Origin: a bacterium
GTDB lineage: Bacteria > Patescibacteriota > Minisyncoccia > Minisyncoccales > DG-74-3
Direction: 5' to 3'
DNA length: 64,000 bases
Assembly: GCA_030603245.1 (NCBI GenBank)
Contig: JAUVYE010000001.1
Coordinates: 1,418-65,417, forward strand
In this document: piece after piece, positions 1 to 64,000 of the stretch
How the letters are laid out: every line of letters begins with the position of its first letter
How positions within the stretch are numbered: position 1 is the stretch's first letter
Translations under genes and position numbers: made by a program
Notes under the pieces: generated by a model
The model's database searches: none
What the model saw: only the letters and a program-made list of their open reading frames with translations
What the model was told of the DNA's origin: nothing

Positions 1-638
1 AGCGAGATTCATATCCTTCCTGGTCACCCGATGGAAAGAAGATTGTCTTTAGTTCGAGACGCGATGGTTACTGGCAAATCTACACCATGGACGCGGATGG
101 AGGTAATCAAGTTAGAATTACTAAAATTGATGGCTTTGACCCTGATTGGTCCCCTGATGGAAAAAAGATTGCCTTTGTTTCTAGCGGTCTAGTATGTAGT
201 GTTTGGATCATGAATGCCGACGGAAGCAATCCTACAGCAGTTATTGGGGCTATTGGTAGGCGTCCCAGATGGTCACCTGACGGAAAGAAGATTGTTTTTC
301 AATCTTTATACACTCACCAAGACCCTGATGAAAACCCTTATTATGCATGGGAAATTCTCGTGGCTCATATTCGCGAAGGCGATTTACCTCGGATAGTTAA
401 ATTAACTAACGAAAACCCGCTGAACCCTTATAACATGACCCATGTTAAAATTGGTAAAGGTTACCAGGGTCATCAGAATCCTTCCTGGTCATCTGATGGA
501 AAAAAGATTTTTTTCAATCTAGCCCTTCACGATGATATACAAATCTATGTTATGAATGCTGATGGAAGCAATCATGTCAAGCTTACAGAAAAAGGAACAA
601 ATCAGTACCCCATTTTTTTACCAACTCCTAAAAAATAA
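1..638 (+). CDS. TolB-like PD40 beta-propeller repeat protein (5'-partial; reading frame continues upstream of window start)
   Basis: Repeated WSPDGKKI(A/V)F motifs (at least 5 copies), typical of PD40/TolB-type beta-propeller blades. The frame is open from nt 1, so the true start lies outside the window. Confidence 0.6.
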   Translation, partial: RDSYPSWSPDGKKIVFSSRRDGYWQIYTMDADGGNQVRITKIDGFDPDWSPDGKKIAFVSSGLVCSVWIMNADGSNPTAVIGAIGRRPRWSPDGKKIVFQSLYTHQDPDENPYYAWEILVAHIREGDLPRIVKLTNENPLNPYNMTHVKIGKGYQGHQNPSWSSDGKKIFFNLALHDDIQIYVMNADGSNHVKLTEKGTNQYPIFLPTPKK

Positions 639-656
639 GGAGTAAACCAACCCTAA

Positions 657-690
657 AACCCTAAGCAAAAAGCCTAGGGATTTTTTTAAT
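657..690. terminator. Putative bidirectional intrinsic terminator between convergent genes
   Basis: Short GC stem (CCCTA...TAGGG) followed by a TTTTTTT run, lying between the stop of the + strand gene and the stop of minus-strand clpP. Confidence 0.35.
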
Positions 691-724
691 TTCAAGCTTT
701 ACGAAAAATCAAGTTTATTTTGGC

Positions 725-1312
725 TTATTTCTTTTTGGCTTTAATCACCTCATCAACAATACCATATTTTTTAGCATCTTCGGCTGATAAATAAAAATCT
801 CGGTCAGTATCTTTTTCAATCTTTTTCAATGATTGACCAGTATGTTGAGCTAAAATCTGATTTAATTTATTCTTAATTTTCATAATCTGCTTAGCAGTAA
901 TCTCAATTTCTACTGCTTGTCCTTTTACACCCCCAGCTACTTGATGCAAGAGAATCTCGGAGTTGGGAAGAGTAAATCTTTTGCCCTTATTGCCGGCTGC
1001 TAATAAAACAGCGCCCATTGAACCAGCTAAACCAACACAAACAGTAGAAATAGGACATTCAATATATTGCATTGTGTCGTAAATAGCTAAACCTGCTGTG
1101 ACTGAGCCGCCAGGAGTATTAATATAGAGCTTAATGTCTTTTTTCGGATCTTTAGAAGCTAAAAATAAAAGTTGAGCAATAACTGAGTTGGCTAAATTAT
1201 CATCTACCATACCACCCAAAAAAATTATTCTGTCTTTTAAAAGACGGGAGTAAATATCATATGCTCTTTCTCCGCGACTAGTTTTTTCAATTACAGTTGG
1301 AATTAAGATCAT
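725..1312 (-). CDS. clpP: ATP-dependent Clp protease proteolytic subunit
   Basis: Strong full-length ClpP-like sequence ([31 protein letters not shown], about 195 aa). Confidence 0.9.
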
Positions 1313-1330
1313 TTTCTAAAAATTTCTTAC

Positions 1331-2206
1331 TTAATCTTTAAGAAAGCTTTCTAATAAACTAAATGCTTTCTCATGCTTTAATATTTCTTTAGTATAGCTT
1401 TTTAGCCTTTCAGAATCAATGTCTTTTTGGAACCCAAAACCTGGGCTTTTTTTCAATTCTTCCTCTATCTCTTGATCACTAACCAAGATTTTTTCTTTTT
1501 CTCCAATCTGTTTTAAGACTAAAGAGCTTTTAACTCTTTTTTCCACTTCAGGACCAAAAGAATCTAAAAGCTGTTTTTCTGTTTTATTAATTTTCTTTAA
1601 ATATTCTTCAAAACTAATCTGTAATGTTTGCAACACTCCTGTTTTAACGTTCTGAAGCATTCTTTTTTTTTCTTGTTCAACCAAAATTTCAGGAATCTCT
1701 AATTTACATTTTTCAGCTATTTTTTCCAATATTTCTTGGCGCAATCTTTCTTTCTCCCATCTTTCCTTTTCCTGTCTCATCTTTTCTATTTCCTCCCTGG
1801 TCACTTCAACTTTTTTTCTTTTAATTCCAGAAATAATCTTTTGATAATCAGGCAATTCAATTTCAGACATAACCCAAACTTTTGCTTTGAATTCAAAAGC
1901 ATTGTTTTTAGCTATTTTAAGAATCTCAATTTCTGGAGCAGCAATTGCTTCAATATTTTTTTCAGAAATTGCTTTAGCATAATTTTCCTGAATTGCATAA
2001 TCAGCAGCTGTCGTTAAAATCCTTTCCTGACTAATGCTTTTTTCAATCATTTCTTTGGGTGCTTTGCCTTTTCTAAAACCCTCAATCTCTAAATCTTTGC
2101 CCAAGCTTAAAATAGCTTTTTCTATAAAACCATTAAATTCCTCGATTGGAACTTCAATTCTCAATTCAATTTGAGATTTGGCAAGTTGTTGAACAGATAT
2201 TTTCAT
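1331..2206 (-). CDS. tig: Trigger factor, short form (N-terminal ribosome-binding and C-terminal domains; PPIase domain apparently absent)
   Basis: GFRKGKAP signature of the trigger factor N-domain and the conserved tig-clpP arrangement. At 291 aa it is well below the usual ~430 aa. Confidence 0.7.
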   Translation of the reverse strand: MKISVQQLAKSQIELRIEVPIEEFNGFIEKAILSLGKDLEIEGFRKGKAPKEMIEKSISQERILTTAADYAIQENYAKAISEKNIEAIAAPEIEILKIAKNNAFEFKAKVWVMSEIELPDYQKIISGIKRKKVEVTREEIEKMRQEKERWEKERLRQEILEKIAEKCKLEIPEILVEQEKKRMLQNVKTGVLQTLQISFEEYLKKINKTEKQLLDSFGPEVEKRVKSSLVLKQIGEKEKILVSDQEIEEELKKSPGFGFQKDIDSERLKSYTKEILKHEKAFSLLESFLKD

Positions 2207-4188
2207 TAGCCAAACAAACTATATTTTACAATTAAAGGCGCAAACACAGTAGCTACTAAAGACATAACAGTGATTAAGGTATTGATAGTGGGACCAGCTG
2301 TGTCTTTAAACGGATCTCCAACAGTATCGCCAATAACAGCTGCTATATGAGCTTTAGAACCTTTTCCTCCCAAATTTCCATCTTCAATATATTTCTTGGC
2401 ATTGTCCCAAGCTCCTCCTGCATTTGACATGAAAAGAGCAAAAACTATTCCGCTAACAATACTCCCCCCTAAAAATCCTCCTAAAGCATATTTCCCCAAC
2501 AAAAAGCCAACAGCTAATGGGAAAGCTATTGACAAAAAGCCAGGCAAAACTAATTCCTTTAAAGCTCCCTTAGTTGCAATATCTACACATCTTGCATAGT
2601 CTGGTTTTGCTTTTCCTTCCATTAAGCCTGGAATTTCTCTAAACTGCCTTCTAACTTCTTCAATCATACGAGCTGCATTTTTTTGAACTCCTAAAATTAA
2701 AAGAGCAGAAAGAAATGGCGGTGCCATGGCTCCAATAAATAAACCAACCATAACATCAGATTTCATTAAATTTAAACTCTTAATATCAACCAATTCAGAA
2801 TAAGCTGCAAAAATAGAAAGAACAGTTAAAGCCGCAGCTCCAATAGCAAAACCTTTAGTAATTGCTTTTGCAGTGTTGCCGGCTGCATCTAATTTATCAG
2901 CTATTTTAACCACTTCTTCTCCCAAACCTGATTGTTCAGCAATTCCTTTAGCATTATCAACAATAGGACCGTAAGCATCAGTTGAAATTATCATTCCAAC
3001 AATAGACAACATGCCTACAGCTGAAATTGAAACCCCATAAACACCAACCAAATTAAAAGAAATTAGAATTGCAGCACAAACTCCAATTATTGGAGGTAAA
3101 ATACTCATTAAGCCATAAGAAAAGCCAGACAAAATATTCATGGCTGCTCCGGTTTTTGAAGCCTCAGCGATTTTTAGAACTGGTGCTTTATCAATTGAAG
3201 TAAAGTAGTCAGTCGTAATTCCAATAATGACTCCGGCAATTAGTCCTGAAATAGTAGCTAAGAAAATTTTGAATCCTTGATCTTCAAGACCTAAATAATT
3301 AATCAGTAAAAATGCCAAAATAGCAAAGAAAAAGCAAGTTAAATAAGTTCCATTATTAAGAGCTGCTCCTGGATCCTGGTTTTTAGTTCTAACAAAAAAA
3401 GTTCCGATTAAAGAAGCAAATATTCCAATTGCTCCAATTAAAAGAGGTAAAATAATAAAATCTATTCCCAAAGTTCTTCCCAAAATCATTGATGCCACCA
3501 CACAAGCAATGTAAGAATCAATTAAGTCAGCGCCTGTTCCAGCAACATCACCAACATTATCTCCTACATTATCAGCAATAACAGCTGGGTTTCTAGGATC
3601 ATCTTCTGGAATTCCTAATTCTACCTTTCCAACCAAGTCTGCTCCAATATCAGCAGTTTTAGTAAAAATTCCTCCGCCTGCCTTAGCAAAAAGGGCTAAA
3701 GCTGAGGCTCCAAAGCTGAAACCCAATATAATATCTAATCCCTCTGGTCCAAAAATAAAATACAGAGTGCTTATTGCCAGTAATGCCATCCCAACAATTG
3801 ATAATCCCATAATTGCTCCGCCATAAAAAGCAACCTTAAAAGCATCATCTAAACTTCCTCGAGCAGCATTAGCAGTTATAACATTCGCCCTTACGGCAGC
3901 TGCCATGCCTAAAAAACTAGCTAATGCTGTACAAACTGCTCCTAAAACATAAGCTACAGCAACTTGAAAACTCAACAAAATCCAAAGTAAAACAGCCATG
4001 ATTAAAACAAAAACAGCTAAGGTTTGATTTTGTCTTTTTAAATAGGCATTAGATCCTTCCCTAATAGCATCCGCAATCTCAATCATTTTTTCTGTCCCTT
4101 TTTCCTGTTTAACTAAGTTAGAAAAGAGATAAAGTGCGGCTAAGATTGAAATAATACCAGAGATTGGAGCAATTATTAGTGCTTGCAT
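2206..4188 (-). CDS. hppA: Membrane-bound proton-translocating pyrophosphatase (H+-PPase)
   Basis: Polytopic 660-aa protein with conserved H+-PPase motifs ([43 protein letters not shown]). Confidence 0.9.
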
Positions 4189-4201
4189 ATTTTTTGTTTT
4201 T

Positions 4202-5404
4202 TTATTTATTTTTTATTTTTTTCTTTTTTGATTTCTTTTTAGGAGTTGTTTCTTTTTTTTCCTCTTTTTTTTCTTCCTCCTGTTTTTCTTCCAACTCTAC
4301 CTCAGAACCCCTAACATCAATTTTCCAGCCCGTAAGTTTGGCAGCCAATCTTACATTTTGACCGTCTTTACCAATAGCTAAAGATAATTGATCTTCTGGA
4401 ACAACACAAAGAACTTTATTTTTGGGTAAAACTTTTACCTCTAAAACCTTGGCTGGAGATAAAGCATTAGCAATAAATTTTTCTGGGTCTTCTGACCACT
4501 CAATAATATCAATTTTCTCTCCGCCCAACTCATTGATCACTGCCTGAACTCTTGTTCCCCTTTGACCTACAGATGCTCCAATCGGATCAATTTCTTCAAT
4601 AGTGGAAGCAACCGCAATTTTAGTTCGAGAACCAGGCTCTCGAGCAATAGACTTTATCTCAACCTGACCAGCTGCAATCTCAGGAACCTCTAATTCAAAC
4701 AGTTTTGAAATTAATTTAGGATAAGCTCTTGATAAAAAAATTTTAGGACCCTTGCTCGTATCTTCCACCTTAAGAACAAAAACTTTTAATCTTTGACCAG
4801 GCCGATAAAACTCTCCAGGAACTTGCTCTTCTCTAATTAAAATTCCCAAGGCCTTACCAATATCAAAAAAAACATTTCTGCCTTCAATACGTTGAACAAT
4901 TCCAGAAACAATTTCTCCTTGCTTATCTTGATATTCTTCAAAAATACTTTCTCGTTCTGCCTCTCTTAATTTCTGCATTATTACTTGTTTAGCAGTTTGG
5001 GCAGCAATCCGACCATAATCTTTTTGGGCTTTAAGAGAAATTTTAAGCTCGTCGCCAGGTTTAATCTTTTTCTTTATTTTCTTTGCTTCATCAATCATAA
5101 TATGTTTTTCTGGATTAAACTTGATTTTCTTGTCTTCCTCTTCTTTTACTTTTTCGCTTTTAATCTCTTCTAATTCTTCCTCCGAATAAATCATACTTTC
5201 ATCAACCACTATTTTAATTTGTAAAAACTTAACTTTACCTGATTCTGAATCAAGTTTGGCTTGGATAATTTGTCCCCTTTTTCCGTAGTCTTTTTTATAA
5301 GCAGCAGCAATTGCCTGTTCAATGGTTTCTAAAACCTTTTCTGAAGAAATACCTTTTTCTTCAGCAATCTGCTTAACTGCTGATGCAAAATCTTTTAAAT
5401 CCAT
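4202..5404 (-). CDS. nusA: Transcription termination/antitermination factor NusA with Lys-rich C-terminal tail
   Basis: NusA N-domain, S1 and tandem KH-like regions (GQRLKVFVLKV..., IGKDGQNVRLAAKLTGWKIDV). Confidence 0.85.
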   Translation of the reverse strand: MDLKDFASAVKQIAEEKGISSEKVLETIEQAIAAAYKKDYGKRGQIIQAKLDSESGKVKFLQIKIVVDESMIYSEEELEEIKSEKVKEEEDKKIKFNPEKHIMIDEAKKIKKKIKPGDELKISLKAQKDYGRIAAQTAKQVIMQKLREAERESIFEEYQDKQGEIVSGIVQRIEGRNVFFDIGKALGILIREEQVPGEFYRPGQRLKVFVLKVEDTSKGPKIFLSRAYPKLISKLFELEVPEIAAGQVEIKSIAREPGSRTKIAVASTIEEIDPIGASVGQRGTRVQAVINELGGEKIDIIEWSEDPEKFIANALSPAKVLEVKVLPKNKVLCVVPEDQLSLAIGKDGQNVRLAAKLTGWKIDVRGSEVELEEKQEEEKKEEKKETTPKKKSKKKKIKNK

Positions 5405-5422
5405 GTTGTTTTTAATAAAAGC

Positions 5423-5440
5423 GTCCGTTTTTTAACGGAC
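5423..5440 (-). terminator. Putative intrinsic terminator downstream of plsY-like gene
   Basis: Perfect 7-bp stem GTCCGTT/AACGGAC with a 4-nt loop. On the minus strand it is followed by a U-rich stretch, and it sits between the plsY stop and the nusA start. Confidence 0.35.
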
Positions 5441-5462
5441 CTGCCTTTAAGTATAACAAAGT

Positions 5463-6116
5463 CTATTTACTTGTCAACTTTTTAACTATTTTCTTTATTC
5501 TAAAGTCCTTAGTAACATCATCATCAAAAATTAAACGATTTCTGAATAAACGACACTTGTCTTTAGATTGTTTTAATTCCTGTATTGGACTTAAACGCTT
5601 TAAGAAAATAGGAAGAAGAGATAAAACAGCAAACAACCTAATATATGATAAACCAAGCTTATCACTATAATAAATTACTGTAGCTAAAGCCACAATAGTA
5701 CCAATACAAAGATTCCAAATTATTCCTAATGAAATAAGAGGAATTAAGAAAAGTTTTAAAAACTCAGGATTAAAAGCCAAAAGCGCTCCCCCAAAAGTTC
5801 CTATGCCCCTGCCTCCATTAAAACTTAAAAACAAAGACCAATTATGTCCTATCACAACTGCTACTCCGCATAAAACCTGAACTAAAGCCGGCTCTCCATA
5901 ATGTTGAGCTATTTTGACTGAAATATATCCTTTTAAAATATCAAAGAGGCCGGTAAAAAATCCTTGCAAAAACCCTATATTCTTGAAAACATTAGAGCCA
6001 GATGTTTTTCTCCATCCAATTTCTAAAATGTTTTTTCTGGTTGAAACTTTAGTAAAAATATATCCAAAAGGAATAGAGCCTAAAATATAAGATAAGAATA
6101 TATATAAAATACTCAT
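5463..6116 (-). CDS. plsY: Glycerol-3-phosphate acyltransferase PlsY-family membrane protein
   Basis: N-terminal (Y)ILGSIPFGYIFTK motif and a polytopic 217-aa membrane protein typical of PlsY (acyl-phosphate:G3P acyltransferase). Confidence 0.6.
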   Translation of the reverse strand: MSILYIFLSYILGSIPFGYIFTKVSTRKNILEIGWRKTSGSNVFKNIGFLQGFFTGLFDILKGYISVKIAQHYGEPALVQVLCGVAVVIGHNWSLFLSFNGGRGIGTFGGALLAFNPEFLKLFLIPLISLGIIWNLCIGTIVALATVIYYSDKLGLSYIRLFAVLSLLPIFLKRLSPIQELKQSKDKCRLFRNRLIFDDDVTKDFRIKKIVKKLTSK

Positions 6117-6895
6117 TTTTTCTTTAATTTTAATCTTCCCTTTTCTTTAACAGCTTTTACAAACTGTTTAACTAATTTTTTAACATCTTTGGTTTTTTCA
6201 GCCGCTGTTCCAACAAAAATACAATCAGCACCTGCCTCAATAACCTTACCTGCCTGAGCTGGGGTTCTGATCCCGCCCCCAACAATATAAACCATATCAC
6301 CAATTGTTTTTCTTACAGCTTTTATTATTTCAACAGGAATATGATCAAAAGCAGCTGAACCAGCATCAGTAAAAACAAATCTTTTACCTGATAATCTGGC
6401 AGCTAAAGCTAAAGCAGCAGCAATGTTTGGTTTGTTTCTGGGAACCAAATTCGCATCTCCTACCCAGCCAGCTGTTCCTCCTGGATCAAACAAAATATAA
6501 CCCAAAGGCAATGGCTCTATGCCTAATTTCTGAATAATAGGAGCTGAAAGCGTTTGAACTTCAGAAATCCAATAAGGATTCCGAGAATTTAATAAACTCA
6601 TAAATAAAATGGCGTCAGCATAACGAGAAATAGTAGCAATGTTGCCTGGAAATAAGACTATTGGAATATCTGTTTTCTGCTTAATCCCCTTAATTACTGT
6701 GTCTAAAAGCTCACCCTGAGCTTGAGTACTACCTCCCACACTTAAAAAATCAACCCCTGCTTCAACCGCAGCTAAAGCAGTGTTTATTGCTTTTTGAGTA
6801 GAAGTATAGTCGCAAGGGTCAATCAAAATTGACAGTAAAGCACCCTCTTTCTTGATTTTTTCTTTAATATATTTTTCAACTTTTCCTATTTTCAT
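6113..6895 (-). CDS. Geranylgeranylglyceryl phosphate synthase family (GGGPS/PcrB-like prenyl-glycerol-phosphate ether synthase)
   Basis: TIM-barrel GGGPS/PcrB features: C-terminal VGGGIRTPAQAGKVIEAGADCIFVGTAAE and central FDPGGTAG. Overlaps the neighbouring polyprenyl synthase by 4 bp (operon). Confidence 0.75.
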   Translation of the reverse strand: MKIGKVEKYIKEKIKKEGALLSILIDPCDYTSTQKAINTALAAVEAGVDFLSVGGSTQAQGELLDTVIKGIKQKTDIPIVLFPGNIATISRYADAILFMSLLNSRNPYWISEVQTLSAPIIQKLGIEPLPLGYILFDPGGTAGWVGDANLVPRNKPNIAAALALAARLSGKRFVFTDAGSAAFDHIPVEIIKAVRKTIGDMVYIVGGGIRTPAQAGKVIEAGADCIFVGTAAEKTKDVKKLVKQFVKAVKEKGRLKLKKK

Positions 6896-7983
6896 ATTTT
6901 TCTTTCAATCAAATAATTAACAAATTCGTTCAACCTTTCTTTGGCAGGAGAAGCAACTAACAATTTATCTGTTTCAGCCCAAGCTTGTTTCATAATCTCT
7001 CTAGCTCTTTTTTGGGCATATTCTACACTGCCATATTTTTTTATTATTTCTATTGCCTCTGTTCTTTCTTTTGTATCATCGGTGTGTTTGTTCAAAATTT
7101 CTATCAACCTTTTTCTATCTTCTTCTGTTGCTTTTTCCAGAGTATGAATAACCATTAAAGTTCTTTTTCCCTCAGTTATATCCATTCCAAGCCCACCCTT
7201 TCCTTTAGCAAATTTCTCTCCCACAATATCAAGAATATCGTCTTGAATCTGAAAAGCAACACCCATGGCTTCAGCAACCTTGCCAGCTGCTTCAGCCAAT
7301 TCATCGCTCGCACCAGCTAAAATAACAGCTAATTTAGCTGACATTCTAGAAAGACAACCTGTTTTAAAAGCGCACATTTGCAAATACTCTTCTTCTTTTA
7401 TATCTTCTACACCTCCCCGATGCCAATAAATATCAGTTCCCTGGCCCAAACTTAAATTAATCATTTCCTGAACATATATTTCGTAAGCTTTAACTAAAAT
7501 TTCTGGTTTAAATTTATCTCTATTCTTTGATAATGCTAATAAGGGGAAAAAATAAAGAAAATTACCAGCATTTAAAGCAATATCAATGCCAAAAATCTTA
7601 TGAAGAACAGTCTTGCCCCTTCTTAACTCCCCGTCATCTTCAATATCATCAATAATAATTGTTCCGTTATGAATCAATTCTGGAATAATAACAATGTCTT
7701 TAATTTTTTCCATGTCTCCATTAACGGCCTGGGTAATCAAAAGGAATAAAATTGGACGCCATCTTTTTCCTCCACGACTAATAAAGTCCCAGGTAGGCCT
7801 TACTAAAGATTTATCAGCTGCATCTAGGCTGTAAGAGTAGCGGGGAACACCAAAGGTGAACTCAAGCCACTTTTTATCTATATTTTTGGGAATGTATTTT
7901 TCGATAATTCCATCAATCTCGGGCTTCATTTTCTCTAAATACTCTATAAAGTTTCCTTTTTTTATTTCGTCTGAATTAGACAT
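6892..7983 (-). CDS. Polyprenyl (geranylgeranyl) diphosphate synthase
   Basis: Both Asp-rich motifs of trans-isoprenyl diphosphate synthases are present: DDIEDDGELRRGK (first DDxxD) and FQIQDDILD (second). Confidence 0.8.
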   Translation of the reverse strand: MSNSDEIKKGNFIEYLEKMKPEIDGIIEKYIPKNIDKKWLEFTFGVPRYSYSLDAADKSLVRPTWDFISRGGKRWRPILFLLITQAVNGDMEKIKDIVIIPELIHNGTIIIDDIEDDGELRRGKTVLHKIFGIDIALNAGNFLYFFPLLALSKNRDKFKPEILVKAYEIYVQEMINLSLGQGTDIYWHRGGVEDIKEEEYLQMCAFKTGCLSRMSAKLAVILAGASDELAEAAGKVAEAMGVAFQIQDDILDIVGEKFAKGKGGLGMDITEGKRTLMVIHTLEKATEEDRKRLIEILNKHTDDTKERTEAIEIIKKYGSVEYAQKRAREIMKQAWAETDKLLVASPAKERLNEFVNYLIERKI

Positions 7984-8077
7984 AGGTTTAATTTTGAATT
8001 TTTTATTTTATAATTAATAATTATACTTTGACAAAAGTTTACTTGCAATTGTTAAAATTTTGTTTATCATCTAACTT

Positions 8078-8872
8078 ATGAATGCTTGGATAGAAATAAT
8101 TCGTCCTGCCACGTCATTATTAGCTGCTATAGGAGCTGTGGTCGGTGCTGTAATTGCTGGAGTTCCTTTTTCTATTGATTTTGTTTATGTGTTTTTAGCT
8201 GTTTGGTTTGTTACTGGGGCTGGCATGGTAATTAATGATTATTATGATATAGAAATAGACAGAATTAATGCTCCTCATCGGCCATTGCCCAGTGGCAGAA
8301 TATCAAGAAAAAATGCTTTGTCCTATAGTGTTTTCTTGTTTTGTTTAGGCCTTGTTTTTTCCGCTTTCTTAAATATTTATTGTTTTGTTCTTGTGCTTTT
8401 TAATGGCTTGATTGAATTCTTTTACGCTAAAATCTATAAAAAATGGTGGCTGTTCGGAAATATACTGGTTAGCTGGTTAGCAGGCTCTGTTTTCATTTTT
8501 GGGGGTCTGATTACTTTTGACTTTAGACTAATCTGGATTGTATCCTTATTAGCATTTTTGTCAAACATGGGAAGAGAAATTTTCAAGTCGATTGAGGATG
8601 TAAGAGGAGATAAAAAAATGAAGTTAGATACCCTTCCCGTATCTTCGGGCACTAAAACAGCCAAAGAAATTGCCCAGGGATTTATTGCTTCAGCTATTTT
8701 ATTTTCCAATCTTCCCTATTTATCAGGGCTATTAAGGGCAAGCTATCTCAAAATTGCTGCTTTTGGAAATGCTATCTTTTTTTATTCTCTTTATGAAAAA
8801 CCCAATAAAATTAAATTAATGACCAAGATAGCAATGCTAATTATTGTCTTGGCTATCCTATTTAGTTTTTAA
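8078..8872 (+). CDS. UbiA-family prenyltransferase, digeranylgeranylglyceryl phosphate synthase (DGGGPS)-like
   Basis: UbiA signature NDYYDIEIDRINAPHRPLPSGRIS and a polytopic 264-aa membrane protein. Sits in the GGGPS/GGPPS/GGR context. Confidence 0.7.
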   Translation: MNAWIEIIRPATSLLAAIGAVVGAVIAGVPFSIDFVYVFLAVWFVTGAGMVINDYYDIEIDRINAPHRPLPSGRISRKNALSYSVFLFCLGLVFSAFLNIYCFVLVLFNGLIEFFYAKIYKKWWLFGNILVSWLAGSVFIFGGLITFDFRLIWIVSLLAFLSNMGREIFKSIEDVRGDKKMKLDTLPVSSGTKTAKEIAQGFIASAILFSNLPYLSGLLRASYLKIAAFGNAIFFYSLYEKPNKIKLMTKIAMLIIVLAILFSF

Positions 8873-10006
8873 TTATCCAAAGCTTGTTCCGCTTTTACGT
8901 AAAATAAAAAATAACTTTGTAATCTTAAAAGCGTTTCTTCTTAATTCTGGTTTAGAAACAAGATTAAAAACACCAGAAAGGGTTTCAAACGCAGATAACC
9001 CTTTTTTGTTTAGAGCTTCTACTAATTCATCTAAAACTGAATTAGAAAGAGAATATAATATTTTTTGAGCAACGATTAAATCACGACTCAAAAACGGTAA
9101 AGACTTAATTTTCTTTTCAAAAACATGAGGCGTATTAGAAAGAATACATTGAGCAGCAATCTTGGCTGAAACCATGGCATTGTTTATTCCTCCTCCTAAA
9201 ACTGGATCCACAAGAGCAGCAGCATCTCCTACTAAAAAAACCTTATCTTTATACAATTTTATTTTAGCTCCGCCCCAGGTAATGGTGCCACTTCTATTTT
9301 CTAAAAGCTTATAATTACCAAATTCTGGTTTTACAAACTTCTCCATAAAATATTTAAATCTTTGGTCAAGATTGCTCTTCCCTCCTAAACCAATATTGGC
9401 TCTGTTTTTAGATTTAGGAAATATCCAGACATAACCCTCTGGAAATCTTTCTTTATCAAAATACATCTTTATTACTGATACTGGTATTTCTTTCTCCAAT
9501 TCAACCAAATATTCATAAGTGGGCAAAACTTCAATCTTTTCTTTTGGAAAAAGCTTTGTTCTAACAATTGAAAGGGGACCATCAGCCCCAATTAAATATT
9601 CACTTTGAAAAACCTCTTCTTGGGCTGTTTTAACTTTCCAAAAACCACCTCCTTTTTCAATATTAACCACTTTAGTATTAAGCTTAATCTCAGCTTTACA
9701 TTTTTGAGCTAGAGCTTTTTCAAAAGCCGGTCTATTGATGATATATCCCAATTTCTCACCTTTAAAACTGGCTTTCCTTCCTGAAGCAATGTAAACCTCA
9801 ATTGTATCAATAGTTGTAGAAATCCAGGCAGGATTTGGTTCAATGCCATTTCTTTCCAATGATTCCTGACTAATGCCCTCAGCGCATTGAACTGGTATTC
9901 CAATCTCTTTTTCCTTTTCCAAAATTAAAGCATCCTTTAAATATATTCCAGCTGTTAAACCAGCTGGACCTGCTCCAATAATGATTGTTTTAAATACATT
10001 CTTCAT
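8873..10006 (-). CDS. FAD-dependent geranylgeranyl reductase family protein
   Basis: N-terminal Rossmann FAD motif IIIGAGPAGLTAG and overall geranylgeranyl reductase-family layout (377 aa). Confidence 0.7.
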   Translation of the reverse strand: MKNVFKTIIIGAGPAGLTAGIYLKDALILEKEKEIGIPVQCAEGISQESLERNGIEPNPAWISTTIDTIEVYIASGRKASFKGEKLGYIINRPAFEKALAQKCKAEIKLNTKVVNIEKGGGFWKVKTAQEEVFQSEYLIGADGPLSIVRTKLFPKEKIEVLPTYEYLVELEKEIPVSVIKMYFDKERFPEGYVWIFPKSKNRANIGLGGKSNLDQRFKYFMEKFVKPEFGNYKLLENRSGTITWGGAKIKLYKDKVFLVGDAAALVDPVLGGGINNAMVSAKIAAQCILSNTPHVFEKKIKSLPFLSRDLIVAQKILYSLSNSVLDELVEALNKKGLSAFETLSGVFNLVSKPELRRNAFKITKLFFILRKSGTSFG

Positions 10007-10638
10007 TTATTTTTCCCTCTAAAATACCATTTAGGTCTGGCTCCTTTTAGAACTGGGATAAAGTGGGGCCATTGCTTAATAAAAATAGGTGTGGCTATTA
10101 AAACGCAAAGTAAAAAATATTCTGGAACTAAAAAATAACCGATTAAAGGCAAGAAAATATTTCCCATAAATTGACCGAAAAAAAACGTCTGAGTAGCTAA
10201 AACAAACAAAAGACAACTCAAAGCCCAGGGCAAAAATAACCACTTAAAGTTTAGGGTCATCAAAACTCCGGCTAAACATGCTTGGGCTTTGCCGCCAGAA
10301 AACTTATTGTCTTTAATCTTAAAATAAAGAGAAAAACAATGACCTAAAACTACTCCAAAACCAGCTAAGCTAATTGCCCAAACAAGATTATAATTTAAAC
10401 AAGTAAATTTTTGAGGAATTAAAACAGACAAAGCTCCTTTTCCTGTATCTACAAAAACAGTTAAAAGAAATAATAAAGGTTTTCCTGTTATTCGCATCAC
10501 ATTCATTGCTCCTACATTTTTAGATTCTTGCTTTCTAACATCTTTATTAACAGATTCTTTAACAATCAAATAAGCTGTGGGAAAAGAACCCAAAACATAG
10601 GCAAGGATAAAAAATAAAATTAAATAAATATTGAACAT
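10003..10638 (-). CDS. Second, divergent PlsY-family membrane protein
   Basis: LGSFPTAYLIVK N-terminal motif and a (S)KNVGAMNVMRITGK region resembling the PlsY GSGNxGATNxxR motif. 211-aa polytopic protein. Confidence 0.5.
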   Translation of the reverse strand: MFNIYLILFFILAYVLGSFPTAYLIVKESVNKDVRKQESKNVGAMNVMRITGKPLLFLLTVFVDTGKGALSVLIPQKFTCLNYNLVWAISLAGFGVVLGHCFSLYFKIKDNKFSGGKAQACLAGVLMTLNFKWLFLPWALSCLLFVLATQTFFFGQFMGNIFLPLIGYFLVPEYFLLCVLIATPIFIKQWPHFIPVLKGARPKWYFRGKNK

Positions 10639-10643
10639 ATTTT

Positions 10644-12317
10644 TTAGTGGTTATTAATAACGGTCCAGGAAACAATTAAACTCCCAGAATCCATGTCCAA
10701 AGAGCTGGAATTGGTAAAAGAAACTTCGGCCTGAATCTCTTTAAGTTTATTTTTCAATTTCTTTGCTTCTTCTAAATTCTCACAATGAGTAATAACTATT
10801 CTGATTTTTCTGCCCTGTTTTCGATACTTTCTGCTTCTTAGTTTTATTTCCCTGAATATTGCGTTTGAAACATCTTTTGTCATTAGGTGAATTCCATTCT
10901 TAATTATTTTTCCTCTCTTAATGCCGAACAATGGTTGAGCTCCAATTCTTTGTAATCTTTTTGCCCACCTAACTTGAGAGTATGAAATTTTGCTTATTTT
11001 TTTTATTTTCTCAAGTTTGGACAAAAACAAATAAGTATGAATATGAGAAATTGTTTTGTTTAATTCTTTAATAACCTCTTGGATTTCTCTTTGTTCTTTA
11101 ATCAGTTCAATTGCTCTTAAAATTAAAAGGGCTTGGCCAGAACTAATATTAAAAGAGTTTAAAACATAAATTTTTGAAGGATCTTCTAATTTTGACCTTA
11201 CTTCCATGGCTTGATTATAGTCTGAAGAATCAGTAATGATTAAAACTTTTTTAAAGCTTTTGAGTTGTTCTTTATAAACTTCAAGAAAATTTTGAGACCT
11301 AACTATCTTAATTTTGTATCTTTCAATAATTTTTGCTGTTAAATCAGCTGTTTGATCAGTAATAATGCCAATAGAAACATCTTTTAATGAATCTTCCCCA
11401 ACTGCTTCTTTGGCCATATCTTCAATCCTCATATTTTCAATTCGACCAGCCTGTCTTATAAATTCTTTAACCTCGTCTATTAAATCAGTGTGAATATGAA
11501 TTTTCATTTTATTTTTAACCGTAACTATGTCTAAAGAATTGCCCAATTTTGACAATTTATCTTTAATCTCTTTTTCGCTAAATTTTGGATTCTTAATCAA
11601 AGCCACAATTTCATAACGGTTAGAAATAGTTTGAATAAACCTTTTTGCTTTTTCTGATGGTTTTTCTTTCCCCAACTCACGGATCGTTTTTATGTCTTTC
11701 TCTCCCTCAACTTCCAAAACTTCTAGAAAACTTTCAAGAATGATTAAAAAACCAAGGCCTCCAGCATCAACCACATTTGCTTTTTTCAAAATCTCCAGTT
11801 TTTCCTGAGTTTCTAACAATGCTTGATGAGCTTCTCCAGCTGCTTTTTCAAGAATAACAGCAATGTCTTTTTCGTTCTCAACCTGTTTTTCAAGACTTTG
11901 AGCAGTAGCTTTCATTACATCTAAAATAGTTCCCTCTTTTGGATTTTGAATGCTTTTCTCAGCCCTTTCAAACCCTTGCTTAAAAGCTTGGGTTAATTTA
12001 TGGGCATTAATTGATTTTTCGTTTCCAAAAACAGGCAAAAATCCAGCTAAAAAGCCGGTATAAATTATACCAGCGTTTCCTTGGGCTGCGATCATGGCTC
12101 CATCTAAAATAGCTTCTGAAATTTCGCCCAAATTATTAAAATCCCTGTTTTCAATTTGTTGTTTTATTCCTAATAAGGTATAAGCCAGGTTGGTTCCTGT
12201 ATCTTGGTCTGGCACTGGGAAAACATTAATCTTATTAATTTCTTGTTTTTCTTTCTCAACCCTTTCCCAGGAAAAAAGCATCATCTTTTTCAATTCCCTT
12301 TGAGTCAAATAATCCAT
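10644..12317 (-). CDS. DAK2-domain fatty acid kinase FakA / YloV-like protein
   Basis: Dak2 motif VFPVPDQDTGTN near the N-terminus and ~557-aa length, typical of the FakA/YloV family. Confidence 0.7.
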   Translation of the reverse strand: MDYLTQRELKKMMLFSWERVEKEKQEINKINVFPVPDQDTGTNLAYTLLGIKQQIENRDFNNLGEISEAILDGAMIAAQGNAGIIYTGFLAGFLPVFGNEKSINAHKLTQAFKQGFERAEKSIQNPKEGTILDVMKATAQSLEKQVENEKDIAVILEKAAGEAHQALLETQEKLEILKKANVVDAGGLGFLIILESFLEVLEVEGEKDIKTIRELGKEKPSEKAKRFIQTISNRYEIVALIKNPKFSEKEIKDKLSKLGNSLDIVTVKNKMKIHIHTDLIDEVKEFIRQAGRIENMRIEDMAKEAVGEDSLKDVSIGIITDQTADLTAKIIERYKIKIVRSQNFLEVYKEQLKSFKKVLIITDSSDYNQAMEVRSKLEDPSKIYVLNSFNISSGQALLILRAIELIKEQREIQEVIKELNKTISHIHTYLFLSKLEKIKKISKISYSQVRWAKRLQRIGAQPLFGIKRGKIIKNGIHLMTKDVSNAIFREIKLRSRKYRKQGRKIRIVITHCENLEEAKKLKNKLKEIQAEVSFTNSSSLDMDSGSLIVSWTVINNH

Positions 12318-12325
12318 ACAATGGT

Positions 12326-12979
12326 TTAGCGAATTTTTTCCTCAAACTCTTTTAAGATTTTAGCTGCTATGTCTTTACCCCCCAAACCAAAAGCAACACC
12401 AACAGCTATTACTATAGCGCCCACAAAACCAACAAAAATAGTTAAGATCAATGTAGGAGCTATCTGAAGCTGGTAAAGAATAGCTAAGGTAGCTAGGCTC
12501 CAAATTATCCAACGAATTATTCTTCCTAAAAACCGGGAGTAAGTTATTTTTTCTTCCTCTAAAACAGCAAACATAATCTTTTGAGAAAAATCAGCCAGAA
12601 AAACAGCAATAATAAAAATTAAACAAGCAACAAAAATATTAGGGAAATAACTGATTGTCTCACCTAAAAGCTGACTAAATTGAGGAAGCCCAATAATCTC
12701 AACTGAAGTCATTAAAAAGAGAATGACAAAAAAGCATCTAACTATATTTCCAAAAAACTGCACAGCATTAAAACGAATATCTGTCTCAAATAAACTTTCT
12801 TCAAAATTCAATCTTTTCAAAGCCTGATTCAAACGGATTTTGTCTAAGAATCGAACAACAATATTACCAGCCCACTTAGAAACTAAAAGACCAGTCAGAA
12901 AAACTAAGATTGCCCATAAAAGCTGGGGGAGATTTTCAACAAAGCTTTCTAAAAATAAGTTTAAAAAATCTTGTGCCAT
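12326..12979 (-). CDS. Hypothetical polytopic membrane protein (possible conserved-TM-helix / MscS-related)
   Basis: Several predicted TM helices and no recognisable catalytic motif. Confidence 0.3.
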   Translation of the reverse strand: MAQDFLNLFLESFVENLPQLLWAILVFLTGLLVSKWAGNIVVRFLDKIRLNQALKRLNFEESLFETDIRFNAVQFFGNIVRCFFVILFLMTSVEIIGLPQFSQLLGETISYFPNIFVACLIFIIAVFLADFSQKIMFAVLEEEKITYSRFLGRIIRWIIWSLATLAILYQLQIAPTLILTIFVGFVGAIVIAVGVAFGLGGKDIAAKILKEFEEKIR

Positions 12980-12994
12980 ATTTATTATTTTACC

Positions 12995-13552
12995 CTACCA
13001 TTTATTCTTAGACAAGCCCATTCTAAATCCTATTTGAGTAGCAGCAATGTGCAATACAAAAGTTAAAACTAAAAGCATTGTCCAAACTTTAAAATCAATT
13101 TTAATCTCAGAAAAAAGATTTAAGAAAAAACCTGCTCCAATCACATAATTAATCTGATCAAAAGGCATAAATTTTGCTCCTGGTTTTAAGTCTAAGCGTC
13201 TTTTAATAAAAGCAAAGAACAAGTCCCCAAAAACTGCGCCAAAAACCATTAAAAGGCCAAAATACAGGCCTATTTCTTGATAATTTAAAAGACTGATTTC
13301 TCTGGTTGAAACACAATTATTAAAAAGCCATTTTTGAAGAAAAAGAATTAAAATGCCAGCAATTGGACCCAAAATAAGACCACGCCAAGTTTTATGATTA
13401 CCCAATAAAGGACGCCCCTTAAACTCTTTTCCATTATCAATTGGTCGGTCAAAACAATTAAAAACCCTTAACGACGCGGTTAAAGAGGGGATCATATTAG
13501 TAAAGTAAGCTGGGAGAAAAAAATAAAAACAAGATAGGATAAATTTAAACAT
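12995..13552 (-). CDS. CDP-archaeol synthase (CarS)-like / CdsA-like CTP:lipid cytidylyltransferase, short form
   Basis: 185-aa polytopic protein with GNHKTWRGL and GDLFFAFIKRRL motifs resembling the K-x-W-x-G and GDL..S..KR signatures of CdsA/CarS cytidylyltransferases. Its length fits CarS rather than the ~270-aa bacterial CdsA. Confidence 0.5.
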   Translation of the reverse strand: MFKFILSCFYFFLPAYFTNMIPSLTASLRVFNCFDRPIDNGKEFKGRPLLGNHKTWRGLILGPIAGILILFLQKWLFNNCVSTREISLLNYQEIGLYFGLLMVFGAVFGDLFFAFIKRRLDLKPGAKFMPFDQINYVIGAGFFLNLFSEIKIDFKVWTMLLVLTFVLHIAATQIGFRMGLSKNKW

Positions 13553-13596
13553 AAAATTTCTTGAAATTAATATTTTCTAAAGGTAAAATAAAAAAG

Positions 13597-14277
13597 ATGA
13601 AAGCAGACTTACACGTTCATACTTGCTATTCTTACGATAGTATATCTTTGCCGCAAGAGATAGTCAAAGCTGCTCTTAAAAATGGTTTAAACTGCATTGC
13701 TATTTGTGATCATGGAGAAATAAAAGGTGCTCTTGAGGCCATTAAATTTGCTTTTAACAAACCAATTTTAATTATTCCTGGGATTGAAATAAGAAGTAAA
13801 CAGGGAGATATTTTGGGCTTGAATATTAGAAAAATAATTCCTAATGGGCTTTCAGTAAAGCAAACAATTAAACAAATTAAAAAAGCAGGAGGCTTTGTTG
13901 TTATTCCTCATCCTTTTGGATTTAATTGCTCTTTTAAAGGAATATTGGAAGATTTTATTGACTCAATCGATGCAGTAGAAGTTTTAAATACTAATATTTT
14001 TAAAAAAGACAATCAAAAAGCTTTAAAGTTTGCTAAAAAACATAATTTAGCCTTTATAGCTAGTTCTGATGCCCATAGTCCAGAATTTGTAGGTAGGGGA
14101 TATCTTGAAATTCCAGGTGACCAACTTTCTGTCCAACAAATTTTTCAACAAATTAAAAATAAAAATGTTAGAATCATTGGTCGAGAAACTAATATTTTTG
14201 AAAAGGGAATTGCTTTTTTAAAAAGAAATTTATGTAAAATTGAATATTATGTTAGCAGAAAAAAGAAAAAGCTTTAA
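13597..14277 (+). CDS. PHP-domain metal-dependent phosphoesterase (ORF may start at 13561)
   Basis: MKADLHVHTCYSYDS N-terminal His motif plus downstream His/Asp positions typical of the PHP family. Confidence 0.65.
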   Translation: MKADLHVHTCYSYDSISLPQEIVKAALKNGLNCIAICDHGEIKGALEAIKFAFNKPILIIPGIEIRSKQGDILGLNIRKIIPNGLSVKQTIKQIKKAGGFVVIPHPFGFNCSFKGILEDFIDSIDAVEVLNTNIFKKDNQKALKFAKKHNLAFIASSDAHSPEFVGRGYLEIPGDQLSVQQIFQQIKNKNVRIIGRETNIFEKGIAFLKRNLCKIEYYVSRKKKKL

Positions 14278-14848
14278 AAAGCTTGAAAACATGGTTGGGA
14301 AATTCTTTTCTAAGTTCTTAAATCCTAATCAGTATTCTTATTTGGCAATCTTAATGGCTTTATTGTGTCTTAGGTTTTTAATAAAAAACAATTTAAAGAT
14401 TGCTTTGATTTTTCTATTCACAGCTTCTTTTTTAGATTTTATAGATGGAGCAGTGGCCAGAAAAACCAATACTGCTTCTAAAAAAGGAGCTTATTTAGAC
14501 ACAATTTTAGATCGCTATGTTGAGGGAATGGTTTTGCTTGGATTTTTGTTTTTACCTTTGCCCAAAATATTTTTACCTGCCCATGTTTGGATATATCTGG
14601 CTTTATTTGGTTCTTTAATGACAACTTATGCTAAAGCTGCTGGAAAAGAAAAGGGAATACTACAAACAGAATTAAAAAAAGGAGTGATTGGTAGGGGAGA
14701 AAGAATGATTTTAGAGTTTTTAGCTATATTTTTAGGAATATTTAATCTCCAGTGGACATTGTATTTAATTATTGTCCTATCTGTCCTATCTAATCTGACT
14801 GCTGTCCAAAGAATTTGTCTTATTCTGCATACCAAGCAACAGCCATAG
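14240..14848 (+). CDS. CDP-alcohol phosphatidyltransferase family protein (polar head-group transferase)
   Basis: Perfect signature D-x2-D-G-x2-A-R-x8-G-x3-D-x3-D in DFIDGAVARKTNTASKKGAYLDTILD. Membrane protein. Confidence 0.8.
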   Translation: MNIMLAEKRKSFKKLENMVGKFFSKFLNPNQYSYLAILMALLCLRFLIKNNLKIALIFLFTASFLDFIDGAVARKTNTASKKGAYLDTILDRYVEGMVLLGFLFLPLPKIFLPAHVWIYLALFGSLMTTYAKAAGKEKGILQTELKKGVIGRGERMILEFLAIFLGIFNLQWTLYLIIVLSVLSNLTAVQRICLILHTKQQP

Positions 14849-15701
14849 ATCCGGGCCCAACAATGCTTCCTATTATCTCATCAAGTAGATTTGCTGCAAC
14901 TATTTCTGTATTTTCCATATCTTTTTGAATCAAGTCTTGTAGTTTTTGACAAGCTTCAGGTGCTAAAGCATGAGAAATAAATATTTGAATTCTTTTACCC
15001 TCTTTTCTGTATTTTCTTGATTTTGACTCTATTTCCTTAAAAAGCGCTTCAGCTACATCTTTTACTCCTATTTTAATGCTTATTGGTTTAAGCACTCCTT
15101 TTTTCATGCCTAACAAGGGCCTTAACCCAATATTAGACATTTTACGAATCCAATTAGCTATAATTGAAGATATTCTGCCTGATGCTTCTAACCATTTAGG
15201 ATCTTTAAGCGCAACATAAAGAAAAGTTTTTGGAATAAGTTGTTCAAGTTCTTTTACAATTTCTTCTATTGGCTTATCTTGATTCACAAGATCAATTGCT
15301 TTTAAAACAATCAACCCCTCTCCAGCAGCAGCACTAAGCGTATCAACAATGAAAACTTTATTCTCTTGTTCTTCTGGTAAAAAACTTTTTGCCTGAATAG
15401 CTGAATTATATGTTCCTGACAGTTTTGAGGTAACAGTAATACAAATAAGCTTTTCGAATTTTTCTAATTGTTTCTTATAAAGATCCAAGTAAGCTTTTGG
15501 AGATGGTTGAGAGGTTTTACAGAAAACCTTTATTCCTCTCTTATCTGCTTCTTTCATTCTGTGAAAAACAGTCTCGCCTGGCAGACCTTCTATTTCTGGG
15601 GGCCATTCTACCTTAAGAGGAACCACTGCTATTTGATGTTTTTCTATAATATCTGGAGTTAAATCAGCCCCTTCGTCAATAACTAAACCAATTTTATTCA
15701 T
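14820..15701 (-). CDS. DegV-family fatty-acid-binding protein (FakB-like)
   Basis: DegV fold signature: N-terminal IGLVIDEGADL... and ~290 aa. Confidence 0.8.
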   Translation of the reverse strand: MNKIGLVIDEGADLTPDIIEKHQIAVVPLKVEWPPEIEGLPGETVFHRMKEADKRGIKVFCKTSQPSPKAYLDLYKKQLEKFEKLICITVTSKLSGTYNSAIQAKSFLPEEQENKVFIVDTLSAAAGEGLIVLKAIDLVNQDKPIEEIVKELEQLIPKTFLYVALKDPKWLEASGRISSIIANWIRKMSNIGLRPLLGMKKGVLKPISIKIGVKDVAEALFKEIESKSRKYRKEGKRIQIFISHALAPEACQKLQDLIQKDMENTEIVAANLLDEIIGSIVGPGSMAVAWYAE

Positions 15702-15731
15702 AGTTTTTTAATTATTAATTATTATTTATTG

Positions 15732-15803
15732 TGGACCCGAGGGGAGTTGAACCCCTGACCCCTGCAATGCGAGTGCAGTGCTCTGCCACTGAGCTACAGG
15801 CCC
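15732..15803 (-). tRNA. tRNA-Ala (anticodon CGC)
   Basis: 72-nt cloverleaf on the minus strand with a G3:U70 pair in the acceptor stem (the Ala identity element) and anticodon loop CTCGCAT. No CCA is encoded. Confidence 0.8.
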
Positions 15804-15805
15804 TG

Positions 15806-17254
15806 CTACTTTACCCAGTATTTGTCTTTAGTCATTTTATCCTGTTTCATTTCAACATTTTCAACCTCTTTTTTAGCTTTTTGGGCAACAAGTTTTAATT
15901 CTTTTTCCGACAATTTACCTAACTTTTTAATTTCTTTTTCTAAAAATTCTTTTTTATTCTTGTTTGGCTCTTCTAGGACATAACCTAATAAGACATTCAA
16001 AATTTGTCCTATTTGAGGTCCTGGTTTAATATTCAGGATTTTCATTATATCATTACCTGAAACTTTTAACATTTTGACTGAAATTGGATCTTGAGACACT
16101 TTTTCAATAACATACTCTAAATGTCTTAATTTATATGGTTTGGCCTTGGGACAACCAGAACCAATACGATCAGCCATTCTTAATTGAATCAACTCCTCTA
16201 TATTTTCTAAACCAACATTTCTTACTAATTTCCTAACTGAACTTTGTCCTACCTCATCTGGATGATAATAAAAAAGATGATATCTTACTAATTTAGTAAT
16301 TTTTTTAATATCTTTTTCAGAGAATTTTAAACGTTTTAAAATCTGCTTTGTCATTTTTGCGCCCTCTATTTCATGGGAATAAAAAGTAGCTTCCAATCCT
16401 TTACCTCTTTTTGTTTTGGGCTTTCCAATATCATGAAATAAAGCAGCTAATCTAACATATTTGTTAAAGTTTTTTTGGGCTGCATATTCTAAAGAACGCA
16501 AATAATGATCATAACAATCATAAATATGATGTTTATTCTGAGCTATGTTATAGCCCTGCTCTAATTCAGGAACAATATATTTTAAAAGATTAAGCTTTCT
16601 TAAAAGCTCAATACCTTTGGCTGCGCTTTCAGACATAATGATTTTTAAAAACTCATCTCTTATCCTTTCTTGAGAAATGTGTTTAAGTAAAGCAGAATTC
16701 TTTTTGATTGCTTGACCTGTTTTTTCTTCAATTTTAAAGTTTAAACTGGTAGCAAATCTTACTGCTCTTATCATTCTTAAAGCGTCTTCTGAAAATCTTT
16801 TTTCTGGATTACCAACCGCTCTAATTGTTTGCTTTTTTAAATCTTTTTGGCCCTCAAAAGGATCAATAACCTTTAATTCACTATCCATTGCCATGGCATT
16901 AATAGTAAAATCTCTTCGAGCTAAATCTTGTTTAAGACTCTGAGCAAACTTAACTATATCAGGATGGCGTTTGTCACTATATTTTGCTTCAGAACGATAA
17001 GTGGTAATTTCAATTTCTTTTAATTTAGGATTCTTACTTTTGGTCTGGACAGTAACGGTTAAAAACTTATTTTCGCAGAAACTTTGTGGGAATATTTTTT
17101 GAATCTTTTTTGGCTTAGCATCAGTAGTAACATCCCAATCATTTGGTTCTTTTTCTATTAAAAAATCCCGAACACAGCCCCCAACAATATAAGCTTCAAA
17201 CCCAGCTTTTTTTAGTTTAGAAACAATAGATTGTACTTGTTTGGGAATTAACAT
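15806..17254 (-). CDS. cca: CCA-adding enzyme / tRNA nucleotidyltransferase with HD domain
   Basis: N-terminal polymerase-beta-type nucleotidyltransferase motif GGCVRDFLI...DWDV and a downstream HD-domain His/Asp pattern. Confidence 0.8.
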   Translation of the reverse strand: MLIPKQVQSIVSKLKKAGFEAYIVGGCVRDFLIEKEPNDWDVTTDAKPKKIQKIFPQSFCENKFLTVTVQTKSKNPKLKEIEITTYRSEAKYSDKRHPDIVKFAQSLKQDLARRDFTINAMAMDSELKVIDPFEGQKDLKKQTIRAVGNPEKRFSEDALRMIRAVRFATSLNFKIEEKTGQAIKKNSALLKHISQERIRDEFLKIIMSESAAKGIELLRKLNLLKYIVPELEQGYNIAQNKHHIYDCYDHYLRSLEYAAQKNFNKYVRLAALFHDIGKPKTKRGKGLEATFYSHEIEGAKMTKQILKRLKFSEKDIKKITKLVRYHLFYYHPDEVGQSSVRKLVRNVGLENIEELIQLRMADRIGSGCPKAKPYKLRHLEYVIEKVSQDPISVKMLKVSGNDIMKILNIKPGPQIGQILNVLLGYVLEEPNKNKKEFLEKEIKKLGKLSEKELKLVAQKAKKEVENVEMKQDKMTKDKYWVK

Positions 17255-17255
17255 A

Positions 17256-17326
17256 CCCCGTAGTAGAATTTTGACAAATTATTATTTATTGCGTTGCCCC
17301 GCAACAGTCAAAATTTCACTACGGGG
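17256..17326. repeat. Long near-perfect inverted repeat (20-bp arms, 31-nt spacer containing a nested GC hairpin) abutting the cca start codon
   Basis: Arm CCCCGTAGTAGAATTTTGAC pairs with GTCAAAATTTCACTACGGGG (one dinucleotide swap). The spacer contains GTTGCCCCGCAAC. The element ends 2 nt from the minus-strand AUG of cca. Confidence 0.5.
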
Positions 17327-17349
17327 CATAATTTTATTCTAACTCCAAA

Positions 17350-17365
17350 CCTTGCTTTTTTCAAT
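17350..17365. promoter_or_regulatory. Copy 1 of the repeated 16-mer CCTTGCTTTTTTCAAT (on minus strand TTGAAA -35-like, 17-nt spacer, TAGAAT -10-like)
   Basis: An identical 16-mer occurs again at 18961-18976. Both copies lie upstream of minus-strand transcription units. Confidence 0.35.
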
Positions 17366-17439
17366 TATTTCAATTTATTTATTAATAAAAAAATAGGTCG
17401 AATATTGTTTGTTATTTCGACCTTATTTTGGATGGAGCT

Positions 17440-18150
17440 TTAGATTTTCTTTTCCTCTATCCTTAACCCAGTCTCAAATGGAAGCATTGGTTTCTTTTCA
17501 GCAAGAATGGCAAACTTTTTTGGCAGCTTTGAGATATCCTCTACTCTTAAATATTTACCACCAGTAATTTTAGCAATTTCTTTAAGTAGATCTTCATCGA
17601 AGCTCTCACTCCCTTCACCTATCCCAATAGTATCGACAATCACGCCAAATTTTTTAAGAAGCTGGGCTTCTTCAAGGCTTCTTCCTGGATCACCCGGACC
17701 GTTGGCACAGCCATCAGAGAGAAGAATAATTCGAGGTTGCTTTCTCGCTTTTCTGCTATGGCTAAGAATTTCTCTAGACAGGGAGAGAGCATGACCCATT
17801 GCTGTTGCACCACTGATTTCAAGCTCTGAAACTTCTTTCTTGATTGAATTTTGATTATTGGTGAGATCGAAGAGTTTGCGGGCAGGATCATCAAAGACCA
17901 CTATTGCTGTTTGATCACGGATATCAATTCCAATTTTAGCCAAAACAAACTTTAGGATTGCTTTCTTGAGAGTTTTTATCTTCTCTCCTGTCATGCTACT
18001 TGAAATGTCGAGGCAAAGTACTACATCTTCTACTCTTTCCTGTAATCTATCGATAACATCTAGGCTTCGGGTTCTTAATCCTGCTAAGATTTCTCTTTGT
18101 TGAACTTTGACTATTGCTTTGCTCTTTTTTCTTTTCACTATCGCCCTCAT
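17440..18150 (-). CDS. von Willebrand factor type A (vWA) domain protein
   Basis: MIDAS motif DISSSMTG plus downstream vWA-fold features. Confidence 0.75.
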   Translation of the reverse strand: MRAIVKRKKSKAIVKVQQREILAGLRTRSLDVIDRLQERVEDVVLCLDISSSMTGEKIKTLKKAILKFVLAKIGIDIRDQTAIVVFDDPARKLFDLTNNQNSIKKEVSELEISGATAMGHALSLSREILSHSRKARKQPRIILLSDGCANGPGDPGRSLEEAQLLKKFGVIVDTIGIGEGSESFDEDLLKEIAKITGGKYLRVEDISKLPKKFAILAEKKPMLPFETGLRIEEKKI

Positions 18151-18155
18151 TGAAA

Positions 18156-18890
18156 TTACATCCTTATCCCGATTTTTAGATCGTACTCTCTTCTCTTTGC
18201 TGGATTACTTAGAACCTTGTAAGCTTCAGTAATTTTTTTCATCATTTCCTCAGCCTGTTTTTTAACCCATTCTTTTGAACCTGGTGATTGACTGTCTGGG
18301 TGATATTCCTTGGTCTTTTGGTGGTATCTTTGCTTAATTTCTTCTTGATTAGCTTCCGGAGAAATATCTAAAATCTCATAATAGGTCTCTTTCAGCCTTT
18401 CTTCTTCTTTTGAAATTGGAATATTTAGGATTTCTGCCTGTTCTTGAAAACTTAGAATCATTGCCTTAGCTTCTTCATAGGAAGTTTCTTCAGCCTCAAA
18501 CTCTTGAAGAGAATTGAGAAGTTCTACCTCCAAGATTTTCAGTCCAGCCAGAATCTCTGGTCTTCTAGTGGTCAAGATAGCTTTTTTAATCAAGCTCTTT
18601 GTTGTAGAAAAGAGATTTTTGATCTCCTTTCTTTCTCTTTCTCTTTGTCTCTCTATTCTTTTTATCAAGGAAGAAATCTCTGCTTCAGCCCTTGCCAGTC
18701 CTCCTGGAACCTGAAGTCTTGAAACTATTGAAGATAGCTCTTGGCCAAATCCATCAGAATTTAAGGACCCCAGCTCCTCTTTTAGTTCCTCGAGTCTAGA
18801 AGTCCTTATCTGGTACTCTTTAAGTATTTCTTCGAAACGCTCCATCGGTGTTTTCTTAAATTTCCCTATCACATCCCGAACCCTCTGCAT
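18156..18890 (-). CDS. J-domain (DnaJ-like) protein with N-terminal coiled-coil region
   Basis: C-terminal J domain YYEILDISPEANQEEIKQRYHQKTKEYHPD with the invariant HPD tripeptide. No Zn-finger or DnaJ C-terminal domains. Confidence 0.7.
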   Translation of the reverse strand: MQRVRDVIGKFKKTPMERFEEILKEYQIRTSRLEELKEELGSLNSDGFGQELSSIVSRLQVPGGLARAEAEISSLIKRIERQRERERKEIKNLFSTTKSLIKKAILTTRRPEILAGLKILEVELLNSLQEFEAEETSYEEAKAMILSFQEQAEILNIPISKEEERLKETYYEILDISPEANQEEIKQRYHQKTKEYHPDSQSPGSKEWVKKQAEEMMKKITEAYKVLSNPAKRREYDLKIGIRM

Positions 18891-18960
18891 ATCTTTCTCC
18901 TCTTTTTTTGTAAAGGTCTATTTTCAGTCTAAGTATTTTAAAATTTTTGTCAATTTCAAG

Positions 18961-18976
18961 CCTTGCTTTTTTCAAT
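18961..18976. promoter_or_regulatory. Copy 2 of the repeated 16-mer CCTTGCTTTTTTCAAT, upstream of the J-domain/vWA operon
   Basis: Exact repeat of 17350-17365. Confidence 0.35.
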
Positions 18977-19014
18977 CAATCTGATACAATATTTTAATAA
19001 TGTTTATCTATTAT

Positions 19015-19090
19015 GCCCCTGTGGTCTAATGGATATGACGCTGCGCTTCGGACGCAGAGATTGTGGGTTCGACTCCTACCAGGGGTACCA
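19015..19090 (+). tRNA. tRNA-Arg (anticodon TCG), CCA encoded
   Basis: Cloverleaf with acceptor stem GCCCCTG/CAGGGGT, anticodon stem CTGCG/CGCAG, loop CTTCGGA and T-loop TTCGACT. A 3' CCA is present. Confidence 0.75.
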
Positions 19091-19102
19091 AAAAAGCGTA
19101 AA

Positions 19103-19561
19103 GTGAAAAACGTAAAGCATAAAACAAAAAGAAGAAGTCAAGTATTGTTTATAGCAACTCTTTTGCTTTTTTTGTTTTTTTGTTTAATTCCTGATTATAC
19201 TGAAGCTGGTTTAGTACCTTGTGGTCGTAGCGTAGACGATCCTAATACTCGAGACATAGATGAAACTGATTTTTGTACACTATGCCATCTTTTTATTCTT
19301 CTCAATAATATTTTCACTTACTTTTTCAAATTTATTCTGCCAGTCGTAGCTACTGGTTTAATTGCTTGGGGAGGATTTACTTTACTCATAGCTGGAGAAA
19401 GTAAAACTAAGTTTGAACAAGCAAAAAACATAATAACAGCTGCAGTAGTAGGATTAGTCATTATTTTGGCTTCCTGGATATTTTTAAATATGTTTTTATC
19501 TTCTATCGGAGTAGCTGAATGGACTAGATTGGGAAGCTGGTGGAAAATTGAATGCCCCTAA
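19103..19561 (+). CDS. Small VirB2/TrbC-like pilin-family membrane protein with LVPCGR...PNT...HLFIL motif (start uncertain: GTG 19103 or TTG 19145)
   Basis: The given ORF's ATG (19013) lies inside tRNA-Arg, so a downstream start is required. The protein has a basic N-region, a hydrophobic signal-like segment, the GLVPCGRSVDDPNTRDIDETDFCTLCHLFILLNNI motif and two TM helices separated by AGESKTKFEQAKNII. The same motif occurs at the C-terminus of the 880-aa protein at 27584-30226. Confidence 0.5.
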   Translation: MKNVKHKTKRRSQVLFIATLLLFLFFCLIPDYTEAGLVPCGRSVDDPNTRDIDETDFCTLCHLFILLNNIFTYFFKFILPVVATGLIAWGGFTLLIAGESKTKFEQAKNIITAAVVGLVIILASWIFLNMFLSSIGVAEWTRLGSWWKIECP

Positions 19562-19562
19562 G

Positions 19563-19635
19563 GCCCTCATAGCTCAATTGGCAGAGCAGTTGCCTCTTAA
19601 GCAATTGGTTTCAGGTTCGAGTCCTGATGGGGGCA
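19563..19635 (+). tRNA. tRNA-Lys (anticodon CTT)
   Basis: Cloverleaf with acceptor stem GCCCTCA/TGGGGGC, anticodon loop CTCTTAA and T-loop TTCGAGT. It begins 2 nt after the pilin-like gene stop. Confidence 0.8.
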
Positions 19636-19654
19636 CAAAACTAAAATTAAAACT

Positions 19655-19927
19655 ATGTTAACAATTGAACAAAAAGAAAAAATCATTAAAAAATACAAAC
19701 TGCATAAATCAGACACTGGTTCTCCTGAAGTTCAGGTTGCCTTATTAAGTGATGAAATCAATCGTCTTCTTTTACATCTTAAAAAGCATAAAAAAGATCT
19801 TCATTCTAAAAGAGGACTTTTAAAAATGGTGGTAAAAAGAAGGTCTCTTTTAAATTATTTAAAAGACAAAAATACTAGAAGATACAACAGTATTATTAAA
19901 AAGGTTGGTCTAAAAACTAAAAAGTAA
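19655..19927 (+). CDS. rpsO: 30S ribosomal protein S15
   Basis: Typical S15 sequence ([13 protein letters not shown]...[16 protein letters not shown]...[12 protein letters not shown]). Confidence 0.9.
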
Positions 19928-20443
19928 ATGGTAACCGCTAAACACAAAGGCCAAAGAATAGCTGTCTTAATTGACGTTCAAAACCTCTATCACTCAGCTA
20001 AAAATCTTTATCGGGCCCGAGTTAATTTCAGGGCTGTTTTAAAATTAGCAGTAGGTGACAGAAACCTTATTAGAGCTTTTGCTTATGTAATTAAAACAAA
20101 AACAGGAGAAGAAAAAGCTTTTTTTGAAGCTTTAATAAAACTTGGGATAGAAACTAGGGTGAAAGAGTTACAGGAATTTTATGGAGGATTTAAAAAGGGT
20201 GATTGGGATGTAGGAATAACTATTGATGCTATTAGGATCTCTCCATCTGTTGATACTATTGTTTTAGCTTCAGGAGATGGTGATTTTCTTCAATTGGTTG
20301 AATATTTAAAAAATCAAGGAAAAAGAGTAGAAATGATTGCTTTTGGCAGATCTTCTTCGGCAAAATTAAAAGAAGCTGTTGATGAGTTTACAGATTTGGA
20401 AAAAAATACTCGAAAATATCTTTTAAAAATATTAAAAAAATAA
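19928..20443 (+). CDS. NYN-domain (LabA-like PIN-type) protein
   Basis: IAVLIDVQNLYHSAKNL start and a later ASGDGDF motif, both characteristic of NYN/LabA domains. Confidence 0.65.
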   Translation: MVTAKHKGQRIAVLIDVQNLYHSAKNLYRARVNFRAVLKLAVGDRNLIRAFAYVIKTKTGEEKAFFEALIKLGIETRVKELQEFYGGFKKGDWDVGITIDAIRISPSVDTIVLASGDGDFLQLVEYLKNQGKRVEMIAFGRSSSAKLKEAVDEFTDLEKNTRKYLLKILKK

Positions 20444-20446
20444 TTA

Positions 20447-22543
20447 ATGGAAAAATTTAAATTAAAACTTGGGGATAAAGATTTAATTGTTGAAATAAGT
20501 GATTTGGCAGAACAAGCTTCAGGTTCTTGTTTGGTTCAGTATGGAGACACCTTGGTTTTAGCTACTGCAGTTATGTCAGAACAAAAAAGAGAAGGCATAG
20601 ATTATTTTCCTTTATCAGTTAATTATGAAGAAAGACATTATGCGGCTGGAAAAATTTTGGGTTCAAGATATATGAGAAGAGAGGGAAGGCCTTCGGACGA
20701 AGCTATTTTAGCTTCTAGATTAATTGATAGGGCCATCAGACCTCTTTTTCCTAAAAGCCTTAAAAAAGACGTTCAGGTTATTATTACTTGTCTTTCCTGG
20801 GATAAAGAAAACGATCCAGATATTCTTGGCCTTTTAGCTGCATCTATTTCTCTCTTAATTTCAGATATTCCCTGGTTAGGACCAGTTGCTCCTCTTAGAA
20901 TTGGCCAGGAAAAAGAAAATTTTGTTATTAACCCCACCTATGCCCAAAGAGAGCAAAGTGATTTAGATTTAATCATTTCAGCTGTTGAGCGGAACAATGA
21001 AATCTTGATTAATATGATTGAAGCAGAAGCTAAAGAAATAGACGAAAAAACAGTTTTAAAAGCTATTGAATGGTCAAAACCTTCTCTTAAAAAATTAATT
21101 AATTTTCAAAATCAAATAGTTAAAAGGGTGGCTAAAAAGAAACAAGCTATTGAACTGGTTGATATTCAACCAAAATTACAAAAAGAAATTAAAGATTTTC
21201 TGGGAAACAAGTTTGAAAAAGCTTTAGCTCAAAAAATCAAAGAAGAGCAAGCTCAAGCAATAAAGCTTGTTAATCAAGAAGTATTAGATTTTGTGGCTGA
21301 AAAAGATCCAGAACAAAAACAAGCTGTTGTTAAAGAGTTTTTAGAACAAGAATTAAAAGATTTAATTAATCAAAATATTATTTTAAAAGAAAAAAGGCCT
21401 GATAATAGAAAATTAGATCAGGTTAGAAAAATCTCTTGTCGGGCCGGGCTTTTACCAAGAACCCATGGCTCTGGTCTTTTTTGCCGGGGTAGAACAAAAA
21501 CTCTTTCTATTCTCACTCTTGGTTCGCCAGGTGACGTTAAACTTTTTGCAAACATGGAAATGGTTGGAGAAAAGAAATTTATGCATCATTATAATTTTCC
21601 GCCATATTCAGTTGGAGAAGTAAGACCTATTAGAGGACCAGGTAGAAGAGAAATTGGACATGGTATGTTGGTTGAAAAAGCTTTAAAGCCAATTATTCCC
21701 AATTCTGAAAACTTTCCTTATACTATTAGAGTAGTTTCAGAAATCCTATCTTCTAATGGCTCAACCTCAATGGCTGCTGTTTGTGCTTCTTCTTTGGCTT
21801 TAATGGATGCTGGGGTACCAATTAAAGCCCCAGTGGCTGGAATCTCTTTGGGTTTAATAAAAAAGGGGGAAGATTACAAAATTTTAACAGATATTCAGGG
21901 GTTAGAAGATCATTATGGAAGTATGGATTTTAAAATAACTGGAACCAAAAAAGGAATTACTGCTATTCAAATGGACGTTAAAATTGATGGAATTCCAACT
22001 AAGATTTTGAAAGAAAGTTTTGCCCAGGCTCAAAAAGCAAGGTTTCAAATTTTAGACGAAATGAAAAAAACAATTTCCAAGTCAAGGCCAGAACTTTCTC
22101 CTTTTGCTCCTAGAATTTTAACTATCCAAATTAATCCCGATAAAATTAGAGATGTTATTGGAAAAGGAGGAAAAATAATTAATGAAATCATACAAGAATG
22201 TAATGTTTCAATTGATATTGAGGATACAGGTCAGGTTTTTATTACTTCAGAATCACAAGAATCAGCTCAAAAAGCAGTTGAATGGATAGAAAAACTTACC
22301 CGAGAAGCTAAGGTGGGAGAATCTTTTCAGGGAACAGTAAAAAAGATTTTAGATTTTGGAGCTTTTGTTGAAATTCTTCCTGGTCAAGAAGGGCTAATTC
22401 ATATTTCAAAACTGTCTCCGGGAAGAGTAGGAAAAGTAACTGATGTTGTCAAACTCAATGATATTGTAGAGGTTAAAGTAATTTCTATTGATGAACAAGG
22501 TAGAATAAATCTTTTGCTCAATAAGGTAATTAAAAAAGCTTAG
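20447..22543 (+). CDS. pnp: Polyribonucleotide nucleotidyltransferase (PNPase)
   Basis: Two RNase PH-like domains followed by KH (IGKGGKIINEI) and S1 (GTVKKILDFGAFVEI) domains. Conserved rpsO-pnp synteny. Confidence 0.9.
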   Translation: MEKFKLKLGDKDLIVEISDLAEQASGSCLVQYGDTLVLATAVMSEQKREGIDYFPLSVNYEERHYAAGKILGSRYMRREGRPSDEAILASRLIDRAIRPLFPKSLKKDVQVIITCLSWDKENDPDILGLLAASISLLISDIPWLGPVAPLRIGQEKENFVINPTYAQREQSDLDLIISAVERNNEILINMIEAEAKEIDEKTVLKAIEWSKPSLKKLINFQNQIVKRVAKKKQAIELVDIQPKLQKEIKDFLGNKFEKALAQKIKEEQAQAIKLVNQEVLDFVAEKDPEQKQAVVKEFLEQELKDLINQNIILKEKRPDNRKLDQVRKISCRAGLLPRTHGSGLFCRGRTKTLSILTLGSPGDVKLFANMEMVGEKKFMHHYNFPPYSVGEVRPIRGPGRREIGHGMLVEKALKPIIPNSENFPYTIRVVSEILSSNGSTSMAAVCASSLALMDAGVPIKAPVAGISLGLIKKGEDYKILTDIQGLEDHYGSMDFKITGTKKGITAIQMDVKIDGIPTKILKESFAQAQKARFQILDEMKKTISKSRPELSPFAPRILTIQINPDKIRDVIGKGGKIINEIIQECNVSIDIEDTGQVFITSESQESAQKAVEWIEKLTREAKVGESFQGTVKKILDFGAFVEILPGQEGLIHISKLSPGRVGKVTDVVKLNDIVEVKVISIDEQGRINLLLNKVIKKA

Positions 22544-22556
22544 AATTTAATTTTTT

Positions 22557-24440
22557 ATGCCAGAACAAAAAAAGGAAAAACTAGATTTCTTAAAAAGAGA
22601 GGAGATTAAAACAATGGCTAAAGATTTAGCTCTTTTAAGAGAATTAGAGGCTAAAAAACAGAGAGAAAAAATTGCTTCAATAAAGCTAAAAGAAGATCGT
22701 TTGGCTCAGGAAAAAAAATTAGAACAGATTCCAAAACAAGTCAAAGACAAACCTAAAAAAATATTCTCAATTTCAAAAAAACCCAAAATACCTTCTCGGT
22801 CTAAAAAAATATTAGTAAGGGGAATAATTATTCTTCTTTTTGTTTTGTTTTTGGGTGTAATTGCCTGGGTTTTTTGGCCCAAAGAAAAACCTTACATTCC
22901 TGAGTCTGAACAAGAGGTTGAAGAAGAGTTAGAAATACGAATTCCTGTTTCTTTAATTCCAATAGAAAAGACTAAAACCCCTGAGATTTCTAATGTTGAA
23001 GAAATCTCAACAATTCTTAATCAAATAATGCAGGAAGAAATAGTTCAAGGTGAATTTTTAAGAGTTGCGATTAAAAATATTGAAGAAGAAAGATTAGTTT
23101 CTTTTCAAGAACTTTCAGCTGGTCTTGGTATTGAAGTGCCTGAAGAAATGTATCAAAAAATAGATCAAGATTATACTTTGGCTTTTTATTCACAAGACAA
23201 AGAAAAAAGAGTGGTTTTAATAGCAAGGGTTAAAGAACATCAGGGCCTAATTGAGATATTAAAAAGCTGGGAAACACAAATACTTCAAAAAGGCATTGTA
23301 ATTTCAGAAGAACAGTATCCATCCTTAGCGCCCAGCTTTAAAGCTTCTTTTTATAAAGATATTGATTTTCGTTATTTAACTGTTTCAGAAGCTGATCTTG
23401 ATCTTTGTTATGCCTATTTTGATAACTATTTCTTAGTAACATCTTCTTTTGAGAGCTTTAAAAAAGTAATTGATGAAATAGAAAAACAAGAAACAAACAA
23501 TCAGATTGGTCAATTGTTTATTGTTGGTTTTGAGGGAAAAATTGTAACGCCTGAATTAGAAGAGTTTTTTAAAAAATACAAACCAGGTGGAGTGCTTTTG
23601 CTTTCTAAAAACATTGAGAGCGAAGCTCAATTAAAGAAATTAAACTCAGACTTACAAGCCCTTTCTTTAAGGGAAAGCGGATTGCCTCTTTTTATTGCTG
23701 TAGATCAAGAAGGGGGAATTATTTCCAGGGTTGATTTTTTAGAAGAGAAAACTGCTCAATCTGAAATTGAAACTACAGAACAAGCATTTTTGATTGGTCA
23801 AAAAAGAGGTGAAGCATTGAAAGAGTTGGGTATAAACCTTAATTTAGCCCCTGTTTTAGATTCTATTGAAACAGGAGATTTTCTTTTTGAGCGCTCTTTT
23901 CAAAAACCAATTGAAGAGATTGGCGAGTTAGGAAAAGCACTAATTCAAGGACAAAAAACAGCTGACATTTTAACAGCCATGAAACATTTTCCTGGATATG
24001 GAGCAATTTCTTTTCACCCAGAAGAAATTTTGGCTCGGGTTGAACAAATTCCTGAAATTTCTCAATTTAAAAAAGCAATGGAAGCCAATCCTGAATTAGT
24101 AATGACTTCAAATGTTGTTTATAAAGAAATTGATGCTTCTTTACCTTTTATTTTTTCTCCGGATGGAATTCAATTTTTAAGAAATAACTTGGGTATTAAT
24201 GTTTTAATAGTTTCTGATGACCTAGATCAAAACTCTCTTTTGAACAATTTTTCTTTAAAAGAAATGGTTGTTAAACCAATTGAAGCTGGAGTTGATATTA
24301 TGATTTTTTCTGGTTGGCGAAGTTCAGTAGAACAAGCATTAGAAGCATTTTTATCAGCGTTTGAAATTGGTGAAATTTCAGAAACAAGTGTTAATAATGC
24401 TGTTTCAAAGATTATTAACTTTAAACAAGACAATCTTTAA
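22557..24440 (+). CDS. Membrane-anchored glycoside hydrolase family 3 (NagZ-like beta-N-acetylhexosaminidase) with long N-terminal extension
   Basis: GH3 N-domain motifs (FIVGFEGK, KHFPGYGA) in the C-terminal ~330 aa, plus an N-terminal Lys-rich region and a TM segment. Confidence 0.65.
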   Translation: MPEQKKEKLDFLKREEIKTMAKDLALLRELEAKKQREKIASIKLKEDRLAQEKKLEQIPKQVKDKPKKIFSISKKPKIPSRSKKILVRGIIILLFVLFLGVIAWVFWPKEKPYIPESEQEVEEELEIRIPVSLIPIEKTKTPEISNVEEISTILNQIMQEEIVQGEFLRVAIKNIEEERLVSFQELSAGLGIEVPEEMYQKIDQDYTLAFYSQDKEKRVVLIARVKEHQGLIEILKSWETQILQKGIVISEEQYPSLAPSFKASFYKDIDFRYLTVSEADLDLCYAYFDNYFLVTSSFESFKKVIDEIEKQETNNQIGQLFIVGFEGKIVTPELEEFFKKYKPGGVLLLSKNIESEAQLKKLNSDLQALSLRESGLPLFIAVDQEGGIISRVDFLEEKTAQSEIETTEQAFLIGQKRGEALKELGINLNLAPVLDSIETGDFLFERSFQKPIEEIGELGKALIQGQKTADILTAMKHFPGYGAISFHPEEILARVEQIPEISQFKKAMEANPELVMTSNVVYKEIDASLPFIFSPDGIQFLRNNLGINVLIVSDDLDQNSLLNNFSLKEMVVKPIEAGVDIMIFSGWRSSVEQALEAFLSAFEIGEISETSVNNAVSKIINFKQDNL

Positions 24441-24444
24441 AAAT

Positions 24445-24813
24445 ATGGATAAAAAATTAATTCAAGAATTAAAAAACAATTTAGAAAAAGAAAAGGACAA
24501 ATTAGAAAAAATACTTGGCTCTTTTGCTCAAAAAGATGAAAAAGTGCCCGGGGACTGGGATACAAAATTTCCTTCTATGGGCCAGGGATCTGAAGGAGTT
24601 GATTTAGAAAGAGAGGCTGATGAGGTAGAAAAATACAGCACTCTTTTGCCAATTGAGCACAGCTTGGAAAAAAGACTTAAGAATGTGGATTTAGCTCTGG
24701 AAAATATTAAAAAAGGAAAATACGGGATTTGTGAAAAATGCAAAAAACCAATTAGCATTCAAAGATTAAAGGTTTCTCCCGAAGCAAGGATTTGTTTAAA
24801 GTGTAAAAATTAA
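24445..24813 (+). CDS. DksA/TraR-family C4-type zinc-finger protein (start at internal ATG rather than 24361)
   Basis: Coiled-coil N-terminus and C-terminal CEKC...(17 aa)...CLKC zinc finger. Confidence 0.6.
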   Translation: MDKKLIQELKNNLEKEKDKLEKILGSFAQKDEKVPGDWDTKFPSMGQGSEGVDLEREADEVEKYSTLLPIEHSLEKRLKNVDLALENIKKGKYGICEKCKKPISIQRLKVSPEARICLKCKN

Positions 24814-24826
24814 TTCTAAAAAACAT

Positions 24827-25012
24827 ATGTCAGACGAAATTAAACGTGCAATCAATAATTTAAAAGATGATTTAAAAAGAGAAGTGTCTAAATCAATTGA
24901 CATGCTTTACAATATTCAATCTCGGCTTGAAAGATTAGAAGAAGAATCAAAAAGAGAATTAAAGAATATAAAATACACCCTTAAAGACATTAAAGATAAG
25001 ATTAATAAATAG
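24827..25012 (+). CDS. Small coiled-coil hypothetical protein
   Basis: 61-aa charged helical ORF. Plus-strand operon context is the only support. Confidence 0.3.
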   Translation: MSDEIKRAINNLKDDLKREVSKSIDMLYNIQSRLERLEEESKRELKNIKYTLKDIKDKINK

Positions 25013-25026
25013 GATTTTCTGAAAAC

Positions 25027-25056
25027 TAAAAACCGCTTTTTAATGCGGTTTTTTAA
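25027..25056. terminator. Bidirectional intrinsic terminator between convergent genes
   Basis: AAAAACCGC-TTTTAAT-GCGGTTTTTT: a hairpin flanked by an A run and a T run. Confidence 0.6.
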
Positions 25057-25070
25057 TAATCAGTAATTAT

Positions 25071-26102
25071 TTATTGAGCGAATGGGTTTCGAGCTCCGCT
25101 TACTCCAAAATGAACGTGACAACCAGTAGATAATCCTGAACCAGGCATACCCCATCCACCACCCATTAAAGCAATACGATCACCCTGAGAAACTTTCTGT
25201 CCAACATTAACCAAGCTTTTAGCAATATGTCCATACATTGTTACAACTCCATTAGGATGTAAAATTTTAATATAGTTCCCCGCTCCTCCAAAAGCCCATT
25301 TAGAAGTAGAAGTGGTTAATTTTACTCTTAAAACCTCGCCTCCTGCAGCAGCATAAATTAGCTCATTGCATTTACCGTGACTAAAGTCAATTGCATTATA
25401 CCAGTGAAGTCCTTGAGTAATTCTGCACGGCAAAGCAATCGGACAAATAAAATAACTGGAGGCTAAAGGAACATATTGGGACACATAAAGAACAGATGGC
25501 GCAGGCATTATTCCATTAGGAATAACAAGAATATCACCAATAAAAATATCTCCTTCTGAGGAAAGACTATTAAATGCTATAATTTCTGATGTTTTTCCTT
25601 TATAAGTTTGAGCAATGTTTGAAATTATGTCTCCACTCTTAACATGATAAATCACTCCTGAAATTGGAGGAATAATCAGTTTTTTACCAAGTCTCAAAAC
25701 TGTATTTTCATTTAAATCATTAGCCCAAAGCAAACTCTTTAAAGAAATCTTAAATCTTCGGGCAATTGTTGAAAGATTGTCGCCAGACTCAACAACATAT
25801 TCAATAATTCCTTGTCTAATTTCTGACAAATCTACAGAACCAACCAAAGCTCCTAAAACCTGAGGGGACAGAGTGGTTGGAGGCAGAGAGGCTTTTAAAC
25901 TGTTTCTTTGAATTAAAAGAAAATCTGGGGATTCTAAAGAAAACTTGTTTGATGGACCTAAAAACAAATCATGTTGGCTTTTAACCTCAAAATTCTCCAT
26001 TGTAATTGGAGAATCATTGCCCAAAAGAATCAAAGATATCAATCCTAATAAGATAATCGCACTTGTGAAAATCTTTTTTCGCGACATATTTGAACTAAAC
26101 AT
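25071..26102 (-). CDS. LysM-domain M23-family peptidoglycan endopeptidase
   Basis: Two LysM repeats (YVVESGDNLSTIARRF, YHVKSGDIISNIAQTY) and C-terminal M23 motifs including HVHFGVS. Confidence 0.8.
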   Translation of the reverse strand: MFSSNMSRKKIFTSAIILLGLISLILLGNDSPITMENFEVKSQHDLFLGPSNKFSLESPDFLLIQRNSLKASLPPTTLSPQVLGALVGSVDLSEIRQGIIEYVVESGDNLSTIARRFKISLKSLLWANDLNENTVLRLGKKLIIPPISGVIYHVKSGDIISNIAQTYKGKTSEIIAFNSLSSEGDIFIGDILVIPNGIMPAPSVLYVSQYVPLASSYFICPIALPCRITQGLHWYNAIDFSHGKCNELIYAAAGGEVLRVKLTTSTSKWAFGGAGNYIKILHPNGVVTMYGHIAKSLVNVGQKVSQGDRIALMGGGWGMPGSGLSTGCHVHFGVSGARNPFAQ

Positions 26103-26220
26103 TGACCCTTTTAGGTCTAACTTTAGGATATCTTAGCAAGACTAAAAGTCAAGTGGATAAAAAAAAGCCAGAAATAATTCTGACATTGTGGTTAGGAGTT
26201 GAAAGTTAGTTCTTTCATCA

Positions 26221-26652
26221 TTATTCTTTCATCCTCTCTTTTATTTCCCCTAAAAGATCTTTTACGTCCTCTAGTGTTGTGGTTCTTCCTCCTGATCCTC
26301 CCTCGAAGCCCATTTCAAGAGAAAACATCACTATTCCTATTCCTATCCAGAATAACGATAGAAAGATTCCCTGTTCATATGATAGGCCAAAATCAAAGAG
26401 TTGAAAACAGAATAGACCGAATATTGTAAATCCTGTCCAGATTGCGGAGAGATTACCAAACAATGCTACCCCAATACATATTATGATGCTTAACGGAAGA
26501 AGCATCCTGATTCTTTCTGGGGCAAGAGTCCAAGTAGTCTCAATAAAATCTGATTTGATGGGACGGTCCATCACATACACAGAAACAATGGTTGCTAACA
26601 AAGCAATCCATACTCCTATCAACTTTCTTTTTTCTTCAGAACTAATTTCCAA
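26221..26652 (-). CDS. Hypothetical small membrane protein
   Basis: 143 aa with 3-4 predicted TM helices and no motifs. Confidence 0.3.
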   Translation of the reverse strand: MEISSEEKRKLIGVWIALLATIVSVYVMDRPIKSDFIETTWTLAPERIRMLLPLSIIICIGVALFGNLSAIWTGFTIFGLFCFQLFDFGLSYEQGIFLSLFWIGIGIVMFSLEMGFEGGSGGRTTTLEDVKDLLGEIKERMKE

Positions 26653-26759
26653 AGAACATCACATCCTCTAATTAAATAATAAAATGTTTCTAATAAAAAG
26701 TCAAGGGAAGGGTTCTAATGATAAGCATCACAATTTCTGTGATAGAATAAAATATATTT

Positions 26760-27584
26760 ATGAATCTCATATCAAAAAGTGTAGTTAAACAAGTTTTAGA
26801 CAAATACCAAGTTAGACCTTTAAAAAGATTGGGGCAGAATTTTTTAGTTAATAAAAAAGCTCTCAATGATTTTATTAATGCTTGTGATTTGAGAAAAAGT
26901 GATGTTGTTTTGGAAATTGGCCCTGGACTTGGAACAATAACTCAAGAAATAGCCAAAAAAGTAAAAACAGTTATTGCAATAGAAAAAGACAAGAAAATGT
27001 GCGAAATCATGAAAGAAACATTATCTGATTTAAATAATATAGAAATAATTAATCAAGATGTGTTGAAAATTTTCAATTCCCAATTTTCAATTTCCAATTA
27101 TAAAGTAGTAGGAAATCTTCCTTTTTATATCACAGCGCCTGTTATTAGAAAATTCTTAGAAACCAAAAATCAACCAAAAGAAATGATTTTCATGATTCAA
27201 AAAGAAGTAGGGCAAAGAATTTGTGCAAAGCCGCCGAAAATGAGTCTTTTAGCTGTATCAGTTCAATTTTATGCTAAGCCAAAAATTGTTTCGTATCTTC
27301 CAAAAAATTCTTTTTGGCCTCAACCAAAAGTAAACTCAACTATTATTAAAATAATTCCTCAAAAACAAACTATTGTTAATGCAAAATTATTTTTTGAGGT
27401 TGTAAAAGCAGGATTCGCTCATCCCAGAAAACAATTAAGAAACAATCTTTCAAAACGATTAAAAATGAACAAAGAAAAAACTGAACAATGGCTTTTGAGA
27501 AACAATATTCAGCCCAATCAAAGAGCAGAAACTTTAAAAGTTCAAGATTGGATAAATCTCACAAAAACAATTAAAATGAATTAA
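26760..27584 (+). CDS. rsmA: 16S rRNA (adenine1518/1519-N6)-dimethyltransferase
   Basis: KsgA motifs LGQNFLVN and the SAM-binding VLEIGPGLGTIT. Confidence 0.9.
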   Translation: MNLISKSVVKQVLDKYQVRPLKRLGQNFLVNKKALNDFINACDLRKSDVVLEIGPGLGTITQEIAKKVKTVIAIEKDKKMCEIMKETLSDLNNIEIINQDVLKIFNSQFSISNYKVVGNLPFYITAPVIRKFLETKNQPKEMIFMIQKEVGQRICAKPPKMSLLAVSVQFYAKPKIVSYLPKNSFWPQPKVNSTIIKIIPQKQTIVNAKLFFEVVKAGFAHPRKQLRNNLSKRLKMNKEKTEQWLLRNNIQPNQRAETLKVQDWINLTKTIKMN

Positions 27585-30226
27585 TGTCAAAAAAATCTTT
27601 TTTAAAATTTCTGTTTTTTTTGTTCTTAGTCCTCAATTTTTTAAGCTTTGGGGAATTTGTTTTAGCTTGCGAGGAAGGAGAAACTCAAGATTGCGAAACC
27701 TGCGGAGTTCAAACCTGTGATGATTGTTATGAGAAAGAAATTGATTTCGGCATAGAAATAATAATAATGACTGTTTGTGATTGGGGAAACTGTGACCCTG
27801 ATAGTCAAACTCAAGACTGTGACATTTGTGGTGTTCAAGAATGCCAGTGTGAGGGCAACTCTTGTTGGTGGGACGATTGTGATGAAACATCAAAGCCAAG
27901 GACAAAAAGAACAAGCAATTGGACTGAATACCGCTGCCAGGAAGATGGATGTGGTCAAGAATATATCCAAAAAAGAAAATGTGAAGAAACTTGTACTAGA
28001 ACTTGTTGGTGTATAGGCGGAGGGGAATGGGAATGTTCAAGCTACTCGGATTGTGATACGGATTGCGACAGCCCAGAGCCTGTAGAAGAATGTGACTTAG
28101 ATTGGCAGCTTTGTTATGGAAGCAATGAATGGAGTAGATCTGCTCGTAGTTGTAATTGTGCAGGAACATGTTTAGAAACACCAAAAAATCCAAGATACTA
28201 TAATAACCCGAACTATCCAACTGATCCTTATGAACCAGAAGAATCAGAAGATGCTAATAATATTTTTTTGCCAGTTAAATTAGATTGGGACAATGTTAAA
28301 GCATGGAAAAATGATTGGGAAGAAAATGGAGAATTAAAAGAATGTTCAGAAGATTGTTTTCAATCATATTTGATTGAAATAAGCAATACAGCTTCTGGTA
28401 ATTTCTCAAAAGCTTTGACTCAAGATTCTGAATATAATCCAACACAAGACCAAGGAGCTTGTTTCTTAAAATCGGGAATAACTCATAATTTGGACGTAAG
28501 CGCTTGTTGTAATACAAACGGTACTAATTGCAGTTCTAAAAGCAACTGGAGTTTTGATACTAAATCTGCTCCAGAACCCATTTTGCCGGCTGATTTTGAT
28601 TGGAAAGAAGAAGAAATTAAATCTGGAGTTGAAATCCCAGTATTCCTTGATTGGTGCGATGTTAATAATGCCAAATCTTTTAGAATAAAAATTCATTATA
28701 TTAAAGATGGTCAAGAACTATGCCATCCCTGGCTTGTGTCAGGACAAAGCTGTGACTCTGAGATAATTACAACAGAAAACAGGCCTCCCCCATATTATGA
28801 TCCCACTAAAGATATTCTATATTCTGATTTTCAAGATAATGAGGGATTTTTTACTAAAGATACAGAATACAGGTGGGAATTAGCAACTTGTTTTAATGAA
28901 AATGGAACAAATTGTAGTGATTTTGGTCAAAAATGGGGATTTGATACTACTTTGGTTTCATTACCCTATCTTCAATTAGAGTCTCCGCCCAATGACCCTA
29001 ATGGTAAACAAGCAGTAGGTTTTCCAGTCATTTTAGAATGGAAACATGAACCAGGAATGAATTCTTTTGTTTATGATGTTTATAAAGAAAATCCAGGAGA
29101 ACTTACTGGCAATCTTAATCTTTCCCAAAAAGTTTTTGATTATCCAACGCTTTCTTTAAATACTTTTTATACTTGGAGAGTTAAGCCTTGTTGGGATTAT
29201 GAAGGATTAGATTGCGAAGATTGGCCAGCAGGCCAAGAATGGGTTTTTAAAACCACTGGAGCTGCACCAAATTTAATTTATCCAGAAAATAATGATTCTA
29301 ATGTTCCAATTCCAATAAAATTAGAGTGGGAAGGTATGTCAGGCGCTAAATCATATAAATATTGGGTATATTCTAGTGGAGAGTTAATTGCAAACAACAT
29401 TGTTGAAGACAGTTCTGTTTTAATTAAATACGATCCTGTTTCAAAAGAACCCAAGCAAGAAACTAATTATTCCTGGCAAATTGCAACCTGTGCTGATGAA
29501 AAGGGGGAAATTTGTGGCCTTCCTACAAGTCTGTGGAAATTTACAACCTTTAAACTTTCTCCTCCATCAAACTTATTACCAGAAAATAATGAAACAGTTT
29601 TTACCTATCAAATGCCTAAAAGCTTTTCTTGGGATTCAGATGCAAAATATTTTAGATTTACTTTAGATTATATTCAAAAAGCAGAACAAGAGGTTGGGAA
29701 TTGTGCTCTTGAAAGACAAAAAAAAATCACTGATAATAATCTTTATTCTCTTTCTTTAAGTTGCTTGGGAGAATACCAATGGCAAGTTCAAGCTTGTTTA
29801 GATGAAAACTGCGATCAAGAAGGAACCGCAAGCTCTGTTCAGAATTTCATCTTAGATCAAGCTACTCCTCCCACTCAATTTGGTTTAGTTCCTTGTGGCA
29901 GAAATTCAGACAATCCAAACACTCCTTGGAATGAAAGAGACAGTTGTCAATTTAAGCATCTTTTTATTCTTTTTAAAAATATTATTGATTTTCTTTTATG
30001 GAGAGTAACTTTGATTATTTTGCTTTTACTAGTCATAGCTACAGCAATAATATTTTACTTCTCAATAGGCGCCCCTGCTCTTATAATTGACATCAGAGGT
30101 GTTTGGAGAGCAGCTGGAAAGGGTTATGCAATTATTTTTATGTCTTGGATAATTATTAATCTTGTTTTAAATATTTTAGGATATCAAATTGGAATTTTTG
30201 GCCAGTGGTGGCAAATTAATTTCTAA
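27584..30226 (+). CDS. Secreted 880-aa Cys-rich repeat protein (putative adhesin/tip module) fused to a C-terminal VirB2-like pilin domain
   Basis: Signal peptide, then an N-terminal CxxC-rich region with duplicated TQDC(E/D)(T/I)CGVQxC. About 5 tandem ~100-aa modules follow, each ending W-x-[VI]-x-[AP]-C-x3-G-x2-C...W-x-F-x-T (FN3-like by pattern). The last ~115 aa are GLVPCGRNSDNPNTPWNERDSCQFKHLFILFKNI plus two TM helices, a paralogue of the 19103-19561 protein. Confidence 0.5.
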   Translation: MSKKSFLKFLFFLFLVLNFLSFGEFVLACEEGETQDCETCGVQTCDDCYEKEIDFGIEIIIMTVCDWGNCDPDSQTQDCDICGVQECQCEGNSCWWDDCDETSKPRTKRTSNWTEYRCQEDGCGQEYIQKRKCEETCTRTCWCIGGGEWECSSYSDCDTDCDSPEPVEECDLDWQLCYGSNEWSRSARSCNCAGTCLETPKNPRYYNNPNYPTDPYEPEESEDANNIFLPVKLDWDNVKAWKNDWEENGELKECSEDCFQSYLIEISNTASGNFSKALTQDSEYNPTQDQGACFLKSGITHNLDVSACCNTNGTNCSSKSNWSFDTKSAPEPILPADFDWKEEEIKSGVEIPVFLDWCDVNNAKSFRIKIHYIKDGQELCHPWLVSGQSCDSEIITTENRPPPYYDPTKDILYSDFQDNEGFFTKDTEYRWELATCFNENGTNCSDFGQKWGFDTTLVSLPYLQLESPPNDPNGKQAVGFPVILEWKHEPGMNSFVYDVYKENPGELTGNLNLSQKVFDYPTLSLNTFYTWRVKPCWDYEGLDCEDWPAGQEWVFKTTGAAPNLIYPENNDSNVPIPIKLEWEGMSGAKSYKYWVYSSGELIANNIVEDSSVLIKYDPVSKEPKQETNYSWQIATCADEKGEICGLPTSLWKFTTFKLSPPSNLLPENNETVFTYQMPKSFSWDSDAKYFRFTLDYIQKAEQEVGNCALERQKKITDNNLYSLSLSCLGEYQWQVQACLDENCDQEGTASSVQNFILDQATPPTQFGLVPCGRNSDNPNTPWNERDSCQFKHLFILFKNIIDFLLWRVTLIILLLLVIATAIIFYFSIGAPALIIDIRGVWRAAGKGYAIIFMSWIIINLVLNILGYQIGIFGQWWQINF

Positions 30227-30230
30227 AACA

Positions 30231-30911
30231 ATGAGTAAAGTAATAAAAATCCTTGTCGTTTTAGTAATTGTTCTTTTGCTTATTATTGTTTTGGGCAATT
30301 ATTTTTTACAACAACAACTAAAACAAGTAGGAGGAGTAGATTTTTCAGAAATAATATCCCAAATTGAAGGATTGTCATCTGAGCAAATTTTAAAATCTCA
30401 AGCAGAAAAAGAGAGTAGTAAAAAATTCATTAGTCCAGATAAAAAACTAAAAATAGAGTATTCTTTGAGGTGGATAGAAACACCGAGCGAAAGTTTGGAA
30501 AGAATCGTTCCGAATGAACAAATTCAAAAATACAACTTAACCAATTTGCTTTTAGCTCAACGATTCGAAATTAGTGGAGAATTTGCTCAATTAATTATTG
30601 ACCAGGCATTTTTTGACATCCAAAAGTCTTTTGAGCAAATTATTGATGAAATGCAGAAAGCTAATCTTGAACAGGGATGGAATATGGAAGTTATTGAATC
30701 AAAAACTGAAAACAATGAAATTATTTTTGAAGCAAGGTATGAAAAAAGCAAAAGCCATAGTGTTTATTCCAAAGAAAAGATAATATTTCTTGAACCAGAA
30801 GAAAACAATAAAAAAGCTTATTTAATTAGCTTTATTACTCTTAATAAAGATTGGTTAAAATTTAAAGAAGAGGCAAACAAAATCTTTGAATCTGTTGAAA
30901 TAAGTCAATAA
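30231..30911 (+). CDS. Hypothetical N-terminally membrane-anchored protein
   Basis: Single N-terminal TM (ILVVLVIVLLLIIVLG) followed by a soluble domain. The listed ORF start at 30189 overlaps the upstream gene, so the ATG at 30231 is preferred. Confidence 0.35.
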   Translation: MSKVIKILVVLVIVLLLIIVLGNYFLQQQLKQVGGVDFSEIISQIEGLSSEQILKSQAEKESSKKFISPDKKLKIEYSLRWIETPSESLERIVPNEQIQKYNLTNLLLAQRFEISGEFAQLIIDQAFFDIQKSFEQIIDEMQKANLEQGWNMEVIESKTENNEIIFEARYEKSKSHSVYSKEKIIFLEPEENNKKAYLISFITLNKDWLKFKEEANKIFESVEISQ

Positions 30912-30972
30912 ATTGCTTTATTCTTGACAAATATAAAAAATAAGGTAAAAAGAGAGTAGAAAGTGTTAAAAA

Positions 30973-31707
30973 TTGAATAAAGGAAAGCAAGATAAAACAT
31001 TTGGCAATTTCAACAAATCCACGATGATTACAGCTATTGTTATAACAATTATCGCAATAGGCAGTATTGGTTACTACACCATATTCTACAAACCAAGCCC
31101 ATCAGGACCACCCACCATTCCAGCAACCTCACCAGCCAACATTGGTAAACAAACGGATCCTACTACAGAAAGCACTGAAACAACCTCTGAGCTAATAAAT
31201 ACAACCTCTCCCGAGCCTGAGATATCTAATATTACAGATACTTCTACTGTTTCTGAAGATGAACTAAATGCAACTCAACCCGAAATACCAGAACCTGATT
31301 CTGCAATCATCACAATGAACGTTTCTGATCTCCATGATCTCTATATAGATGCTTATTTCACCTACGACAGAAGAGAAGCGAAAGACAAGATAGAAAATCT
31401 AACTGGTAAGGTCATTAGAGTAAGAGGGGTTTTCAGGATGTCGGCAAGAAAAAAAGCAGAAAACAATGAAACCTATGAAATAGTAATCCTGTTTGGAACG
31501 AATAATGAAAGTAATCCCAAAGACATCTTTATCTACTTACCTTTTACCGAGGAGGTCCTCCAAGAAGTAGCTGCTATAAAATATCCAGATGTAGTTGTTG
31601 TCCAGGGAGAATTCTATCCAGGACCACCTGAACCTTTGCCATTTTATCCTCCTAAGATTGGATACAGTATAGTTGCACGTTTGAAGAATTGCCAATTAGT
31701 ACCTTAA
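30973..31707 (+). CDS. Membrane-anchored Thr/Ser/Pro-rich surface protein with C-terminal OB-fold (tRNA_anti-like/BOF-type) domain
   Basis: TM anchor, a low-complexity T/S/P/E linker, then a domain with LTGKVIRVRGVF...YEIVILFG typical of OB-fold BOF/tRNA_anti-like modules. Start is TTG at 30973 or ATG at 31022. Confidence 0.4.
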   Translation: MNKGKQDKTFGNFNKSTMITAIVITIIAIGSIGYYTIFYKPSPSGPPTIPATSPANIGKQTDPTTESTETTSELINTTSPEPEISNITDTSTVSEDELNATQPEIPEPDSAIITMNVSDLHDLYIDAYFTYDRREAKDKIENLTGKVIRVRGVFRMSARKKAENNETYEIVILFGTNNESNPKDIFIYLPFTEEVLQEVAAIKYPDVVVVQGEFYPGPPEPLPFYPPKIGYSIVARLKNCQLVP

Positions 31708-31794
31708 GGACTTTACAGTCCTGTTTTTTTATTTCTAAAAAAAAGTGATATAATAATTATAGAATGAGATTTTTTGTTATGATATAATATTAAA

Positions 31795-32736
31795 ATGAAA
31801 AAGCTTTACATAAGTAAAAAACTCTTTTTCTTTTTAACACTATTGGTGGTTTTGGGTATTGCTTCTAATGCTTTGGCTTTAGAGTTAAATTGGCCTGTTT
31901 CCCCAGGAAAAACTGAACTGACTGAAAAAAGCAATATTTCAGAAATGGTTAAATACTTCTATGAGTGGGGAATATCTTTGGGTGGAATAGCAGTATTTTT
32001 TTCTTTAATAATGGCTGGTTTTAAATATTTAACTTCAGTGGGAAACGAAAACAAAATGAGAGAGGCTAGAGACAGAATTAACTCTTCTCTTTTGGGACTT
32101 TTGCTTCTTTTATCTTCCTTTCTTATTCTTAATACTATTAACCCTGAACTAACTACTTTAAGAATGCCTGATGATATAAAATCTGCTTCTCAAAATCTGA
32201 TACCTATAGACGTAGGTAAACCAGATACTTCTGATCCTTGTAAAAAAGTAATTGTCTATAGTGAGACTAATTTTCAAGGTAATTCATTTGAGATTCTACC
32301 GGGACTAACGTCTGGGGACCTATCTGCTACTGCTAAAATAGGAGGGGAAGCTCTCTCAATTGAGATTTTTGGCTTTTGTAAGGCAGAACTATATTCATCA
32401 AAAAACTGTTGGTGGAAAGCAGACCTAATGACCACAATTTACACTAGCTTGCCTGATATTGCTTCTGTATACCTAAACGATCCTGTTGTTTGTGTTAGAA
32501 ATTTAGCAGGAATCACTTCTTCGCCATGTGATGAGAACTGTTCTAAGTGTAGTAAAGAAATAGATTGTATAACTAGTTCTTCTAATTGTATTTGGCAAAA
32601 CTACCTTTGTATTGAATCAACATGCGATACAAATTGTAGTGAATGTACTACGTTCGCGGACTGTATTTCGAGTTGGGCTGAGTCTGGTTGTGTCTGGACC
32701 CCTTATGAAACATGTGAGCCAGAACTGTTTGAGTAA
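31795..32736 (+). CDS. VirB2/TrbC-like pilin-family protein with C-terminal Cys-rich duplicated module
   Basis: Signal peptide, then a two-TM hairpin (GGIAVFFSLIMAGFKYLTSVGNENKMREARDRINSSLLGLLLLLSSFLIL) matching the TM1-AG-loop-TM2 pattern of the other two pilin-like domains. C-terminal ~190 aa contain repeated C(D)xNCS(K/E)C...DCI(T/S)S...C(I/V)W units. Confidence 0.45.
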   Translation: MKKLYISKKLFFFLTLLVVLGIASNALALELNWPVSPGKTELTEKSNISEMVKYFYEWGISLGGIAVFFSLIMAGFKYLTSVGNENKMREARDRINSSLLGLLLLLSSFLILNTINPELTTLRMPDDIKSASQNLIPIDVGKPDTSDPCKKVIVYSETNFQGNSFEILPGLTSGDLSATAKIGGEALSIEIFGFCKAELYSSKNCWWKADLMTTIYTSLPDIASVYLNDPVVCVRNLAGITSSPCDENCSKCSKEIDCITSSSNCIWQNYLCIESTCDTNCSECTTFADCISSWAESGCVWTPYETCEPELFE

Positions 32737-32763
32737 TAAAACAACAAAAAAATAAATTAAAAA

Positions 32764-35700
32764 ATGCCCGAAAAATTCAAAAGTTTTTTCTCTAAAATAA
32801 TAACAGATAAAAGATTAAAAATTGCTCTTTTCTCTTTTATTGTTTTATTCAGTATTTTTATTCCTTTAAAACGCGCTGATGCTATTTGGGGAATCGGAGA
32901 TATCGGGCTTTTTGATTTGGCTCAAACGCAATTAGATGCTTTAGATTTTGTAGATAGCGTAATTTTGAGATTAGTTATCTTTATTTTTGTCCTTATTGTA
33001 GAATCAGAGATTTTTATTTTTACCGCAGCCAATCTTTTACAATGGGCAATGAATCTACCAATAAATATTGGGATCGGTGCCACAAAAAACCTTCTTGTTG
33101 CCTCGGGCTGGCAATTTACTCTTGGTCTAACTAATCTCTTCTTCATTTTAGCCCTCGTGATTATTGCCTTAGCTCATATTTTGGGATTAAGTACTTTTGA
33201 AATGAAAAAAGCTCTGCCAAAGCTAATTATAATTGCTCTTTTGGTGAATTTTAGTTTAGTTTTTATTGGAATGTTTGTAGATATTGTCAATATCTTTCAG
33301 AATGCTATTTTAGATGCGCTCGGAAAAGATTTGGTTACCTTAGCTATCCAGCCACTTATAACTAGCGCTAAAAGCGTTGCTGCCTGGTTTGTTCTTATTC
33401 CTACCACCTATTTGATTACTGCTCTAATTCCTTTTGGCAATGTTATTGCAGCTGTAGCGGTTGGAAGCACAATCCTTACTGATATTGTATCTGGCGGTAT
33501 CTTGCTTAAGGGTCTGTTTTTAATAATTATAAATTTGCTTATTGGAACCATCTTCTTATTCTATTTCGTCTTTTTCTTAATGAGAATAGCTATGATTTGG
33601 ATTTTGGCTATTTTTGCTCCTTTGGCTTTTTTCAGCTATATTCTGCCTCAAACTCAAGGTGTTTGGAGAGAATGGCTCAAAACTCTCTCAGAATGGTTAA
33701 CCTTAGGAATAGTTGCAATTTTCCTAACAGGTTTAGGATTAAAATTATTTGCAACAACCGGAGACAATGCTATTCTTGACTGGGGAGGAGATATAAATAC
33801 AGGAAGAGGTTCTTTACCAGCTTTTATTTATAATTATCTGTTTTTGCTTGTTTATATGGGAATAGCTGCTTATTACAGTATAAAATATACTCCCCAAATG
33901 GCTAATACCTTATTAGATTATGGAAAAGGTTTTGCAGGTGGTGTTAGAAAAATAGCAACTACAAGAACAATGAAAAGAGATGTTTGGGGGCCAGCAGCAG
34001 AACAATTGGCTGATACGGAAAAGTGGGGTCAACGATTAATAGGAAGGGCTAAAGAAGCAGAAATAGAGGGGAAAATAGGAAGGGCAATGTTTATGAGATG
34101 GGCTGGGAGAGGTGCTGGGGGATTAGGCAAAGCGGTTGGTACAGCCACCAAACCGTTTAGACCAGGTCTGATTGAATATGCGGCTCAACAAAGAAGAACT
34201 GCCAAACCAAAGGGCTGGGATCAAATGTCTGTTGCTGATAAGTCCAATTATATTAATGCTCTAACACAAGATAAAGAAAAAATGGTTTTAGCAAGTCAAA
34301 TGGCGACCGAAGGCACTTTTGCTCATGCTGGAAATGAATTCCAAGAGCAAATACTTGGAATAGCAAAAGGTTTTTCAAAAGATGATAGAAATAAGGCGTT
34401 GTATGGAAAAGAAATTGGAGATATTTATGATGTAATTCCAGACGGTGTTACTCTAGAGTCTGAACTCGATCTTAAAGCAACAAAACAAGACAAAGAAGAA
34501 CTCAGAAAAAAAATAGAAGGTAAGGCAAAAGAAATAACCGCCAATGCTGGTTTACCAGAAGATCAATATACGCAGAATTTGGATTTAGCTGCTGCCGTTC
34601 TAAGAATAAAAGCAATGAAAACAGCTGATTTGGTTAAGATGAAAAAAGCTTCTCTTACCTCCATGGCTGGCAGATTAGCTTCTCATGAAATGACCAGTCA
34701 ACAAATACAAAGAATTTATAATACCTTTGGCAGAGATACAATAGATGATATATTCAAGGGCGATGGCGGGCTTAATGATATCTTTGAAAACAAAAAACAA
34801 AAAGAAGGACAAAAACTCCTTGATCAAGCGTATCGCCGAAATCCTGCACTTGTTCACTTTTTTGCTAATACTCCTGCAGGTAGAGCGATGAACTGGAGCG
34901 GACTTAAATATATGGATAGGAACGAAAACAATAAAATAGATTTTGATAAATTTAAAGAAAGATTGTCAGAAGAAGAAAGAGAAAGAGAAGAAGAAAAAGA
35001 AAAAGAAGCAGCAGTAGTGCCTAAACCAGTTTCTAGAGTAAAGCAATTTGAAAAAGATATATTGTCAAAATTAGCAGAACAAAAGGAAATCAAGGCACAA
35101 ATTTCAGAACATAAAAAGGAATTGAGAGGGGTAAAAACAGCTGCAACAAGAATAGACGTAGAAAATAATATTAAAGAAAAAGAAAAAACCCTTAAAATTA
35201 ATCAGGCAGAAATTAAAAAACTTCAAAAGAGTTATTCAGAAGAATGGAAAGCAGAAAAAATAGCACTCACCGAGGCAGCAGCTGAAACTGAAGAACCAAA
35301 AGCAAAACTTTTGAGCGAGGTTGAAAAACTAAAAGCATTAGATAAAGCAGCTGAAAAAATAGAGTCTGATAACGCTCTCTTTATATCTAAGTTAGAAGAT
35401 AGGGAGAAGGTTTCTAAATTAACAGAAAAAGAACAAGAAGCATATAAACAATACAAAGAAGCCTATAATAGCGCGTTTACCGAAAGAAAAGAAATAAAGA
35501 GCAAACTTGATGCATCAGAAAAGTATGCTAATAAAATATCTCTAAGACTAAAGAATATTCGAGGCATAGAAAACAATTTAGAAATAACTAAGAAAGAAGC
35601 TTTGACCTCTGGAAATTTAGAAAAAGTGAAAAATGCAGAGCTTGCCATGGAACATCTGAAACAAGAAAAAACTTCTATCGAAAAGATTTTAGCAACATCA

Positions 35701-36555
35701 ACCCCAGAAGAAATGCTTAATAAAGAAAAAGGAGTTGATATTATGCAGGAGAGATTAAAAGAATTTAATCAAAATCCATTAGTAGTACAAGCCAAAAGAG
35801 ATGTACGAAAGCTGAAACAAAAAATAAGGTTAACTCAAGATAAAACAGAAAAAACTAGACTCCGAAAAGATTTATCTAGTCATAAAGAAAGATATTCTTC
35901 AGTATTCGAAATTGCTCCAAAACTAGAAAAAGCTTACAGAGAACAAAAAAGAGGATTGCCAAAGACAAAAGGTGCACTAGAAAAATTACAAACCCAAAAA
36001 TTAACAGCAATTAGTAATCTGAATTTGAAAAAATCAAAAGATTTAGAATTAAAAATAGAAAATCAGGAAAAATTAGCAGATAGTTCACGCTACAGATTGT
36101 CTGTATTGTTACCAGGCGAGATTGACAGATTGATGGACGTCGTACAAGAAGAAAAAGTAAAAGGCACCGTTCCGTTTATTCCGCGACCGTCAAAAACTCC
36201 TCCGTCGACAACAACACCAACCACACCATCAGATCCACAGTCTCCGCCACCCCTATCCTCACCGCCACCACCAGACGAAATTCCTCCTGAGGATTTAGAA
36301 AAAATCAGGAAAGAATTCAAAACAAAAACAGAAAGAGTACTGAAAGACATCTCCAGCTTCGAAGAACTGAATAAGGCGCTAGATGATCTTGGAGAGATAC
36401 AGGGCAGCAAAAAACTTTATTCGACAAAAGAACTTAAAGAAATAATTAAGGATATTAGAATTGGAAAGAAAACTCTCTCTCATGTAACAAGAGAGGGAGG
36501 GCTAAGAAGAGTGGTAAGAAAATTGATTAGCTTAGAAAAAAAGAATACACGTTAA
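32764..36555 (+). CDS. Giant VirB6/TrbL-like polytopic membrane protein with ~800-aa coiled-coil and Pro-rich C-terminal extension
   Basis: The first ~390 aa carry at least 8 TM helices; the VirB6-like call rests on this topology and the neighbouring T4SS genes. Long K/E-rich heptad coiled coil follows. Pro/Thr/Ser-rich segment TPPSTTTPTTPSDPQSPPPLSSPPPPDEIPPE at about nt 36180-36300. Confidence 0.45.
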   Translation: MPEKFKSFFSKIITDKRLKIALFSFIVLFSIFIPLKRADAIWGIGDIGLFDLAQTQLDALDFVDSVILRLVIFIFVLIVESEIFIFTAANLLQWAMNLPINIGIGATKNLLVASGWQFTLGLTNLFFILALVIIALAHILGLSTFEMKKALPKLIIIALLVNFSLVFIGMFVDIVNIFQNAILDALGKDLVTLAIQPLITSAKSVAAWFVLIPTTYLITALIPFGNVIAAVAVGSTILTDIVSGGILLKGLFLIIINLLIGTIFLFYFVFFLMRIAMIWILAIFAPLAFFSYILPQTQGVWREWLKTLSEWLTLGIVAIFLTGLGLKLFATTGDNAILDWGGDINTGRGSLPAFIYNYLFLLVYMGIAAYYSIKYTPQMANTLLDYGKGFAGGVRKIATTRTMKRDVWGPAAEQLADTEKWGQRLIGRAKEAEIEGKIGRAMFMRWAGRGAGGLGKAVGTATKPFRPGLIEYAAQQRRTAKPKGWDQMSVADKSNYINALTQDKEKMVLASQMATEGTFAHAGNEFQEQILGIAKGFSKDDRNKALYGKEIGDIYDVIPDGVTLESELDLKATKQDKEELRKKIEGKAKEITANAGLPEDQYTQNLDLAAAVLRIKAMKTADLVKMKKASLTSMAGRLASHEMTSQQIQRIYNTFGRDTIDDIFKGDGGLNDIFENKKQKEGQKLLDQAYRRNPALVHFFANTPAGRAMNWSGLKYMDRNENNKIDFDKFKERLSEEEREREEEKEKEAAVVPKPVSRVKQFEKDILSKLAEQKEIKAQISEHKKELRGVKTAATRIDVENNIKEKEKTLKINQAEIKKLQKSYSEEWKAEKIALTEAAAETEEPKAKLLSEVEKLKALDKAAEKIESDNALFISKLEDREKVSKLTEKEQEAYKQYKEAYNSAFTERKEIKSKLDASEKYANKISLRLKNIRGIENNLEITKKEALTSGNLEKVKNAELAMEHLKQEKTSIEKILATSTPEEMLNKEKGVDIMQERLKEFNQNPLVVQAKRDVRKLKQKIRLTQDKTEKTRLRKDLSSHKERYSSVFEIAPKLEKAYREQKRGLPKTKGALEKLQTQKLTAISNLNLKKSKDLELKIENQEKLADSSRYRLSVLLPGEIDRLMDVVQEEKVKGTVPFIPRPSKTPPSTTTPTTPSDPQSPPPLSSPPPPDEIPPEDLEKIRKEFKTKTERVLKDISSFEELNKALDDLGEIQGSKKLYSTKELKEIIKDIRIGKKTLSHVTREGGLRRVVRKLISLEKKNTR

Positions 36556-36607
36556 GTACTTAAAATAATAAAAAGTGCGGTAAAATGCTTTTGTAGCTTT
36601 TTACCGC

Positions 36608-37048
36608 TTAGGGTGAGGGAGGTGGCAGGAAAGGACGAACGTTCAGTAACCAGGCTGGCATTGGATGTGGACTAGTGAGTTCTGGTATGATGCCACGATC
36701 TACATCAACCTTATTGGCCAAGTTCTGAAGTGCAGTACAATCCTGAAGAGTCTTTTCAAACTCCTGATAAGTATCTGCCATTTCTTGCAGTAAAGTATCA
36801 AGTCGAGTTTTTAGTAAATCTTCTGCTGTCTGGGCTTGCCGGAAAGCCCAAGGAACATGTCTTTTAACTTGTTCTTTGAACTTGTCCTTCTCTGGAGCCA
36901 CAAAGAGCGCTATAACCTGATTTGTTGGACCATCCAAGATTTCGTCAAGATCAGAAGGATTCTCCATTACTGTTCTTGCAATCTCTACTAGTTTGGCCCT
37001 AAATTTTCCTACTCCGATACTCTTATCATAATTCACCATTCTTTTCAC
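36608..37048 (-). CDS. Hypothetical protein, reverse-oriented, in a compositionally distinct (about 50% GC) island
   Basis: The only minus-strand gene inside a plus-strand locus. The local sequence is visibly GC-rich relative to the ~30% GC flanks. No recognisable motifs. Confidence 0.35.
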   Translation of the reverse strand: MKRMVNYDKSIGVGKFRAKLVEIARTVMENPSDLDEILDGPTNQVIALFVAPEKDKFKEQVKRHVPWAFRQAQTAEDLLKTRLDTLLQEMADTYQEFEKTLQDCTALQNLANKVDVDRGIIPELTSPHPMPAWLLNVRPFLPPPSP

Positions 37049-37086
37049 CTATTTAATTATACATATTATATCAAACAAGATAAAAT

Positions 37087-37533
37087 TTGTCAATAGTTAT
37101 GACTAACAAATATACATCAGAACAATTTTGGAAATTATATGACAAACTTCCTCAGGAATTAAAGGATGCTCTTTTTGCTGAGGAAACGGGTACTAATATT
37201 TATGATACTTGCAAAAGAAATGATTGTTTAGAATACCACAGTGAAATTATTGAATATGTTGGTCAAGTTTTAATTGGGGTCTTGGCTCCCGAGGATTTTA
37301 TGGCTGTACTAAAGAAAAACCTAAAATTAACTAAAGAAACTGCCAAAAAAGTTGTCCAAGAAATTAATCGTTTTATTTTTTATCCGGTTAGGCCTTTATT
37401 AGAAAAACTGTATAAAATGAAAATGACACCTTCTTCTTTGGAAAAACCTGGTTTAGTTACTAAAACTCCTGCTCCAAAAAAAGAAGAGTCAGCTCCTCCC
37501 AGAAAAGACACTTATAGAGAACCTATTAAATAA
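37087..37533 (+). CDS. Hypothetical protein (T4SS-locus associated)
   Basis: 148-aa soluble ORF in operon position ahead of the PrgI-like gene. Confidence 0.35.
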   Translation: MSIVMTNKYTSEQFWKLYDKLPQELKDALFAEETGTNIYDTCKRNDCLEYHSEIIEYVGQVLIGVLAPEDFMAVLKKNLKLTKETAKKVVQEINRFIFYPVRPLLEKLYKMKMTPSSLEKPGLVTKTPAPKKEESAPPRKDTYREPIK

Positions 37534-37537
37534 ATAT

Positions 37538-37945
37538 ATGAGATTTACTGTTCCTCAATTTATTGAGCGCGAAGCAAAAATAGTTGGTCCATTAACTTTT
37601 AGACAGTTTATTTTTATTGCAATTGCTGGCGCTATTTGCTTTTTTATTTATAGTATTGCTCCTTTTTATGTGTTTGTAATAGCCTGTGTTATTTTTGGTG
37701 GGAGTTCCTTGGCTTTGGCATTTTTAAAAGTACAAGGAAGATCCTTGCCCGTTGTTTTATCAAATCTTCTAAGGTTTAATTTTGCTCCCAAAATGTATCT
37801 TTGGAAAAAAAGCCAAGTCCCAATAAAAATTTTGAAAAAAGAAACAGTGGTGCAATCAGAAAAAGAACAAGAAACCCCTTTAAAAATAGCTGAAAAGAGT
37901 CAATTAAAAAAAATAAGGACTGAAATTGAAACAAGACCAGAATAA
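37538..37945 (+). CDS. PrgI-family / VirB3-like small membrane protein
   Basis: N-terminus MRFTVPQFIEREAKIVGPLTFRQFIFIAIAG matches the PrgI-family consensus (VPkdl...ki.g.LTfRQfiyl) followed by a TM hairpin. Confidence 0.55.
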   Translation: MRFTVPQFIEREAKIVGPLTFRQFIFIAIAGAICFFIYSIAPFYVFVIACVIFGGSSLALAFLKVQGRSLPVVLSNLLRFNFAPKMYLWKKSQVPIKILKKETVVQSEKEQETPLKIAEKSQLKKIRTEIETRPE

Positions 37946-38579
37946 TATGGTTAAAGCATCAACTCAACAATTTTTAGAAGTTAAAGAAATTAAACAAGGA
38001 GTCGTTGTTTTAAAAAACAAAGCTTTGAGAGGAGTATTAATGGTTTCCTCTTTAAACTTTGCCTTGAAATCTAAAGATGAACAAAATGCTACTATTTACC
38101 AATTCCAAAGCTTTTTGAATTCCTTAGACTTTCCTCTTCAAACATTAGTTCAATCTCGAAAACTCAATATTACTGGATATTTAGATAAATTAAAGGAATT
38201 AGAAAAAGAGCAAAAAAACGAACTCTTAAAAACTCAAACAGCGGAATACAGAAATTTTATTAAAGAATTGATTGTTGGGAGCTCTATTATGTCTAAAAAT
38301 TTCTTTGTTATAGTTCCTTTTGTTTCAATTAAAATTCCTGGCATTACTTCAAAGGGCTCTGGAAAAACACTTGCTAAATCAATCGATGATCAATTTCAAA
38401 GAGCAAAATCTCAACTTTGGCAAAGAATGGAATTTGTATCTATGGGATTAAGAAGGTGTGGATTAAAGTGTATTCCCTTAAATACCACTGAGTTAATTGA
38501 GCTTTTCTGGTCATTACATCATCCAGAAGAAGCTGAAATAGGATATTATCCTGAAATACCTCCTGAATTAATAAAATGA
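37926..38579 (+). CDS. Hypothetical T4SS-associated protein
   Basis: 217 aa. Overlaps the upstream gene by 20 nt and the downstream VirB4 by 4 nt (translational coupling). No motifs. Confidence 0.35.
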   Translation: MKQDQNNMVKASTQQFLEVKEIKQGVVVLKNKALRGVLMVSSLNFALKSKDEQNATIYQFQSFLNSLDFPLQTLVQSRKLNITGYLDKLKELEKEQKNELLKTQTAEYRNFIKELIVGSSIMSKNFFVIVPFVSIKIPGITSKGSGKTLAKSIDDQFQRAKSQLWQRMEFVSMGLRRCGLKCIPLNTTELIELFWSLHHPEEAEIGYYPEIPPELIK

Positions 38580-40378
38580 AAATACCTTTTTTAAAAAAGA
38601 AAAGAACATATCAATTGGTTAAGGAAGATACCAGTAAGATTTTTGAAAAAAAGGCAATGGAGCTTAACGACATCATTGCCCCTTCTTCAATTACTATTTC
38701 TTCTGACAACTTAAAGCTTGGCAAAATGTTTGCTAAATCTTTTTTCATTTTTTCCTATCCCAGATATTTAAGTACTGGCTGGTTTTCTCCAATCATTAAC
38801 CTTGACGATCCAATGGATATTTCCATTTTTGTTCACCCGATTGAAACAGGAACGATTTTAAAACAATTAAGAAGAAGGGTGACTGAAGTTCAGGCCGAGA
38901 TTTCAGAAAGACAGGAAAAGGGATTAATCAGAGATCCTGTTTTACAAACAGCTTATCAGGATTTAGAAACTTTAAGAGACCGGCTCCAGACAGCTCAAGA
39001 AAGAATGTTTAAATTAGGCATCTATTTAACTACTTATGGCAAATCAGAACAAGAATTAAAAAACATTGAGAACACGCTAAGGTCAATGTTAGAATCTCGC
39101 TTAATATACATTAAACCTGCTCTTTATCAACAAAGAGAAGGTTTTAATTCTTGTGCTCCTTATGGATTAGATCAACTTCAAGTTCATACTTCAATGAACA
39201 CAGGACCTCTTTCTTCTGTTTTTCCTTTTGCTTCATTTGATTTAAGTTCAAACGAAGGAATCTTATATGGAATAAACAGACATAACAATTCTTTAATTCT
39301 TTTTGATAGATTTAGTTTAGAAAATGCGAATAGTATTTTATTTGCGAAGAGTGGAAGTGGAAAGTCATATGCAGTCAAATTAGAAGTTCTACGCTCTTTA
39401 ATGATAGGGGTTGATGTAATTATCCTTGATCCTGAAAATGAATATGAATTCTTATCTGATGCTGTGGGTGGTTCTTTCTTTAATATTTCTTTAGGATCTG
39501 CAAATCACATTAATCCTTTTGATTTGCCCACTCCAAGAAAAGATGAAAAACCATCTGATATTTTAAGATCTAATATTATTAATTTAGTTGGTTTAATACG
39601 AGTTATGTTAGGAGGGTTAACTCCTGAAGAAGATTCTATTATGGACCAAGCTCTTACTGAAACCTATGCTGCTAAAGACATTACTATTAAAAGCGATCCA
39701 AGTACTTGGAAAGAGAATGTTCCCTTAATGGAAGATTTAGAAGCAATTCTCAACACTATGGAAGGAACTGATTCTTTAGTAAGAAGATTAAGAAAATTTA
39801 CCAAAGGCACATTCAGTGAATTCTTTAATCAAAAAACTAATATTTCAACTGACAATCCTTTAATTGTATTTGGAATCAGAGATATGGAAGACGAATTAAG
39901 GCCAATCGCAATGTTTATTGTTATGCGTTATATCTGGAATAAAATCAGGTCTGAGCTTAAAAAAAGAATTTTGGTCGTAGATGAAGCCTGGTGGATAATG
40001 CAATCAGAAGATGGAGCTTCCTTTTTATATGGTATGGCTAAAAGAGCCAGAAAATATTGGCTAGGGGTAACCACTATTACCCAGGATGTGGGAGATTTTA
40101 TGAAATCTGAATATGGAAAACCTATTATTACTAACTCTTCTTTACAAATTTTATTAAAACAATCTCCAGCCACAATTGATTTGGTAAAGAAAACCTTTAA
40201 TCTGACTGAAGAAGAAAAATATTTATTATTAGAAGCTGAAGTGGGGGAAGGTATATTTTTTGCAGGACAAAAACATGTAGCAATTAAAGTAGTTGCTTCG
40301 TATACTGAAGATCAAATTATTACCACTGACCCAGAACAGGTATTGAAAATTAAAAAAGCAAAAGAAGAATCAATTTAA
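38576..40378 (+). CDS. VirB4/TrbE/CagE-family type IV secretion ATPase (short, Gram-positive/archaeal-type form)
   Basis: N-terminal VirB4 region (IAPSSITISSDNLKLGKMF...YPRYLSTGW), Walker A FAKSGSGKSYAVK, Walker B with the VirB4-typical DEAW (ILVVDEAWWIM), and downstream GVTTITQD. Confidence 0.8.
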   Translation: MKIPFLKKKRTYQLVKEDTSKIFEKKAMELNDIIAPSSITISSDNLKLGKMFAKSFFIFSYPRYLSTGWFSPIINLDDPMDISIFVHPIETGTILKQLRRRVTEVQAEISERQEKGLIRDPVLQTAYQDLETLRDRLQTAQERMFKLGIYLTTYGKSEQELKNIENTLRSMLESRLIYIKPALYQQREGFNSCAPYGLDQLQVHTSMNTGPLSSVFPFASFDLSSNEGILYGINRHNNSLILFDRFSLENANSILFAKSGSGKSYAVKLEVLRSLMIGVDVIILDPENEYEFLSDAVGGSFFNISLGSANHINPFDLPTPRKDEKPSDILRSNIINLVGLIRVMLGGLTPEEDSIMDQALTETYAAKDITIKSDPSTWKENVPLMEDLEAILNTMEGTDSLVRRLRKFTKGTFSEFFNQKTNISTDNPLIVFGIRDMEDELRPIAMFIVMRYIWNKIRSELKKRILVVDEAWWIMQSEDGASFLYGMAKRARKYWLGVTTITQDVGDFMKSEYGKPIITNSSLQILLKQSPATIDLVKKTFNLTEEEKYLLLEAEVGEGIFFAGQKHVAIKVVASYTEDQIITTDPEQVLKIKKAKEESI

Positions 40379-40833
40379 GAAGGTTTAACAACCACCTTTC
40401 TTTCATCTCTTTCACCAATACTCTCTGTAATAACCCCACTTCTTTCAGCCAACTCCATATGAACAATTCTTCTTTCAAAAGCGCGCATTGGACTTAGCGC
40501 TTTTTCTTTTTTGGTCAAAACCACATCATCAGCAACAGAATTGGCTAATTCTTTCAAATACTCGGCTTTCTTTTTCTTGTAATCATTAATATCAACGTTA
40601 ACATAGAATAATTCTTCTGTTTTTTTTCTTAAAATAATTTTCAAAAGATGCTGAATGTCAGCCAAGGTTTGACCTCTTTCTCCAATCAAAATTTGAGGGT
40701 CTTCAGTTTTAACCTTAATCAAAAGAGTATTTTCTTCTTGGGTCGAAAAATCAAGACTAACGTCAAAAGTGGTTTTTTGAAAAAACTCTTTAGTAATTTT
40801 TCTTATTTTTTCCAAACCTTCTTTTGAAATCAT
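40375..40833 (-). CDS. jag: KhpB/Jag RNA-binding protein (KH + R3H)
   Basis: KH-like (ILIGERGQTLADIQHLL) and R3H-like C-terminal regions. Conserved position downstream of yidC. Confidence 0.7.
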   Translation of the reverse strand: MISKEGLEKIRKITKEFFQKTTFDVSLDFSTQEENTLLIKVKTEDPQILIGERGQTLADIQHLLKIILRKKTEELFYVNVDINDYKKKKAEYLKELANSVADDVVLTKKEKALSPMRAFERRIVHMELAERSGVITESIGERDERKVVVKPS

Positions 40834-41516
40834 GCTTTTCTAAAGATTAAATATTGTTGGCCGATTGAAAGAACAGTAGTTGTTATCCAGTATAAAGCAA
40901 CTGCAGACGGCATTCTAATAAGAATAAAAATTGTTAAAAAAGGAAACATAAAAATCATTTGATTAGAAACTGCGCTTGCTGCTTGCCCCGCTTTTTCTTT
41001 ATTGCTTTTCATTTGAATGAGTTGGGCAAAACCAGCTAATATTGCTAAAAAAAGACTTGGTTGAGAAAGATCTATTAAATTCAAAAAACTAAAGCTTATT
41101 ATTTCAGGTCTTGGAATAAAACTATAAAGATTACTTAACTCTTCTGATTGTAATCCTCTCCAAAATACACGATAAAGAGCAATTAAAAGCGGTAACTGAA
41201 TTAAAACAGGAATAAGACTATTAAGAGGATTAATCTTTTCTTTTTGGTAAAGCTCTAAGATTTCTTGCATTTGCTTTTCCTTATTGTCTTTGTGATTATT
41301 TTGAATCACTTTCACTTTTTCTTGAATTCCGGATAGAGCTTTTTGTGATTTTAAAGATTGAGCCATCAAAGGAGACAAAACTAATCTGATTAAAGCTGTT
41401 AAAACAATTACTGCTATTCCAAAATCGCGTCCTGGCAAAAATTGATATAAAAAAAATAAAGCATTAAACAATGGTTGATACAATATTTTGTTAAAAAATT
41501 CGGTTAAAAAATTCAT
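40830..41516 (-). CDS. yidC: Membrane protein insertase YidC (short form)
   Basis: Typical short YidC/Oxa1 core (LTALIRLVLSPL, 5 TM). rnpA-yidC synteny. Confidence 0.85.
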   Translation of the reverse strand: MNFLTEFFNKILYQPLFNALFFLYQFLPGRDFGIAVIVLTALIRLVLSPLMAQSLKSQKALSGIQEKVKVIQNNHKDNKEKQMQEILELYQKEKINPLNSLIPVLIQLPLLIALYRVFWRGLQSEELSNLYSFIPRPEIISFSFLNLIDLSQPSLFLAILAGFAQLIQMKSNKEKAGQAASAVSNQMIFMFPFLTIFILIRMPSAVALYWITTTVLSIGQQYLIFRKA

Positions 41517-41863
41517 TATTTATTATTAATTATTTTCGCTTTTTTAAAAAGCTTACTAATCATTTCTTTTATCTCTTTAAAATCTTTTAACTCTAATCCT
41601 GGACTTGCTATGATAATGACGTCTACTCCTTTTTGGATTTTTTTAAGATTCAAATAAACTATTTCTCTAAGTTTTCTTTTTATTTTATTTCTAGTAACAG
41701 CTTTTTTAGAAAACTTTTTAGATACTACAAAGGTAAAGCGCGATTCGTTTAAATCATTGGATAATATTTTTAAGATTAAAAGATCTTGTTTAAAAATCCT
41801 TCCTTTTTCAAATACTTTTTGAATATCTTTATTTTTTTTGAGTCGGTTAATCTTTGCTAACAT
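41516..41863 (-). CDS. rnpA: Ribonuclease P protein component
   Basis: 115-aa basic protein with the RnpA-like RNR-type motif (FTFVVSKKFSKKAVTRNKIKRKLRE). rpmH-rnpA synteny. Confidence 0.8.
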   Translation of the reverse strand: MLAKINRLKKNKDIQKVFEKGRIFKQDLLILKILSNDLNESRFTFVVSKKFSKKAVTRNKIKRKLREIVYLNLKKIQKGVDVIIIASPGLELKDFKEIKEMISKLFKKAKIINNK

Positions 41864-41884
41864 TTCTATAATAAAAACATTAGC

Positions 41885-42019
41885 CTAAACTGTAAGCTTT
41901 TTTCTTTTTTTTCTTCTTCTGTTCACTAAAACTCTTTGGCCTGATTTTGTTTCTTGCCTCTTTCTAAAACCGTGGGTTCGTTTTCTTTTTCTTTTTTTAG
42001 GCTTATAAGTTATTGACAT
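41885..42019 (-). CDS. rpmH: 50S ribosomal protein L34 (absent from the supplied ORF track because <60 aa)
   Basis: Minus-strand translation gives MSITYKPKKRKRKRTHGFRKRQETKSGQRVLVNRRRKKRKKLTV, a clear L34 with the KRTHGFR core. Confidence 0.85.
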   Translation of the reverse strand: MSITYKPKKRKRKRTHGFRKRQETKSGQRVLVNRRRKKRKKLTV

Positions 42020-42184
42020 GTTTTTATTTTATATTGTTTTAATCTTAAAATCAACCTTAGATGAATTCCACAAAATATCCACAGGTTATTAACTTTAATA
42101 ATCTTATTGTGTTTATTTTGATTTTAGCTTGGTTATAAGATATAATAATTTATTATTTATAAAAGATTAAGGATTTATAATAAC
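42020..42184. promoter_or_regulatory. dnaA upstream region with DnaA-box-like sequences (candidate oriC part 1 / dnaA promoter)
   Basis: ATATCCACA (8/9 match to TTATCCACA) at about 42076-42084, with an adjacent TTCCACA at 42066-42074. AT-rich. Confidence 0.45.
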
Positions 42185-43546
42185 ATGAACAACCAAGAAT
42201 TGTGGCAAGCAACTTTGGCCCAAATTCAACTTAATATTTCTCCTGCCAGTTTTGCTACTTGGTTTAAAAATACCAGCATTGTTAGTCAAAAAGAAGGCAA
42301 GACAATTGTTTCGGTAACTAATTCTTTTGCCAAAGAATGGCTTCAAAATAAATATGGAAAAACTATTTTAAAAATTTTACACGAATTAGATTCTAAGATT
42401 AAAGAGGTTAAATATGAGGTCAAGCATAAAGCAAATAAAAATGAAGCGAGGGTTTTGGATAAAAGCTCTTTTCTTTTTTCTAGAAAAAGACAGCTTGATC
42501 TTCAGAGATTTAAAGCTCAAAAAGAAACAAATATTAATCCAAGATATACATTTGAAAGTTTTATTGTTGGCCCTTTTAATGAATTAGCTCAGGCTGCAAG
42601 TTGGGCAATATCAAAAGAACCAGGTAAGGTTTATAATCCTCTTTTTATTTATGGAAAAGTGGGTTTAGGTAAAACTCATCTCTTGCAAGCCATTGGAAAT
42701 GAGATTGTAAAAAACTTTTCGAAAAAAAAGGTTAAATATATTCCATCTGAAACATTTACTTCTGGGATGGTTTCGGCAATCAGAAAACAGAGTATTGAAA
42801 ATTTTAAAACAAAATATAGAAACATTGATGTTTTAATTTTAGATGATGTTCAGTTTTTAGCTGGAAAAGAAAAAACTCAAGAAGAATTTTTTCATATATT
42901 TAACCATTTGTATGAACAGAACAAACAAATCATTCTTTCCTCTGATAGACCACCTAAAGCAATTTCTGCTTTAGCTGAGAGACTAAGATCTCGCTTTGAA
43001 GGAGGAATGATAGCTGATATTAGTTATCCTGATTATGAAACAAGAATGGCTATTTTAAAAATAAAATGTGAGGAAAGAAAAATAGTTCTTCCAGAAAATA
43101 TTTTAGATTATATTGCTTCTAGTATTCAAAAAAATATCAGAGAATTAGAAGGAGCACTAACTCGTGTCTCAGCTTATCAAAAATTAAATAATAAAACTCC
43201 TGATACTGAAACAGTAAAATCTCTTCTTAAAAATCTTATTTTTTCACCCAAACAAAGAATTACTCCTAAAAAAATAATTAAGATAGTAGCTGATTTTTAC
43301 GACTTAAAAGAGAAAGAGATTTTATCTTCTTCAAGAAAAAGAGAAATTGTCAGACCTCGTCAAATAGCAATGTATCTTTTAAGGGAAGAACTTAAAAGTT
43401 CTTATCCTTTTATTGGCCGAAGGTTTGGAGGAAGAGATCATACTACAGCTATCCATGCTTATGAAAAAATTGTAAAAGAGATCAATAAAAATGAGAATAT
43501 TGCAGAAGAAATTAACCTTATTAAACAGAGAGTTTTTAGTGTTTAA
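42185..43546 (+). CDS. dnaA: Chromosomal replication initiator protein DnaA
   Basis: AAA+ Walker A GKVGLGKTHLL, sensor motifs and a C-terminal DNA-binding domain. Confidence 0.95.
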   Translation: MNNQELWQATLAQIQLNISPASFATWFKNTSIVSQKEGKTIVSVTNSFAKEWLQNKYGKTILKILHELDSKIKEVKYEVKHKANKNEARVLDKSSFLFSRKRQLDLQRFKAQKETNINPRYTFESFIVGPFNELAQAASWAISKEPGKVYNPLFIYGKVGLGKTHLLQAIGNEIVKNFSKKKVKYIPSETFTSGMVSAIRKQSIENFKTKYRNIDVLILDDVQFLAGKEKTQEEFFHIFNHLYEQNKQIILSSDRPPKAISALAERLRSRFEGGMIADISYPDYETRMAILKIKCEERKIVLPENILDYIASSIQKNIRELEGALTRVSAYQKLNNKTPDTETVKSLLKNLIFSPKQRITPKKIIKIVADFYDLKEKEILSSSRKREIVRPRQIAMYLLREELKSSYPFIGRRFGGRDHTTAIHAYEKIVKEINKNENIAEEINLIKQRVFSV

Positions 43547-43745
43547 TTATGGGAAATTTTGTGGAAAAATTGAGCAAAAACACTTATTAAAACATAAATA
43601 ATTATATTTATATAAAAAGAAAACACAATATCCCTACAATAAATCACTATTTTTACCCAATTAAATTGAATAAAAAAATACAATAATTCACAGACATAAT
43701 ATTAATAATAATTTAATAATTTAAATAATAATTAAAATAATTAAA
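43547..43745. promoter_or_regulatory. dnaA-dnaN intergenic region: DnaA-box-like 9-mer plus pure A/T stretch (candidate oriC with DNA unwinding element)
   Basis: TGTGGAAAA (8/9 to the box complement TGTGGATAA) at 43561-43569. About 55 nt of uninterrupted A/T at 43690-43745. Confidence 0.45.
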
Positions 43746-44879
43746 ATGAAATTATTAGTTTTACAAGAAAAATTAAAAGAAGGATTAAAAATAGTTAGTC
43801 GAGCTTCTTTTAAGTCTCTTTCTCTTCCTATTTTAAATAATATTTTATTAAGAACAGAAAAAAACTTTTTAGAATTAGCGGCTACCGATTTAGAAGTTGG
43901 AATAAAATGGTGGTCTTTAGCAAAAATAGAAAAAGAAGGAGAAATTATTGTTCCTACTCAAGTTTTTTCTAATTTTATTAGTTTTTTACCAAATAAAAAA
44001 GTTAAATTAGAGGTTGATAAATTAACTCTAAATATTGAATGCGAAAATTATAAAACTAGTTTAAAAGGATATAGTACAGAAGAGTTTCCTATTATTCCGC
44101 AAATATCTGAAGCAGAAATCGTTATTATAGATAGTGAAATTTTTTGCCAAGGATTAAATCAAGTGGTAAATATCACTAGTCCATCTACAACTAGACCGGA
44201 AATCTCTGGAGTTTATTTGATTTTTAAAGAAAATTCAATAAAAATGGTAGCCACAGATAGTTTTAGATTGGGAGAAAAAACAGTTATTCTTGAGAAGAAT
44301 ACAAAGCTACGTCAACAATATTCTTTAATCCTTCCTCAGAAAGCAGTTAAAGAAATTATTAATATTTTTGGAGAAAAAAAAGAGGAACTTAAAATTTATT
44401 TAACCCCTAATCAAATTTTATTTGAAAAAGTAATTCCTGAATTACCATCACATCCACAAATTCATTTAGTCTCAAGATTAATAGAAGGAGAATATCCAAA
44501 CTATCAAGAAATTATTCCTGAAAAATATAAAACCCAGATTATTCTTAAAAAAGAAGAATTCTTAAACCAAATTAAAACAGCTAGTATTTTTAGTGGTAAG
44601 ATAAACGAAATAAAACTAAAAATAGATCCTAAAGCACAAAAAATAACAGTGTTTAGTCAGAGTCCTGATTTAGGAGAATATAATAGTTTTTTCTCAGCTA
44701 AGATAAAAGGTAAGGCAATGGAGGTTGCCTTTAACCATCGATTTTTACTTGATGGACTTTTAAATATAAAAAGCTCACAAATCACTTTTGAGCTTAGTAG
44801 TGAAGATGGCCCAGGAGTTTTAAAACCAGTTGGAGATAAAAGTTATCTTTATATTGTAATGCCTATTAAGGCAAGTTAG
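43746..44879 (+). CDS. dnaN: DNA polymerase III beta sliding clamp
   Basis: 377-aa three-domain clamp in the conserved dnaA-dnaN arrangement. Confidence 0.9.
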   Translation: MKLLVLQEKLKEGLKIVSRASFKSLSLPILNNILLRTEKNFLELAATDLEVGIKWWSLAKIEKEGEIIVPTQVFSNFISFLPNKKVKLEVDKLTLNIECENYKTSLKGYSTEEFPIIPQISEAEIVIIDSEIFCQGLNQVVNITSPSTTRPEISGVYLIFKENSIKMVATDSFRLGEKTVILEKNTKLRQQYSLILPQKAVKEIINIFGEKKEELKIYLTPNQILFEKVIPELPSHPQIHLVSRLIEGEYPNYQEIIPEKYKTQIILKKEEFLNQIKTASIFSGKINEIKLKIDPKAQKITVFSQSPDLGEYNSFFSAKIKGKAMEVAFNHRFLLDGLLNIKSSQITFELSSEDGPGVLKPVGDKSYLYIVMPIKAS

Positions 44880-46836
44880 TATCAGAAGGTTTGGGTGGAG
44901 TAAAGTTTTCTTGAGGATATTTTTTTAAAGCCTGCTCCATGAAATTATGAAAAATAGGACCTGCTAAAACTACACCCGGTTTTTCTTTCATAGGAGTATT
45001 GTCATTATTCCCAACCCAGACACCAGTTACGATTGAAGGACTATAACCTATAGCCCAAGCATCTTGATAGTTCTGGGTTGTTCCTGTTTTAGCAGCTACT
45101 TGATAATCTTTAAAATAAAGTTGAGAGTTCCATCCAAACATAGGGGCTCTTGCCTCATTGTCTGATAAAATATTATTAATTATTCTACATGGTTGAATTG
45201 ATAAAACCCTTTTCTGGGTTTTTTTATTTTCTTCTATAATATTTCCTTTTGAATCTTCTATTCTTAAGATAGTAACTGGAGAAACCTTTAATCCTTCTGT
45301 AGCAAAAACCCCATAAGCAGAAACCATGTCTAAAAGCTTAACTTCCCATCCCCCTAAAACAATTGAGGGGCCATATGGTGGCTTTAGAGTGGTAATTCCA
45401 AGATCCTGTGCTGTTTTAACCGAGTTATCTATTTCTGGTCCAGCCATTTCTAAGAGAACCTTTACAGAAGCCACATTGATTGATTGAGAAAGAGCTTGTC
45501 TAAGAGTTATTTCTCCCCTATAAAATCCATCATAGTTTCCAGGTATATATTCTTTTCCTCCCCAGACTCCAAAGTTTGTTTCTTCATCAATTACAGTTGT
45601 ATCAGGAGTAAATCCATTTTTAAAAGCAGTAGCATAAACAAAAGGCTTAAAAGAAGACCCTGGTTGTCTTAATCCTAAAGTAGTTACATTAAATTGAGGG
45701 CTAAATTTACAAGTTTCTTCAGAAATACAGTTTGGAGGATAAGGGTCTTCAAAATAACCAGCACCTCCAACCATAGCTAAGATCTCACCAGTTTTAGGAT
45801 TAATTGATACCAAGGCAGCATTGTGAGCATTATTGTATTTATTTGCTTTTACTCCTTGCTCAATAATATATTCAGCTGCTTCTTGAAGCTCCCAGTCTAA
45901 AGAGGTATAAACCCTTAACCCGTTTTCTCTTAAAAAGTCTTGTCCATACTTATTATCAAGATAACTTTTAACATATAAGGTAAAATAAGGCGCTTTAAGA
46001 ATAATAGGCTTTTTAAACTCTAACTCTTCTTTTTTTATCAATTCAGCTTCTTGTTTAATTAAATACCCTTCTTGAACCATTCTGTTTAATACATAATCTT
46101 TTCTTTCAAGCAATTCTTGCTTGTTTTGATAAGGAGATAAGTAACTTGGAGCTTGGATTAAAGAGGTAAGAATAGCTGCTTGAGCTACAGAGATTTCTGA
46201 TACTGGTTTTTGAAAAAATGTTTGACTGGCAGCTTCTACTCCATAAGCATTTGAACCAAAAGGTACTTGATTTAAATACCATTCTAAAATCTGGTCTTTA
46301 GAATAGCGACGATCTAGTTCTAAAGCCAAAATAACCTCTCTGATTTTTCTTTGAGCTGTTTTTTCAAGAGATAGAAAACTTGATCTAATTAATTGTTGAG
46401 GGATTGTTGAACCTCCATAGACTGGTCTTCCTATTTTTAAGTCAGCTAATATTGATCTAATTATTCCTGGGATATCAATTCCGAAATGATTATAAAAATT
46501 AGCATCTTCGGTCGCAATAACAGCTTGTTTTAAATGTTCAGGCATTTCACTCAATGAGACATAAGTTCTTTTTTCTTCTCCGTAAATATCGTACAAAACT
46601 ATTTCTCCAGTTCGGTCATAAATTTTAGTAGACTCAATAAACTGTTTTTCGCTGAATTTTTCTGGCCGAGGCAGATCTTTTCCATAATAAATAAACAAGA
46701 ATAATGAAAAAAGAATAACAAATAAAGAACAATAAAAAAACAATTTAGCAATCTTAATAATTGAATCAAGGTTTATTCTTTTTTTAACCCTCTTTTTTCT
46801 TTTGTAGGTTTTTCTATAAATTCTTCTTTTTGCCAT
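44866..46836 (-). CDS. Class A penicillin-binding protein (bifunctional glycosyltransferase/transpeptidase, PBP1A-like)
   Basis: N-terminal TM, GT51 motifs (ATEDANFYNHFGID, GGSTIPQQL) and transpeptidase SxxK (SSFKP). Confidence 0.85.
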   Translation of the reverse strand: MAKRRIYRKTYKRKKRVKKRINLDSIIKIAKLFFYCSLFVILFSLFLFIYYGKDLPRPEKFSEKQFIESTKIYDRTGEIVLYDIYGEEKRTYVSLSEMPEHLKQAVIATEDANFYNHFGIDIPGIIRSILADLKIGRPVYGGSTIPQQLIRSSFLSLEKTAQRKIREVILALELDRRYSKDQILEWYLNQVPFGSNAYGVEAASQTFFQKPVSEISVAQAAILTSLIQAPSYLSPYQNKQELLERKDYVLNRMVQEGYLIKQEAELIKKEELEFKKPIILKAPYFTLYVKSYLDNKYGQDFLRENGLRVYTSLDWELQEAAEYIIEQGVKANKYNNAHNAALVSINPKTGEILAMVGGAGYFEDPYPPNCISEETCKFSPQFNVTTLGLRQPGSSFKPFVYATAFKNGFTPDTTVIDEETNFGVWGGKEYIPGNYDGFYRGEITLRQALSQSINVASVKVLLEMAGPEIDNSVKTAQDLGITTLKPPYGPSIVLGGWEVKLLDMVSAYGVFATEGLKVSPVTILRIEDSKGNIIEENKKTQKRVLSIQPCRIINNILSDNEARAPMFGWNSQLYFKDYQVAAKTGTTQNYQDAWAIGYSPSIVTGVWVGNNDNTPMKEKPGVVLAGPIFHNFMEQALKKYPQENFTPPKPSDTNLP

Positions 46837-46881
46837 AATTTTGATTTACAGATCCATGTTTTTATCTTAAAATAAAAATGT

Positions 46882-48078
46882 ATGAAAATAAATAGTCACT
46901 CTGAAAAAATTGATGAAGTTTTAACAAGAAGAGTAGACAAGATTCTACCCACTAAAGCAGAGCTCAAAAGTTTAATGCAAAAGAAAAAGATTAGACTTTA
47001 TTTGGGTATTGATCCTACTGGTACTAAACTTCATCTTGGCCATTCTGTTGCTTTAAGAAAGCTTCAAGAGTTTGCTGATTTAGGACATGAGGCCATTCTT
47101 TTGGTTGGGACAGGAACAGTTTTAGCCGGAGATCCCTCAGGTAGAGATAAAGCCCGCCCCTATATTACTGAAAAAGAAATTAAAAAGAATATTGCCACTT
47201 GGAAAAAACAAGCCAGTAAGATTTTAGATTTTTCTAAAATAAAAATTAAATACAACGGAGACTGGCTTTTAAAATTAGACCTTAAAGGACTTATTGAAAT
47301 TGCTTCCAATATATCATCTATCCAGCTTTTTAAAAGAGATATGTTCCAGAAGCGCATTAAAAGAGGAGATACTGTTTGGATGCATGAAACTTTGTATCCT
47401 TTGCTTCAAGGGTATGATTCAGTGGTCATGGGTGTTGACTTAGAAATTGGAGGAACAGATCAAACGTTTAATATGCTTATTGGTAGAGAGCTTCAACGAA
47501 AAATGAAGAACCGAGAAAAATTAGTCTTAACTGTTCCCATGGTTCTTGGTATAGATGGTAATCAAATGAGCAAAACTTCTGGCAACTGCGTTTGGTTATC
47601 CGACTCTCCGAAAGAAATGTTCGGAAGAATTATGTCCATTCCTGACAAGTTGATTGTTCCTTATTTTGAGATGTTAACTAATGTTCCAATTGATTTAGTT
47701 AAGCAATATAAAAAACAACTTAAGTTAAAGAAAGTAAATCCAATGATCCTAAAAGAGGAATTAAGCTTTGAAATTGTCCAAACCTATCATTCAAAAAGAA
47801 AGGCAAAAATTGCTCAATCAGAATTTACAAGAGTATTTAAACAAAAGAAACTGCCCCAAAAAATAGTAAAAGTTACAATTAAACAAAAGACAATTAATAT
47901 TCTTGACCTTTTAGTTAAAACAAAATTAGTTTCTTCAAAAACAGAAGCCAAAAGATTGATTTTACAAAAAGGAGTCAAAATAGACGGAAGAGTTAAAGAA
48001 GATTGGAAAGCAATTGTTAGGACTAAAAAAGGACAGGTTATTCAGGTTGGGAAAAGAAGATTTGCAAAGATTAAATAA
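46882..48078 (+). CDS. tyrS: Tyrosyl-tRNA synthetase with C-terminal S4 domain
   Basis: HIGH-type motif (TKLHLGHS), KMSKS-type motif (QMSKTSG) and an S4-like C-terminus. Confidence 0.9.
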   Translation: MKINSHSEKIDEVLTRRVDKILPTKAELKSLMQKKKIRLYLGIDPTGTKLHLGHSVALRKLQEFADLGHEAILLVGTGTVLAGDPSGRDKARPYITEKEIKKNIATWKKQASKILDFSKIKIKYNGDWLLKLDLKGLIEIASNISSIQLFKRDMFQKRIKRGDTVWMHETLYPLLQGYDSVVMGVDLEIGGTDQTFNMLIGRELQRKMKNREKLVLTVPMVLGIDGNQMSKTSGNCVWLSDSPKEMFGRIMSIPDKLIVPYFEMLTNVPIDLVKQYKKQLKLKKVNPMILKEELSFEIVQTYHSKRKAKIAQSEFTRVFKQKKLPQKIVKVTIKQKTINILDLLVKTKLVSSKTEAKRLILQKGVKIDGRVKEDWKAIVRTKKGQVIQVGKRRFAKIK

Positions 48079-48080
48079 CA

Positions 48081-48115
48081 AACCCGCCCCTTAAGTATGG
48101 GCGGGTTTTTCTTTT
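48081..48115. terminator. Intrinsic terminator after tyrS
   Basis: AACCCGCCC-loop-GGGCGGGTT followed by a TTTTTCTTTT run. Confidence 0.65.
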
Positions 48116-48405
48116 ATAACTATTCTTCTGAAGTCTCTTCAACACCTTCTTCTGGTGATTCTTCAGCTTCTTCCCCTGGTGTCTTCTCAGTCTCTTCTGA
48201 TGGTGTTTCTTCTGAACCTTCTTCTGAAGTTTCCTTAGTTTCTTCTTTTGTAGTTTCTTCTTGGTTTAAAATTTCTTCGTAAATCATTTTTATTAACTTG
48301 TTAAGATTTTTTAATTTCCCGACCTTTTCGGTTAATTAGAAAAGCCTATATTTTAGGCTCATAACAAGCATTATATATTTTCAAAAAGGGTTGTCAAGAG
48401 GAACT

Positions 48406-48705
48406 TTAAATCTTAACTTTTTCTTTTCTAAATTCTTTCTTCTTTTTATCCCAGCCCCAAATTTGGACTGACATTTCTATTTTAAATTTTTTAAGGAATT
48501 TTTGTATTTTTCTTCTTCTTGTAGAAATATTAGCTAAAGTGGTTAATTGGATTTTTTTCATTCTCTTTCCCTTAATAGCCAATAAATCAATAATCCCGAA
48601 AACGTCAGTTTGTTGATATTTTACTTTAGGGGCAAACCATACGATCCATCCTTTGTCTTTCAATATTTGAATTGCCTTTTTTCTAATAATGGCTTCTTTT
48701 GACAT
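48406..48705 (-). CDS. Small basic hypothetical protein, possible PD-(D/E)xK nuclease-like fold
   Basis: GWIVWFAPK...DVFGIIDLLAIKG resembles a D...(D/E)xK-type core. Weak evidence. Coupled to yebC (3-nt gap). Confidence 0.25.
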   Translation of the reverse strand: MSKEAIIRKKAIQILKDKGWIVWFAPKVKYQQTDVFGIIDLLAIKGKRMKKIQLTTLANISTRRRKIQKFLKKFKIEMSVQIWGWDKKKKEFRKEKVKI

Positions 48706-48707
48706 AT

Positions 48708-49439
48708 TTACAAAAGCTTGATATTAGAATAAATTTCTTGGACAGAATCGCTTTCATCCAAGCTTTCAAAAAGCTTTTCGCAAGCCTGTTTCTGCTTTTC
48801 TTCTATTTCAATTTCTTCTTTCGCAATCCATGCCAAAAAGACCGATTCAATTTTTTGTCCTTGTTTCTCTAAATCATTCTTTATATTTTCAAGATCATTT
48901 GCTTTTGTATAAATTTCTAAAAATCCATTACGCCAAAGCACATCTTCTGCTCCAGCCTCAATTGCCTTTAATTCTAACTCTTCTTTAAACTGGGGTGTTT
49001 GGTTTTCAGCTTTAATAATAACCACACCTTTTCTTTCAAAAAGCCATTTTACTGAACCTTCTCCAGCTAATTTTCCATTATGTTGATTTAAGATTTGTTT
49101 AATCTGGCCTAAAGCTCTGTTTTTATTGTCAGTAATTCCTTCAATAATAATGGCTATACCTCCAGGACCATAGGCTTCAAATAAAACTTCTTCTAATTGA
49201 GCTCCTTCTGTTTCCCCAACCCCCTTTTTGATAGCTCGCTCAATATTGTCTTTAGGAAGATTCATGGCCTTGGCTTGTTCAATTGTTAAACGCAACTTAG
49301 AATTAGTTTCAGGGTCTGCTCCTCCCTCGCGAGCTGCAATTGCAAGAACTCTTGCCATTTTTGAAAACACCTGACCTCTTTTAGCATCAGTGATAGATTT
49401 TTTATGTTTGATTTTTGAGAAATGAGAATGTCCACTCAT
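48708..49439 (-). CDS. yebC: YebC/PmpR-family transcriptional regulator
   Basis: MSGHSHFSKIKHKK...RGQVFSKMAR... N-terminus and ~243 aa, typical of YebC. Confidence 0.9.
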   Translation of the reverse strand: MSGHSHFSKIKHKKSITDAKRGQVFSKMARVLAIAAREGGADPETNSKLRLTIEQAKAMNLPKDNIERAIKKGVGETEGAQLEEVLFEAYGPGGIAIIIEGITDNKNRALGQIKQILNQHNGKLAGEGSVKWLFERKGVVIIKAENQTPQFKEELELKAIEAGAEDVLWRNGFLEIYTKANDLENIKNDLEKQGQKIESVFLAWIAKEEIEIEEKQKQACEKLFESLDESDSVQEIYSNIKLL

Positions 49440-49472
49440 GTTTTTTTATTCTATTCTAGTTTGTTTTTAAAA

Positions 49473-50417
49473 TCAATTAGACCTTATTCTTTTTCTAAAT
49501 ATTAGAATTATTATTCCTGAAGCAAAAGCAAGAACTATGGCAGAGGATAAAACATTAAGAAAATTGAAAGGCTCTATAATCTGCTCGCTGATTGCAGCCA
49601 GTTCTTTTTTAGAAAGATCATTGTCTGTTCCATTTTCAAGAGATATATTTTTTATCTCTACCTGAACAGATTCTTCTTTTATAACAATATTTTCTTTTCC
49701 TGGAGTAAGAGTTGAGCTCCAAAACCAGCCAGATTCGGTTTGATTATATGATTGCCCTAGACGAGCTTTTTCAAAATCTACTCTATCTATAGTTTTTCCA
49801 TCAGGCTGGATAAGATTTAATCCGTCACCACCATTGTTTAAAGTAATTTTTGTTATTTCTCTTGAGAGAACCAAGAATTCCTTAGCTAAAATCTGAGCTG
49901 TTTTTGAAAAGACAAAAGTATGAATACTACCTTTTGAATCTTTTATTTTCCAATCGGCAAGCGAAACTATAAAATTATTTTGGTTAAAAATCTCAATCCA
50001 TTCATTCTCTGTATCTGGTCCTTCGGGGGAGGGAAGAATTTCATTAATAATAATTCCAGAAGAATAGTTTATAGATTCTTGGGTTTGTGTTTCAATAATA
50101 GGTTCTTGAATGAGTTGCGATCCTGTAACCCAAGCTAGATCTTGTTTTTTAATATCCTGGACCCTAGCTTCACCTATACCTTTTATTCTAATAAGGTCAT
50201 CTAAGGAAGAGAACGGCCTTAAAGAAATTAACTCCAATGCTCTTTTTTCTCCTATATGGATAATTTTAACCAAGTCTTCCAGTGGTGCAGTATTAATGTC
50301 TATTTGAATAGCATTAAGAGGTTTATTGGATGGCAGTAAAAGCAAAAAAAGAGATAGCAAGCTTAAAAGAACAAATCCCTTTCTATTTTGCCTTGAAGCC
50401 CTTGACAAATTTTGCAT
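49473..50417 (-). CDS. ComEA-like helix-hairpin-helix DNA-binding protein fused to a lamin-tail domain, with C-terminal TM anchor
   Basis: Signal/TM N-terminus, HhH motif (LIRIKGIGEARVQDI), LTD-like region (IIINEILPSPEGPD...EWIEIFN) and a C-terminal hydrophobic helix. Confidence 0.6.
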   Translation of the reverse strand: MQNLSRASRQNRKGFVLLSLLSLFLLLLPSNKPLNAIQIDINTAPLEDLVKIIHIGEKRALELISLRPFSSLDDLIRIKGIGEARVQDIKKQDLAWVTGSQLIQEPIIETQTQESINYSSGIIINEILPSPEGPDTENEWIEIFNQNNFIVSLADWKIKDSKGSIHTFVFSKTAQILAKEFLVLSREITKITLNNGGDGLNLIQPDGKTIDRVDFEKARLGQSYNQTESGWFWSSTLTPGKENIVIKEESVQVEIKNISLENGTDNDLSKKELAAISEQIIEPFNFLNVLSSAIVLAFASGIIILIFRKRIRSN

Positions 50418-50447
50418 AATTTGCTATTATATTAATACTAACACACA

Positions 50448-50580
50448 AGCCCCATGGCTGGGGGTTTAGGAATTTCTCTTAGCCGGACAGTTTGGCTTAG
50501 GCGAAATTACTCCTCAGAGATGTTCCGCACTTATGTTCCAAATACTTGAGTTAGCCCCCAGCCATGGGGCTTTTTGTTTT
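50448..50580 (+). ncRNA. GC-rich structured element: perfect 17-bp terminal inverted repeats enclosing ~90 nt, followed by a U-tract (candidate small RNA or MITE-like repeat)
   Basis: AGCCCCATGGCTGGGGG at 50448-50464 and its exact reverse complement CCCCCAGCCATGGGGCT at 50555-50571, then TTTTTGTTTT. It lies between pilB-like and comEA-like genes, both on the minus strand. GC-rich arms in an AT-rich genome. Confidence 0.35.
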
Positions 50581-50581
50581 C

Positions 50582-51886
50582 TTAACCCATTACTTTTTCT
50601 ATTTCTTCTATTGTTGTTATTCCTTCTAAAACTTTTATTAATCCATCTTGTTTCATAGTAACCATCCCTTTTTTAATTGCTTTTTCTTCCAAAGAAGCTA
50701 TTGAAGGATTGGTTAGTATGAATTTTTCCATTTCATTATCAATAAAAAATGCTTCAAAAATTCCTATTCTTCCTCTAAAACCAGTAGAATTACAATCTTT
50801 GCAACCTACAGTTTCGGGGATTTTAAATCCTTTAATCAATTTCGGTATTTTTATTTGCTTAGAAAGTCCCCGTAAATCTTTTTTAATCTTTTTTAATTCT
50901 TGATCTGAGATACTTCTTAATTTCGAACACTTTTTACAAACTTTTCTTACTAATCTTTGAGCAATAGCTATATTAATAGCTGGGCCAATATTACTTGTTT
51001 TAGCTCCTAAGCTAATTAATCTGGCTACTGTTCCAGCAGCATCATTGGTATGTAAAGTAGTGAAAACCAGGTGACCCGTTAGGGCAGCCTGAAGAGCTAT
51101 TTGAGCTGTTTCTAAATCTCTAATTTCCCCTACCAAAATAACATCAGGATCTTGTCTCATAATAGATCTTAAGCCATTGGCAAAGTCATAACCCTTTTTA
51201 GGATTTGTTTGAGTTTGAGAAATTCCTTTTAGATGATATTCAATCGGATCTTCAATAGTGATAATTTTATTTTCTGGGCTTTGCAGTTTTTTCAAGAAAG
51301 CATAAAGAGTAGTAGTTTTTCCGGAACCAGTTGGTCCAGTAACAATAATCATTCCATTTGGTTTTTTAATTTCTTTATTAAAAGAAGTTTGTAAATCTTT
51401 TCTTAGGCCCAAAGTTTCAATGCCCATCAAGTTTTTTGGATTTAAAATTCTTAAAACAATTGATTCTCCATGTTCAGCAGGTAAGCTTGAGGCCCTAATT
51501 TCAATTAAGTTTTGTCCCCAAAAAACAGAAAATCGACCATCTTGAGGTCGATCACTAATATTCAGTTTAAGTCCAGAAAGAAGTTTAATTCTACTTAGAA
51601 TTCCTTGAAAGATTTCTAAATCAAAAATTATAATGTCTTGAAGAACTCCATCAATTCTTGCTCTTAGGCGAGCTTGTTTTTCCGTAGGTTCAATATGAAT
51701 GTCAGAAGTTTCAAGTAAAATTGCTCCACCTAAAATTATTTCTAAAATATCAGTAATTCTTTCTTTTGAGGCTTTTTCAATCTTTTTTCCAAATTCAGAA
51801 ATATTTTTTATTTCTTTTTCAATCTCTTCAACAATTTCAGGAGAAATTTCTACACTACCTGTAATTTTTTTTGAAACTTTCTCCAT
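50582..51886 (-). CDS. GspE/PilB-family type II/IV secretion ATPase (short form, C-terminal zinc-binding)
   Basis: Walker A VTGPTGSGKTTTLYA, Asp and His boxes, and a CKKCSK...CKDCNSTGFRGRIGIFE tetracysteine region typical of PilB/GspE. Confidence 0.8.
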   Translation of the reverse strand: MEKVSKKITGSVEISPEIVEEIEKEIKNISEFGKKIEKASKERITDILEIILGGAILLETSDIHIEPTEKQARLRARIDGVLQDIIIFDLEIFQGILSRIKLLSGLKLNISDRPQDGRFSVFWGQNLIEIRASSLPAEHGESIVLRILNPKNLMGIETLGLRKDLQTSFNKEIKKPNGMIIVTGPTGSGKTTTLYAFLKKLQSPENKIITIEDPIEYHLKGISQTQTNPKKGYDFANGLRSIMRQDPDVILVGEIRDLETAQIALQAALTGHLVFTTLHTNDAAGTVARLISLGAKTSNIGPAINIAIAQRLVRKVCKKCSKLRSISDQELKKIKKDLRGLSKQIKIPKLIKGFKIPETVGCKDCNSTGFRGRIGIFEAFFIDNEMEKFILTNPSIASLEEKAIKKGMVTMKQDGLIKVLEGITTIEEIEKVMG

Positions 51887-51949
51887 TAAAAGATAAAATT
51901 AAATAAGCTTTTGATTTTTTAATTTATCTTAAATTCTATTGAAAGTCAA

Positions 51950-52384
51950 ATGATAACAAATAGTGTCTTAGAAACAAAAAAAATAGGGAGTAATTTAGCT
52001 CACCAAATCCTAAAAAACAAACTTTCAAAACAAGCAATTGTAATTGGATTAGAAGGAAGTTTAGGTGGAGGAAAAACAAGTTTTGCTCAGGGTTTTGCTA
52101 AAGGATTAGGAATCAAAGAAAAGATTTTAAGCCCTACTTTTGTTATTATGAAGCGATTTGCGATTCAGAATCTACAATTTACAAACTTATATCATTTTGA
52201 TTGTTATCGAATTGACAAACCCTCAGAACTTTTAGAATTAGGATTTAAAAAAATTATTCAAAATCCTAATAATATTGTTATTATTGAGTGGGCAGACAAA
52301 ATTAAAAAAATATTACCTCAAAGAATAATACGAGTTACATTTGATTTTTTAGCTGAAAAGAAAAGAAAGATTATTATTAAATAA
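51950..52384 (+). CDS. tsaE: tRNA threonylcarbamoyladenosine biosynthesis protein TsaE
   Basis: P-loop GLEGSLGGGKTSF and ~144 aa, typical of TsaE/YjeE. Confidence 0.75.
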   Translation: MITNSVLETKKIGSNLAHQILKNKLSKQAIVIGLEGSLGGGKTSFAQGFAKGLGIKEKILSPTFVIMKRFAIQNLQFTNLYHFDCYRIDKPSELLELGFKKIIQNPNNIVIIEWADKIKKILPQRIIRVTFDFLAEKKRKIIIK

Positions 52385-52393
52385 TATAAAATA

Positions 52394-53365
52394 ATGGCAC
52401 CCAAAAAGATAAAACGTCTTATTATCATAGATGCTAATTCAATAATTCATCGAGCTTTTCATGCCTTACCTCCTTTAACCAATAAAAAAGGCGAGCAAAT
52501 TGGTGCTGTCTACGGTTTTTTATTGGCTTTTTTTAAATCTATGAAAGATTTTAAACCAGACTTTGTTGCAGCCTGTTTTGATGTTCATGCCCCAACGTTT
52601 CGTCATAAAAAGTTTAAACAATATAAAGCCAAAAGGCCACCTGCTCCAAAAGAATTGTATAGTCAGATTCCTAAAGTGAAAGAAGTTTTAGCGACCCTGA
52701 AGGTGCCTGTTTTTGAAAAAGAAGGTTTTGAGGCAGACGATATTATAGGAACTATTGCTAAATTAGCTCCCCGAAAACAAGTGATTCCTAAGTTAGAAAC
52801 AATTATTTTAACTGGAGACAGAGATGCTTTACAATTAGTAAACTCTAAGACAAAGGTATTTGCCTTAAGCAGAGGAATTAAAAACGCTATTTTGTATAAC
52901 CAAAGTCAAGTGCAAGAAAAGTATGGGATTTCTTCTCAACAAATTATTGATTATAAAGCATTAAAGGGAGATGCCTCTGACAATATTCCCGGAGTTACTG
53001 GTATTGGAGATAAAACTGCTGTTAAGCTTCTTCAGCAATTTGAAAGCTTAGAGAATTTATATCAAGAACTTGAAACTAGTTCGGAAAAAGCCAAAGAAAT
53101 CAAACCCAAGTTAAGAGAGTTATTATTACAATACAAAGACCAGGCATTTTTAAGTAAATTCTTAGCTACTATTAATCAAAATGTCCAAATAGATTTTAAT
53201 TTGCAGAAATGTAAATGGGGGAGGTATGATATGAAACAAATTTCAAAAACATTTGAAGAAATAGGTTTGTATAGTTTAATAAAAAGATTATCAGAATTAG
53301 ACAATAATATTGTAAACCAGACAGAACCGAAAAAAAGAATTAAAAAGAACCTAAGATTATGGTAA
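52394..53365 (+). CDS. Stand-alone 5'-3' exonuclease / flap endonuclease (Pol I N-terminal domain-like)
   Basis: PIN-like 5'-nuclease motifs (LIIIDANSIIHRAFHA, TGDRDALQL) plus an HhH motif (IPGVTGIGDKTA). Confidence 0.8.
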   Translation: MAPKKIKRLIIIDANSIIHRAFHALPPLTNKKGEQIGAVYGFLLAFFKSMKDFKPDFVAACFDVHAPTFRHKKFKQYKAKRPPAPKELYSQIPKVKEVLATLKVPVFEKEGFEADDIIGTIAKLAPRKQVIPKLETIILTGDRDALQLVNSKTKVFALSRGIKNAILYNQSQVQEKYGISSQQIIDYKALKGDASDNIPGVTGIGDKTAVKLLQQFESLENLYQELETSSEKAKEIKPKLRELLLQYKDQAFLSKFLATINQNVQIDFNLQKCKWGRYDMKQISKTFEEIGLYSLIKRLSELDNNIVNQTEPKKRIKKNLRLW

Positions 53366-53387
53366 AATATGGTTAAAGAAAGAAAAA

Positions 53388-54221
53388 ATGAAAAACAATA
53401 ACAAGCAGTCATTTAAAGAATTCGAAGTTTTTACAGGAGAAGAAGAAAAACGATTTCTTAACCAACTTGCGCTCGGCGATCTTTTTTTCTTGGCAGCCAC
53501 TTTGATTTTGATGATTCTTTCTGAGAATATTTTTCATATGAATATTTTTGGTTGGAAACAATACTGGATTCTATTCTTTGCTAATGCGATATTTTTTAGT
53601 TATTTTATTTTGGCTTTGAAGAAGAATTTTAAGGTTTGGTTGCTAAAATATCTTTTAGCAATTTCTGTTCCCATACTATTTGGAGGATGGATTTATTTTT
53701 CAGATCCAGCATATGTTAAAGTATTGTTTGGCGGTCCTACAGTGGCGCTGGCAATGATTGGTTTTATTTTCTATAATTCCCAGCTTCTTTTAATAACTTC
53801 TTTAATAACCGCTGTTACGTATTGGTTTTTGATTTTCAATTTTTCGAGAGTTGGTTCTCCCTTAAAACCTTACGAGACTTACTTGATCTATATGTTTCTT
53901 ATGATGGGAACAATACTCTATTTTGCCCTAATAGAAAGAACCAAAATCTTTTTAAAAGAACTTTTAAAAATAAGAAGTGAGCTTCAGGGGGCAAAAACTG
54001 TGCTAGAAATAAAAGTTAAAGCAAGGACAGAAGAATTAGAAGAACTAACTAAAACACTTGACCAGAAAGTTGGGCAAAGAACCAAAGAGGTAGAAGAAAG
54101 TAAAAAGATTTTAGAAAAAAGAGTTGATGAGCTTGAAAGATTGCATAAGCTTACTGTTGGTAGAGAACTTAAGATGTTAGAGTTGAAAAAGGAAATTAAA
54201 ATATTAAAAGGAAAAAAATAA
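53388..54221 (+). CDS. Polytopic membrane sensor-like protein ending in a conserved signalling coiled-coil tail (no kinase domain)
   Basis: About 6 TM helices, then a ~70-aa helical tail ...KVGQRTKEVEESKKILEKRVDELERLHKLTVGRELKMLELKKEIKILK. This is near-identical in pattern to the tail of the 55066-55995 protein. Confidence 0.4.
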   Translation: MKNNNKQSFKEFEVFTGEEEKRFLNQLALGDLFFLAATLILMILSENIFHMNIFGWKQYWILFFANAIFFSYFILALKKNFKVWLLKYLLAISVPILFGGWIYFSDPAYVKVLFGGPTVALAMIGFIFYNSQLLLITSLITAVTYWFLIFNFSRVGSPLKPYETYLIYMFLMMGTILYFALIERTKIFLKELLKIRSELQGAKTVLEIKVKARTEELEELTKTLDQKVGQRTKEVEESKKILEKRVDELERLHKLTVGRELKMLELKKEIKILKGKK

Positions 54222-54249
54222 AAAATTAAAAATTAATATATTAAAAAAC

Positions 54250-55041
54250 ATGATAAAAAAAAGCACTATTTTAATAATCTTTGCAATTCTTATCAGCACA
54301 ATAATTCTCCTTAACAGGGACAAGCCATCTTTAGAAAATGCTCAAGATCCTCTTTTGAAAGCAATTCAAGACCGGGGTGAAATTATTATAGGCACTGATG
54401 CTACTTATCCACCCATGGAAAGTATTGATGAACTGGGAAATTTTTTAGGCATGGACATAGATATAGCTAATGAAATTGCATTAGATCTTAATGTGAAAGC
54501 AAGTTTTGTAAACATTGCCTGGGAAGATATTTTTGATGCAGTAAGAGAGAGCAGGGTAGACATAATAATATCTTCCATTACCATAACCAGCGAGAGGATT
54601 AGGATTATGGATTTTTCCGACCCTTATTTTAATGCCGGTCAAGTAGTTATTGTTAAAATAGGCATTAAAGATATTGAAGGAGTAGAAGACCTAAAGAACT
54701 ATAATGTAGGTGTTCAACTAGGAACAACTAGTGAGCAGGAAGTTAAAAAATATGTTAGTGACCCATCTTTTATAAAGACCTATGAAAATTATTATATAGC
54801 TAAAAATGATTTATTGAATGGAAAAATTGATGCTATTGTAACTGATTATCCAGGAGCAGTTGGATTAATAGCTCAAGAAGAAAGTTTAGAGATAGTAGGG
54901 GAACCTTTTACTCAAGAATTTTATGGTGTAGTTATACAAAAAGATCAACAGGTTTTGCTTACTCAAATTAATAACACTATAAGGCGCCTTAAAAGAGAAG
55001 GAAAGTTTAAGGTTTTAGAGCAAAAGTGGTTGGTTCAATAA
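54250..55041 (+). CDS. Family-3 solute-binding protein (amino-acid-type periplasmic binding domain), lipoprotein/anchored
   Basis: SBP_bac_3-type motifs (IIIGTDATYPPME, DIIISSITITSERI). No ABC transporter permease or ATPase gene is adjacent. Confidence 0.7.
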   Translation: MIKKSTILIIFAILISTIILLNRDKPSLENAQDPLLKAIQDRGEIIIGTDATYPPMESIDELGNFLGMDIDIANEIALDLNVKASFVNIAWEDIFDAVRESRVDIIISSITITSERIRIMDFSDPYFNAGQVVIVKIGIKDIEGVEDLKNYNVGVQLGTTSEQEVKKYVSDPSFIKTYENYYIAKNDLLNGKIDAIVTDYPGAVGLIAQEESLEIVGEPFTQEFYGVVIQKDQQVLLTQINNTIRRLKREGKFKVLEQKWLVQ

Positions 55042-55065
55042 ATAAAACCAAAATTTGTTTTTTTA

Positions 55066-55995
55066 ATGACAATTAAACTTAATCTTCAGTTTAAATTACT
55101 TATTGCTGTTGCTACAGTTATTATTGTGGCTCTAGTTAGCTTGGGTTATCTTACTATCAAGACCCAAGAAGAATTTTATCAGACTCTTTTTCAGGATTCA
55201 GCTATTACTTTGGCTCAGGCATTAGATGCTGGCATTGGTAGTAAAGAAGAACTAAAAGATATTAGTAAGCTGCAATCTGATATTTATAAAACCATATGGC
55301 TTAATTCTAATATTGTACAGATTAGTATTAGCTTACCTACGGATCATGGTTTCCGGATTGTGGCATCTAATAACACTTCTTTAATAAACACTATTGCAAT
55401 TCCAGAGTATCTATCCTCTTATCAAGAAGGAGTAATTTTAACGCATATCTTAACTGATATAGATGGGAAGAGAATATTTAGAGTGATTACTCCGGTTCAT
55501 GTAGGGGGTCAGCGAGTTGGGACATATGATTTAAGGTTGTCATTAGAGTCTTCGGAAAAAAACATTACTGAAACACAAAACATACTTTTATTTGGTGTAC
55601 TAATAACTATTTTAATAATTATCTATACACTTTCTCTTTTGATAAAAAAGACAGTAATAGTTCCGATTAAAGAATTAGAAAAAGGAATTAAAAGAATAGG
55701 TGCCGGTGATTTAGATTATAGAATAGATATTGGCGGAGGAGATGAAATGGAAAACTTGGCTTTTGGGCTTAATGTAATGGCTTCTAAATTAAAAAATAGA
55801 AAAGAAGACTTAGCAAGAGAAAAAACATATTTAGAAGAAAAAGTTAAACAAAGAACAAAAGAGCTTCAAGAAAGAGTTAACGAGCTAGAAAGTTTTCATA
55901 AATTAACCATAGACAGAGAGTTAAAAATGATAGAATTAAAAGATGAGATTAAGAGATTAAAAGTAAAAAAACAAAAAAGGTCGAAAAAATTATAA
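55066..55995 (+). CDS. Membrane sensor with extracytoplasmic domain and HAMP domain, ending in the same coiled-coil tail (no output domain)
   Basis: TM1, a ~150-aa extracytoplasmic region, TM2, a HAMP domain (GDLDYRIDIGGGDEMENLAFGLNVMASKL), then the tail KVKQRTKELQERVNELESFHKLTIDRELKMIELKDEIKRLK. Confidence 0.55.
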   Translation: MTIKLNLQFKLLIAVATVIIVALVSLGYLTIKTQEEFYQTLFQDSAITLAQALDAGIGSKEELKDISKLQSDIYKTIWLNSNIVQISISLPTDHGFRIVASNNTSLINTIAIPEYLSSYQEGVILTHILTDIDGKRIFRVITPVHVGGQRVGTYDLRLSLESSEKNITETQNILLFGVLITILIIIYTLSLLIKKTVIVPIKELEKGIKRIGAGDLDYRIDIGGGDEMENLAFGLNVMASKLKNRKEDLAREKTYLEEKVKQRTKELQERVNELESFHKLTIDRELKMIELKDEIKRLKVKKQKRSKKL

Positions 55996-56023
55996 TTAAA
56001 AGAAGAAATTTATAAATGTATAT

Positions 56024-57214
56024 ATGATTAAAGCAGGTATAGGAAAAAGTAATAATCCCGATGCTTTTAAAGCCGGAGCTGAAGCATGTGAGCAAGCTAT
56101 GAAGCAAATTAGTGGAGAACCAAAATTTATTCTAGCTTTTTCTACAGTTTCCTACGACCAAGAAAAGGCTCTTGAGGGAGTAAGATCCGTATCTGGTCAG
56201 GTCTCTTTGGTGGGATGTAGCGATGCTGGAGAAATTACTACTGAAGGACCAGTATTAAAACATATAGTTGTTATGGCCCTTGATTCATCTGATATTGGGT
56301 GGACAATTGGGGTGGGAAAAGGCACAATCAAAGATTCTTTTCAAGCAGGAAAAGAAGCAGCTGAAAGTGTGAAAAGTAATGCCAAGAAACCAATTTCTTT
56401 GTTTATAATGCTTTTAGATGGTTTGTCAGAAAATGGAGCAGCAGCAGTAAGAGGGGCTCAGGAGGTTTTAGGGAAAAATTTTCCCATTATGGGTGGTTCA
56501 GCGGGAGATGATTTTCTTTTTGAAAAAACCTATCAATATCACAATGATAAAGTTTTAAATGATACTGTTATAGGAATAGGGCTTTCTGGAGAATTCTCTT
56601 TTGGTGTAGGAGTGCGGCATGGTTGGGAACCAATTGGTCTACCAATGAAAGTCACAAAAGCCGAAGGAGCAAAATTAATTGAAATAGATGATCGTCCTGC
56701 CCTTTCTATTTACGAGGACTATTTTGGTAAAAAGGCCGAAGAATTAACTAAAGAGCCGATTGCCAAAATGGCTTATACTTATCCTTTGGGAATGAGCGTT
56801 AAGGGAAGTTCCGAGCTTTTGATTCGAGATGTGGTGATTGCTAATGAAAAAGGAGAAATTAATTGCGCGGCTGAAATTCCCCAAGGGGTTGAGATTCGAT
56901 TAATGTTAGGAGATTCAGAAAAAGCCATTCAAGCTGCTAGAGAAGCAGCAGAAGGAGCTCTAGCTCAACTTAAAGGAGTAAAACCAAAAGTGATTTTTGT
57001 ATTTAATTGCATAGCAAGATGGAAGCTCTTGGGACCAAAAATAGGGGAAGAGATTAAAGTTATTCAAGAAGTTTTAGGAAAAGAAGTTCCTTTGATTGGT
57101 TTTTATACTTATGGAGAGATAGCTCCGCTGGGAGGATTGTTAGGTTCAGAGTGCTTTTCCGTATTTCATAACGAAACAATGACTCTACTCGTCTTGGGAG
57201 AAAAAAATCAATAA
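56024..57214 (+). CDS. FIST-domain sensory protein (FIST_N + FIST_C)
   Basis: Begins GIGKSNNPDAFKAGAEA... with overall FIST architecture (~396 aa). Confidence 0.65.
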   Translation: MIKAGIGKSNNPDAFKAGAEACEQAMKQISGEPKFILAFSTVSYDQEKALEGVRSVSGQVSLVGCSDAGEITTEGPVLKHIVVMALDSSDIGWTIGVGKGTIKDSFQAGKEAAESVKSNAKKPISLFIMLLDGLSENGAAAVRGAQEVLGKNFPIMGGSAGDDFLFEKTYQYHNDKVLNDTVIGIGLSGEFSFGVGVRHGWEPIGLPMKVTKAEGAKLIEIDDRPALSIYEDYFGKKAEELTKEPIAKMAYTYPLGMSVKGSSELLIRDVVIANEKGEINCAAEIPQGVEIRLMLGDSEKAIQAAREAAEGALAQLKGVKPKVIFVFNCIARWKLLGPKIGEEIKVIQEVLGKEVPLIGFYTYGEIAPLGGLLGSECFSVFHNETMTLLVLGEKNQ

Positions 57215-57255
57215 ATTCTAAGGTTTTAGTGCAAGAAGATTAAAGCAAGAATATT

Positions 57256-58536
57256 ATGGTAAGGTTTTTAGGTTTTGGCTTCAACGGTAAAAAAACAAAA
57301 AAGCAGATTAAAACAATAGAAGAACTGGATAGAATTGCTAAAAAGCTTATCCGAAGGGATTTAGAATTGTCTTTAATACGAGAAAAAAGAGAAAAAGAAT
57401 TTAAAGAAATTGAAGCCAAGACAAAAGACTTAGAAGAGGCCAGAAAAGGATTGCTGAATATGTTGGAAGATGTAGCGGGGTCAAGGAGAGAAGTAGAAGA
57501 AGAAAGAAATAAAACCTTAGCAATTATTAGTAATTTTACTGACGGCCTTTTGGTTTTTGATGAACAAAAAAGACTTTCTTTAATTAATCCCCAGGCAGAG
57601 AAGTTTTTAGGAATTAAATCAAAGAAGGTTATTGGCAAAACAATAAGCGCAATAGGTAGAATGTCGAGTCTTAAAGGGTTAGTAAAACTGTTAGGTAAAG
57701 AAATTAATCCTATTTTTAGGAAAGAACTGGAAGTAAAAGACGATTTGGTTTTAGAGGTTTCTGTTCTTGCCATATCAAGAGAAGAGCAAATTGAAAACTT
57801 AGTGGTTTTGCACAACATTACTCGAGAGAAATTAGTTGAAAGAATGAAAACAGAGTTTGTTTCTATTACTGCCCATCAACTCAGGACTCCGTTGTCGGCA
57901 ATCAAGTGGACGCTTAAGATGTTATTAGATGAAGATTTAGGAAAAATTACCGAAGAGCAAAGAGAGTTTATTGAAAAAACATATCAATCAAATGAAAGAA
58001 TGATTAGTTTAATCAATGATCTTCTAAACGTTACTAGAATAGAAGAAGGTAGATATGTTTATAATCCTGTTTTGTCTAACATAACAAAGTTAGTTGAATC
58101 TTTAATAGACCAATATAAAGACGAGATTAGTATAAAAAATATTAATCTTGAGTTTAAAAAACCAAAGAAACAACTACCTAAAGTATTAATAGATGTTGAA
58201 AAAATCAATTTGGCTGTTCAAAATCTTTTAGACAACGCCATTCAATATAATAAGCTTGGAGGTAGTATAAAGATTTCTCTTAAATCTAATAAAAAGGAAA
58301 TTGAATTCAGTATTGAAGATTCTGGGGTTGGAATTCCTAAAAAACAAGAAAAAAGGATATTCACGAAATTTTTCCGCGCAGCCAATGTTATGAGAATGGA
58401 TACTAGAGGCTCAGGTCTCGGGCTGTTTATTGTTAAGAATATAATTGAAGCTCACAAGGGTAGAATTTGGTTTAAATCCAAAGAAAGAAAGGGTACAATT
58501 TTCTACTTCACCTTGCCTGTTCCTATTTACAAATAA
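57256..58536 (+). CDS. Soluble sensor histidine kinase (N-terminal coiled coil, PAS, HisKA, HATPase_c)
   Basis: H-box ITAHQLRTPLSAIKW. N, G1 and G2 boxes (LLDNAIQYN, DSGVGIP, GSGLGL). No TM segments. N-terminal LNMLEDV-type coiled coil. Confidence 0.85.
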   Translation: MVRFLGFGFNGKKTKKQIKTIEELDRIAKKLIRRDLELSLIREKREKEFKEIEAKTKDLEEARKGLLNMLEDVAGSRREVEEERNKTLAIISNFTDGLLVFDEQKRLSLINPQAEKFLGIKSKKVIGKTISAIGRMSSLKGLVKLLGKEINPIFRKELEVKDDLVLEVSVLAISREEQIENLVVLHNITREKLVERMKTEFVSITAHQLRTPLSAIKWTLKMLLDEDLGKITEEQREFIEKTYQSNERMISLINDLLNVTRIEEGRYVYNPVLSNITKLVESLIDQYKDEISIKNINLEFKKPKKQLPKVLIDVEKINLAVQNLLDNAIQYNKLGGSIKISLKSNKKEIEFSIEDSGVGIPKKQEKRIFTKFFRAANVMRMDTRGSGLGLFIVKNIIEAHKGRIWFKSKERKGTIFYFTLPVPIYK

Positions 58537-58562
58537 GTTTTAATAAATTAAAATGAATTAAT

Positions 58563-58934
58563 ATGGCTAAGAAAATTTTAATTATAGAAGACGAAAAAAT
58601 CATCTGTGATCTTCTGGAGAGAAAGTTAACAAGAGAAGGATATAGCGTGGTAATAGCCACTAATGGAATAGATGGTTTGGTTAAGATGAGAGAAGATCGA
58701 CCAGACATTGTTTTGTTAGATATTATCATGCCTAAAATGGGAGGGTTTGAAGTAATGGAAGAAATGAATAAAGATGAGACGTTAAAAGACATTCCAGTAA
58801 TTGTTGTTTCTAATTCTGGTCAGCCAGTAGAGATTGATCGGATTAAGAAAATGGGCGCTAAAGATTGGTTGATAAAAACTGAATTTGATCCTCAGGAGGT
58901 GCTGGAGAAAGTGAAAAAACAAATAGGAATTTAG
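58563..58934 (+). CDS. Single-domain response regulator (CheY-like receiver)
   Basis: Receiver motifs (ILIIEDE, DIVLLDIIMP, K in KDWLIK). No output domain. Confidence 0.8.
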   Translation: MAKKILIIEDEKIICDLLERKLTREGYSVVIATNGIDGLVKMREDRPDIVLLDIIMPKMGGFEVMEEMNKDETLKDIPVIVVSNSGQPVEIDRIKKMGAKDWLIKTEFDPQEVLEKVKKQIGI

Positions 58935-58942
58935 TTTATTTT

Positions 58943-59305
58943 ATGAAGAAAATTTTGATAGTTGAAGACGACAAGTTTTTAAGGGAGTTGATTGCTCGAA
59001 AGGTTATTGATGAAGGCTTTGATGTTTCTGAGGCGATTGGTGGAGAAGAAGGAATTAAAAAAATCAAAGAAGAAAAACCAGACATGGTTTTACTAGACCT
59101 TATTTTACCTGGTATAGATGGTTTTGAAGTGTTGGCCCGCATGAAAGAAGATCCAGCTTTATCTTCTATTCCGGTAATTATTTTCTCTAATTTGGGTCAA
59201 AAGGAAGATATAGAAAAGGGGTTGAAATTAGGAGCAATAGATTATCTAATTAAGGCCCATTTTACCCCTGGCGAAATTATTGAAAAGATTAAAGCTAATT
59301 TATAA
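58943..59305 (+). CDS. Single-domain response regulator (CheY-like receiver), second copy
   Basis: Receiver motifs (ILIVEDD, DMVLLDLILP). No output domain. Confidence 0.8.
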   Translation: MKKILIVEDDKFLRELIARKVIDEGFDVSEAIGGEEGIKKIKEEKPDMVLLDLILPGIDGFEVLARMKEDPALSSIPVIIFSNLGQKEDIEKGLKLGAIDYLIKAHFTPGEIIEKIKANL

Positions 59306-59314
59306 GGGTTTTGC

Positions 59315-60271
59315 ATGGTTATTTTTCTTTACGGACAAGATACTTACCGACTAACTCAAAAATTAAGGGAAATAATTGAAGAATATAAAAAAATCCACAA
59401 GAGTGGACTTAATTTAAGGTTTCTTGATTTTAGTGGGTTAGCCGAAGAGTTGAATTTTCAAGATTTTAAAGACGCTTTTCAGCAAAGGTCAATATTCAAG
59501 GAAAAAAGATTAATAGTCTTAACAAATATTTTTTCCAATAAAGATCTTAAACAAAGTTTTCTAAAAAACATTAAAAACCTTGCTGATTCCAAAGACGTGA
59601 TTGTCATTTCTGAGAAAAATAAAATCTTAGCTAATGATCCTTTATTTAAAATTTTAAAAAAGAAAGTAATCTGTCAAGAATTTAAACCTCTTGAGGGACA
59701 AAGTTTAGAAAATTGGGTCAAAAAAGAAATTCAGAAATATAGAGTAAAAATTGAACCAGAAGCACTACAACAAATAATTAATTTCATTGGCAATGATCTT
59801 TGGCGATTTTCTAATGAAATTAAAAAATTAGTTAACTATAAAGGTAAAAATTCAAATCTAATAATTACAAAACAAGATATTGAACTTTTAATTAGACCTA
59901 AGATTGAACCTGATATTTTTCAAACAATAAATTTTTTAGCATCAAAAAATAAAAAACAGGCATTGAGTTTATTGAAAAAACACTTAGAAAAAGGAGATAG
60001 TCCTCTGTATTTACTTTCAATGATTAGTTTTCAATTTAGAAATCTTTTGATGATTCGTGAGCTTATTGATAAAAATAGACCATATTTTGTTATTTCAAAA
60101 GAAACAAAACTCCATCCATATGTTGTTAAGAAAAGCCATGCTCAAGCTCAAAGATTTTCTCTTTCTGAATTGAAAAAAATCTACCAAAAAATATTTGAGG
60201 TAGATTTGAATATTAAGACCGGAAAATTAGAACCAGAAACAGCTCTTGAACTATTGATTACTCAAATTTAA
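59315..60271 (+). CDS. holA: DNA polymerase III delta subunit
   Basis: Start MVIFLYGQDTYRL, 318 aa with a C-terminal helical domain, typical of HolA. Confidence 0.6.
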   Translation: MVIFLYGQDTYRLTQKLREIIEEYKKIHKSGLNLRFLDFSGLAEELNFQDFKDAFQQRSIFKEKRLIVLTNIFSNKDLKQSFLKNIKNLADSKDVIVISEKNKILANDPLFKILKKKVICQEFKPLEGQSLENWVKKEIQKYRVKIEPEALQQIINFIGNDLWRFSNEIKKLVNYKGKNSNLIITKQDIELLIRPKIEPDIFQTINFLASKNKKQALSLLKKHLEKGDSPLYLLSMISFQFRNLLMIRELIDKNRPYFVISKETKLHPYVVKKSHAQAQRFSLSELKKIYQKIFEVDLNIKTGKLEPETALELLITQI

Positions 60272-60531
60272 GAGCTTTTACTTATTAGTTTAGTAATCCT
60301 TGATTTTTTTCTAGCAGCTGTATTTTTTTTGATCAATCCAGTTTTTGCTGCTTTATCTAATAATTTATAAATTTGAGACAGAATAGACTTTGCTTCTTTT
60401 ATCTTTTTTTCATCAAGAAATCTCCTTATTTTCTTAAAGGCTTTCTTGATCTTCTTTTTTTTCTGAACATTTCTAGCTTTTCTTGTTTCGCTTTGTCTCA
60501 AAGCTTTTTTTGCTGATTTAGTAATTGGCAT
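60268..60531 (-). CDS. rpsT: 30S ribosomal protein S20
   Basis: MPITKSAKKALRQSETRKARN... and a C-terminal AAKTGLIKKNTAARKKSR are typical of S20. The start is taken at the internal Met of the listed ORF. Confidence 0.85.
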   Translation of the reverse strand: MPITKSAKKALRQSETRKARNVQKKKKIKKAFKKIRRFLDEKKIKEAKSILSQIYKLLDKAAKTGLIKKNTAARKKSRITKLISKSS

Positions 60532-60590
60532 ATAAATTACCATTATCATTTTTTTTTATTTAAATCAACTCCTTATGTTTTGCCGAATAT

Positions 60591-61904
60591 ATGATTAGCA
60601 GATATAATGTTATTAGATACATGAAACATTTTCTTAAAAAATTTGTTCCTATATTTTTAATTGATAAATACCATTGGCTGCAAACATTTTTAGGGGCTTT
60701 TTGGTATAGATTTCCCTCTAAAAATATAAAGGTAATAGCAATTACAGGCACTAATGGGAAGTCTACAACGGTTGATCTCACAACCAGAATTTTAGAAGAA
60801 GCTGACTTTAAAGTGGCTTCTGCTTCTTCAATTAAGTTTAAAATTAAAAACAAAGATTGGCCAAATAAACTAAGAATGACCATGATGGGCGGTTTTCAAT
60901 TGCAAAAGTTTTTAAGGCAAGCAATAGATGCTGGTTGTGAATATGTTGTTTTAGAAATAACTTCAGAAGGAATAAAACAGTATCGCCACAAGTTTATCAA
61001 TTTTGAGTTAGCAGCTATAACCAACCTAACCCCAGAACATATTGAGTCCCACAAGGGGTTTGAGAATTATAAAAAAGCAAAAGGAAAACTATTTCAAGCA
61101 GTAAAAAACATTCATATTGTTAATTTAGACGATGAATATAGAAACTATTTTTTAAAATTTCCAGCAAATAAGAAATACGGTTATACAAAAGAATTAGGGG
61201 CACAGAGTACAAAGAGTAAAAAGACAACTCAAAACCTAAAAACTATTAAAGCAAAAAACTGTTCTGTGTTTGAGCAAGGAGTTAGTTTTTTTATTAATGA
61301 CGTGGAAATGAAATTAAATCTTTTAGGAGGTTTTAATATTTATAATGCTTTATTAGCAATTTGTATTGGGTTGTCTCAAGGAATTGATTTAAAAACCTGT
61401 CAAAAAGCATTAATTAAAACCAAAGGAATTCCTGGAAGAATGGAAACAGTAGTTTCTAAACCATTTAGAGTAATTGTTGATTATGCTTTTACTCCAAATG
61501 CTTTAGAACAAGTTTACAAAACAATTAAAAATAATTTTAATCCTCAAAAAATAATATGTGTCTTAGGTTCTTGTGGAGGAGGAAGAGATAAATGGAAAAG
61601 ACCTATTTTAGGGAAAATTGCAGCTAAATATTGTGATAAGATTATTGTTACTAATGAGGATTCGTATGATGAAGATCCAATGGAGATTATTAATCAAGTT
61701 TCTAAAGGCACTAAAGGAAAAGCGCTTAAGATATTAGAAAGGAGAGAAGCAATCAAAAAAGCTCTTAGTTTGGCAAAAGAAGATGACACAGTTATTATTA
61801 CAGGTAAGGGTTGTGAGCCCTCTATTTGTTTTGCTAAAGGAAAACAAATTCCCTGGGATGATAGAAAAGTAGCAAGAGAAGAGTTTAATTTATTGAAAAA
61901 ATAA
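60591..61904 (+). CDS. Mur ligase family protein (MurE/MurT-like; exact substrate unclear)
   Basis: ATP-binding loop IAITGTNGKSTT. Mur ligase central and C-terminal domains. Confidence 0.65.
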   Translation: MISRYNVIRYMKHFLKKFVPIFLIDKYHWLQTFLGAFWYRFPSKNIKVIAITGTNGKSTTVDLTTRILEEADFKVASASSIKFKIKNKDWPNKLRMTMMGGFQLQKFLRQAIDAGCEYVVLEITSEGIKQYRHKFINFELAAITNLTPEHIESHKGFENYKKAKGKLFQAVKNIHIVNLDDEYRNYFLKFPANKKYGYTKELGAQSTKSKKTTQNLKTIKAKNCSVFEQGVSFFINDVEMKLNLLGGFNIYNALLAICIGLSQGIDLKTCQKALIKTKGIPGRMETVVSKPFRVIVDYAFTPNALEQVYKTIKNNFNPQKIICVLGSCGGGRDKWKRPILGKIAAKYCDKIIVTNEDSYDEDPMEIINQVSKGTKGKALKILERREAIKKALSLAKEDDTVIITGKGCEPSICFAKGKQIPWDDRKVAREEFNLLKK

Positions 61905-61908
61905 ATCA

Positions 61909-63351
61909 ATGATATCAAAATCTAATTTTAAAAAAATAAATGATTATTTATGGGAAATACCCAGGAGTTTTAGATATGATATGAGAGTCCCAGCTAGGAT
62001 TTATACCTCAGAAAAAATGTTGGAAGATATTTTTCGAGACCGTTCTATTCCTCAATTAATAAATGGCACCACTCTACCAGGAATAATAAAATATGCTATT
62101 GCTATGCCTGATTGTCATGAGGGCTATAGTGTCCCAATTGGATTTGTCGGAGCAGTAAGAGTTTCAGATGGAGTTATATCGCCTGGAGCTTGTGGTTTTG
62201 ACATCAACTGTGGGATGAGAATATTAAAATCCAATTATACTGAACAAGAAATTAAACCACATTTAGATAAAATTGCCACTGAAATTCAAAGACAAGTGCC
62301 CTCTGGTTTGGGTAAAGGAAGAAAAATCAAATTAGGCGTTGATGAAGTTAATAAAATTTTAGAAATGGGCGTTCCCTATTTGGTTAAGAAGGGATACGGA
62401 GAAAAAGAAGACATTGAAAATTGTGAGTCTGAAGGAAGATTAGAACAAGCCGATGCCTCAACAGTTTCTGATAGGGCCAAGAACAGGGGAAGAGGACAGG
62501 TTGGTACTCTTGGATCTGGCAATCATTTTATGGAAATCCAGAAAGTGGAACAAATTTTTGATGAAAAAACAGCTAATGTATTTGGATTATTTCAAAATCA
62601 GGTAGTAATAATGATTCACACTGGTTCAAGGGGCTTAGGACACCAAGTTTGTACAGATTATTTAAGAACAATGATTCCAGCAATGCAAAGATATAAAATT
62701 AAGATGCCAGATAGAGAATTTGCTTGTGTTCCTTTTAAATCAGCTGAAGGGCAAAAATATTTTTCAGCCATGGCTGCGGCTGCTAATTATGCCTGGTCAA
62801 ATCGTCATATGATAGCTTATTATATAAGAGGGTCCTGGAAAAAAATATTAGGGGAGAAAGAGGAACTTGAATTATTATATGATGTTGCTCATAACATTAT
62901 TAAAAGAGAAAATCACTTAATTGATGGACAAGAAACAGAAGTTATTGTTCATCGAAAAGGTTCAACCCGTGCCTTTCCTCCTAAACATCCTGAAATTCCT
63001 GAAAAATACAAAGAGGTTGGACAGCCGGTTATAATTCCAGGGACCATGGGAACTGCTTCTTATATTTTAGCTGGTACAGAAAAATCTCAAGAAGCGTGGT
63101 ATACTGTAAATCATGGTGCTGGTCGAATAATGTCTCGAGGAGCAGCCAGAAGAAGATTTTCTGGCCAACAGGTTATTCAAGAGTTAGAAGCAAAAGGAAT
63201 TATAGTAAAATATCAAAGACCAAGAGGCATTGTTGAAGAAGCGCCTTTAGCTTATAAAGACGTTGATAGTGTGGTAGAAATAGTAGATAAAGCTGGTTTG
63301 GCTAAAAAAGTAGCTAAATTAATTCCTTTAGCAGTTATTAAAGGAGAATAA
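61909..63351 (+). CDS. rtcB: RNA-splicing ligase RtcB
   Basis: Metal-binding motifs of RtcB (AMPDCHEGYS, GSGNHF, HNI, TVNHGAGR). Confidence 0.9.
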   Translation: MISKSNFKKINDYLWEIPRSFRYDMRVPARIYTSEKMLEDIFRDRSIPQLINGTTLPGIIKYAIAMPDCHEGYSVPIGFVGAVRVSDGVISPGACGFDINCGMRILKSNYTEQEIKPHLDKIATEIQRQVPSGLGKGRKIKLGVDEVNKILEMGVPYLVKKGYGEKEDIENCESEGRLEQADASTVSDRAKNRGRGQVGTLGSGNHFMEIQKVEQIFDEKTANVFGLFQNQVVIMIHTGSRGLGHQVCTDYLRTMIPAMQRYKIKMPDREFACVPFKSAEGQKYFSAMAAAANYAWSNRHMIAYYIRGSWKKILGEKEELELLYDVAHNIIKRENHLIDGQETEVIVHRKGSTRAFPPKHPEIPEKYKEVGQPVIIPGTMGTASYILAGTEKSQEAWYTVNHGAGRIMSRGAARRRFSGQQVIQELEAKGIIVKYQRPRGIVEEAPLAYKDVDSVVEIVDKAGLAKKVAKLIPLAVIKGE

Positions 63352-63387
63352 TTAAAAGGTCGTAATATATTTTAAAATTTATTTTAT

Positions 63388-63942
63388 ATGGAAATAATTA
63401 ATATTATTTTAATCGTTGTTGCTGTTTTGATTCTTTGGGTTATTGGCATTTTTAACGCTTTAATAAAACTTCGCAATAGGACCAAAGAAGCCTGGGCAGA
63501 TATTGATGTTCAGTTAAAGCGCAGATATAATTTAATTCCTAATTTAGTAGAAGCAGTTAAGGGTTATGCAACTCACGAAAGAGAACTTTTTCAAAAAGTA
63601 ACTGAAGCCAGAAATAGAGCAATGGGAACTCAGAACCCTAAAGAAAAGGGAGAAGCAGAGAATACTTTAACTGGTACACTTAAAACCCTTTTTGCCGTAG
63701 CTGAAAATTATCCTCAATTGAGGGCCTCAGAAAACTTCCTTGAGCTTCAGAGAGAACTTAGAGATGCTGAAGACAAAATTCAAGCAGCCAGAAGATTTTA
63801 TAACAGCAATGTCAGAGATCTGAACATTAAAATTGAAAGCTTTCCAAATAGTATAATCGCTAAACTTTTCAATTTTAAACAAATGGAGTTGTTTGAATTA
63901 ACAGCAGTTGCTGAGAGAGAAGTGCCAACTGTAAAATTCTAA
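63388..63942 (+). CDS. lemA: LemA-family membrane protein
   Basis: N-terminal TM followed by a conserved LemA core (WADIDVQLKRRYNLIPNLVE...AENYPQLRASENF). Confidence 0.85.
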   Translation: MEIINIILIVVAVLILWVIGIFNALIKLRNRTKEAWADIDVQLKRRYNLIPNLVEAVKGYATHERELFQKVTEARNRAMGTQNPKEKGEAENTLTGTLKTLFAVAENYPQLRASENFLELQRELRDAEDKIQAARRFYNSNVRDLNIKIESFPNSIIAKLFNFKQMELFELTAVAEREVPTVKF

Positions 63943-64000
63943 ATCCGAAATCCTAAATTCTAAATAGGTTATGGCTACTCTTTATACTCAAGCAGATTCC

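Follow-up and report, generated by a model that had tools for sequence, protein, structure and literature searches.

The gene cluster at 27584..40378 of the 64,000-nucleotide stretch of bacterial DNA analysed here (hereafter, the 64-kb window) very probably represents the core chromosomal type IV secretion system (T4SS), of the monoderm, MPF_FATA-derived type, of a Paceibacteria-class (Parcubacteria) member of the Patescibacteria/CPR, as already described for the phylum. The genes for a membrane platform, comprising prgI/virB3, a TrsD-like ORF together with virB4 and an extended virB6, are present along with three VirB2-like pilin-domain proteins, one of them short and two joined to large surface modules rich in Cys. 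The locus is ordinary for its lineage, chromosomal T4SSs typical of the ultra-small Patescibacteria (CPR) having already been published. The novelty that is left lies in the pilin-like subunits fused to large surface domains, which are absent from the published Patescibacteria T4SS accounts searched, and in an uncharacterised 148-aa protein family with a C-terminal D-x-Y-R-E motif.

The Patescibacteria T4SS has been described as a Gram-positive-type core with pilins, having no relaxase or coupling protein nearby and situated beside replication genes (PMC10633639, PMC12102498). The same architecture, location and missing relaxase and coupling protein (T4CP) were published by Quinonero-Coronel et al. 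2025, who found VirD4 homologues in most of the surveyed genomes, usually far from virB4 (PMC12102498). The system is essential in the cultivated Saccharibacterium Ca. Southlakia epibionticum, where it is encoded by SEML1_0006-0019 (Wang et al. 2023, PMC10633639; PMC12857230). The present locus shares with the published systems a VirB4 of MPF_FATA ancestry, an adjoining TrsD-like ORF, PrgI/VirB3, VirB6, PF18895 pilins in the cluster, the absence of a relaxase and T4CP nearby and a site by ksgA, rnpA, dnaA and dnaN, which is typical of Paceibacteria and Microgenomatia according to the survey (PMC12102498). Since an identical gene set is a published hallmark of the Patescibacteria T4SS, the set described as 'unusual' and 'minimal' in the original prediction is already known, and the apparent odd hybrid is the standard phylum-wide system, with the same published genes and position, and not a discovery (PMC12102498, PMC10633639, PMC12857230).

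The six ORFs named in the original gene list all lie where they had been placed; the list had missed the TrsD-like ORF (37926..38579), the gene for the 148-aa protein (37087..37533), a minus-strand ORF (36608..37048), the short pilin (19013..19561) and a LysM+M23 peptidase (25071..26102). The cluster is flanked on one side by ksgA/rsmA (26760..27584, plus strand), a 16S rRNA dimethyladenosine transferase as judged by eye from its translation and syntenic in 39 of the 80 loci compared, and on the other side by jag/khpB(-), yidC(-), rnpA(-), dnaA(+) and dnaN(+) (40375..44879; jag assigned by its R3H and KH domains, translations read by eye), which recur in 41-63 of the 80 loci. The stop codon of ksgA overlaps the start of the gene for the 880-aa protein (TAATG, from the coordinates), and the GC content of the cluster equals that of its flanks. 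The 880-, 1263- and 600-aa products are identical, residue for residue, to proteins of a public collection sourced to NCBI. Scans for DnaA boxes were uninformative, with 16 found against 16.6 expected, and the totals from promoter and terminator scans did not exceed those of shuffled sequences, leaving individual sites only.

For the assessment of synteny, 356 relatives were confirmed in candidate stretches from the genome collection, and the best 80 of them were used. Almost all of these 80 bear Patescibacteria/CPR-type names (one is a Ca. Humimicrobiaceae and several are named only 'bacterium'), with VirB4 identities of 68-95%. The order of the cluster is kept in up to 77 of the 80 Paceibacteria genomes, tblastn recovering the TrsD-like ORF in 77, PrgI in 74, a pilin in 68 and VirB6 in 55 of the loci. 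The genes are therefore co-localised and not scattered in related genomes, a point on which the original prediction had hinged, and the recurrence of an identical gene order in dozens of genomes indicates that the co-localisation is not due to chance. The position between ksgA and jag-yidC-rnpA-dnaA-dnaN and the gene order, kept across related genomes with VirB4 proteins 68-95% identical, argue for a core chromosomal system and not for an integrative conjugative element (ICE).

The VirB4 ATPase (38576..40378, plus strand, 600 aa) is of the MPF_FATA/CD1110 type. It matched the CD1110 family model NF045971 over model positions 180-734 (E=1e-110; 371 bits, cutoff 325), PF19044 (E=6.7e-25) and, with phmmer, PrgJ of pCF10 (E=6.6e-40), and its sequence shows both a Walker A (GSGKS) and a Walker B (DEAW) motif. 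The protein is thus a true VirB4 carrying the DEAW motif, as had been predicted, and the objection that it might belong to a different ATPase family fails. The description of this VirB4 as short did not hold, because the N-terminal VirB4 region sits in the adjacent TrsD-like ORF (37926..38579, plus strand, 217 aa), which overlaps the virB4 start (ATGA). The latter ORF matched NF045975 (positions 94-218, E=5.5e-10) and NF041427 TrsD (E=3.3e-5), both below the curated whole-protein cutoffs, and also NF045971 at positions 2-119 (E=1.3e-4). As judged from these alignments, the TrsD-like ORF is the detached N-terminal region of a full-length VirB4, to which the two ORFs together are equivalent. The PrgI/VirB3-like membrane protein (37538..37945, plus strand, 135 aa) has two hydrophobic helices and exceeds the gathering score of PF12666 (E=9.6e-9, 36.1 bits against 27), in agreement with its earlier assignment. 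PrgI, the TrsD-like ORF and VirB4 align colinearly to positions 27-125, 94-218 and 270-893, respectively, of a single 894-aa VirB4 model of Mycoplasma ICEs (Mbov_0397, NF045975), with scores below curated cutoffs.

The extended VirB6/TrbL-like polytopic membrane protein (32764..36555, plus strand, 1263 aa) carries about nine hydrophobic segments within residues 16-369, followed by an 840-aa K/E-rich, Cys-free C-proximal extension that runs into a Pro-rich stretch and a small domain at the C-terminus. The query alone had no Pfam match, and the predicted VirB6-like giant was borne out through its 107 homologues, some of which carry PF04610/PF19590. Of 37 family members, 9 matched PF04610 TrbL/VirB6, and TrwI (7o3v_F), the VirB6 protein of the R388 plasmid, was the best PDB match of the family profile (E=1.1e-5). 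The homologues in 55 loci range from 398 to 1446 aa with a median of 758, which places the present protein in the upper tail of the related loci. It resembles the extended VirB6 class (Alvarez-Martinez and Christie 2009, as cited in PMC12857230) in having a polytopic VirB6 core and then a large hydrophilic C-proximal domain, whereas no sequence relation was found beyond the VirB6 core, the extension here being of the distinct composition given above. The gap between virB6 and the gene for the 148-aa protein holds a strain-variable minus-strand ORF (36608..37048, 146 aa), which is preceded by a consensus sigma-70-like promoter (12/12, extended TG, 37093-37065) and had zero homologues across the 80 loci. 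An unrelated minus-strand ORF occupies the same slot in the nearest genome, and the ORF is probably not part of the machine.

The three pilin-domain proteins differ greatly in size. The short VirB2-like pilin (19013..19561, plus strand), whose gene precedes the main cluster by 8 kb, has a signal/anchor segment, an LVPCGR motif and a hydrophobic hairpin of two helices; it exceeds the gathering score of PF18895 T4SS_pilin (E=1.7e-8, 34.8 bits against 26.6), was the second-best match of a custom pilin-domain HMM among the 452 ORFs of the window (E=8.5e-26) and is a candidate for the major pilin. The 880-aa modular pilin/adhesin (27584..30226, plus strand) begins with a signal peptide and a Cys-rich head (about residues 29-205), continues with five Fn3-like modules (about 222-762) and closes with a VirB2-like hairpin at its C-terminus (about 765-880). 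Its C-terminus had no Pfam match; this region is 32% identical to the short pilin (BLASTP, E=3e-17), and a helical hairpin was predicted there by AlphaFold2. In the 313-aa modular pilin (31795..32736, plus strand), a signal peptide is followed by an N-terminal VirB2-like hairpin (about residues 45-115) and a Cys-rich C-terminal extension, for which the only PDB match was a weak lead to beta-crystallin B2 (E=0.12). This protein matched PF18895 (E=1.5e-4, below the gathering score) and the Mbov_0395 pilin-like model NF045849 (E=1.5e-4, below the curated cutoff), and was the third-best match of the custom HMM among the window ORFs. The VirB2-like calls of the original prediction are supported, with the 880-aa and 313-aa proteins as putative pilins whose assignment is transitive, neither reaching the PF18895 gathering score alone: their hydrophobic hairpins are present and are tied to members passing PF18895 by BLASTP, the custom HMM and iterative search. 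PrgF of pCF10, a 75-aa two-helix protein, was considered as a relative of the CPR pilins and found unsupported (hhalign probability <3%).

Pilin-domain ORFs resembling the 313-aa protein were detected in 73 of the 80 loci by iterative search, and 110 of the 137 pilin-domain ORFs in these 73 loci carry long N- or C-terminal extensions of up to 1,671 aa. Published accounts describe the pilins as small and report that adhesins were not detected; at this locus and in the majority of the related ones, by contrast, large surface modules are joined to the pilin domain. The Cys-rich nature of the pilin-fused modules (48 Cys in the 880-aa protein and 16 in the extension of the 313-aa protein), as against the Cys-free VirB6 extension, fits locations outside and inside the cell, respectively. 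In Streptococcus sanguinis, PilB and PilC are modular (bimodular) type IV pilins in which a pilin module is joined to an adhesin domain displayed on the filament. The concept is the same, but the pilin superfamily and the machine are different (type IV pili and not a VirB2-type T4SS), and the comparison is an analogy only.

A conserved small soluble protein of 148 aa, which has no hydrophobic segment, is encoded directly upstream of prgI (37087..37533, plus strand). Its family was found in 62 of the 80 loci by iterative search and comprises 2,084 cluster representatives at E<=1e-3. The C-terminal D-x-Y-R-E-P-I-E motif is near-invariant (Y143 and E145 invariant, D141 and R144 nearly so) and is terminal in 57 ORFs from 56 loci. 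The family matched nothing in Pfam, in the PDB or in a comparison with PrgE of pCF10, and the gene is not named in the available parts of the published Patescibacteria T4SS descriptions. Its wide distribution, its near-invariant C-terminal motif and the position of its gene directly upstream of prgI make this protein a clear candidate for a missing component.

The two proteins predicted to be anchored at the surface do have one N-terminal hydrophobic segment each. The 226-aa protein (30231..30911, plus strand) carries a PsbP/Mog1/DcrB-like alpha/beta domain, which ruled it out as a VirB8-like protein. The 244-aa protein (30973..31707, plus strand) has a Thr/Pro/Ser-rich linker and a C-terminal domain without an assigned fold, matched nothing in Pfam, NCBIfam or the PDB and appears lineage-specific, with a homologue only in the nearest genome (L001) among the 80 loci. 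At 1.5 kb upstream of the cluster lies a minus-strand gene (25071..26102) for a protein with two LysM domains (PF01476, E=5.5e-23) and an M23 peptidase domain (PF01551, E=7.5e-17), found upstream of ksgA in 33 of the 80 loci, which is a candidate cell-wall hydrolase and VirB1 analogue. The earlier statement that VirB1 and VirB8-B11 equivalents are lacking may therefore need amendment as regards VirB1, while it holds in that no ORFs homologous to VirB7-10 were seen in the window and a VirB8/PrgL/TcpC-type NTF2-like component was not found, the one candidate tested having the PsbP fold.

The expectation of no relaxase or coupling protein was upheld for the entire 64-kb window, both by phmmer with pCF10 proteins, which offers pairwise sensitivity only, and by reading all ORFs of at least 90 aa. 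When PcfC (T4CP), PcfG (relaxase), PrgL, PrgK, PrgH and other pCF10 proteins were compared with the 452 window ORFs, only PrgJ found a counterpart, namely VirB4; the sole match of pCF10 PrgI (E=0.0025) was an unrelated ORF at 46776-46895 and not the prgI of the window. The locus shares with the Gram-positive MPF_FATA systems (pCF10; CTn2/CD1110 of C. difficile) a VirB4 of the CD1110 model with strong similarity to PrgJ and the lack of VirB7/9/10 outer-membrane parts. It differs from them in having no detectable homologue of PcfC, PcfG, a PrgK-type hydrolase or PrgL/VirB8, in possessing VirB2-like pilins, which are generally lacking there, in being chromosomal, core and non-mobile, and in the split of VirB4 into TrsD-like and ATPase ORFs. 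In the prgF-pcfG region of pCF10 (Enterococcus faecalis) VirB6 is also encoded upstream of prgI-virB4, whereas here the minus-strand ORF, the gene for the 148-aa protein and the TrsD-like ORF intervene. Likeness to the Mycoplasma ICE T4SS is seen in the Mbov_0395 match of the 313-aa protein and in the colinearity on the Mbov_0397 model; that T4SS, unlike the present one, belongs to a mobile ICE and has the three regions fused in one protein.

Host attachment or uptake instead of conjugation is a function already speculated on in the literature, and is putative here. It is extremely improbable that the cluster is an ordinary conjugative element, such as an ICE or a plasmid remnant, with its relaxase, T4CP and integrase outside the window: membership of VirB4 in a family typical of Firmicutes ICEs would agree with this origin, but the ksgA/rnpA-dnaA position is identical in dozens of species-level genomes at high VirB4 identity, the base composition and the overlap with ksgA speak against insertion, nothing like an integrase, a repeat or a tRNA boundary stood out on reading the ORFs of the window, and the phylum-wide survey reports relaxases in only 103 of 3,035 genomes (PMC12102498). 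The housekeeping nature of the flanks likewise sustains the earlier view that this is not an ordinary ICE. A ComB-type machine, in which the T4SS core, together with ComEA and the nearby competence genes, would take up DNA from the host or the environment to supply nucleotides, appears quite unlikely. The absence of relaxase and T4CP from the window, the ComEA(HHH)+LTD protein and the PilB/GspE-type ATPase 9-11 kb downstream and the lack of nucleotide synthesis in Patescibacteria (PMC10633639) are consistent with such uptake, which has been raised in the literature with H. pylori ComB as precedent (PMC11665869); however, ComB systems employ the VirB7-10 homologues that the window lacks, and housekeeping genes (dnaA, dnaN, a PBP-like gene and tyrS, by eye) separate ComEA/PilB from the cluster. 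Moreover, deletion of comEC in Southlakia abolishes competence but not viability (PMC12857230), and since the T4SS is essential there, the two are not functionally coupled in that organism.

The pilin domains might instead be two-helix membrane anchors for surface adhesins that never polymerise, the T4SS core being merely co-located. In favour of this, only the short pilin among the three pilin-domain proteins passes the Pfam threshold, and the very large extensions common in the related loci look difficult to fit within a filament; helical packing may not accommodate a pilin bearing a 750-aa domain, and its hairpin might then do no more than anchor the protein in the membrane. This reading is nevertheless considered unlikely, as pilin-domain genes lie inside or adjoining the virB4 cluster in 73 of the 80 loci, a short pilin passing the Pfam threshold is also present and the pilin genes of the T4SS cluster are essential in Southlakia (PMC12857230, PMC10633639). 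Export of effectors is possible though doubtful: proteins would be injected or released into a host bacterium to obtain nutrients, and no canonical coupling protein would be needed, as in the Ptl system of Bordetella and the VirB system of Brucella. Protein-secreting T4SSs without T4CP exist (PMC12102498, PMC12857230), protein export was suggested by Wang et al. 2023 (PMC10633639), and the 148-aa protein with its terminal motif could, purely by inference, be a substrate, chaperone or adaptor; against this, no effector, secretion signal or chaperone has been identified, the 148-aa protein itself being without a Pfam or PDB match.

For the core chromosomal T4SS preferred here, a mode of action may be proposed by analogy. 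In other T4SSs, VirB4 has a role in pilin extraction. Held by VirB3/PrgI on the VirB6 channel, VirB4 would similarly pull pilin hairpins from the membrane, and these would polymerise into a short pilus or conduit with the short pilin as the bulk subunit and the modular pilins as minor or tip subunits. The N- or C-terminal extensions, namely the Cys-rich head on its Fn3 stalk and the Cys-rich C-terminal module, would point outward and bind the host cell, while the LysM+M23 peptidase would breach the cell wall; the whole would mediate host contact and macromolecule exchange and not plasmid conjugation. To our knowledge, a T4SS pilus has been shown by experiment or structure in no Patescibacterium. 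A broader proposal, advanced tentatively and with some scepticism, is that the Paceibacteria T4SS 'pilins' may mostly form an undescribed modular VirB2-type class in which a conserved hairpin bears, at either end, fast-evolving Cys-rich adhesin modules (Fn3 stalks, peptidase heads and extensions of up to about 1,600 aa), that the T4SS fibre may be a host-recognition organelle setting host range, and that the 148-aa protein may be a cytoplasmic adaptor or substrate docking on VirB4 and replacing the missing coupling protein.

The Patescibacteria T4SS is biologically important, being indispensable in the only CPR bacterium amenable to genetics. Most pilin-domain proteins of the Paceibacteria loci are large modular surface proteins, which makes them concrete candidates for host-recognition adhesins.

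The 600-aa ATPase of the locus at 27584-40378 matches the NCBIfam model NF045971 (VirB4-like, CD1110 family) over model positions 180-734 with 371 bits against a cutoff of 325, also matches the Pfam P-loop_TraG model (E=6.7e-25), and carries the motifs GSGKS (Walker A) and DEAW (Walker B). Models for FtsK and HerA, considered as alternative identities, score far below the VirB4 model. Judged by these matches, the protein is a genuine VirB4, as proposed in the original prediction, every listed ORF of which is present where it had been placed. The 135-aa PrgI-like protein likewise exceeds the Pfam gathering score for PrgI (36.1 against 27 bits). A TrsD-like ORF of 217 aa (37926-38579, plus strand), the 3' end of which overlaps the virB4 start, matches the TrsD model and the N-terminal regions of models for full-length VirB4 (NF045975 positions 94-218, E=5.5e-10; NF045971 positions 2-119). 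The three genes prgI, TrsD-like ORF and virB4 (37538-40378) are colinear on the single 894-aa Mycoplasma ICE VirB4 model NF045975 (positions 27-125, 94-218 and 270-893, respectively). The predicted "short VirB4" is indeed 600 aa long, but this consecutive alignment indicates a VirB4 with its N-terminal region in a separate gene, and the split is retained in 77 of 80 relatives and is thus not an assembly error. The comparison suggests that VirB3 and VirB4 form one unit, encoded as a single fusion in Mycoplasma and by three separate genes in the other lineage.

Synteny was examined in the best 80 of the 356 related VirB4 genome loci (68-95% VirB4 identity), on which the window proteins were mapped by tblastn. 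The recurring order is LysM-M23 (minus), ksgA, [880-type pilin], [226-aa], [pilin], virB6, 148-aa gene, prgI, trsD, virB4, [more pilins], jag (minus), yidC (minus), rnpA (minus), dnaA and dnaN. TrsD was detected in 77 of the 80 loci, PrgI in 74, pilin in 68, jag in 63, VirB6 in 55, dnaA in 52, the 148-aa protein in 48 and ksgA in 39. The order and the counts together show that the T4SS genes are co-localised in the relatives and not scattered.

The window has a GC content of about 32% throughout and its translations include the bacterial housekeeping genes clpP, tig, nusA, pnp, ksgA, yidC, rnpA, dnaA and dnaN. The nearest VirB4 relatives come nearly all from genomes labelled Patescibacteria/CPR (Paceibacterota, Nealsonbacteria, Wildermuthbacteria, Staskawiczbacteria, Ca. 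Paceibacter normanii), the exceptions in label being one Ca. Humimicrobiaceae and several named "bacterium" only. The 880-, 600- and 1263-aa products are identical, residue for residue, to NCBI-sourced proteins of a public collection. Both the orientation of the genes and the cumulative GC skew switch at about 19-20 kb (window 1-20000 against 20000-64000; minimum -1.51), about 22 kb from dnaA and not at dnaA, and no enrichment of DnaA-box matches was found anywhere in the window. An archaeal-type ether-lipid gene cluster occupies 5463-14848 of this bacterial window, with all Pfam matches above threshold: PcrB/GGGP synthase (6113-6895), polyprenyl synthase (6892-7983), UbiA prenyltransferase (8078-8872), geranylgeranyl reductase (8873-10006), CarS-like CDP-archaeol synthase (12995-13552) and CDP-alcohol phosphatidyltransferase (14240-14848). 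Two PlsY acyltransferase paralogues (5463-6116, 10003-10638; Pfam) and DegV-like genes, the latter identified by eye, are interleaved with these. A signalling cluster at 53388-59305, recognised by eye from the translations, encodes a pair of membrane proteins whose coiled-coil tails resemble each other, one periplasmic-binding-like and one FIST-like protein, a histidine kinase and two single-domain response regulators.

The 1263-aa VirB6-like protein has no direct Pfam match. Its first 500 residues, however, retrieve 107 homologues, several with PF04610 TrbL or PF19590; TrbL/VirB6 is matched by 9 of the 37 aligned family members, and the family profile finds its best PDB match along the conserved membrane core in TrwI, the plasmid R388 VirB6 protein (E=1.1e-5), so that the predicted VirB6/TrbL-like identity holds at the level of the family. 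All VirB6 homologues in the 55 loci are extended (398-1446 aa, median 758), the window protein lying in the upper tail. Cysteine is nearly absent from the extensions (13 in 23,405 residues, none in that of the window), in contrast to the Cys-rich pilin modules, which hints at a cytoplasmic location of the extension.

Several genes escaped the original prediction, namely the TrsD-like ORF, a 148-aa ORF directly upstream of prgI (37087-37533, plus strand), a 146-aa ORF in the gap between virB6 and the 148-aa gene (36608-37048, minus strand) and a peptidase gene with two LysM and one M23 domain matches (25071-26102, minus strand). The 148-aa family, found upstream of prgI in 48 of the 80 loci by tblastn and in 62 by iterative search, has a near-invariant C-terminal D-x-Y-R-E-P-I-E motif; the protein lacks hydrophobic segments and is soluble. 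Searches of Pfam and PDB gave no match, and 2,084 cluster representatives (E<=1e-3) were retrieved from a library of 1.8 billion proteins; the family is large, unannotated and tied to the T4SS locus. The 146-aa ORF is preceded by a perfect sigma-70-like promoter (TTGACA-17-TATAAT with TG), ORF and promoter together spanning 36608-37093, and none of the 80 loci contains a homologue of it. The same slot in the nearest genome holds an unrelated 120-aa minus-strand ORF (L001, 7935-8297), and the gap therefore resembles a site of variable insertion. Among these loci, only the nearest genome encodes a homologue of the 244-aa anchored protein.

Of the pilin-like proteins, the 313-aa one is sub-threshold to PF18895 T4SS_pilin and to a Mycoplasma ICE pilin-like model (E=1.5e-4 each), and the C-terminus of the 880-aa protein has no Pfam match. 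The latter is, however, 32% identical (E=3e-17) to a 182-aa ORF at 19013-19561 which passes PF18895 (E=1.7e-8), and an HMM derived from the last 125 residues of 67 proteins homologous to the 880-aa protein ranked exactly the 880-, 182- and 313-aa ORFs as the top three of the 452 window ORFs. Of the 80 related loci, 73 yielded a total of 137 pilin-domain ORFs in an iterative search with the pilin hairpin. The hairpin stands at the N-terminus, ahead of a long extension (up to 1,671 aa), in 95, C-terminal after a long extension, as in the 880-aa type, in 15 and in another position in five, with only 22 being short (<170 aa). Modular pilins are thus the rule in Paceibacteria-class loci. No description of pilin fusions to such extensions was found in the literature searched. 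In F and VirB2 pilins the two ends of the hairpin both point outward from the pilus, so that a fusion of either kind could be exposed at the surface; the bulky modular subunits may polymerise, or may only decorate the pilus tip or base. Very large pilin-domain ORFs (1,000-1,671 aa), whose hairpin is found at the very N-terminus, lie 3' of virB4 in many relatives (for example, 12099-17114 in locus L075 and 12109-16242 in L079). Some homologues of the 880-aa protein (P0138 and P0145) carry a Peptidase_C39_2 domain upstream of Ig/Fn3-like modules and the pilin domain. The extension of the 313-aa pilin (31795-32736; residues ~120-313) contains a putative beta/gamma-crystallin-like Greek-key motif, its only PDB matches being weak ones to beta-crystallin B2 (E=0.12), and after this motif two Cys-rich repeats with the pattern C..NCS.C....DCI.S.

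An ordinary ICE is all but excluded. The locus is flanked by core genes and adjoins replication genes, ksgA and the 880-aa gene overlapping at their stop and start codons, respectively (TAATG), and nothing resembling a coupling protein, relaxase or integrase was seen among all ORFs of at least 90 aa in the 64-kb window, in agreement, for the first two, with the original prediction. The pCF10 proteins PcfC (T4CP), PcfG (relaxase), PrgL (VirB8-like), PrgK and PrgH found no counterpart among the window ORFs at pairwise sensitivity, PrgJ alone finding its own, VirB4 (E=6.6e-40).

A mechanism is proposed which, taken as a whole, we consider evenly poised between right and wrong. A VirB3-TrsD-VirB4 ATPase complex would dock on the VirB6 channel, pull pilin hairpins out of the membrane and build a short fibre or conduit passing through the wall opened by the LysM-M23 peptidase. 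The modular pilins would expose adhesin modules, rich in Cys and stabilised by disulfides, to the host cell, and the apparatus would then support attachment and macromolecule exchange. Alternatively, the pilin domains may be plain membrane anchors, or the apparatus may serve effector export or DNA uptake. A 2024 perspective (PMC11665869) calls the role "completely unknown" and raises the delivery of effectors or the uptake of DNA or nucleotides, and a 2025 review (PMC12857230), which counts the Patescibacteria T4SSs as notable newcomers, speculates on the pilus as a conduit. A ComEA-like HHH domain fused to a lamin-tail domain with a C-terminal anchor (49473-50417, minus strand) adjoins a solitary GspE/PilB-type ATPase of 434 aa that has a tetracysteine motif (50582-51886, minus strand), with no other pilus-assembly genes adjacent to the pair.

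The observations of the original prediction were correct and its interpretation correct in outline, but the gene set it termed unusual, and its functional guess of host attachment or DNA uptake, restate published knowledge (PMC12102498, PMC10633639, PMC12857230, PMC11665869). The survey by Quinonero-Coronel et al. 2025 (PMC12102498) reports VirB4 in 2,417 of 3,035 Patescibacteria genomes as a clade of its own nested in MPF_FATA, with TrsD as its commonest companion besides PrgI/VirB3, VirB6 and VirB2-like pilins (PF18895 included) often arrayed near virB4; relaxases occur in just 103 genomes, T4CP genes are seldom near virB4, and the cluster of Paceibacteria and Microgenomatia adjoins dnaA, dnaN, rnpA, ksgA and rpmH. 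Wang et al. 2023 (PMC10633639) showed that Ca. Southlakia epibionticum requires the cluster, its pilin genes included, for epibiotic growth, and they remarked on the same peculiarities, namely a Gram-positive-like core combined with pilins and the lack of a coupling protein and a relaxase. The present locus resembles these systems in gene set, in its site beside replication genes and in having no relaxase or T4CP in view. It differs from the survey, which takes pilins as small proteins and records adhesins as not detected, in the fusion of pilin domains to large extensions. The T4SS as such is already known, and the interest of the locus rests on its modular-pilin architecture and the 148-aa family.

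What the first reader, a model, noticed from the sequence alone, without database searches (positions are those of the whole stretch)
27584..30226. 880-aa secreted Cys-rich repeat protein whose last ~115 aa form a VirB2-like pilin domain (adhesin or tip module fused to a pilin anchor)
The architecture runs, in order:
- signal peptide
- a CxxC-rich N-terminal region with an internal duplication of TQDC(E/D)(T/I)CGVQxC
- five tandem ~100-aa modules with conserved aromatic positions and a Cys pair (...YxW...C...G..C...WxFxT)
- GLVPCGRNSDNPNTPWNERDSCQFKHLFILF followed by two hydrophobic helices (about nt 29860-30226)

This C-terminus is paralogous to the whole small protein at 19103-19561. A pilin-fold C-terminus on an adhesin-sized extracellular protein suggests a specialised minor or tip subunit incorporated at the filament end. 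Such a fusion is not a standard T4SS component.
Basis: seen in the sequence. Interest (0 to 1): 0.8.

Follow-up and report, generated by a model that had tools for sequence, protein, structure and literature searches.

The report
Surface stalk protein ending in T4SS pilin
An ultrasmall (Patescibacteria) bacterium encodes, as the first gene of its type IV secretion operon, a long disulfide-rich stalk protein whose last 117 residues are a secretion-system pilin, making it a plausible missing host-binding part of a machine these parasites depend on.

Summary
ORF 27584-30226 (880 aa) has six parts:
- a Sec signal peptide
- a variable Cys-rich head with a 12-aa duplication
- a Cys-rich beta domain
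- five mutually homologous FN3/Ig-like modules
- a C-terminal two-helix module that is homologous to the small protein at 19103-19561 (84 bits against at most 20 bits for shuffles)

The small protein and 18 of 20 C-termini tested (17 of 18 orthologue C-termini) match Pfam PF18895, the Patescibacteria VirB2-like T4SS pilin. The window's own C-terminus does not match it directly.

The gene overlaps rsmA by one base and opens a conserved, origin-proximal T4SS-like operon: VirB6-like, PrgI/VirB3, TraC-like, VirB4. That order is kept in every related species locus long enough to show it.

The pilin module is the best-conserved part of the protein. In public data the same module always sits at the extreme C-terminus. 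It occurs alone, or behind one to many Ig modules, lectin and PKD domains, M23 peptidases or C39-like peptidases.

Best reading: a modular T4SS pilin that displays a host-binding head. Whether it enters a filament or stays membrane-anchored is inferred, not shown. The link to canonical VirB2 is remote, and fold searches of the hairpin were non-specific.

I found no paper describing such fusions. I rate it a new variant of a known kind.

The parts
27584..27667 (+). Sec-type signal peptide (aa 1-28). The start codon overlaps the rsmA stop (TAATG).
   Evidence: Hydropathy peak at aa 4-30 and a VLA|C site. Orthologues all begin with a comparable signal peptide. The overlap is read.
27668..27913 (+). 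Cys-rich head A (aa 29-110) with an internal duplication (27681-27712 / 27807-27838). Variable region.
   Evidence: Duplication at 78% DNA identity. Only 34% alignment occupancy among 59 orthologues. Low model confidence, pLDDT 39-61.
27914..28258 (+). Cys-rich beta domain B (aa 111-225).
   Evidence: Predicted beta strands, pLDDT 73-95 (block means). Conserved Cys and Trp columns. No Pfam or PDB sequence match.
28259..28567 (+). FN3/Ig-like module 1 (aa 226-328).
   Evidence: Module HMM cross-hits. Beta sandwich with pLDDT above 90.
28628..28951 (+). FN3/Ig-like module 2 (aa 349-456), with an insertion.
29009..29263 (+). FN3/Ig-like module 3 (aa 476-560).
   Evidence: Invariant Cys536 and Cys544.
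29297..29554 (+). FN3/Ig-like module 4 (aa 572-657).
   Evidence: Invariant Cys636 and Cys644.
29573..29860 (+). FN3/Ig-like module 5 (aa 664-759).
29873..30226 (+). PF18895-type (VirB2-like) pilin module (aa 764-880) plus stop codon. It consists of a disulfide head (GLVPCGR...C..KH), two long hydrophobic helices (790-826, 831-864), a basic loop and a GIFGxWWxI tail.
   Evidence: It is the most conserved region of the protein.
19103..19561 (+). Stand-alone small pilin (152 aa): signal peptide followed directly by the same pilin module.
   Evidence: PF18895 at 34.8 bits, above the 26.6-bit threshold. Alignment A2. Flanked by tRNA genes.
31795..32736 (+). Second modular pilin (313 aa), in the reverse arrangement: signal peptide, pilin hairpin, then a ~195-aa Cys-rich C-terminal extension.
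   Evidence: PF18895 E=1.5e-4, 22.2 bits, below threshold. Pilin HMM E=0.0016. The orthologue in L001 carries a precomputed PF18895 hit. Sequence.
30231..31707 (+). Two conserved bitopic membrane proteins (226 and 244 aa) between the two modular pilins. Function unknown.
   Evidence: No family hits. g240 is conserved in many related loci.
32764..36555 (+). 1263-aa polytopic membrane protein with a long coiled-coil tail. It holds the VirB6/PrgH-like position in the locus.
   Evidence: Sequence. Conserved downstream of the big gene in 36 of 40 loci. No Pfam hit, so the VirB6 assignment is by position and topology only.
37538..37945 (+). PrgI (VirB3-like) protein.
   Evidence: PF12666 at 36.1 bits.
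37926..38579 (+). TraC-like protein.
   Evidence: Orthologues carry PF26593 TraC-like.
38576..40378 (+). VirB4-type ATPase.
   Evidence: PF19044 P-loop_TraG at 88 bits, plus AAA_10 and DUF87.
26760..27584 (+). rsmA/ksgA rRNA dimethyltransferase, overlapping the start of the big gene by one base.
   Evidence: PF00398. The adjacency is conserved in 27 of 40 loci and in L001-L003.

Best explanation
The gene encodes a modular T4SS pilin: a host-binding surface protein built onto a VirB2-like (PF18895) pilin module.

**Proposed sequence of events**
1. The signal peptide sends the roughly 735-aa ectodomain through Sec, where its 48 cysteines form disulfides.
2. The two C-terminal helices insert as a hairpin, with the basic loop in the cytoplasm and both ends outside, like the membrane pool of ordinary pilins.
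3. The T4SS encoded downstream (VirB6-like, VirB3/PrgI, VirB4) handles this hairpin as it handles the small pilins.
4. The protein is built into the pilus or conduit in small numbers, or as the first (tip) subunit.
5. It then holds a variable Cys-rich head some tens of nanometres out on a stalk of five FN3-like modules, to recognise the host cell.

**Shown:** the domain architecture, homology of the C-terminus to PF18895 pilins, operon membership and synteny, stronger conservation of the pilin module than of the ectodomain, and the existence of the same module alone or behind other passenger domains.

**Inferred:** the membrane topology, handling by the T4SS, incorporation into a filament, and host binding.
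For: **Homology**
- BLASTP E=2e-17.
- The orthologue-derived pilin HMM scores the small pilin at 84 bits, against at most 20 bits for shuffles.
- The small pilin passes PF18895. Orthologue C-termini do too.
- The Southlakia PF18895 pilins are essential. Some also match TrbC/VirB2 PF04956 at about 1e-6 (PMC10633639 supplement).

**Context**
- The order rsmA - this gene - VirB6-like - PrgI - TraC-like - VirB4 - khpB - yidC holds here.
- It also holds in orthologues down to 34% identity.
- VirB4 lies 4-9 kb downstream in 26 of 40 species loci. The other 14 loci end first.
- The VirB6-like gene is present in 36 of 40, and in all loci with more than 3.5 kb downstream.

**Constraint**
- The pilin module has 60% mean identity to the query and 1.35 bits entropy. 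The FN3 modules have 41-55% and 1.6-2.1 bits.
- Invariant positions, including the head Cys pair, His, Gly847, Trp855 and Trp875, are shared with the stand-alone pilin.

**Topology**
- Basic residues lie in the inter-helix loop (sequence).
- A neighbouring pilin carries its Cys-rich extension on the C-terminal side instead. That only makes sense if both ends of the hairpin are outside.

**Modularity**
- In all 150 best database matches the module is at the extreme C-terminus of proteins of 142-1668 aa.
- Stand-alone forms (P0083, P0141, P0166) and a one-module form (P0109) exist.
- Other passengers are Peptidase_M23, Peptidase_C39_2 and Laminin_G_3/PKD/Big_7.
- The membrane-distal head is the most variable part.

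**Literature**
- The 2025 survey found VirB2-like pilins but 'no adhesins such as PrgB' in Patescibacteria T4SS loci (PMC12102498).
- An 8.6-nm tube joins a patescibacterial parasite to its host in cryo-ET (PMC11880426).
Against: - No experiment shows that PF18895 proteins form a filament. The FEMS review speaks only of a 'potential to elaborate conjugative pili'.
- The window's own C-terminus does not reach PF18895 even at E<=1.
- TrbC/VirB2 matches are insignificant.
- A 735-aa appendage on a pilin may be sterically hard to pack in a helical pilus.
- A stalk of this length would equally serve a membrane-anchored protein that must cross the wall and S-layer.
- High conservation of the hairpin could reflect docking to the T4SS rather than polymerisation.
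Confidence: 0.5

Rival explanations
1. It is a membrane-anchored adhesin. The pilin-derived hairpin serves only as a membrane anchor, or as a docking element beside the T4SS channel. The FN3 stalk carries the head across the wall and S-layer. The protein never polymerises.
For: - The architecture (signal peptide, stalk, C-terminal hydrophobic hairpin) fits a surface-anchored protein.
- Passengers such as M23 and C39-like peptidases could act on the cell's own wall to let the T4SS through. The 2025 survey counts such M23/LysM proteins as VirB1 homologues.
- No PF18895 filament has been demonstrated.
- Bulky passengers of up to about 1500 aa are hard to fit in a pilus.
Against: - The hairpin, its extracellular head motif and its C-terminal tail are more conserved than the ectodomain. 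They also share invariant residues with stand-alone pilins. That is more than an anchor needs.
- The predicted helices are 34-37 residues long, longer than a membrane span.
- The same module occurs alone as a small secreted-type pilin.
Confidence: 0.33
2. It is a precursor that is cut at the junction before GLVPCG. Cleavage would release a soluble Cys-rich FN3 protein and leave an ordinary small pilin.
For: In alignment A2 the junction in the big protein coincides with the signal-peptidase site region of the small pilin (TEA|GLVPCG). In stand-alone forms the cleavage site lies 4-12 residues upstream of GLVPCG. Canonical T4SS pilins undergo proteolytic maturation (established knowledge of VirB2/TrbC).
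Against: - There is no hydrophobic h-region or AxA motif before the junction in the big proteins. The residues there are PPTQF, PPGKG, KGG and similar.
- No dedicated maturation peptidase was recognised among the annotated neighbours.
- The junction residues are not conserved, as a processing site would be.
Confidence: 0.07
3. The C-terminal similarity is compositional (two hydrophobic helices). The protein is an ordinary surface protein unrelated to the T4SS that merely lies nearby.
For: The window protein has no direct Pfam hit. Helical hairpins are structurally non-specific.
Against: - 84 bits against at most 20 bits for segment-preserving shuffles.
- The shared non-hydrophobic head motif with invariant Pro, Cys, Thr, Glu, Cys and His.
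- Strict synteny with T4SS genes across 40 species.
Confidence: 0.02

Closest known systems
Patescibacteria VirB2-like T4SS pilins (Pfam PF18895 T4SS_pilin), e.g. the essential pilin array SEML1_0014-0019 of Southlakia epibionticum
   Same: The C-terminal module is homologous: a head with a Cys pair, two hydrophobic helices and a short tail. It is encoded with VirB3/PrgI, VirB4 and a VirB6-like gene, close to dnaA.
   Different: The described pilins are 125-185 aa, with just a signal peptide and the pilin. Here about 735 aa of Cys-rich head and five FN3-like modules lie between the signal peptide and the pilin. The papers I read do not mention such fusions.
Canonical conjugative pilins VirB2/TrbC/TraA (Pfam PF04956; T-pilus, F-pilus)
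   Same: A signal peptide followed by a two-helix hydrophobic hairpin with a basic loop. The gene is linked to a VirB4 ATPase. In solved pili both termini face outward and the loop lines the lumen (established knowledge). An N-terminal passenger would therefore be displayed on the outside.
   Different: There is no significant sequence match: E=0.39 for the small paralogue and none for this protein. The structural match is insignificant (8fai_A, E=4.7). There is no evidence of cyclisation or of filament formation. The organism is a monoderm.
Modular type IV pilins of type 4 pili (e.g. PilB of Streptococcus sanguinis, PMC8179133)
   Same: The same design principle: a functional or adhesive module grafted onto a pilin module, so that a filament gains binding properties.
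   Different: This is an unrelated pilin fold and machinery. T4P pilins have an N-terminal class III signal peptide and alpha-1 helix, and carry the graft at the C-terminus. Here the pilin module is a C-terminal VirB2-type hairpin and the passenger is N-terminal. The resemblance is analogy, not homology.
VirB5-type tip adhesins and Gram-positive T4SS adhesins (PrgB)
   Same: The proposed role is the same: contact with the target cell for a T4SS.
   Different: No sequence relationship was detected; the Pfam scan found no families. VirB5 and PrgB are separate proteins, not pilin fusions. PrgB is sortase-anchored, whereas this protein has no LPXTG motif.
Tandem FN3/Ig-like stalks of surface proteins (Pfam PF25788 Ig_Rha78A_N, PF00041 fn3)
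   Same: The five modules are predicted beta sandwiches. Foldseek aligns them to tandem-FN3 receptors at E down to 6e-15. Orthologue modules pass PF25788 (P0071, 41.5 bits).
   Different: Each module carries a conserved short disulfide loop (for example C536-C544 and C636-C644). The window protein itself has no Pfam hit.

Membership tests
PF18895 T4SS_pilin (Patescibacteria VirB2-like pilin) | Direct match of this protein to the Pfam HMM at or above the gathering score (26.6 bits) | tested here: not met
   No PF18895 hit at E<=1, either for the full protein or for its C-terminal 121 aa alone (member 1).
PF18895 T4SS_pilin (Patescibacteria VirB2-like pilin) | Homology to bona fide family members, by transitive or profile evidence | tested here: met
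   - 18 of 20 aligned C-termini hit PF18895, best E=1.2e-8.
- P0071 scores 29.5 bits and P0051 27.4 bits, both above threshold.
- The window's small paralogue scores 34.8 bits.
- The HMM of orthologue C-termini scores that paralogue at 84 bits, against at most 20 bits for shuffles.
PF18895 T4SS_pilin (Patescibacteria VirB2-like pilin) | An exported N-terminus followed by two hydrophobic alpha helices joined by a short loop | tested here: met
   Hydropathy. AF2 helices at 790-826 and 831-864 in the full model, and at 31-67 and 72-105 in the domain model.
PF18895 T4SS_pilin (Patescibacteria VirB2-like pilin) | Genomic association with VirB4, VirB3/PrgI and VirB6-like genes | tested here: met
   Window genes. 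Conserved synteny in L001-L043.
PF18895 T4SS_pilin (Patescibacteria VirB2-like pilin) | A small single-domain protein (about 100-190 aa) | tested here: not met
   The protein is 880 aa and the pilin module is only its last 117 aa.
Canonical VirB2/TrbC pilins (PF04956) | Significant match to the TrbC/VirB2 profile | tested here: not met
   No hit for this protein. E=0.39 for the small paralogue. One of 20 C-termini at E=0.15.
Canonical VirB2/TrbC pilins (PF04956) | Specific structural similarity to solved conjugative pilins | tested here: inconclusive
Canonical VirB2/TrbC pilins (PF04956) | Polymerises into an extracellular filament assembled by the T4SS | not testable with these tools
   This needs microscopy or biochemistry. 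The literature calls it a potential only.
FN3/Ig-like domain repeats (PF25788, PF00041) | Beta-sandwich fold in tandem copies | tested here: met
   AF2 pLDDT above 90 across the modules. Foldseek matches tandem FN3 ectodomains at E=6e-15. Orthologues pass PF25788. Module HMMs cross-hit one another.
Sortase-anchored Gram-positive adhesins | C-terminal LPXTG motif, then a single hydrophobic segment, then a basic tail | tested here: not met
   There is no LPXTG in the sequence. The C-terminus has two long helices and an uncharged aromatic tail.
Modular type IV (T4P) pilins | N-terminal class III signal peptide and alpha-1 pilin helix, with the extra module grafted C-terminally | tested here: not met
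   The N-terminus is an ordinary Sec signal peptide and the pilin module is C-terminal. The protein is therefore analogous to these pilins, not a member of the family.
VirB5/TraC-type pilus-tip proteins | Sequence match to VirB5-family profiles | tested here: not met
   No Pfam or NCBIfam family at E<=1 for the full protein.

The most novel reading that the evidence does not exclude
Patescibacteria of the Paceibacteria/Parcubacteria type build their T4SS conduit from VirB2-like pilins that come in a modular series. The series runs from a bare pilin, through a pilin with one Ig module, to this five-module Cys-rich form. Other versions carry lectins or peptidoglycan hydrolases. On this reading the filament itself carries the host-recognition and wall-breaching functions. 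These would be the first T4SS (VirB2-type) pilins known to carry grafted domains. They would also be the missing adhesin of a secretion system that is essential for the epibiotic lifestyle.
Probability: 0.4. Interest if true: 0.8.

Novelty: new variant of a known kind. Interest (0 to 1): 0.6.

Why it matters
**Open question.** The T4SS of Patescibacteria is essential for epibiotic growth in the one species tested. Its function is described as completely unknown. A 3,035-genome survey reported pilins but no adhesins.

**What this adds.** A conserved first gene of the operon joins a variable disulfide-rich head and an FN3 stalk to the pilin module. That gives a concrete, testable candidate for how the machine finds or grips the host. 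The variable head is also an obvious marker for host-range studies.

**Wider pattern.** The same pilin module carries M23 and C39-like peptidases and lectin domains in related proteins. The filament or its base may therefore be a general display platform. This parallels the 'modular pilin' idea established for type 4 pili, but on an unrelated pilin fold.

**Limit.** The finding rests on computation alone. Databases already label some orthologues 'pilin'.

Tried and rejected
1. Self-BLAST of the protein found no repeats at E<=1. Profile HMMs were needed to show the five modules.
2. Direct Pfam, NCBIfam and PHROGs scans of the 880-aa protein returned nothing.
3. A sequence-profile search of the pilin alignment against PDB gave only a chance hit, to a magnesium transporter at E=0.66.
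5. A PDB sequence search with the Cys-rich N-terminal 202 aa gave no hit, so the head remains unclassified.
6. Sortase anchoring was rejected because there is no LPXTG motif.
7. A lipoprotein signal was considered because of VLA|C. It was rejected as a family feature, since orthologues lack a conserved lipobox.
8. Compositional artefact was rejected by the shuffle controls.
9. Literature searches for PF18895, VirB2-like pilins in Patescibacteria, modular pilins and cryo-ET of the T4SS found no description of fused T4SS pilins. The Nealsonbacteria paper does not mention pilins at all.
The Cys-rich domain B could therefore not be searched on its own.


Full report
**1. What is in the sequence**

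The ORF 27584..30226 (+) encodes 880 aa. Its ATG overlaps the stop of rsmA/ksgA by one base (TAATG). The next gene starts 4 nt after its stop. No terminator-like site lies on the + strand before 31707.

Hydropathy shows only three hydrophobic stretches: an N-terminal signal peptide (aa ~4-28) and two C-terminal segments (aa ~793-822 and ~844-866). All 48 cysteines lie between them, and 27 of these are in aa 29-196.

TQDCETCGVQTC lies at aa 34-45 and TQDCDICGVQEC at aa 76-87. The DNA copies are 78% identical and 126 nt apart.

**2. The repeat modules**

Self-BLAST does not see them. I aligned 60 family members (A1) and built an HMM for each proposed module. Each HMM recognises the other modules in the query. 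Examples are module 1 against module 4 at 7.7e-13, module 3 against module 4 at 4.6e-17, and module 1 against module 5 at 2.9e-5.

AlphaFold2 on A1 gives mean pLDDT 83, with the five modules mostly above 90 and all-beta. Foldseek against PDB aligns the chain to tandem FN3/Ig ectodomains such as gp130, contactins and PTP-sigma, at E down to 6e-15.

Orthologue modules pass Pfam PF25788 (Ig_Rha78A_N; P0071 at 41.5 bits) and touch fn3 below threshold. Each module keeps a short conserved Cys pair.

Residues 111-225 form a further confident beta-rich, Cys-rich domain. It has no Pfam or PDB sequence match. Residues 29-110 are poorly modelled and are present in only about a third of orthologues.

**3. 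The C-terminal module**

Residues 764-880 align over their whole length with the mature part of the small protein at 19103-19561. BLASTP gives E=2e-17 and 32% identity.

An HMM built only from the C-termini of the orthologues scores the small protein at 84 bits. That corresponds to E=2e-25 among 281 six-frame ORFs of the window. The maximum for 2000 full shuffles was 15 bits, and for shuffles that keep each segment's composition 20 bits.

The alignment includes the polar head GLVPCGR...T...E...C..(K/C)H, with invariant Pro, Cys, Thr, Glu, Cys and His. It also includes the WW tail.

The small protein matches Pfam PF18895 T4SS_pilin at 34.8 bits, above the 26.6-bit threshold. The window's big protein does not hit PF18895 directly, even at E<=1. 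However, 18 of 20 aligned C-termini do, and two orthologues pass the threshold.

AF2 predicts two long helices, 790-826 and 831-864.

The link from PF18895 to canonical VirB2 is weak in my own tests:
- PF04956 gives E=0.39 and 0.15.
- T-pilus VirB2 (8fai_A) ranks second in Foldseek but at E=4.7.

It is supported indirectly. Southlakia pilins match both PF18895 and PF04956 at about 1e-6 (PMC10633639 supplement).

**4. Context**

Downstream lie, in order:
- two bitopic proteins
- a 313-aa protein with a pilin hairpin followed by a Cys-rich C-terminal extension
- a 1263-aa polytopic protein in the VirB6 position
- PrgI/VirB3
- a TraC-like protein
- a VirB4 ATPase
- khpB, yidC and rnpA, then dnaA and dnaN

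The window is about 33% GC. Orthologues are labelled Nealsonbacteria, Paceibacterota or Parcubacteria.

The same order holds for an orthologue at 57% identity (L001) and one at 34% identity (L002). Across the 40 species-level loci:
- VirB4 lies 4-9 kb downstream in 26. The remaining loci end before that point.
- The VirB6-like gene is present in 36, and in every locus with more than 3.5 kb of downstream sequence.
- rsmA is immediately upstream in 27.

This fits the report that Patescibacteria T4SS loci are chromosomal, origin-proximal and carry VirB2-like pilins (PMC12102498).

**5. The fusion in a wider frame**

A profile of the pilin module, searched against 1.84 billion representatives, finds 8482 proteins at E<=1e-3 and 179 at E<=1e-30. 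In all 150 best matches the module ends at the protein's C-terminus. Their lengths range from 142 to 1668 aa.

Inspection shows several forms:
- genuine stand-alone pilins with their own signal peptide (P0083, P0141, P0166)
- a form with one FN3-like module (P0109)
- fragments of larger proteins

Other passengers also occur:
- Peptidase_C39_2 in P0031 and, per its precomputed annotation, P0038
- Peptidase_M23 in P0080
- an ALK/LTK glycine-rich domain with Big_7, Laminin_G_3 and PKD domains in P0197
- unrelated Ig-rich ectodomains in L042 and L043

Within the family of the window protein, the pilin module is the most conserved region (60% identity to the query, 1.35 bits entropy). The distal head is the least conserved.

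**6. How it most likely works**

Shown: the architecture, the homology, the operon membership, the conservation pattern and the modularity.

Inferred steps:
1. Sec export and signal-peptide cleavage, then disulfide formation outside the cell.
2. Insertion of the hairpin with both ends outside. This is supported by the basic loop, and by the neighbouring pilin whose Cys-rich extension is C-terminal.
3. Recognition by the VirB4/VirB6 machinery, like the small pilins.
4. Sparse or tip incorporation, so that the FN3 stalk presents the variable head to the host.

In solved conjugative pili both pilin termini face outward (established knowledge). An N-terminal passenger is therefore topologically compatible.

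The main rival is that the hairpin is only an anchor or docking element and the stalk merely spans the wall. I cannot separate the two models computationally. The strong constraint on the hairpin and its identity with stand-alone pilins tilt me to the first (0.5 against 0.33). Processing at the junction (0.07) lacks a recognisable cleavage motif. A compositional artefact is excluded.

**7. Comparison and novelty**

The protein is a homologue of PF18895 pilins but fails the 'small single-domain' character of the described members. It is not demonstrably a member of canonical VirB2/TrbC. It resembles in principle, but is unrelated to, the modular type IV pilins of type 4 pili (PMC8179133).

NCBI already names some orthologues 'pilin', for example MBZ1348509.1 at 855 aa.

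I found no paper that describes T4SS pilins with grafted domains. The 2025 survey states that no adhesins were detected. I therefore rate it a new variant of a known kind, with interest 0.6. It is a solid, conserved, testable candidate for the host-contact element of an essential but functionally unknown machine. It rests on computation only.

Noticed in passing
window 5463-10006: A cluster of five genes: PlsY, a PcrB/GGGP-synthase-like protein, a polyprenyl synthetase, a UbiA-family prenyltransferase and a geranylgeranyl-reductase-like flavoprotein. The set resembles an archaeal-type ether-lipid pathway sitting in a patescibacterial genome.
   Followed up: no
window 31795-32736: A 313-aa protein with a signal peptide, a pilin hairpin (PF18895 below threshold; its orthologue in L001 is annotated PF18895) and a ~195-aa Cys-rich C-terminal extension. 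This is the mirror arrangement of the 880-aa protein, which implies that both ends of the hairpin are extracellular.
   Followed up: partly
window 19103-19561: The small pilin has two extra cysteines relative to the big protein's module: CTLCH in place of CQFKH, and a C-terminal ...KIECP. These could tie the tail to the head by a disulfide, a possible stand-in for the head-to-tail cyclisation of some conjugative pilins. This is speculation from the alignment only. The gene sits between tRNA-Arg and tRNA-Lys, next to rpsO.
   Followed up: no
window 42185-44879 and 40375-41863: dnaA, dnaN and the rnpA-yidC-khpB group lie directly after the T4SS-like locus. The locus is therefore origin-proximal, as reported for many Patescibacteria.
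   Followed up: partly
window 25071-26102 (-): A LysM + Peptidase_M23 protein lies just upstream of rsmA and is conserved at that place in nearly all related loci. The 2025 survey counts such proteins as VirB1 homologues in Paceibacteria.
   Followed up: no
window 30231-31707: Two bitopic membrane proteins (226 and 244 aa) lie between the two modular pilins and match no family. The first is conserved in many related loci. Its size and topology would suit a VirB8/PrgL-like component, but this was not tested.
   Followed up: no
L042 481-3957; L043 2-1585: Proteins with a closely related pilin C-terminus (about 40% identity) but an unrelated ectodomain: a poly-Pro linker, Ig-like repeats and PKD-like repeats. 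They show that the pilin module is reused as a C-terminal carrier.
   Followed up: partly
window 49473-51886 (-): A ComEA-like protein (HHH plus lamin-tail domain) lies next to a T2SSE/PilB-type ATPase. These are type 4 pilus or competence genes, separate from the T4SS locus.
   Followed up: no

Follow-up and report, generated by a model that had tools for sequence, protein, structure and literature searches.

The 64,000-nucleotide stretch of DNA analyzed here, referred to as the window, carries a cluster of seven genes that probably encodes a modular two-component system with its inputs on separate polypeptides. Two kinase-less membrane sensors would be connected to one soluble histidine kinase through a conserved C-terminal tail, acting as a plug, and an LNxLED-type motif on the kinase, acting as a socket. 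We put the probability of this reading at about two in three.

The seven ORFs given in a preliminary description of the window were all confirmed with unchanged boundaries. They lie on the + strand, with gaps between genes of 8–41 nt. Sensor 1 (53388–54221, 277 aa) has about six TM segments, with hydrophobic segments falling within aa 23–183 by hydropathy, followed by an S-helix-type coiled coil and the C-terminal tail; the Pfam search identified no domain in this protein. The second gene (54250–55041) encodes a solute-binding protein of the SBP_bac_3 type (PF00497, E = 1.9e-36) with a hydrophobic N-terminal segment at aa 1–25, predicted to be membrane-anchored or secreted. Sensor 2 (55066–55995, 309 aa) consists of a TM segment, a periplasmic domain, a second TM segment, a HAMP domain (PF00672, E = 4.8e-13), an S-helix and the tail, the periplasmic domain being beta-rich (alpha/beta) and Cache-like. 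The next gene (56024–57214) encodes a soluble FIST_N+FIST_C protein (PF08495, E = 1.9e-49; PF10442, E = 9e-33), a putative NosP-like accessory sensor. The histidine kinase (57256–58536) has an N-terminal helix of about 80 residues, a PAS domain, HisKA (PF00512, E = 8e-18) and HATPase_c (PF02518, E = 7.8e-29) in one protein, with the H-box TAHQLRTPL at aa 205–213 and no TM segment by hydropathy. The cluster ends with two REC-only response regulators, one of 123 aa (58563–58934; PF00072, E = 2.6e-23) with the acceptor region DIVLLD and one of 120 aa (58943–59305; PF00072, E = 6.7e-26) with the acceptor region DMVLLD. By sequence, the cluster thus contains what defines a two-component system, HisKA with its His and HATPase_c in one protein and REC with the acceptor Asp. 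The sensor topologies, the soluble PAS-HisKA kinase and the identities of the FIST protein, the binding protein and the two output-less receivers had all been proposed before, and are in agreement with the hydropathy and Pfam results.

The two sensors were also described as ending in a nearly superimposable helix with no transmitter behind it, and this was found to be correct. Neither HisKA nor HATPase_c was detected in either protein at E ≤ 0.1, and the ORFs at 53388–54221 and 55066–55995 do not qualify as sensor histidine kinases, which carry the transmitter in the same chain. The tails are homologous over about 50 aa (BLASTP, 36/70 identical (51%), E = 7e-15), and sensors 1 and 2 were the only proteins in the 64-kb window to match the tail HMM. 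In sensor 1 the complete tail covers aa 224–277 (54057–54218, + strand) and its core, DELERLHKLTVGRELKMLELKKEIKILK, aa 247–274 (54126–54209, + strand; tail HMM E = 7.5e-26), which leaves 3 aa between the core and the stop codon. In sensor 2 the complete tail covers aa 256–309 (55831–55992, + strand) and its core, NELESFHKLTIDRELKMIELKDEIKRLK, aa 272–299 (55879–55962, + strand; tail HMM E = 1e-28).

By definition (PMC1592074), an S-helix is a coiled coil of about 40 residues that has an (E)RT motif at its centre and lies between two signalling domains. Over its first half the tail is a coiled coil of the S-helix type with the signature 'RT-x-E-L', and the motif was found as VKARTEELEEL and GQRTKEVEE in sensor 1 and as VKQRTKELQE in sensor 2. 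The location between two signalling domains was not found, as the chains stop 3–10 aa past the tail core. The last approximately 28 residues follow the pattern E-L-E-x-F-x-K-L-T-V-(G/D)-R-E-L-K-M-I-E-L-K-x-E-I. In the AF2 model of sensor 2 (mean pLDDT 85) the S-helix runs on unbroken from HAMP AS2 as a single helix spanning aa 227–308, while the model of the kinase (mean pLDDT 80) has a helix spanning aa 15–94. The tail and the kinase N-terminus are accordingly each predicted as an uninterrupted helix of about 80 residues.

The tail is not confined to the window. An exhaustive profile search (E ≤ 1e-3) matched 8,645 protein clusters, and among the 150 best matches the tail lay within 25 aa of the C-terminus in 145. 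A kinase domain was found in none of these 150 representatives and in none of 117 tail ORFs from related loci. The modules preceding the tail were PAS, GAF, Cache, HAMP, 7TM, PocR and REC, and the proteins came from many bacterial phyla including CPR and from several archaeal lineages including DPANN. Some tail proteins are labelled 'methyl-accepting chemotaxis protein' by JGI. A 54-aa tail query against an index of 5.8 billion proteins returned only two fragments, because the E-value scale is too harsh for so short a query. Neither the tail nor the LNxLED motif is covered by any family in Pfam or NCBIfam, a weak NCBIfam match to 'NosR' being that of a generic coiled coil, and neither the tail nor the LNxLED repeats had a credible match in the PDB by sequence or profile. 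Full-text literature searches with the motif strings and with the concepts of split or kinase-less sensors returned nothing relevant. Altogether, the comparisons point to tail-based plugging of separate sensors into one kinase as a widespread arrangement for which we found no published description.

The genes for tail proteins are linked to kinase genes. Among the 73 informative tail-gene clusters, i.e., those whose sequence extends 3 kb or more downstream, a histidine kinase gene was located at most 2.1 kb downstream in 58, almost always in the same orientation and in many cases directly adjoining. About 20% of the tail-gene clusters had no kinase within reach, including that of a 58%-identical sensor 2 orthologue, and the linkage is therefore not obligatory. 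The first histidine kinase downstream of a tail gene contained an LNxLED-type motif in 55 of 66 cases compared to 2 of 64 for other histidine kinases in the same loci (Fisher p = 6e-23, a value that overstates independence because motif patterns were used to retrieve the loci, which are also not phylogenetically independent); a recognisable motif was absent from 11 of the 66. Kinase and FIST genes were detected with HMMs built ad hoc by iteration from the proteins of the window. When loci were instead sampled by the kinase motif, a tail gene was found upstream in 37 of the 41 metagenome loci whose sequence extends 2.5 kb or more upstream.

In tail-linked kinases the 'A-L-L-N-I-L-E-D' units stand N-terminal to PAS or DHp. 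The kinase of the window has one such unit, LEEARKGLLNMLEDVAGSRRE, at aa 59–79 (57430–57492, + strand; LNILED HMM E = 1.6e-5), which was the sole match in the window and is the proposed tail socket. Residues L66, N68, L70 and D72 of this kinase were invariant among 82 homologues. The window thus has the sequence features and gene order of the proposed module, with tails no more than 25 aa from the sensor ends, LNxLED before PAS/DHp and the kinase downstream on the same strand.

Single-chain versions of sensor and kinase were searched for and found for both window sensors. Protein P0283 of locus L088 (600 aa) corresponds to sensor 1 aa 1–240 (62% identity) joined to window kinase aa 25–422 (71% identity), and residues 1–240 of sensor 1 were 52–71% identical to the N-terminal parts of kinase-fused proteins in L088, L089, L090 and L127. 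Protein P0347 (634 aa) matches sensor 2 aa 15–275 in its N-terminal half (39% identity, E = 6e-58), and continues as an LNMLED-PAS-HK region that shares 64% identity with the window kinase. In both P0283 and P0347 the LNxLED motif begins at exactly the position taken by the start of the tail in the split proteins, and the fused forms lack the distinct conserved tail sequence. Programmed frameshifting or readthrough joining tail to kinase was considered and rejected, as the relative reading frames vary between loci and entire genes (FIST, V4R-like, SBP) can intervene. With such fusions carrying LNxLED at the site of the tail, there is good support at the level of sequence for the idea that a histidine kinase has been divided at its signalling helix and that a single soluble kinase is shared by several sensors lacking a kinase of their own; gene linkage, motif specificity and the reverse sampling agree with it.

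One part of the preliminary description that found little support concerns the kinase segment paired with the tails. That segment, aa 21–49 (IEELDRIAKKLIRRDLELSLIREKREKEF, 57316–57402, + strand), is termed DRIAK here, and the first of the alternatives is that the sensor tails pair like-with-like with it, rather than with LNMLED, in a heteromeric coiled coil. The DRIAK motif is on the same long helix, is conserved and occurs in one to three tandem copies in related kinases. When the DRIAK family (ELDRIAKMLVRRDLELSEIREK) was aligned with the tail family by profile-profile comparison (hhalign), the register originally suggested was reproduced, weakly, over 24 columns (P = 0.0016, 16% probability). 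The similarity was however not detected by BLASTP (E = 1.2 to 25), and the tail HMM did not match the kinase even at E ≤ 10. DRIAK was also absent from most LNxLED kinases (79/104), including all proteobacterial and acidobacterial examples, and its presence follows adjacency to FIST, being found in 23 of 25 kinases with an adjacent FIST gene but only 4 of 79 without. Whereas LNMLED (aa 59–79) tracks with tails everywhere, aa 21–49 tracks with FIST, and pairing of the tails with DRIAK is unlikely.

A FIST gene between tail gene and kinase was also found in L006, L009, L022, L084 and many more loci. The window has the gene arrangement of the NO-sensing NosP/NahK systems, with the kinase starting 41 nt downstream of the FIST_N+FIST_C gene. 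Against the NosP equivalog of NCBIfam (NF041558) the FIST protein scored 104 bits, below the cutoff of 450, and it is not classified as a NosP orthologue. The binding protein had been regarded as an orphan, which is not the case. The gene pair of SBP followed by HAMP-tail sensor recurs in L001/L002, with the 58%-identical sensor 2 orthologue and no kinase nearby. From this synteny the SBP_bac_3 protein most likely feeds sensor 2, and it is probably the ligand-binding partner of that sensor.

A second alternative turns the order around. The tail could be the target of the phosphorylated CheY-like receivers, or of another common partner, and the 'sensors' would be downstream effectors or feedback points. 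The two output-less REC proteins of the operon need targets, REC genes are located near tail and kinase genes in most loci, and REC-tail fusion proteins exist. However, REC genes accompany most kinases with or without tails, while the specific correlate of the tail is the kinase motif, and in the single-chain fusions the sensor modules precede the kinase core. A charge swap also connects the tail with kinase residues. Two pairs only have Glu at tail position 21, and the same two alone have Lys/Arg at position 12 of the kinase motif, compared to K/R at tail 21 with E/D at motif 12 in the remaining 66 tail-kinase pairs; both come from one lineage (two Margulisbacteria MAGs) and therefore effectively represent one event. 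The complementarity in net charge is modest (+0.8 for the tail core versus -1.9 per LNxLED unit). Variable columns dominated the raw mutual information of tail versus kinase positions, and it was uninformative. An apparent covariation in Bacteroidia (RMKELR in the tail with AMLYMVED in the kinase) is not general, since L164 pairs an RMRELK tail with a normal N-type motif. We consider the reversed order improbable.

It is similarly hard to credit that the tail acts on its own, as a coiled coil that lacks a specific partner and mediates homo-oligomerisation or localisation, and that it lies near kinases through the general clustering of signalling genes. The tail genes without a nearby kinase, which in some genomes form arrays of 7–8 paralogues (L029, L035), would fit such a role, as would the prediction of a plain long helix. 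General clustering does not explain the restriction of LNxLED to the first downstream kinase or the reverse association, and the near-invariant non-heptad residues G/D-R-E, K-M and E-L-K, conserved across bacterial and archaeal phyla, exceed what a generic coiled coil needs. That the sensors are truncated kinase remnants or products of a frameshift or assembly artefact, for which the existence of full-length fused relatives could be cited, is effectively refuted by a distinct tail that is missing from the fused forms, conserved in thousands of clusters and ended by a stop codon in 117 of 120 ORFs (83 loci), by orthologues at 85–95% identity that keep the same ends, and by the lack of a kinase-like frame after either window stop, the next genes beginning 28 nt on.

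In the plug-and-socket reading, dimers of the 6-TM protein and of the SBP-assisted Cache-like/HAMP protein would each end in a long helix with the last approximately 28 residues as the plug. The kinase would begin with a helical stalk of 80 residues carrying the socket, A-L-L-N-(I/M)-L-E-D, just ahead of PAS. We infer that plug and socket make direct contact, forming a bundle that would rebuild non-covalently the continuous signalling helix of the single-chain relatives; the fusions and the charge swap lend this contact indirect support. As for the direction of regulation, a change of shape in either sensor would be passed to the PAS/DHp/CA core and so determine how the two CheY-like receivers are phosphorylated. 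The FIST protein would be a third input, and its link to the stalk would be DRIAK, a motif distinct from the socket. An intramolecular 'cis plug' was rejected, as monomer models gave straight helices and no DRIAK-LNMLED hairpin.

Polyketide and non-ribosomal peptide synthases have docking domains, in which a short C-terminal helix of the upstream protein pairs with an N-terminal coiled coil of the downstream protein, joining modules that are fused in other systems. The likeness to the tail is an analogy only, sequences and process being unrelated. In the split histidine kinases treated by Amin and colleagues the break is reportedly inside the transmitter, with the phospho-acceptor (DHp or P1) and the catalytic part on separate proteins. 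Compared to that definition, the window transmitter is intact, with DHp and CA in one protein, and the break separates input from transmitter. CheA3/CheA4 and Hik36-Hik43 (Amin et al. 2013, PMC3591291; PMC7656254) resemble the window in dividing one kinase function over two polypeptides. Closest in domains and their order are the single-chain sensor histidine kinases with an S-helix (Anantharaman, Balaji & Aravind 2006, PMC1592074), a class to which the fused homologues of the two window sensors belong as ordinary members. The window differs in that the sensor chain stops after the helix, and in that its last 28 residues form a separate motif with a reciprocal motif on the kinase.

NosP (FIST)/NahK and H-NOX/HnoK also place a soluble stand-alone sensor beside a kinase under non-covalent control, and the window FIST protein occupies that position. 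NosP and H-NOX sensors are however globular and share no docking peptide, whereas the tail is a portable terminal helix found on many sensor modules and has a counterpart motif in the kinase. MCP-CheW-CheA arrays resemble the window in having kinase-less transmembrane HAMP receptors, many per kinase, with long helical bundles carrying the signal. Unlike them, the window sensors have no MCPsignal domain (no PF00015 match), no CheA or CheW was found among the cluster ORFs, and tail-linked kinases are ordinary HisKA or HisKA_2 enzymes.

Whether tail and LNxLED form a universal plug-and-socket is, in our judgement, evenly balanced. In that case bacteria and archaea would use it to attach interchangeable sensors (PAS, HAMP, Cache, 7TM, even a phosphorylatable REC) to dedicated histidine kinases, and kinases with more than one 21-residue LNxLED unit would bind several sensors at a time and integrate many inputs. 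In prokaryotes, many proteins with PAS, HAMP or Cache domains lack any output domain that can be recognised, and their annotation goes no further than 'PAS domain S-box protein' or 'HAMP domain-containing protein'. Should the tail serve as a docking helix, such proteins become inputs of identifiable LNxLED kinases, and the integration of many sensors by one kinase would be predictable from sequence; a universal system would provide a function for thousands of 'output-less' PAS/HAMP proteins. Transmission through signalling helices could then be studied across a non-covalent joint, with naturally occurring fused and split forms of one protein as controls. Two short helical motifs sufficient for coupling would be useful in biosensor engineering, as a portable connector for rewiring two-component systems. 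The tail system features prominently among CPR bacteria and DPANN archaea, which have small genomes and few conventional signalling proteins.

Seven + strand ORFs, defined stop-to-stop, are located at 53388-59305 with gaps of just 8-41 nt between them, and therefore probably constitute a single operon. The first (sensor 1, 53388-54221) encodes a 6-TM-like sensor of 277 aa with about six hydrophobic segments and no Pfam domain. It is followed by an N-terminally anchored SBP_bac_3 binding protein (54250-55041), sensor 2 (55066-55995; TM, periplasmic alpha/beta domain, TM, and HAMP), a soluble FIST_N+FIST_C protein (56024-57214) that scores 104 bits against the NCBIfam NosP cutoff of 450, a soluble PAS-HisKA-HATPase_c kinase (57256-58536) and two REC-only proteins (58563-58934 and 58943-59305). 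The G+C content of the window is ~32% and homologues carry the names Nealsonbacteria and Patescibacteria, both of which indicate a CPR bacterium.

A stand-alone 5'-3' exonuclease having both Pfam exonuclease domains, and no polymerase domain, is encoded at 52394-53365; its counterpart in a related CPR locus (L164 5708-7954) is fused to DNA_pol_A. Elsewhere in the window the long ORFs at 725-18890 are all on the - strand, and from 19013 on mostly on the + strand. The switch coincides with the cumulative GC-skew minimum (~18-20 kb) and with tRNA genes at 15731, 19015, and 19563. The strand and skew pattern at 1-24000 looks like that of a replication origin region; DnaA boxes were not enriched there (16 found, 16.6 expected).

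The preliminary description held that the two membrane sensors share one C-terminal tail, and this was confirmed. The helical tails, of ~50 aa, are homologous (36/70 identical, E=7e-15), and across the whole window the tail profile matched sensors 1 and 2 and no other ORF. In the AlphaFold2 model of sensor 2, aa 227-308 form one unbroken helix that starts in HAMP and has the tail at its end (pLDDT ~85-91). An exhaustive profile search over 1.84 billion cluster representatives matched 8,645 proteins at E<=1e-3, of which 767 reached E<=1e-10. The tail was found at most 25 residues from the C-terminus in 145 of the 150 best matches, the other five having low-complexity sequence or a second tail copy after it, and none of the 150 contained a kinase domain. 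Kinase domains were likewise absent from the tail ORFs of 83 related loci.

The modules preceding the tail span from a single PAS domain (~190 aa) to Cache-PAS arrays of up to 1,415 aa, and include REC-GAF-PAS, PocR-PAS, dCache-HAMP, HisKA_7TM-type membrane domains and Cys-cluster/TM proteins. Within the genome collection, tails were found in CPR phyla, Bacteroidia, Omnitrophota, Nitrospirota, Acidobacteriota, Chloroflexota, Planctomycetota, Margulisbacteria, and delta-, beta-, and alphaproteobacteria, and in archaea of DPANN lineages, Altiarchaeales and Thermoplasmatales. Cultured species among the carriers are Duganella violaceipulchra (L063), Ramlibacter albus (L076), and Perlabentimonas gracilis (L016). 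Given the wide distribution of the tail and its strictly C-terminal position, a local truncation or frameshift as its origin is excluded; the frameshifted remnant considered in the preliminary description does not agree with 117/120 tail ORFs (83 loci) ending <=21 aa past the motif.

Two proteins (P0076 and P0135) carry tandem tail copies separated by a low-complexity linker. Among orthologues of sensor 2 (alignment A4), one or two additional S-helix segments ('LEIKVKARTKELEEL...') are inserted between HAMP and the tail; thus the stalk varies in length while the tail is fixed. REC domains precede the tail in P0237 (1207 aa), L066 1752-2339, L018, L062, L042, L008, and L020. Judged from this domain order, the tail could be the output through which a response regulator feeds a second kinase.

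Kinase, REC, and FIST genes were detected with HMMs iterated from the window proteins. A kinase ORF was located <=500 bp from a tail ORF in 47/83 loci and <=3 kb in 65/83. The linked kinase was nearly always on the same strand and directly downstream of the tail gene, often abutting or overlapping it in a different frame. When only tail-gene clusters with >=3 kb of downstream sequence were counted, 58/73 had a kinase <=2.1 kb downstream.

Kinases following tail genes carry one to six tandem units of 21 residues directly before PAS or DHp, with the consensus E-E-(S/T)-(Q/R)-x-A-L-L-N-I-L-E-D-x-x-x-E-(R/K) and variants such as AMLYMVEDL and ATLNILEDI. This LNxLED-type motif was present in 55/66 first kinases downstream of tail genes compared to 2/64 other kinases of the same loci (Fisher p=6e-23), and since the loci were retrieved via motif patterns and are phylogenetically related, Fisher tests here gauge consistency and not independent events. 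Both motif-bearing kinases of the second group are also downstream of tail genes. The motif accompanies HisKA and HisKA_2/HWE kinases alike. Its sole match in the window is aa 59-79 of the kinase (LEEARKGLLNMLEDVAGSRRE), of which L66, N68, L70, and D72 are invariant among 82 homologues. For the reverse sampling, metagenome contigs were picked by the kinase N-terminal motif, giving 41 loci with >=2.5 kb of upstream sequence. One to four same-strand tail genes were present upstream in 37 of these, and in 34 a tail gene was <=1.5 kb away. The association thus holds in both directions, at least for the CPR-type family of the window.

Single-polypeptide versions, which the preliminary description proposed to look for, were found for both sensors. 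The 600-aa protein P0283 of L088 is 62% identical to sensor 1 (aa 1-240) and 71% identical to the window kinase (aa 25-422); the same fusion occurs in L089, L090, and L127. P0347 (634 aa) is 39% identical to sensor 2 aa 15-275 (E=6e-58) and continues with '...KELEETRIALMNMLEDIEEARKGAEEEKNKTLAII...' and PAS-HisKA-HATPase_c, with 64% identity to the window kinase. The sensor homology extends in both fusions up to where the 'RT-x-E-L...E-L-E' S-helix ends, past which the split proteins have the tail whereas the fused proteins have LNxLED. Such fusions are classic sequence evidence for a sensor and a kinase working together. The fused gene of L088 and that of L089 each directly follow a paralogue of the 6-TM domain that bears the tail (L089 3619-4467 and 4461-5852), each form being ~70% identical to sensor 1. 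This suggests that the split form arose when the sensor half of a fused kinase was duplicated.

The kinase N-terminus had previously been proposed to match the sensor tails. Comparison of the tail family with the family of kinase aa 21-49 (termed DRIAK) recovered the proposed register, but weakly (profile-profile P=0.0016, 16% probability), and neither BLASTP (E=1.2 to 25) nor the tail HMM gave a significant match. Relatives of the window kinase carry one to three tandem copies of DRIAK, E-(L/M)-D-R-I-A-K-M-L-V-R-R-D-(L/F)-E-L-S-E-I-R-E-K-R-E, N-terminal to LNMLED. Rather than the tail, DRIAK tracks FIST: it was found in 23/25 kinases with a FIST gene directly upstream and in 4/79 without (p=7e-17), the latter kinases having a PAS domain or nothing at its position. 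In our reading, aa 21-49 would be a tail-like stalk element tied by correlation to FIST input, and LNMLED would be the kinase element tied to the sensor tails. P0367 (736 aa) joins a dCache membrane sensor straight to a DRIAK-like motif followed by LNMLED-PAS-HK, so that DRIAK can stand behind a covalently attached sensor as well.

The FIST position is elsewhere filled by a periplasmic binding protein or by a conserved protein of ~200 aa that matches V4R weakly (E=0.0036). In many CPR loci the latter, which may be another accessory sensor, is encoded between tail and LNMLED kinase genes (L011 1097-1732; L013 10191-10799; L017 10154-10756; two in tandem at L164 9141-9743 and 9749-10342).

The binding protein 54250-55041 had been regarded as an orphan. 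However, the pair of SBP gene and HAMP-tail gene is kept beside a 58%-identical sensor 2 orthologue on a 453-kb contig. In LuxP/LuxQ-type pairs the binding protein delivers ligand to the sensor, and by analogy the conserved pair makes it most likely that the SBP supplies sensor 2. No kinase was found <=10 kb from this orthologue, nor <=10 kb from one PAS-tail gene. Tail proteins can thus be encoded far from any kinase. Their gene arrangement is compatible with docking to a kinase in trans, but the tail may instead have a role that is independent of a partner. Paceibacterota have seven or eight paralogous 7TM-tail genes arrayed in tandem (L029 4877-13387; L035 5475-10636 and 16668-18796), with no kinase inside either 20-kb locus.

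Contact between tail and kinase is hinted at by model and charge. In the AF2 monomer model, aa 15-94 of the window kinase form a single helix that holds DRIAK and LNMLED. Net charge is +0.8 for the mildly basic tail core and -1.9 for the acidic LNxLED unit. Among 68 unique tail/kinase pairs, 66 have K or R at tail position 21 and E or D at motif position 12, and only the remaining two have the charges swapped, with Glu at the tail position and Lys or Arg at the motif position. Both are from Margulisbacteria, and the swap is therefore probably one evolutionary event. It leads to the concrete prediction that sensor 2 K292 or sensor 1 K267 would pair with kinase E71.

No Pfam or NCBIfam family covers the tail or LNxLED and no solved structure matches either. 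A full-text literature search on both motifs and related concepts returned nothing on such a system; literature beyond that search could differ. Published split kinases are reportedly divided within the transmitter. FIST/NosP and H-NOX are stand-alone sensors whose proteins have no shared docking peptide, and the published S-helix is located between two domains (PMC1592074). Because none of these comparisons gave an equivalent, we rate the proposed arrangement, in which sensors would carry a portable C-terminal plug and kinases a reciprocal socket, as new within two-component signalling.
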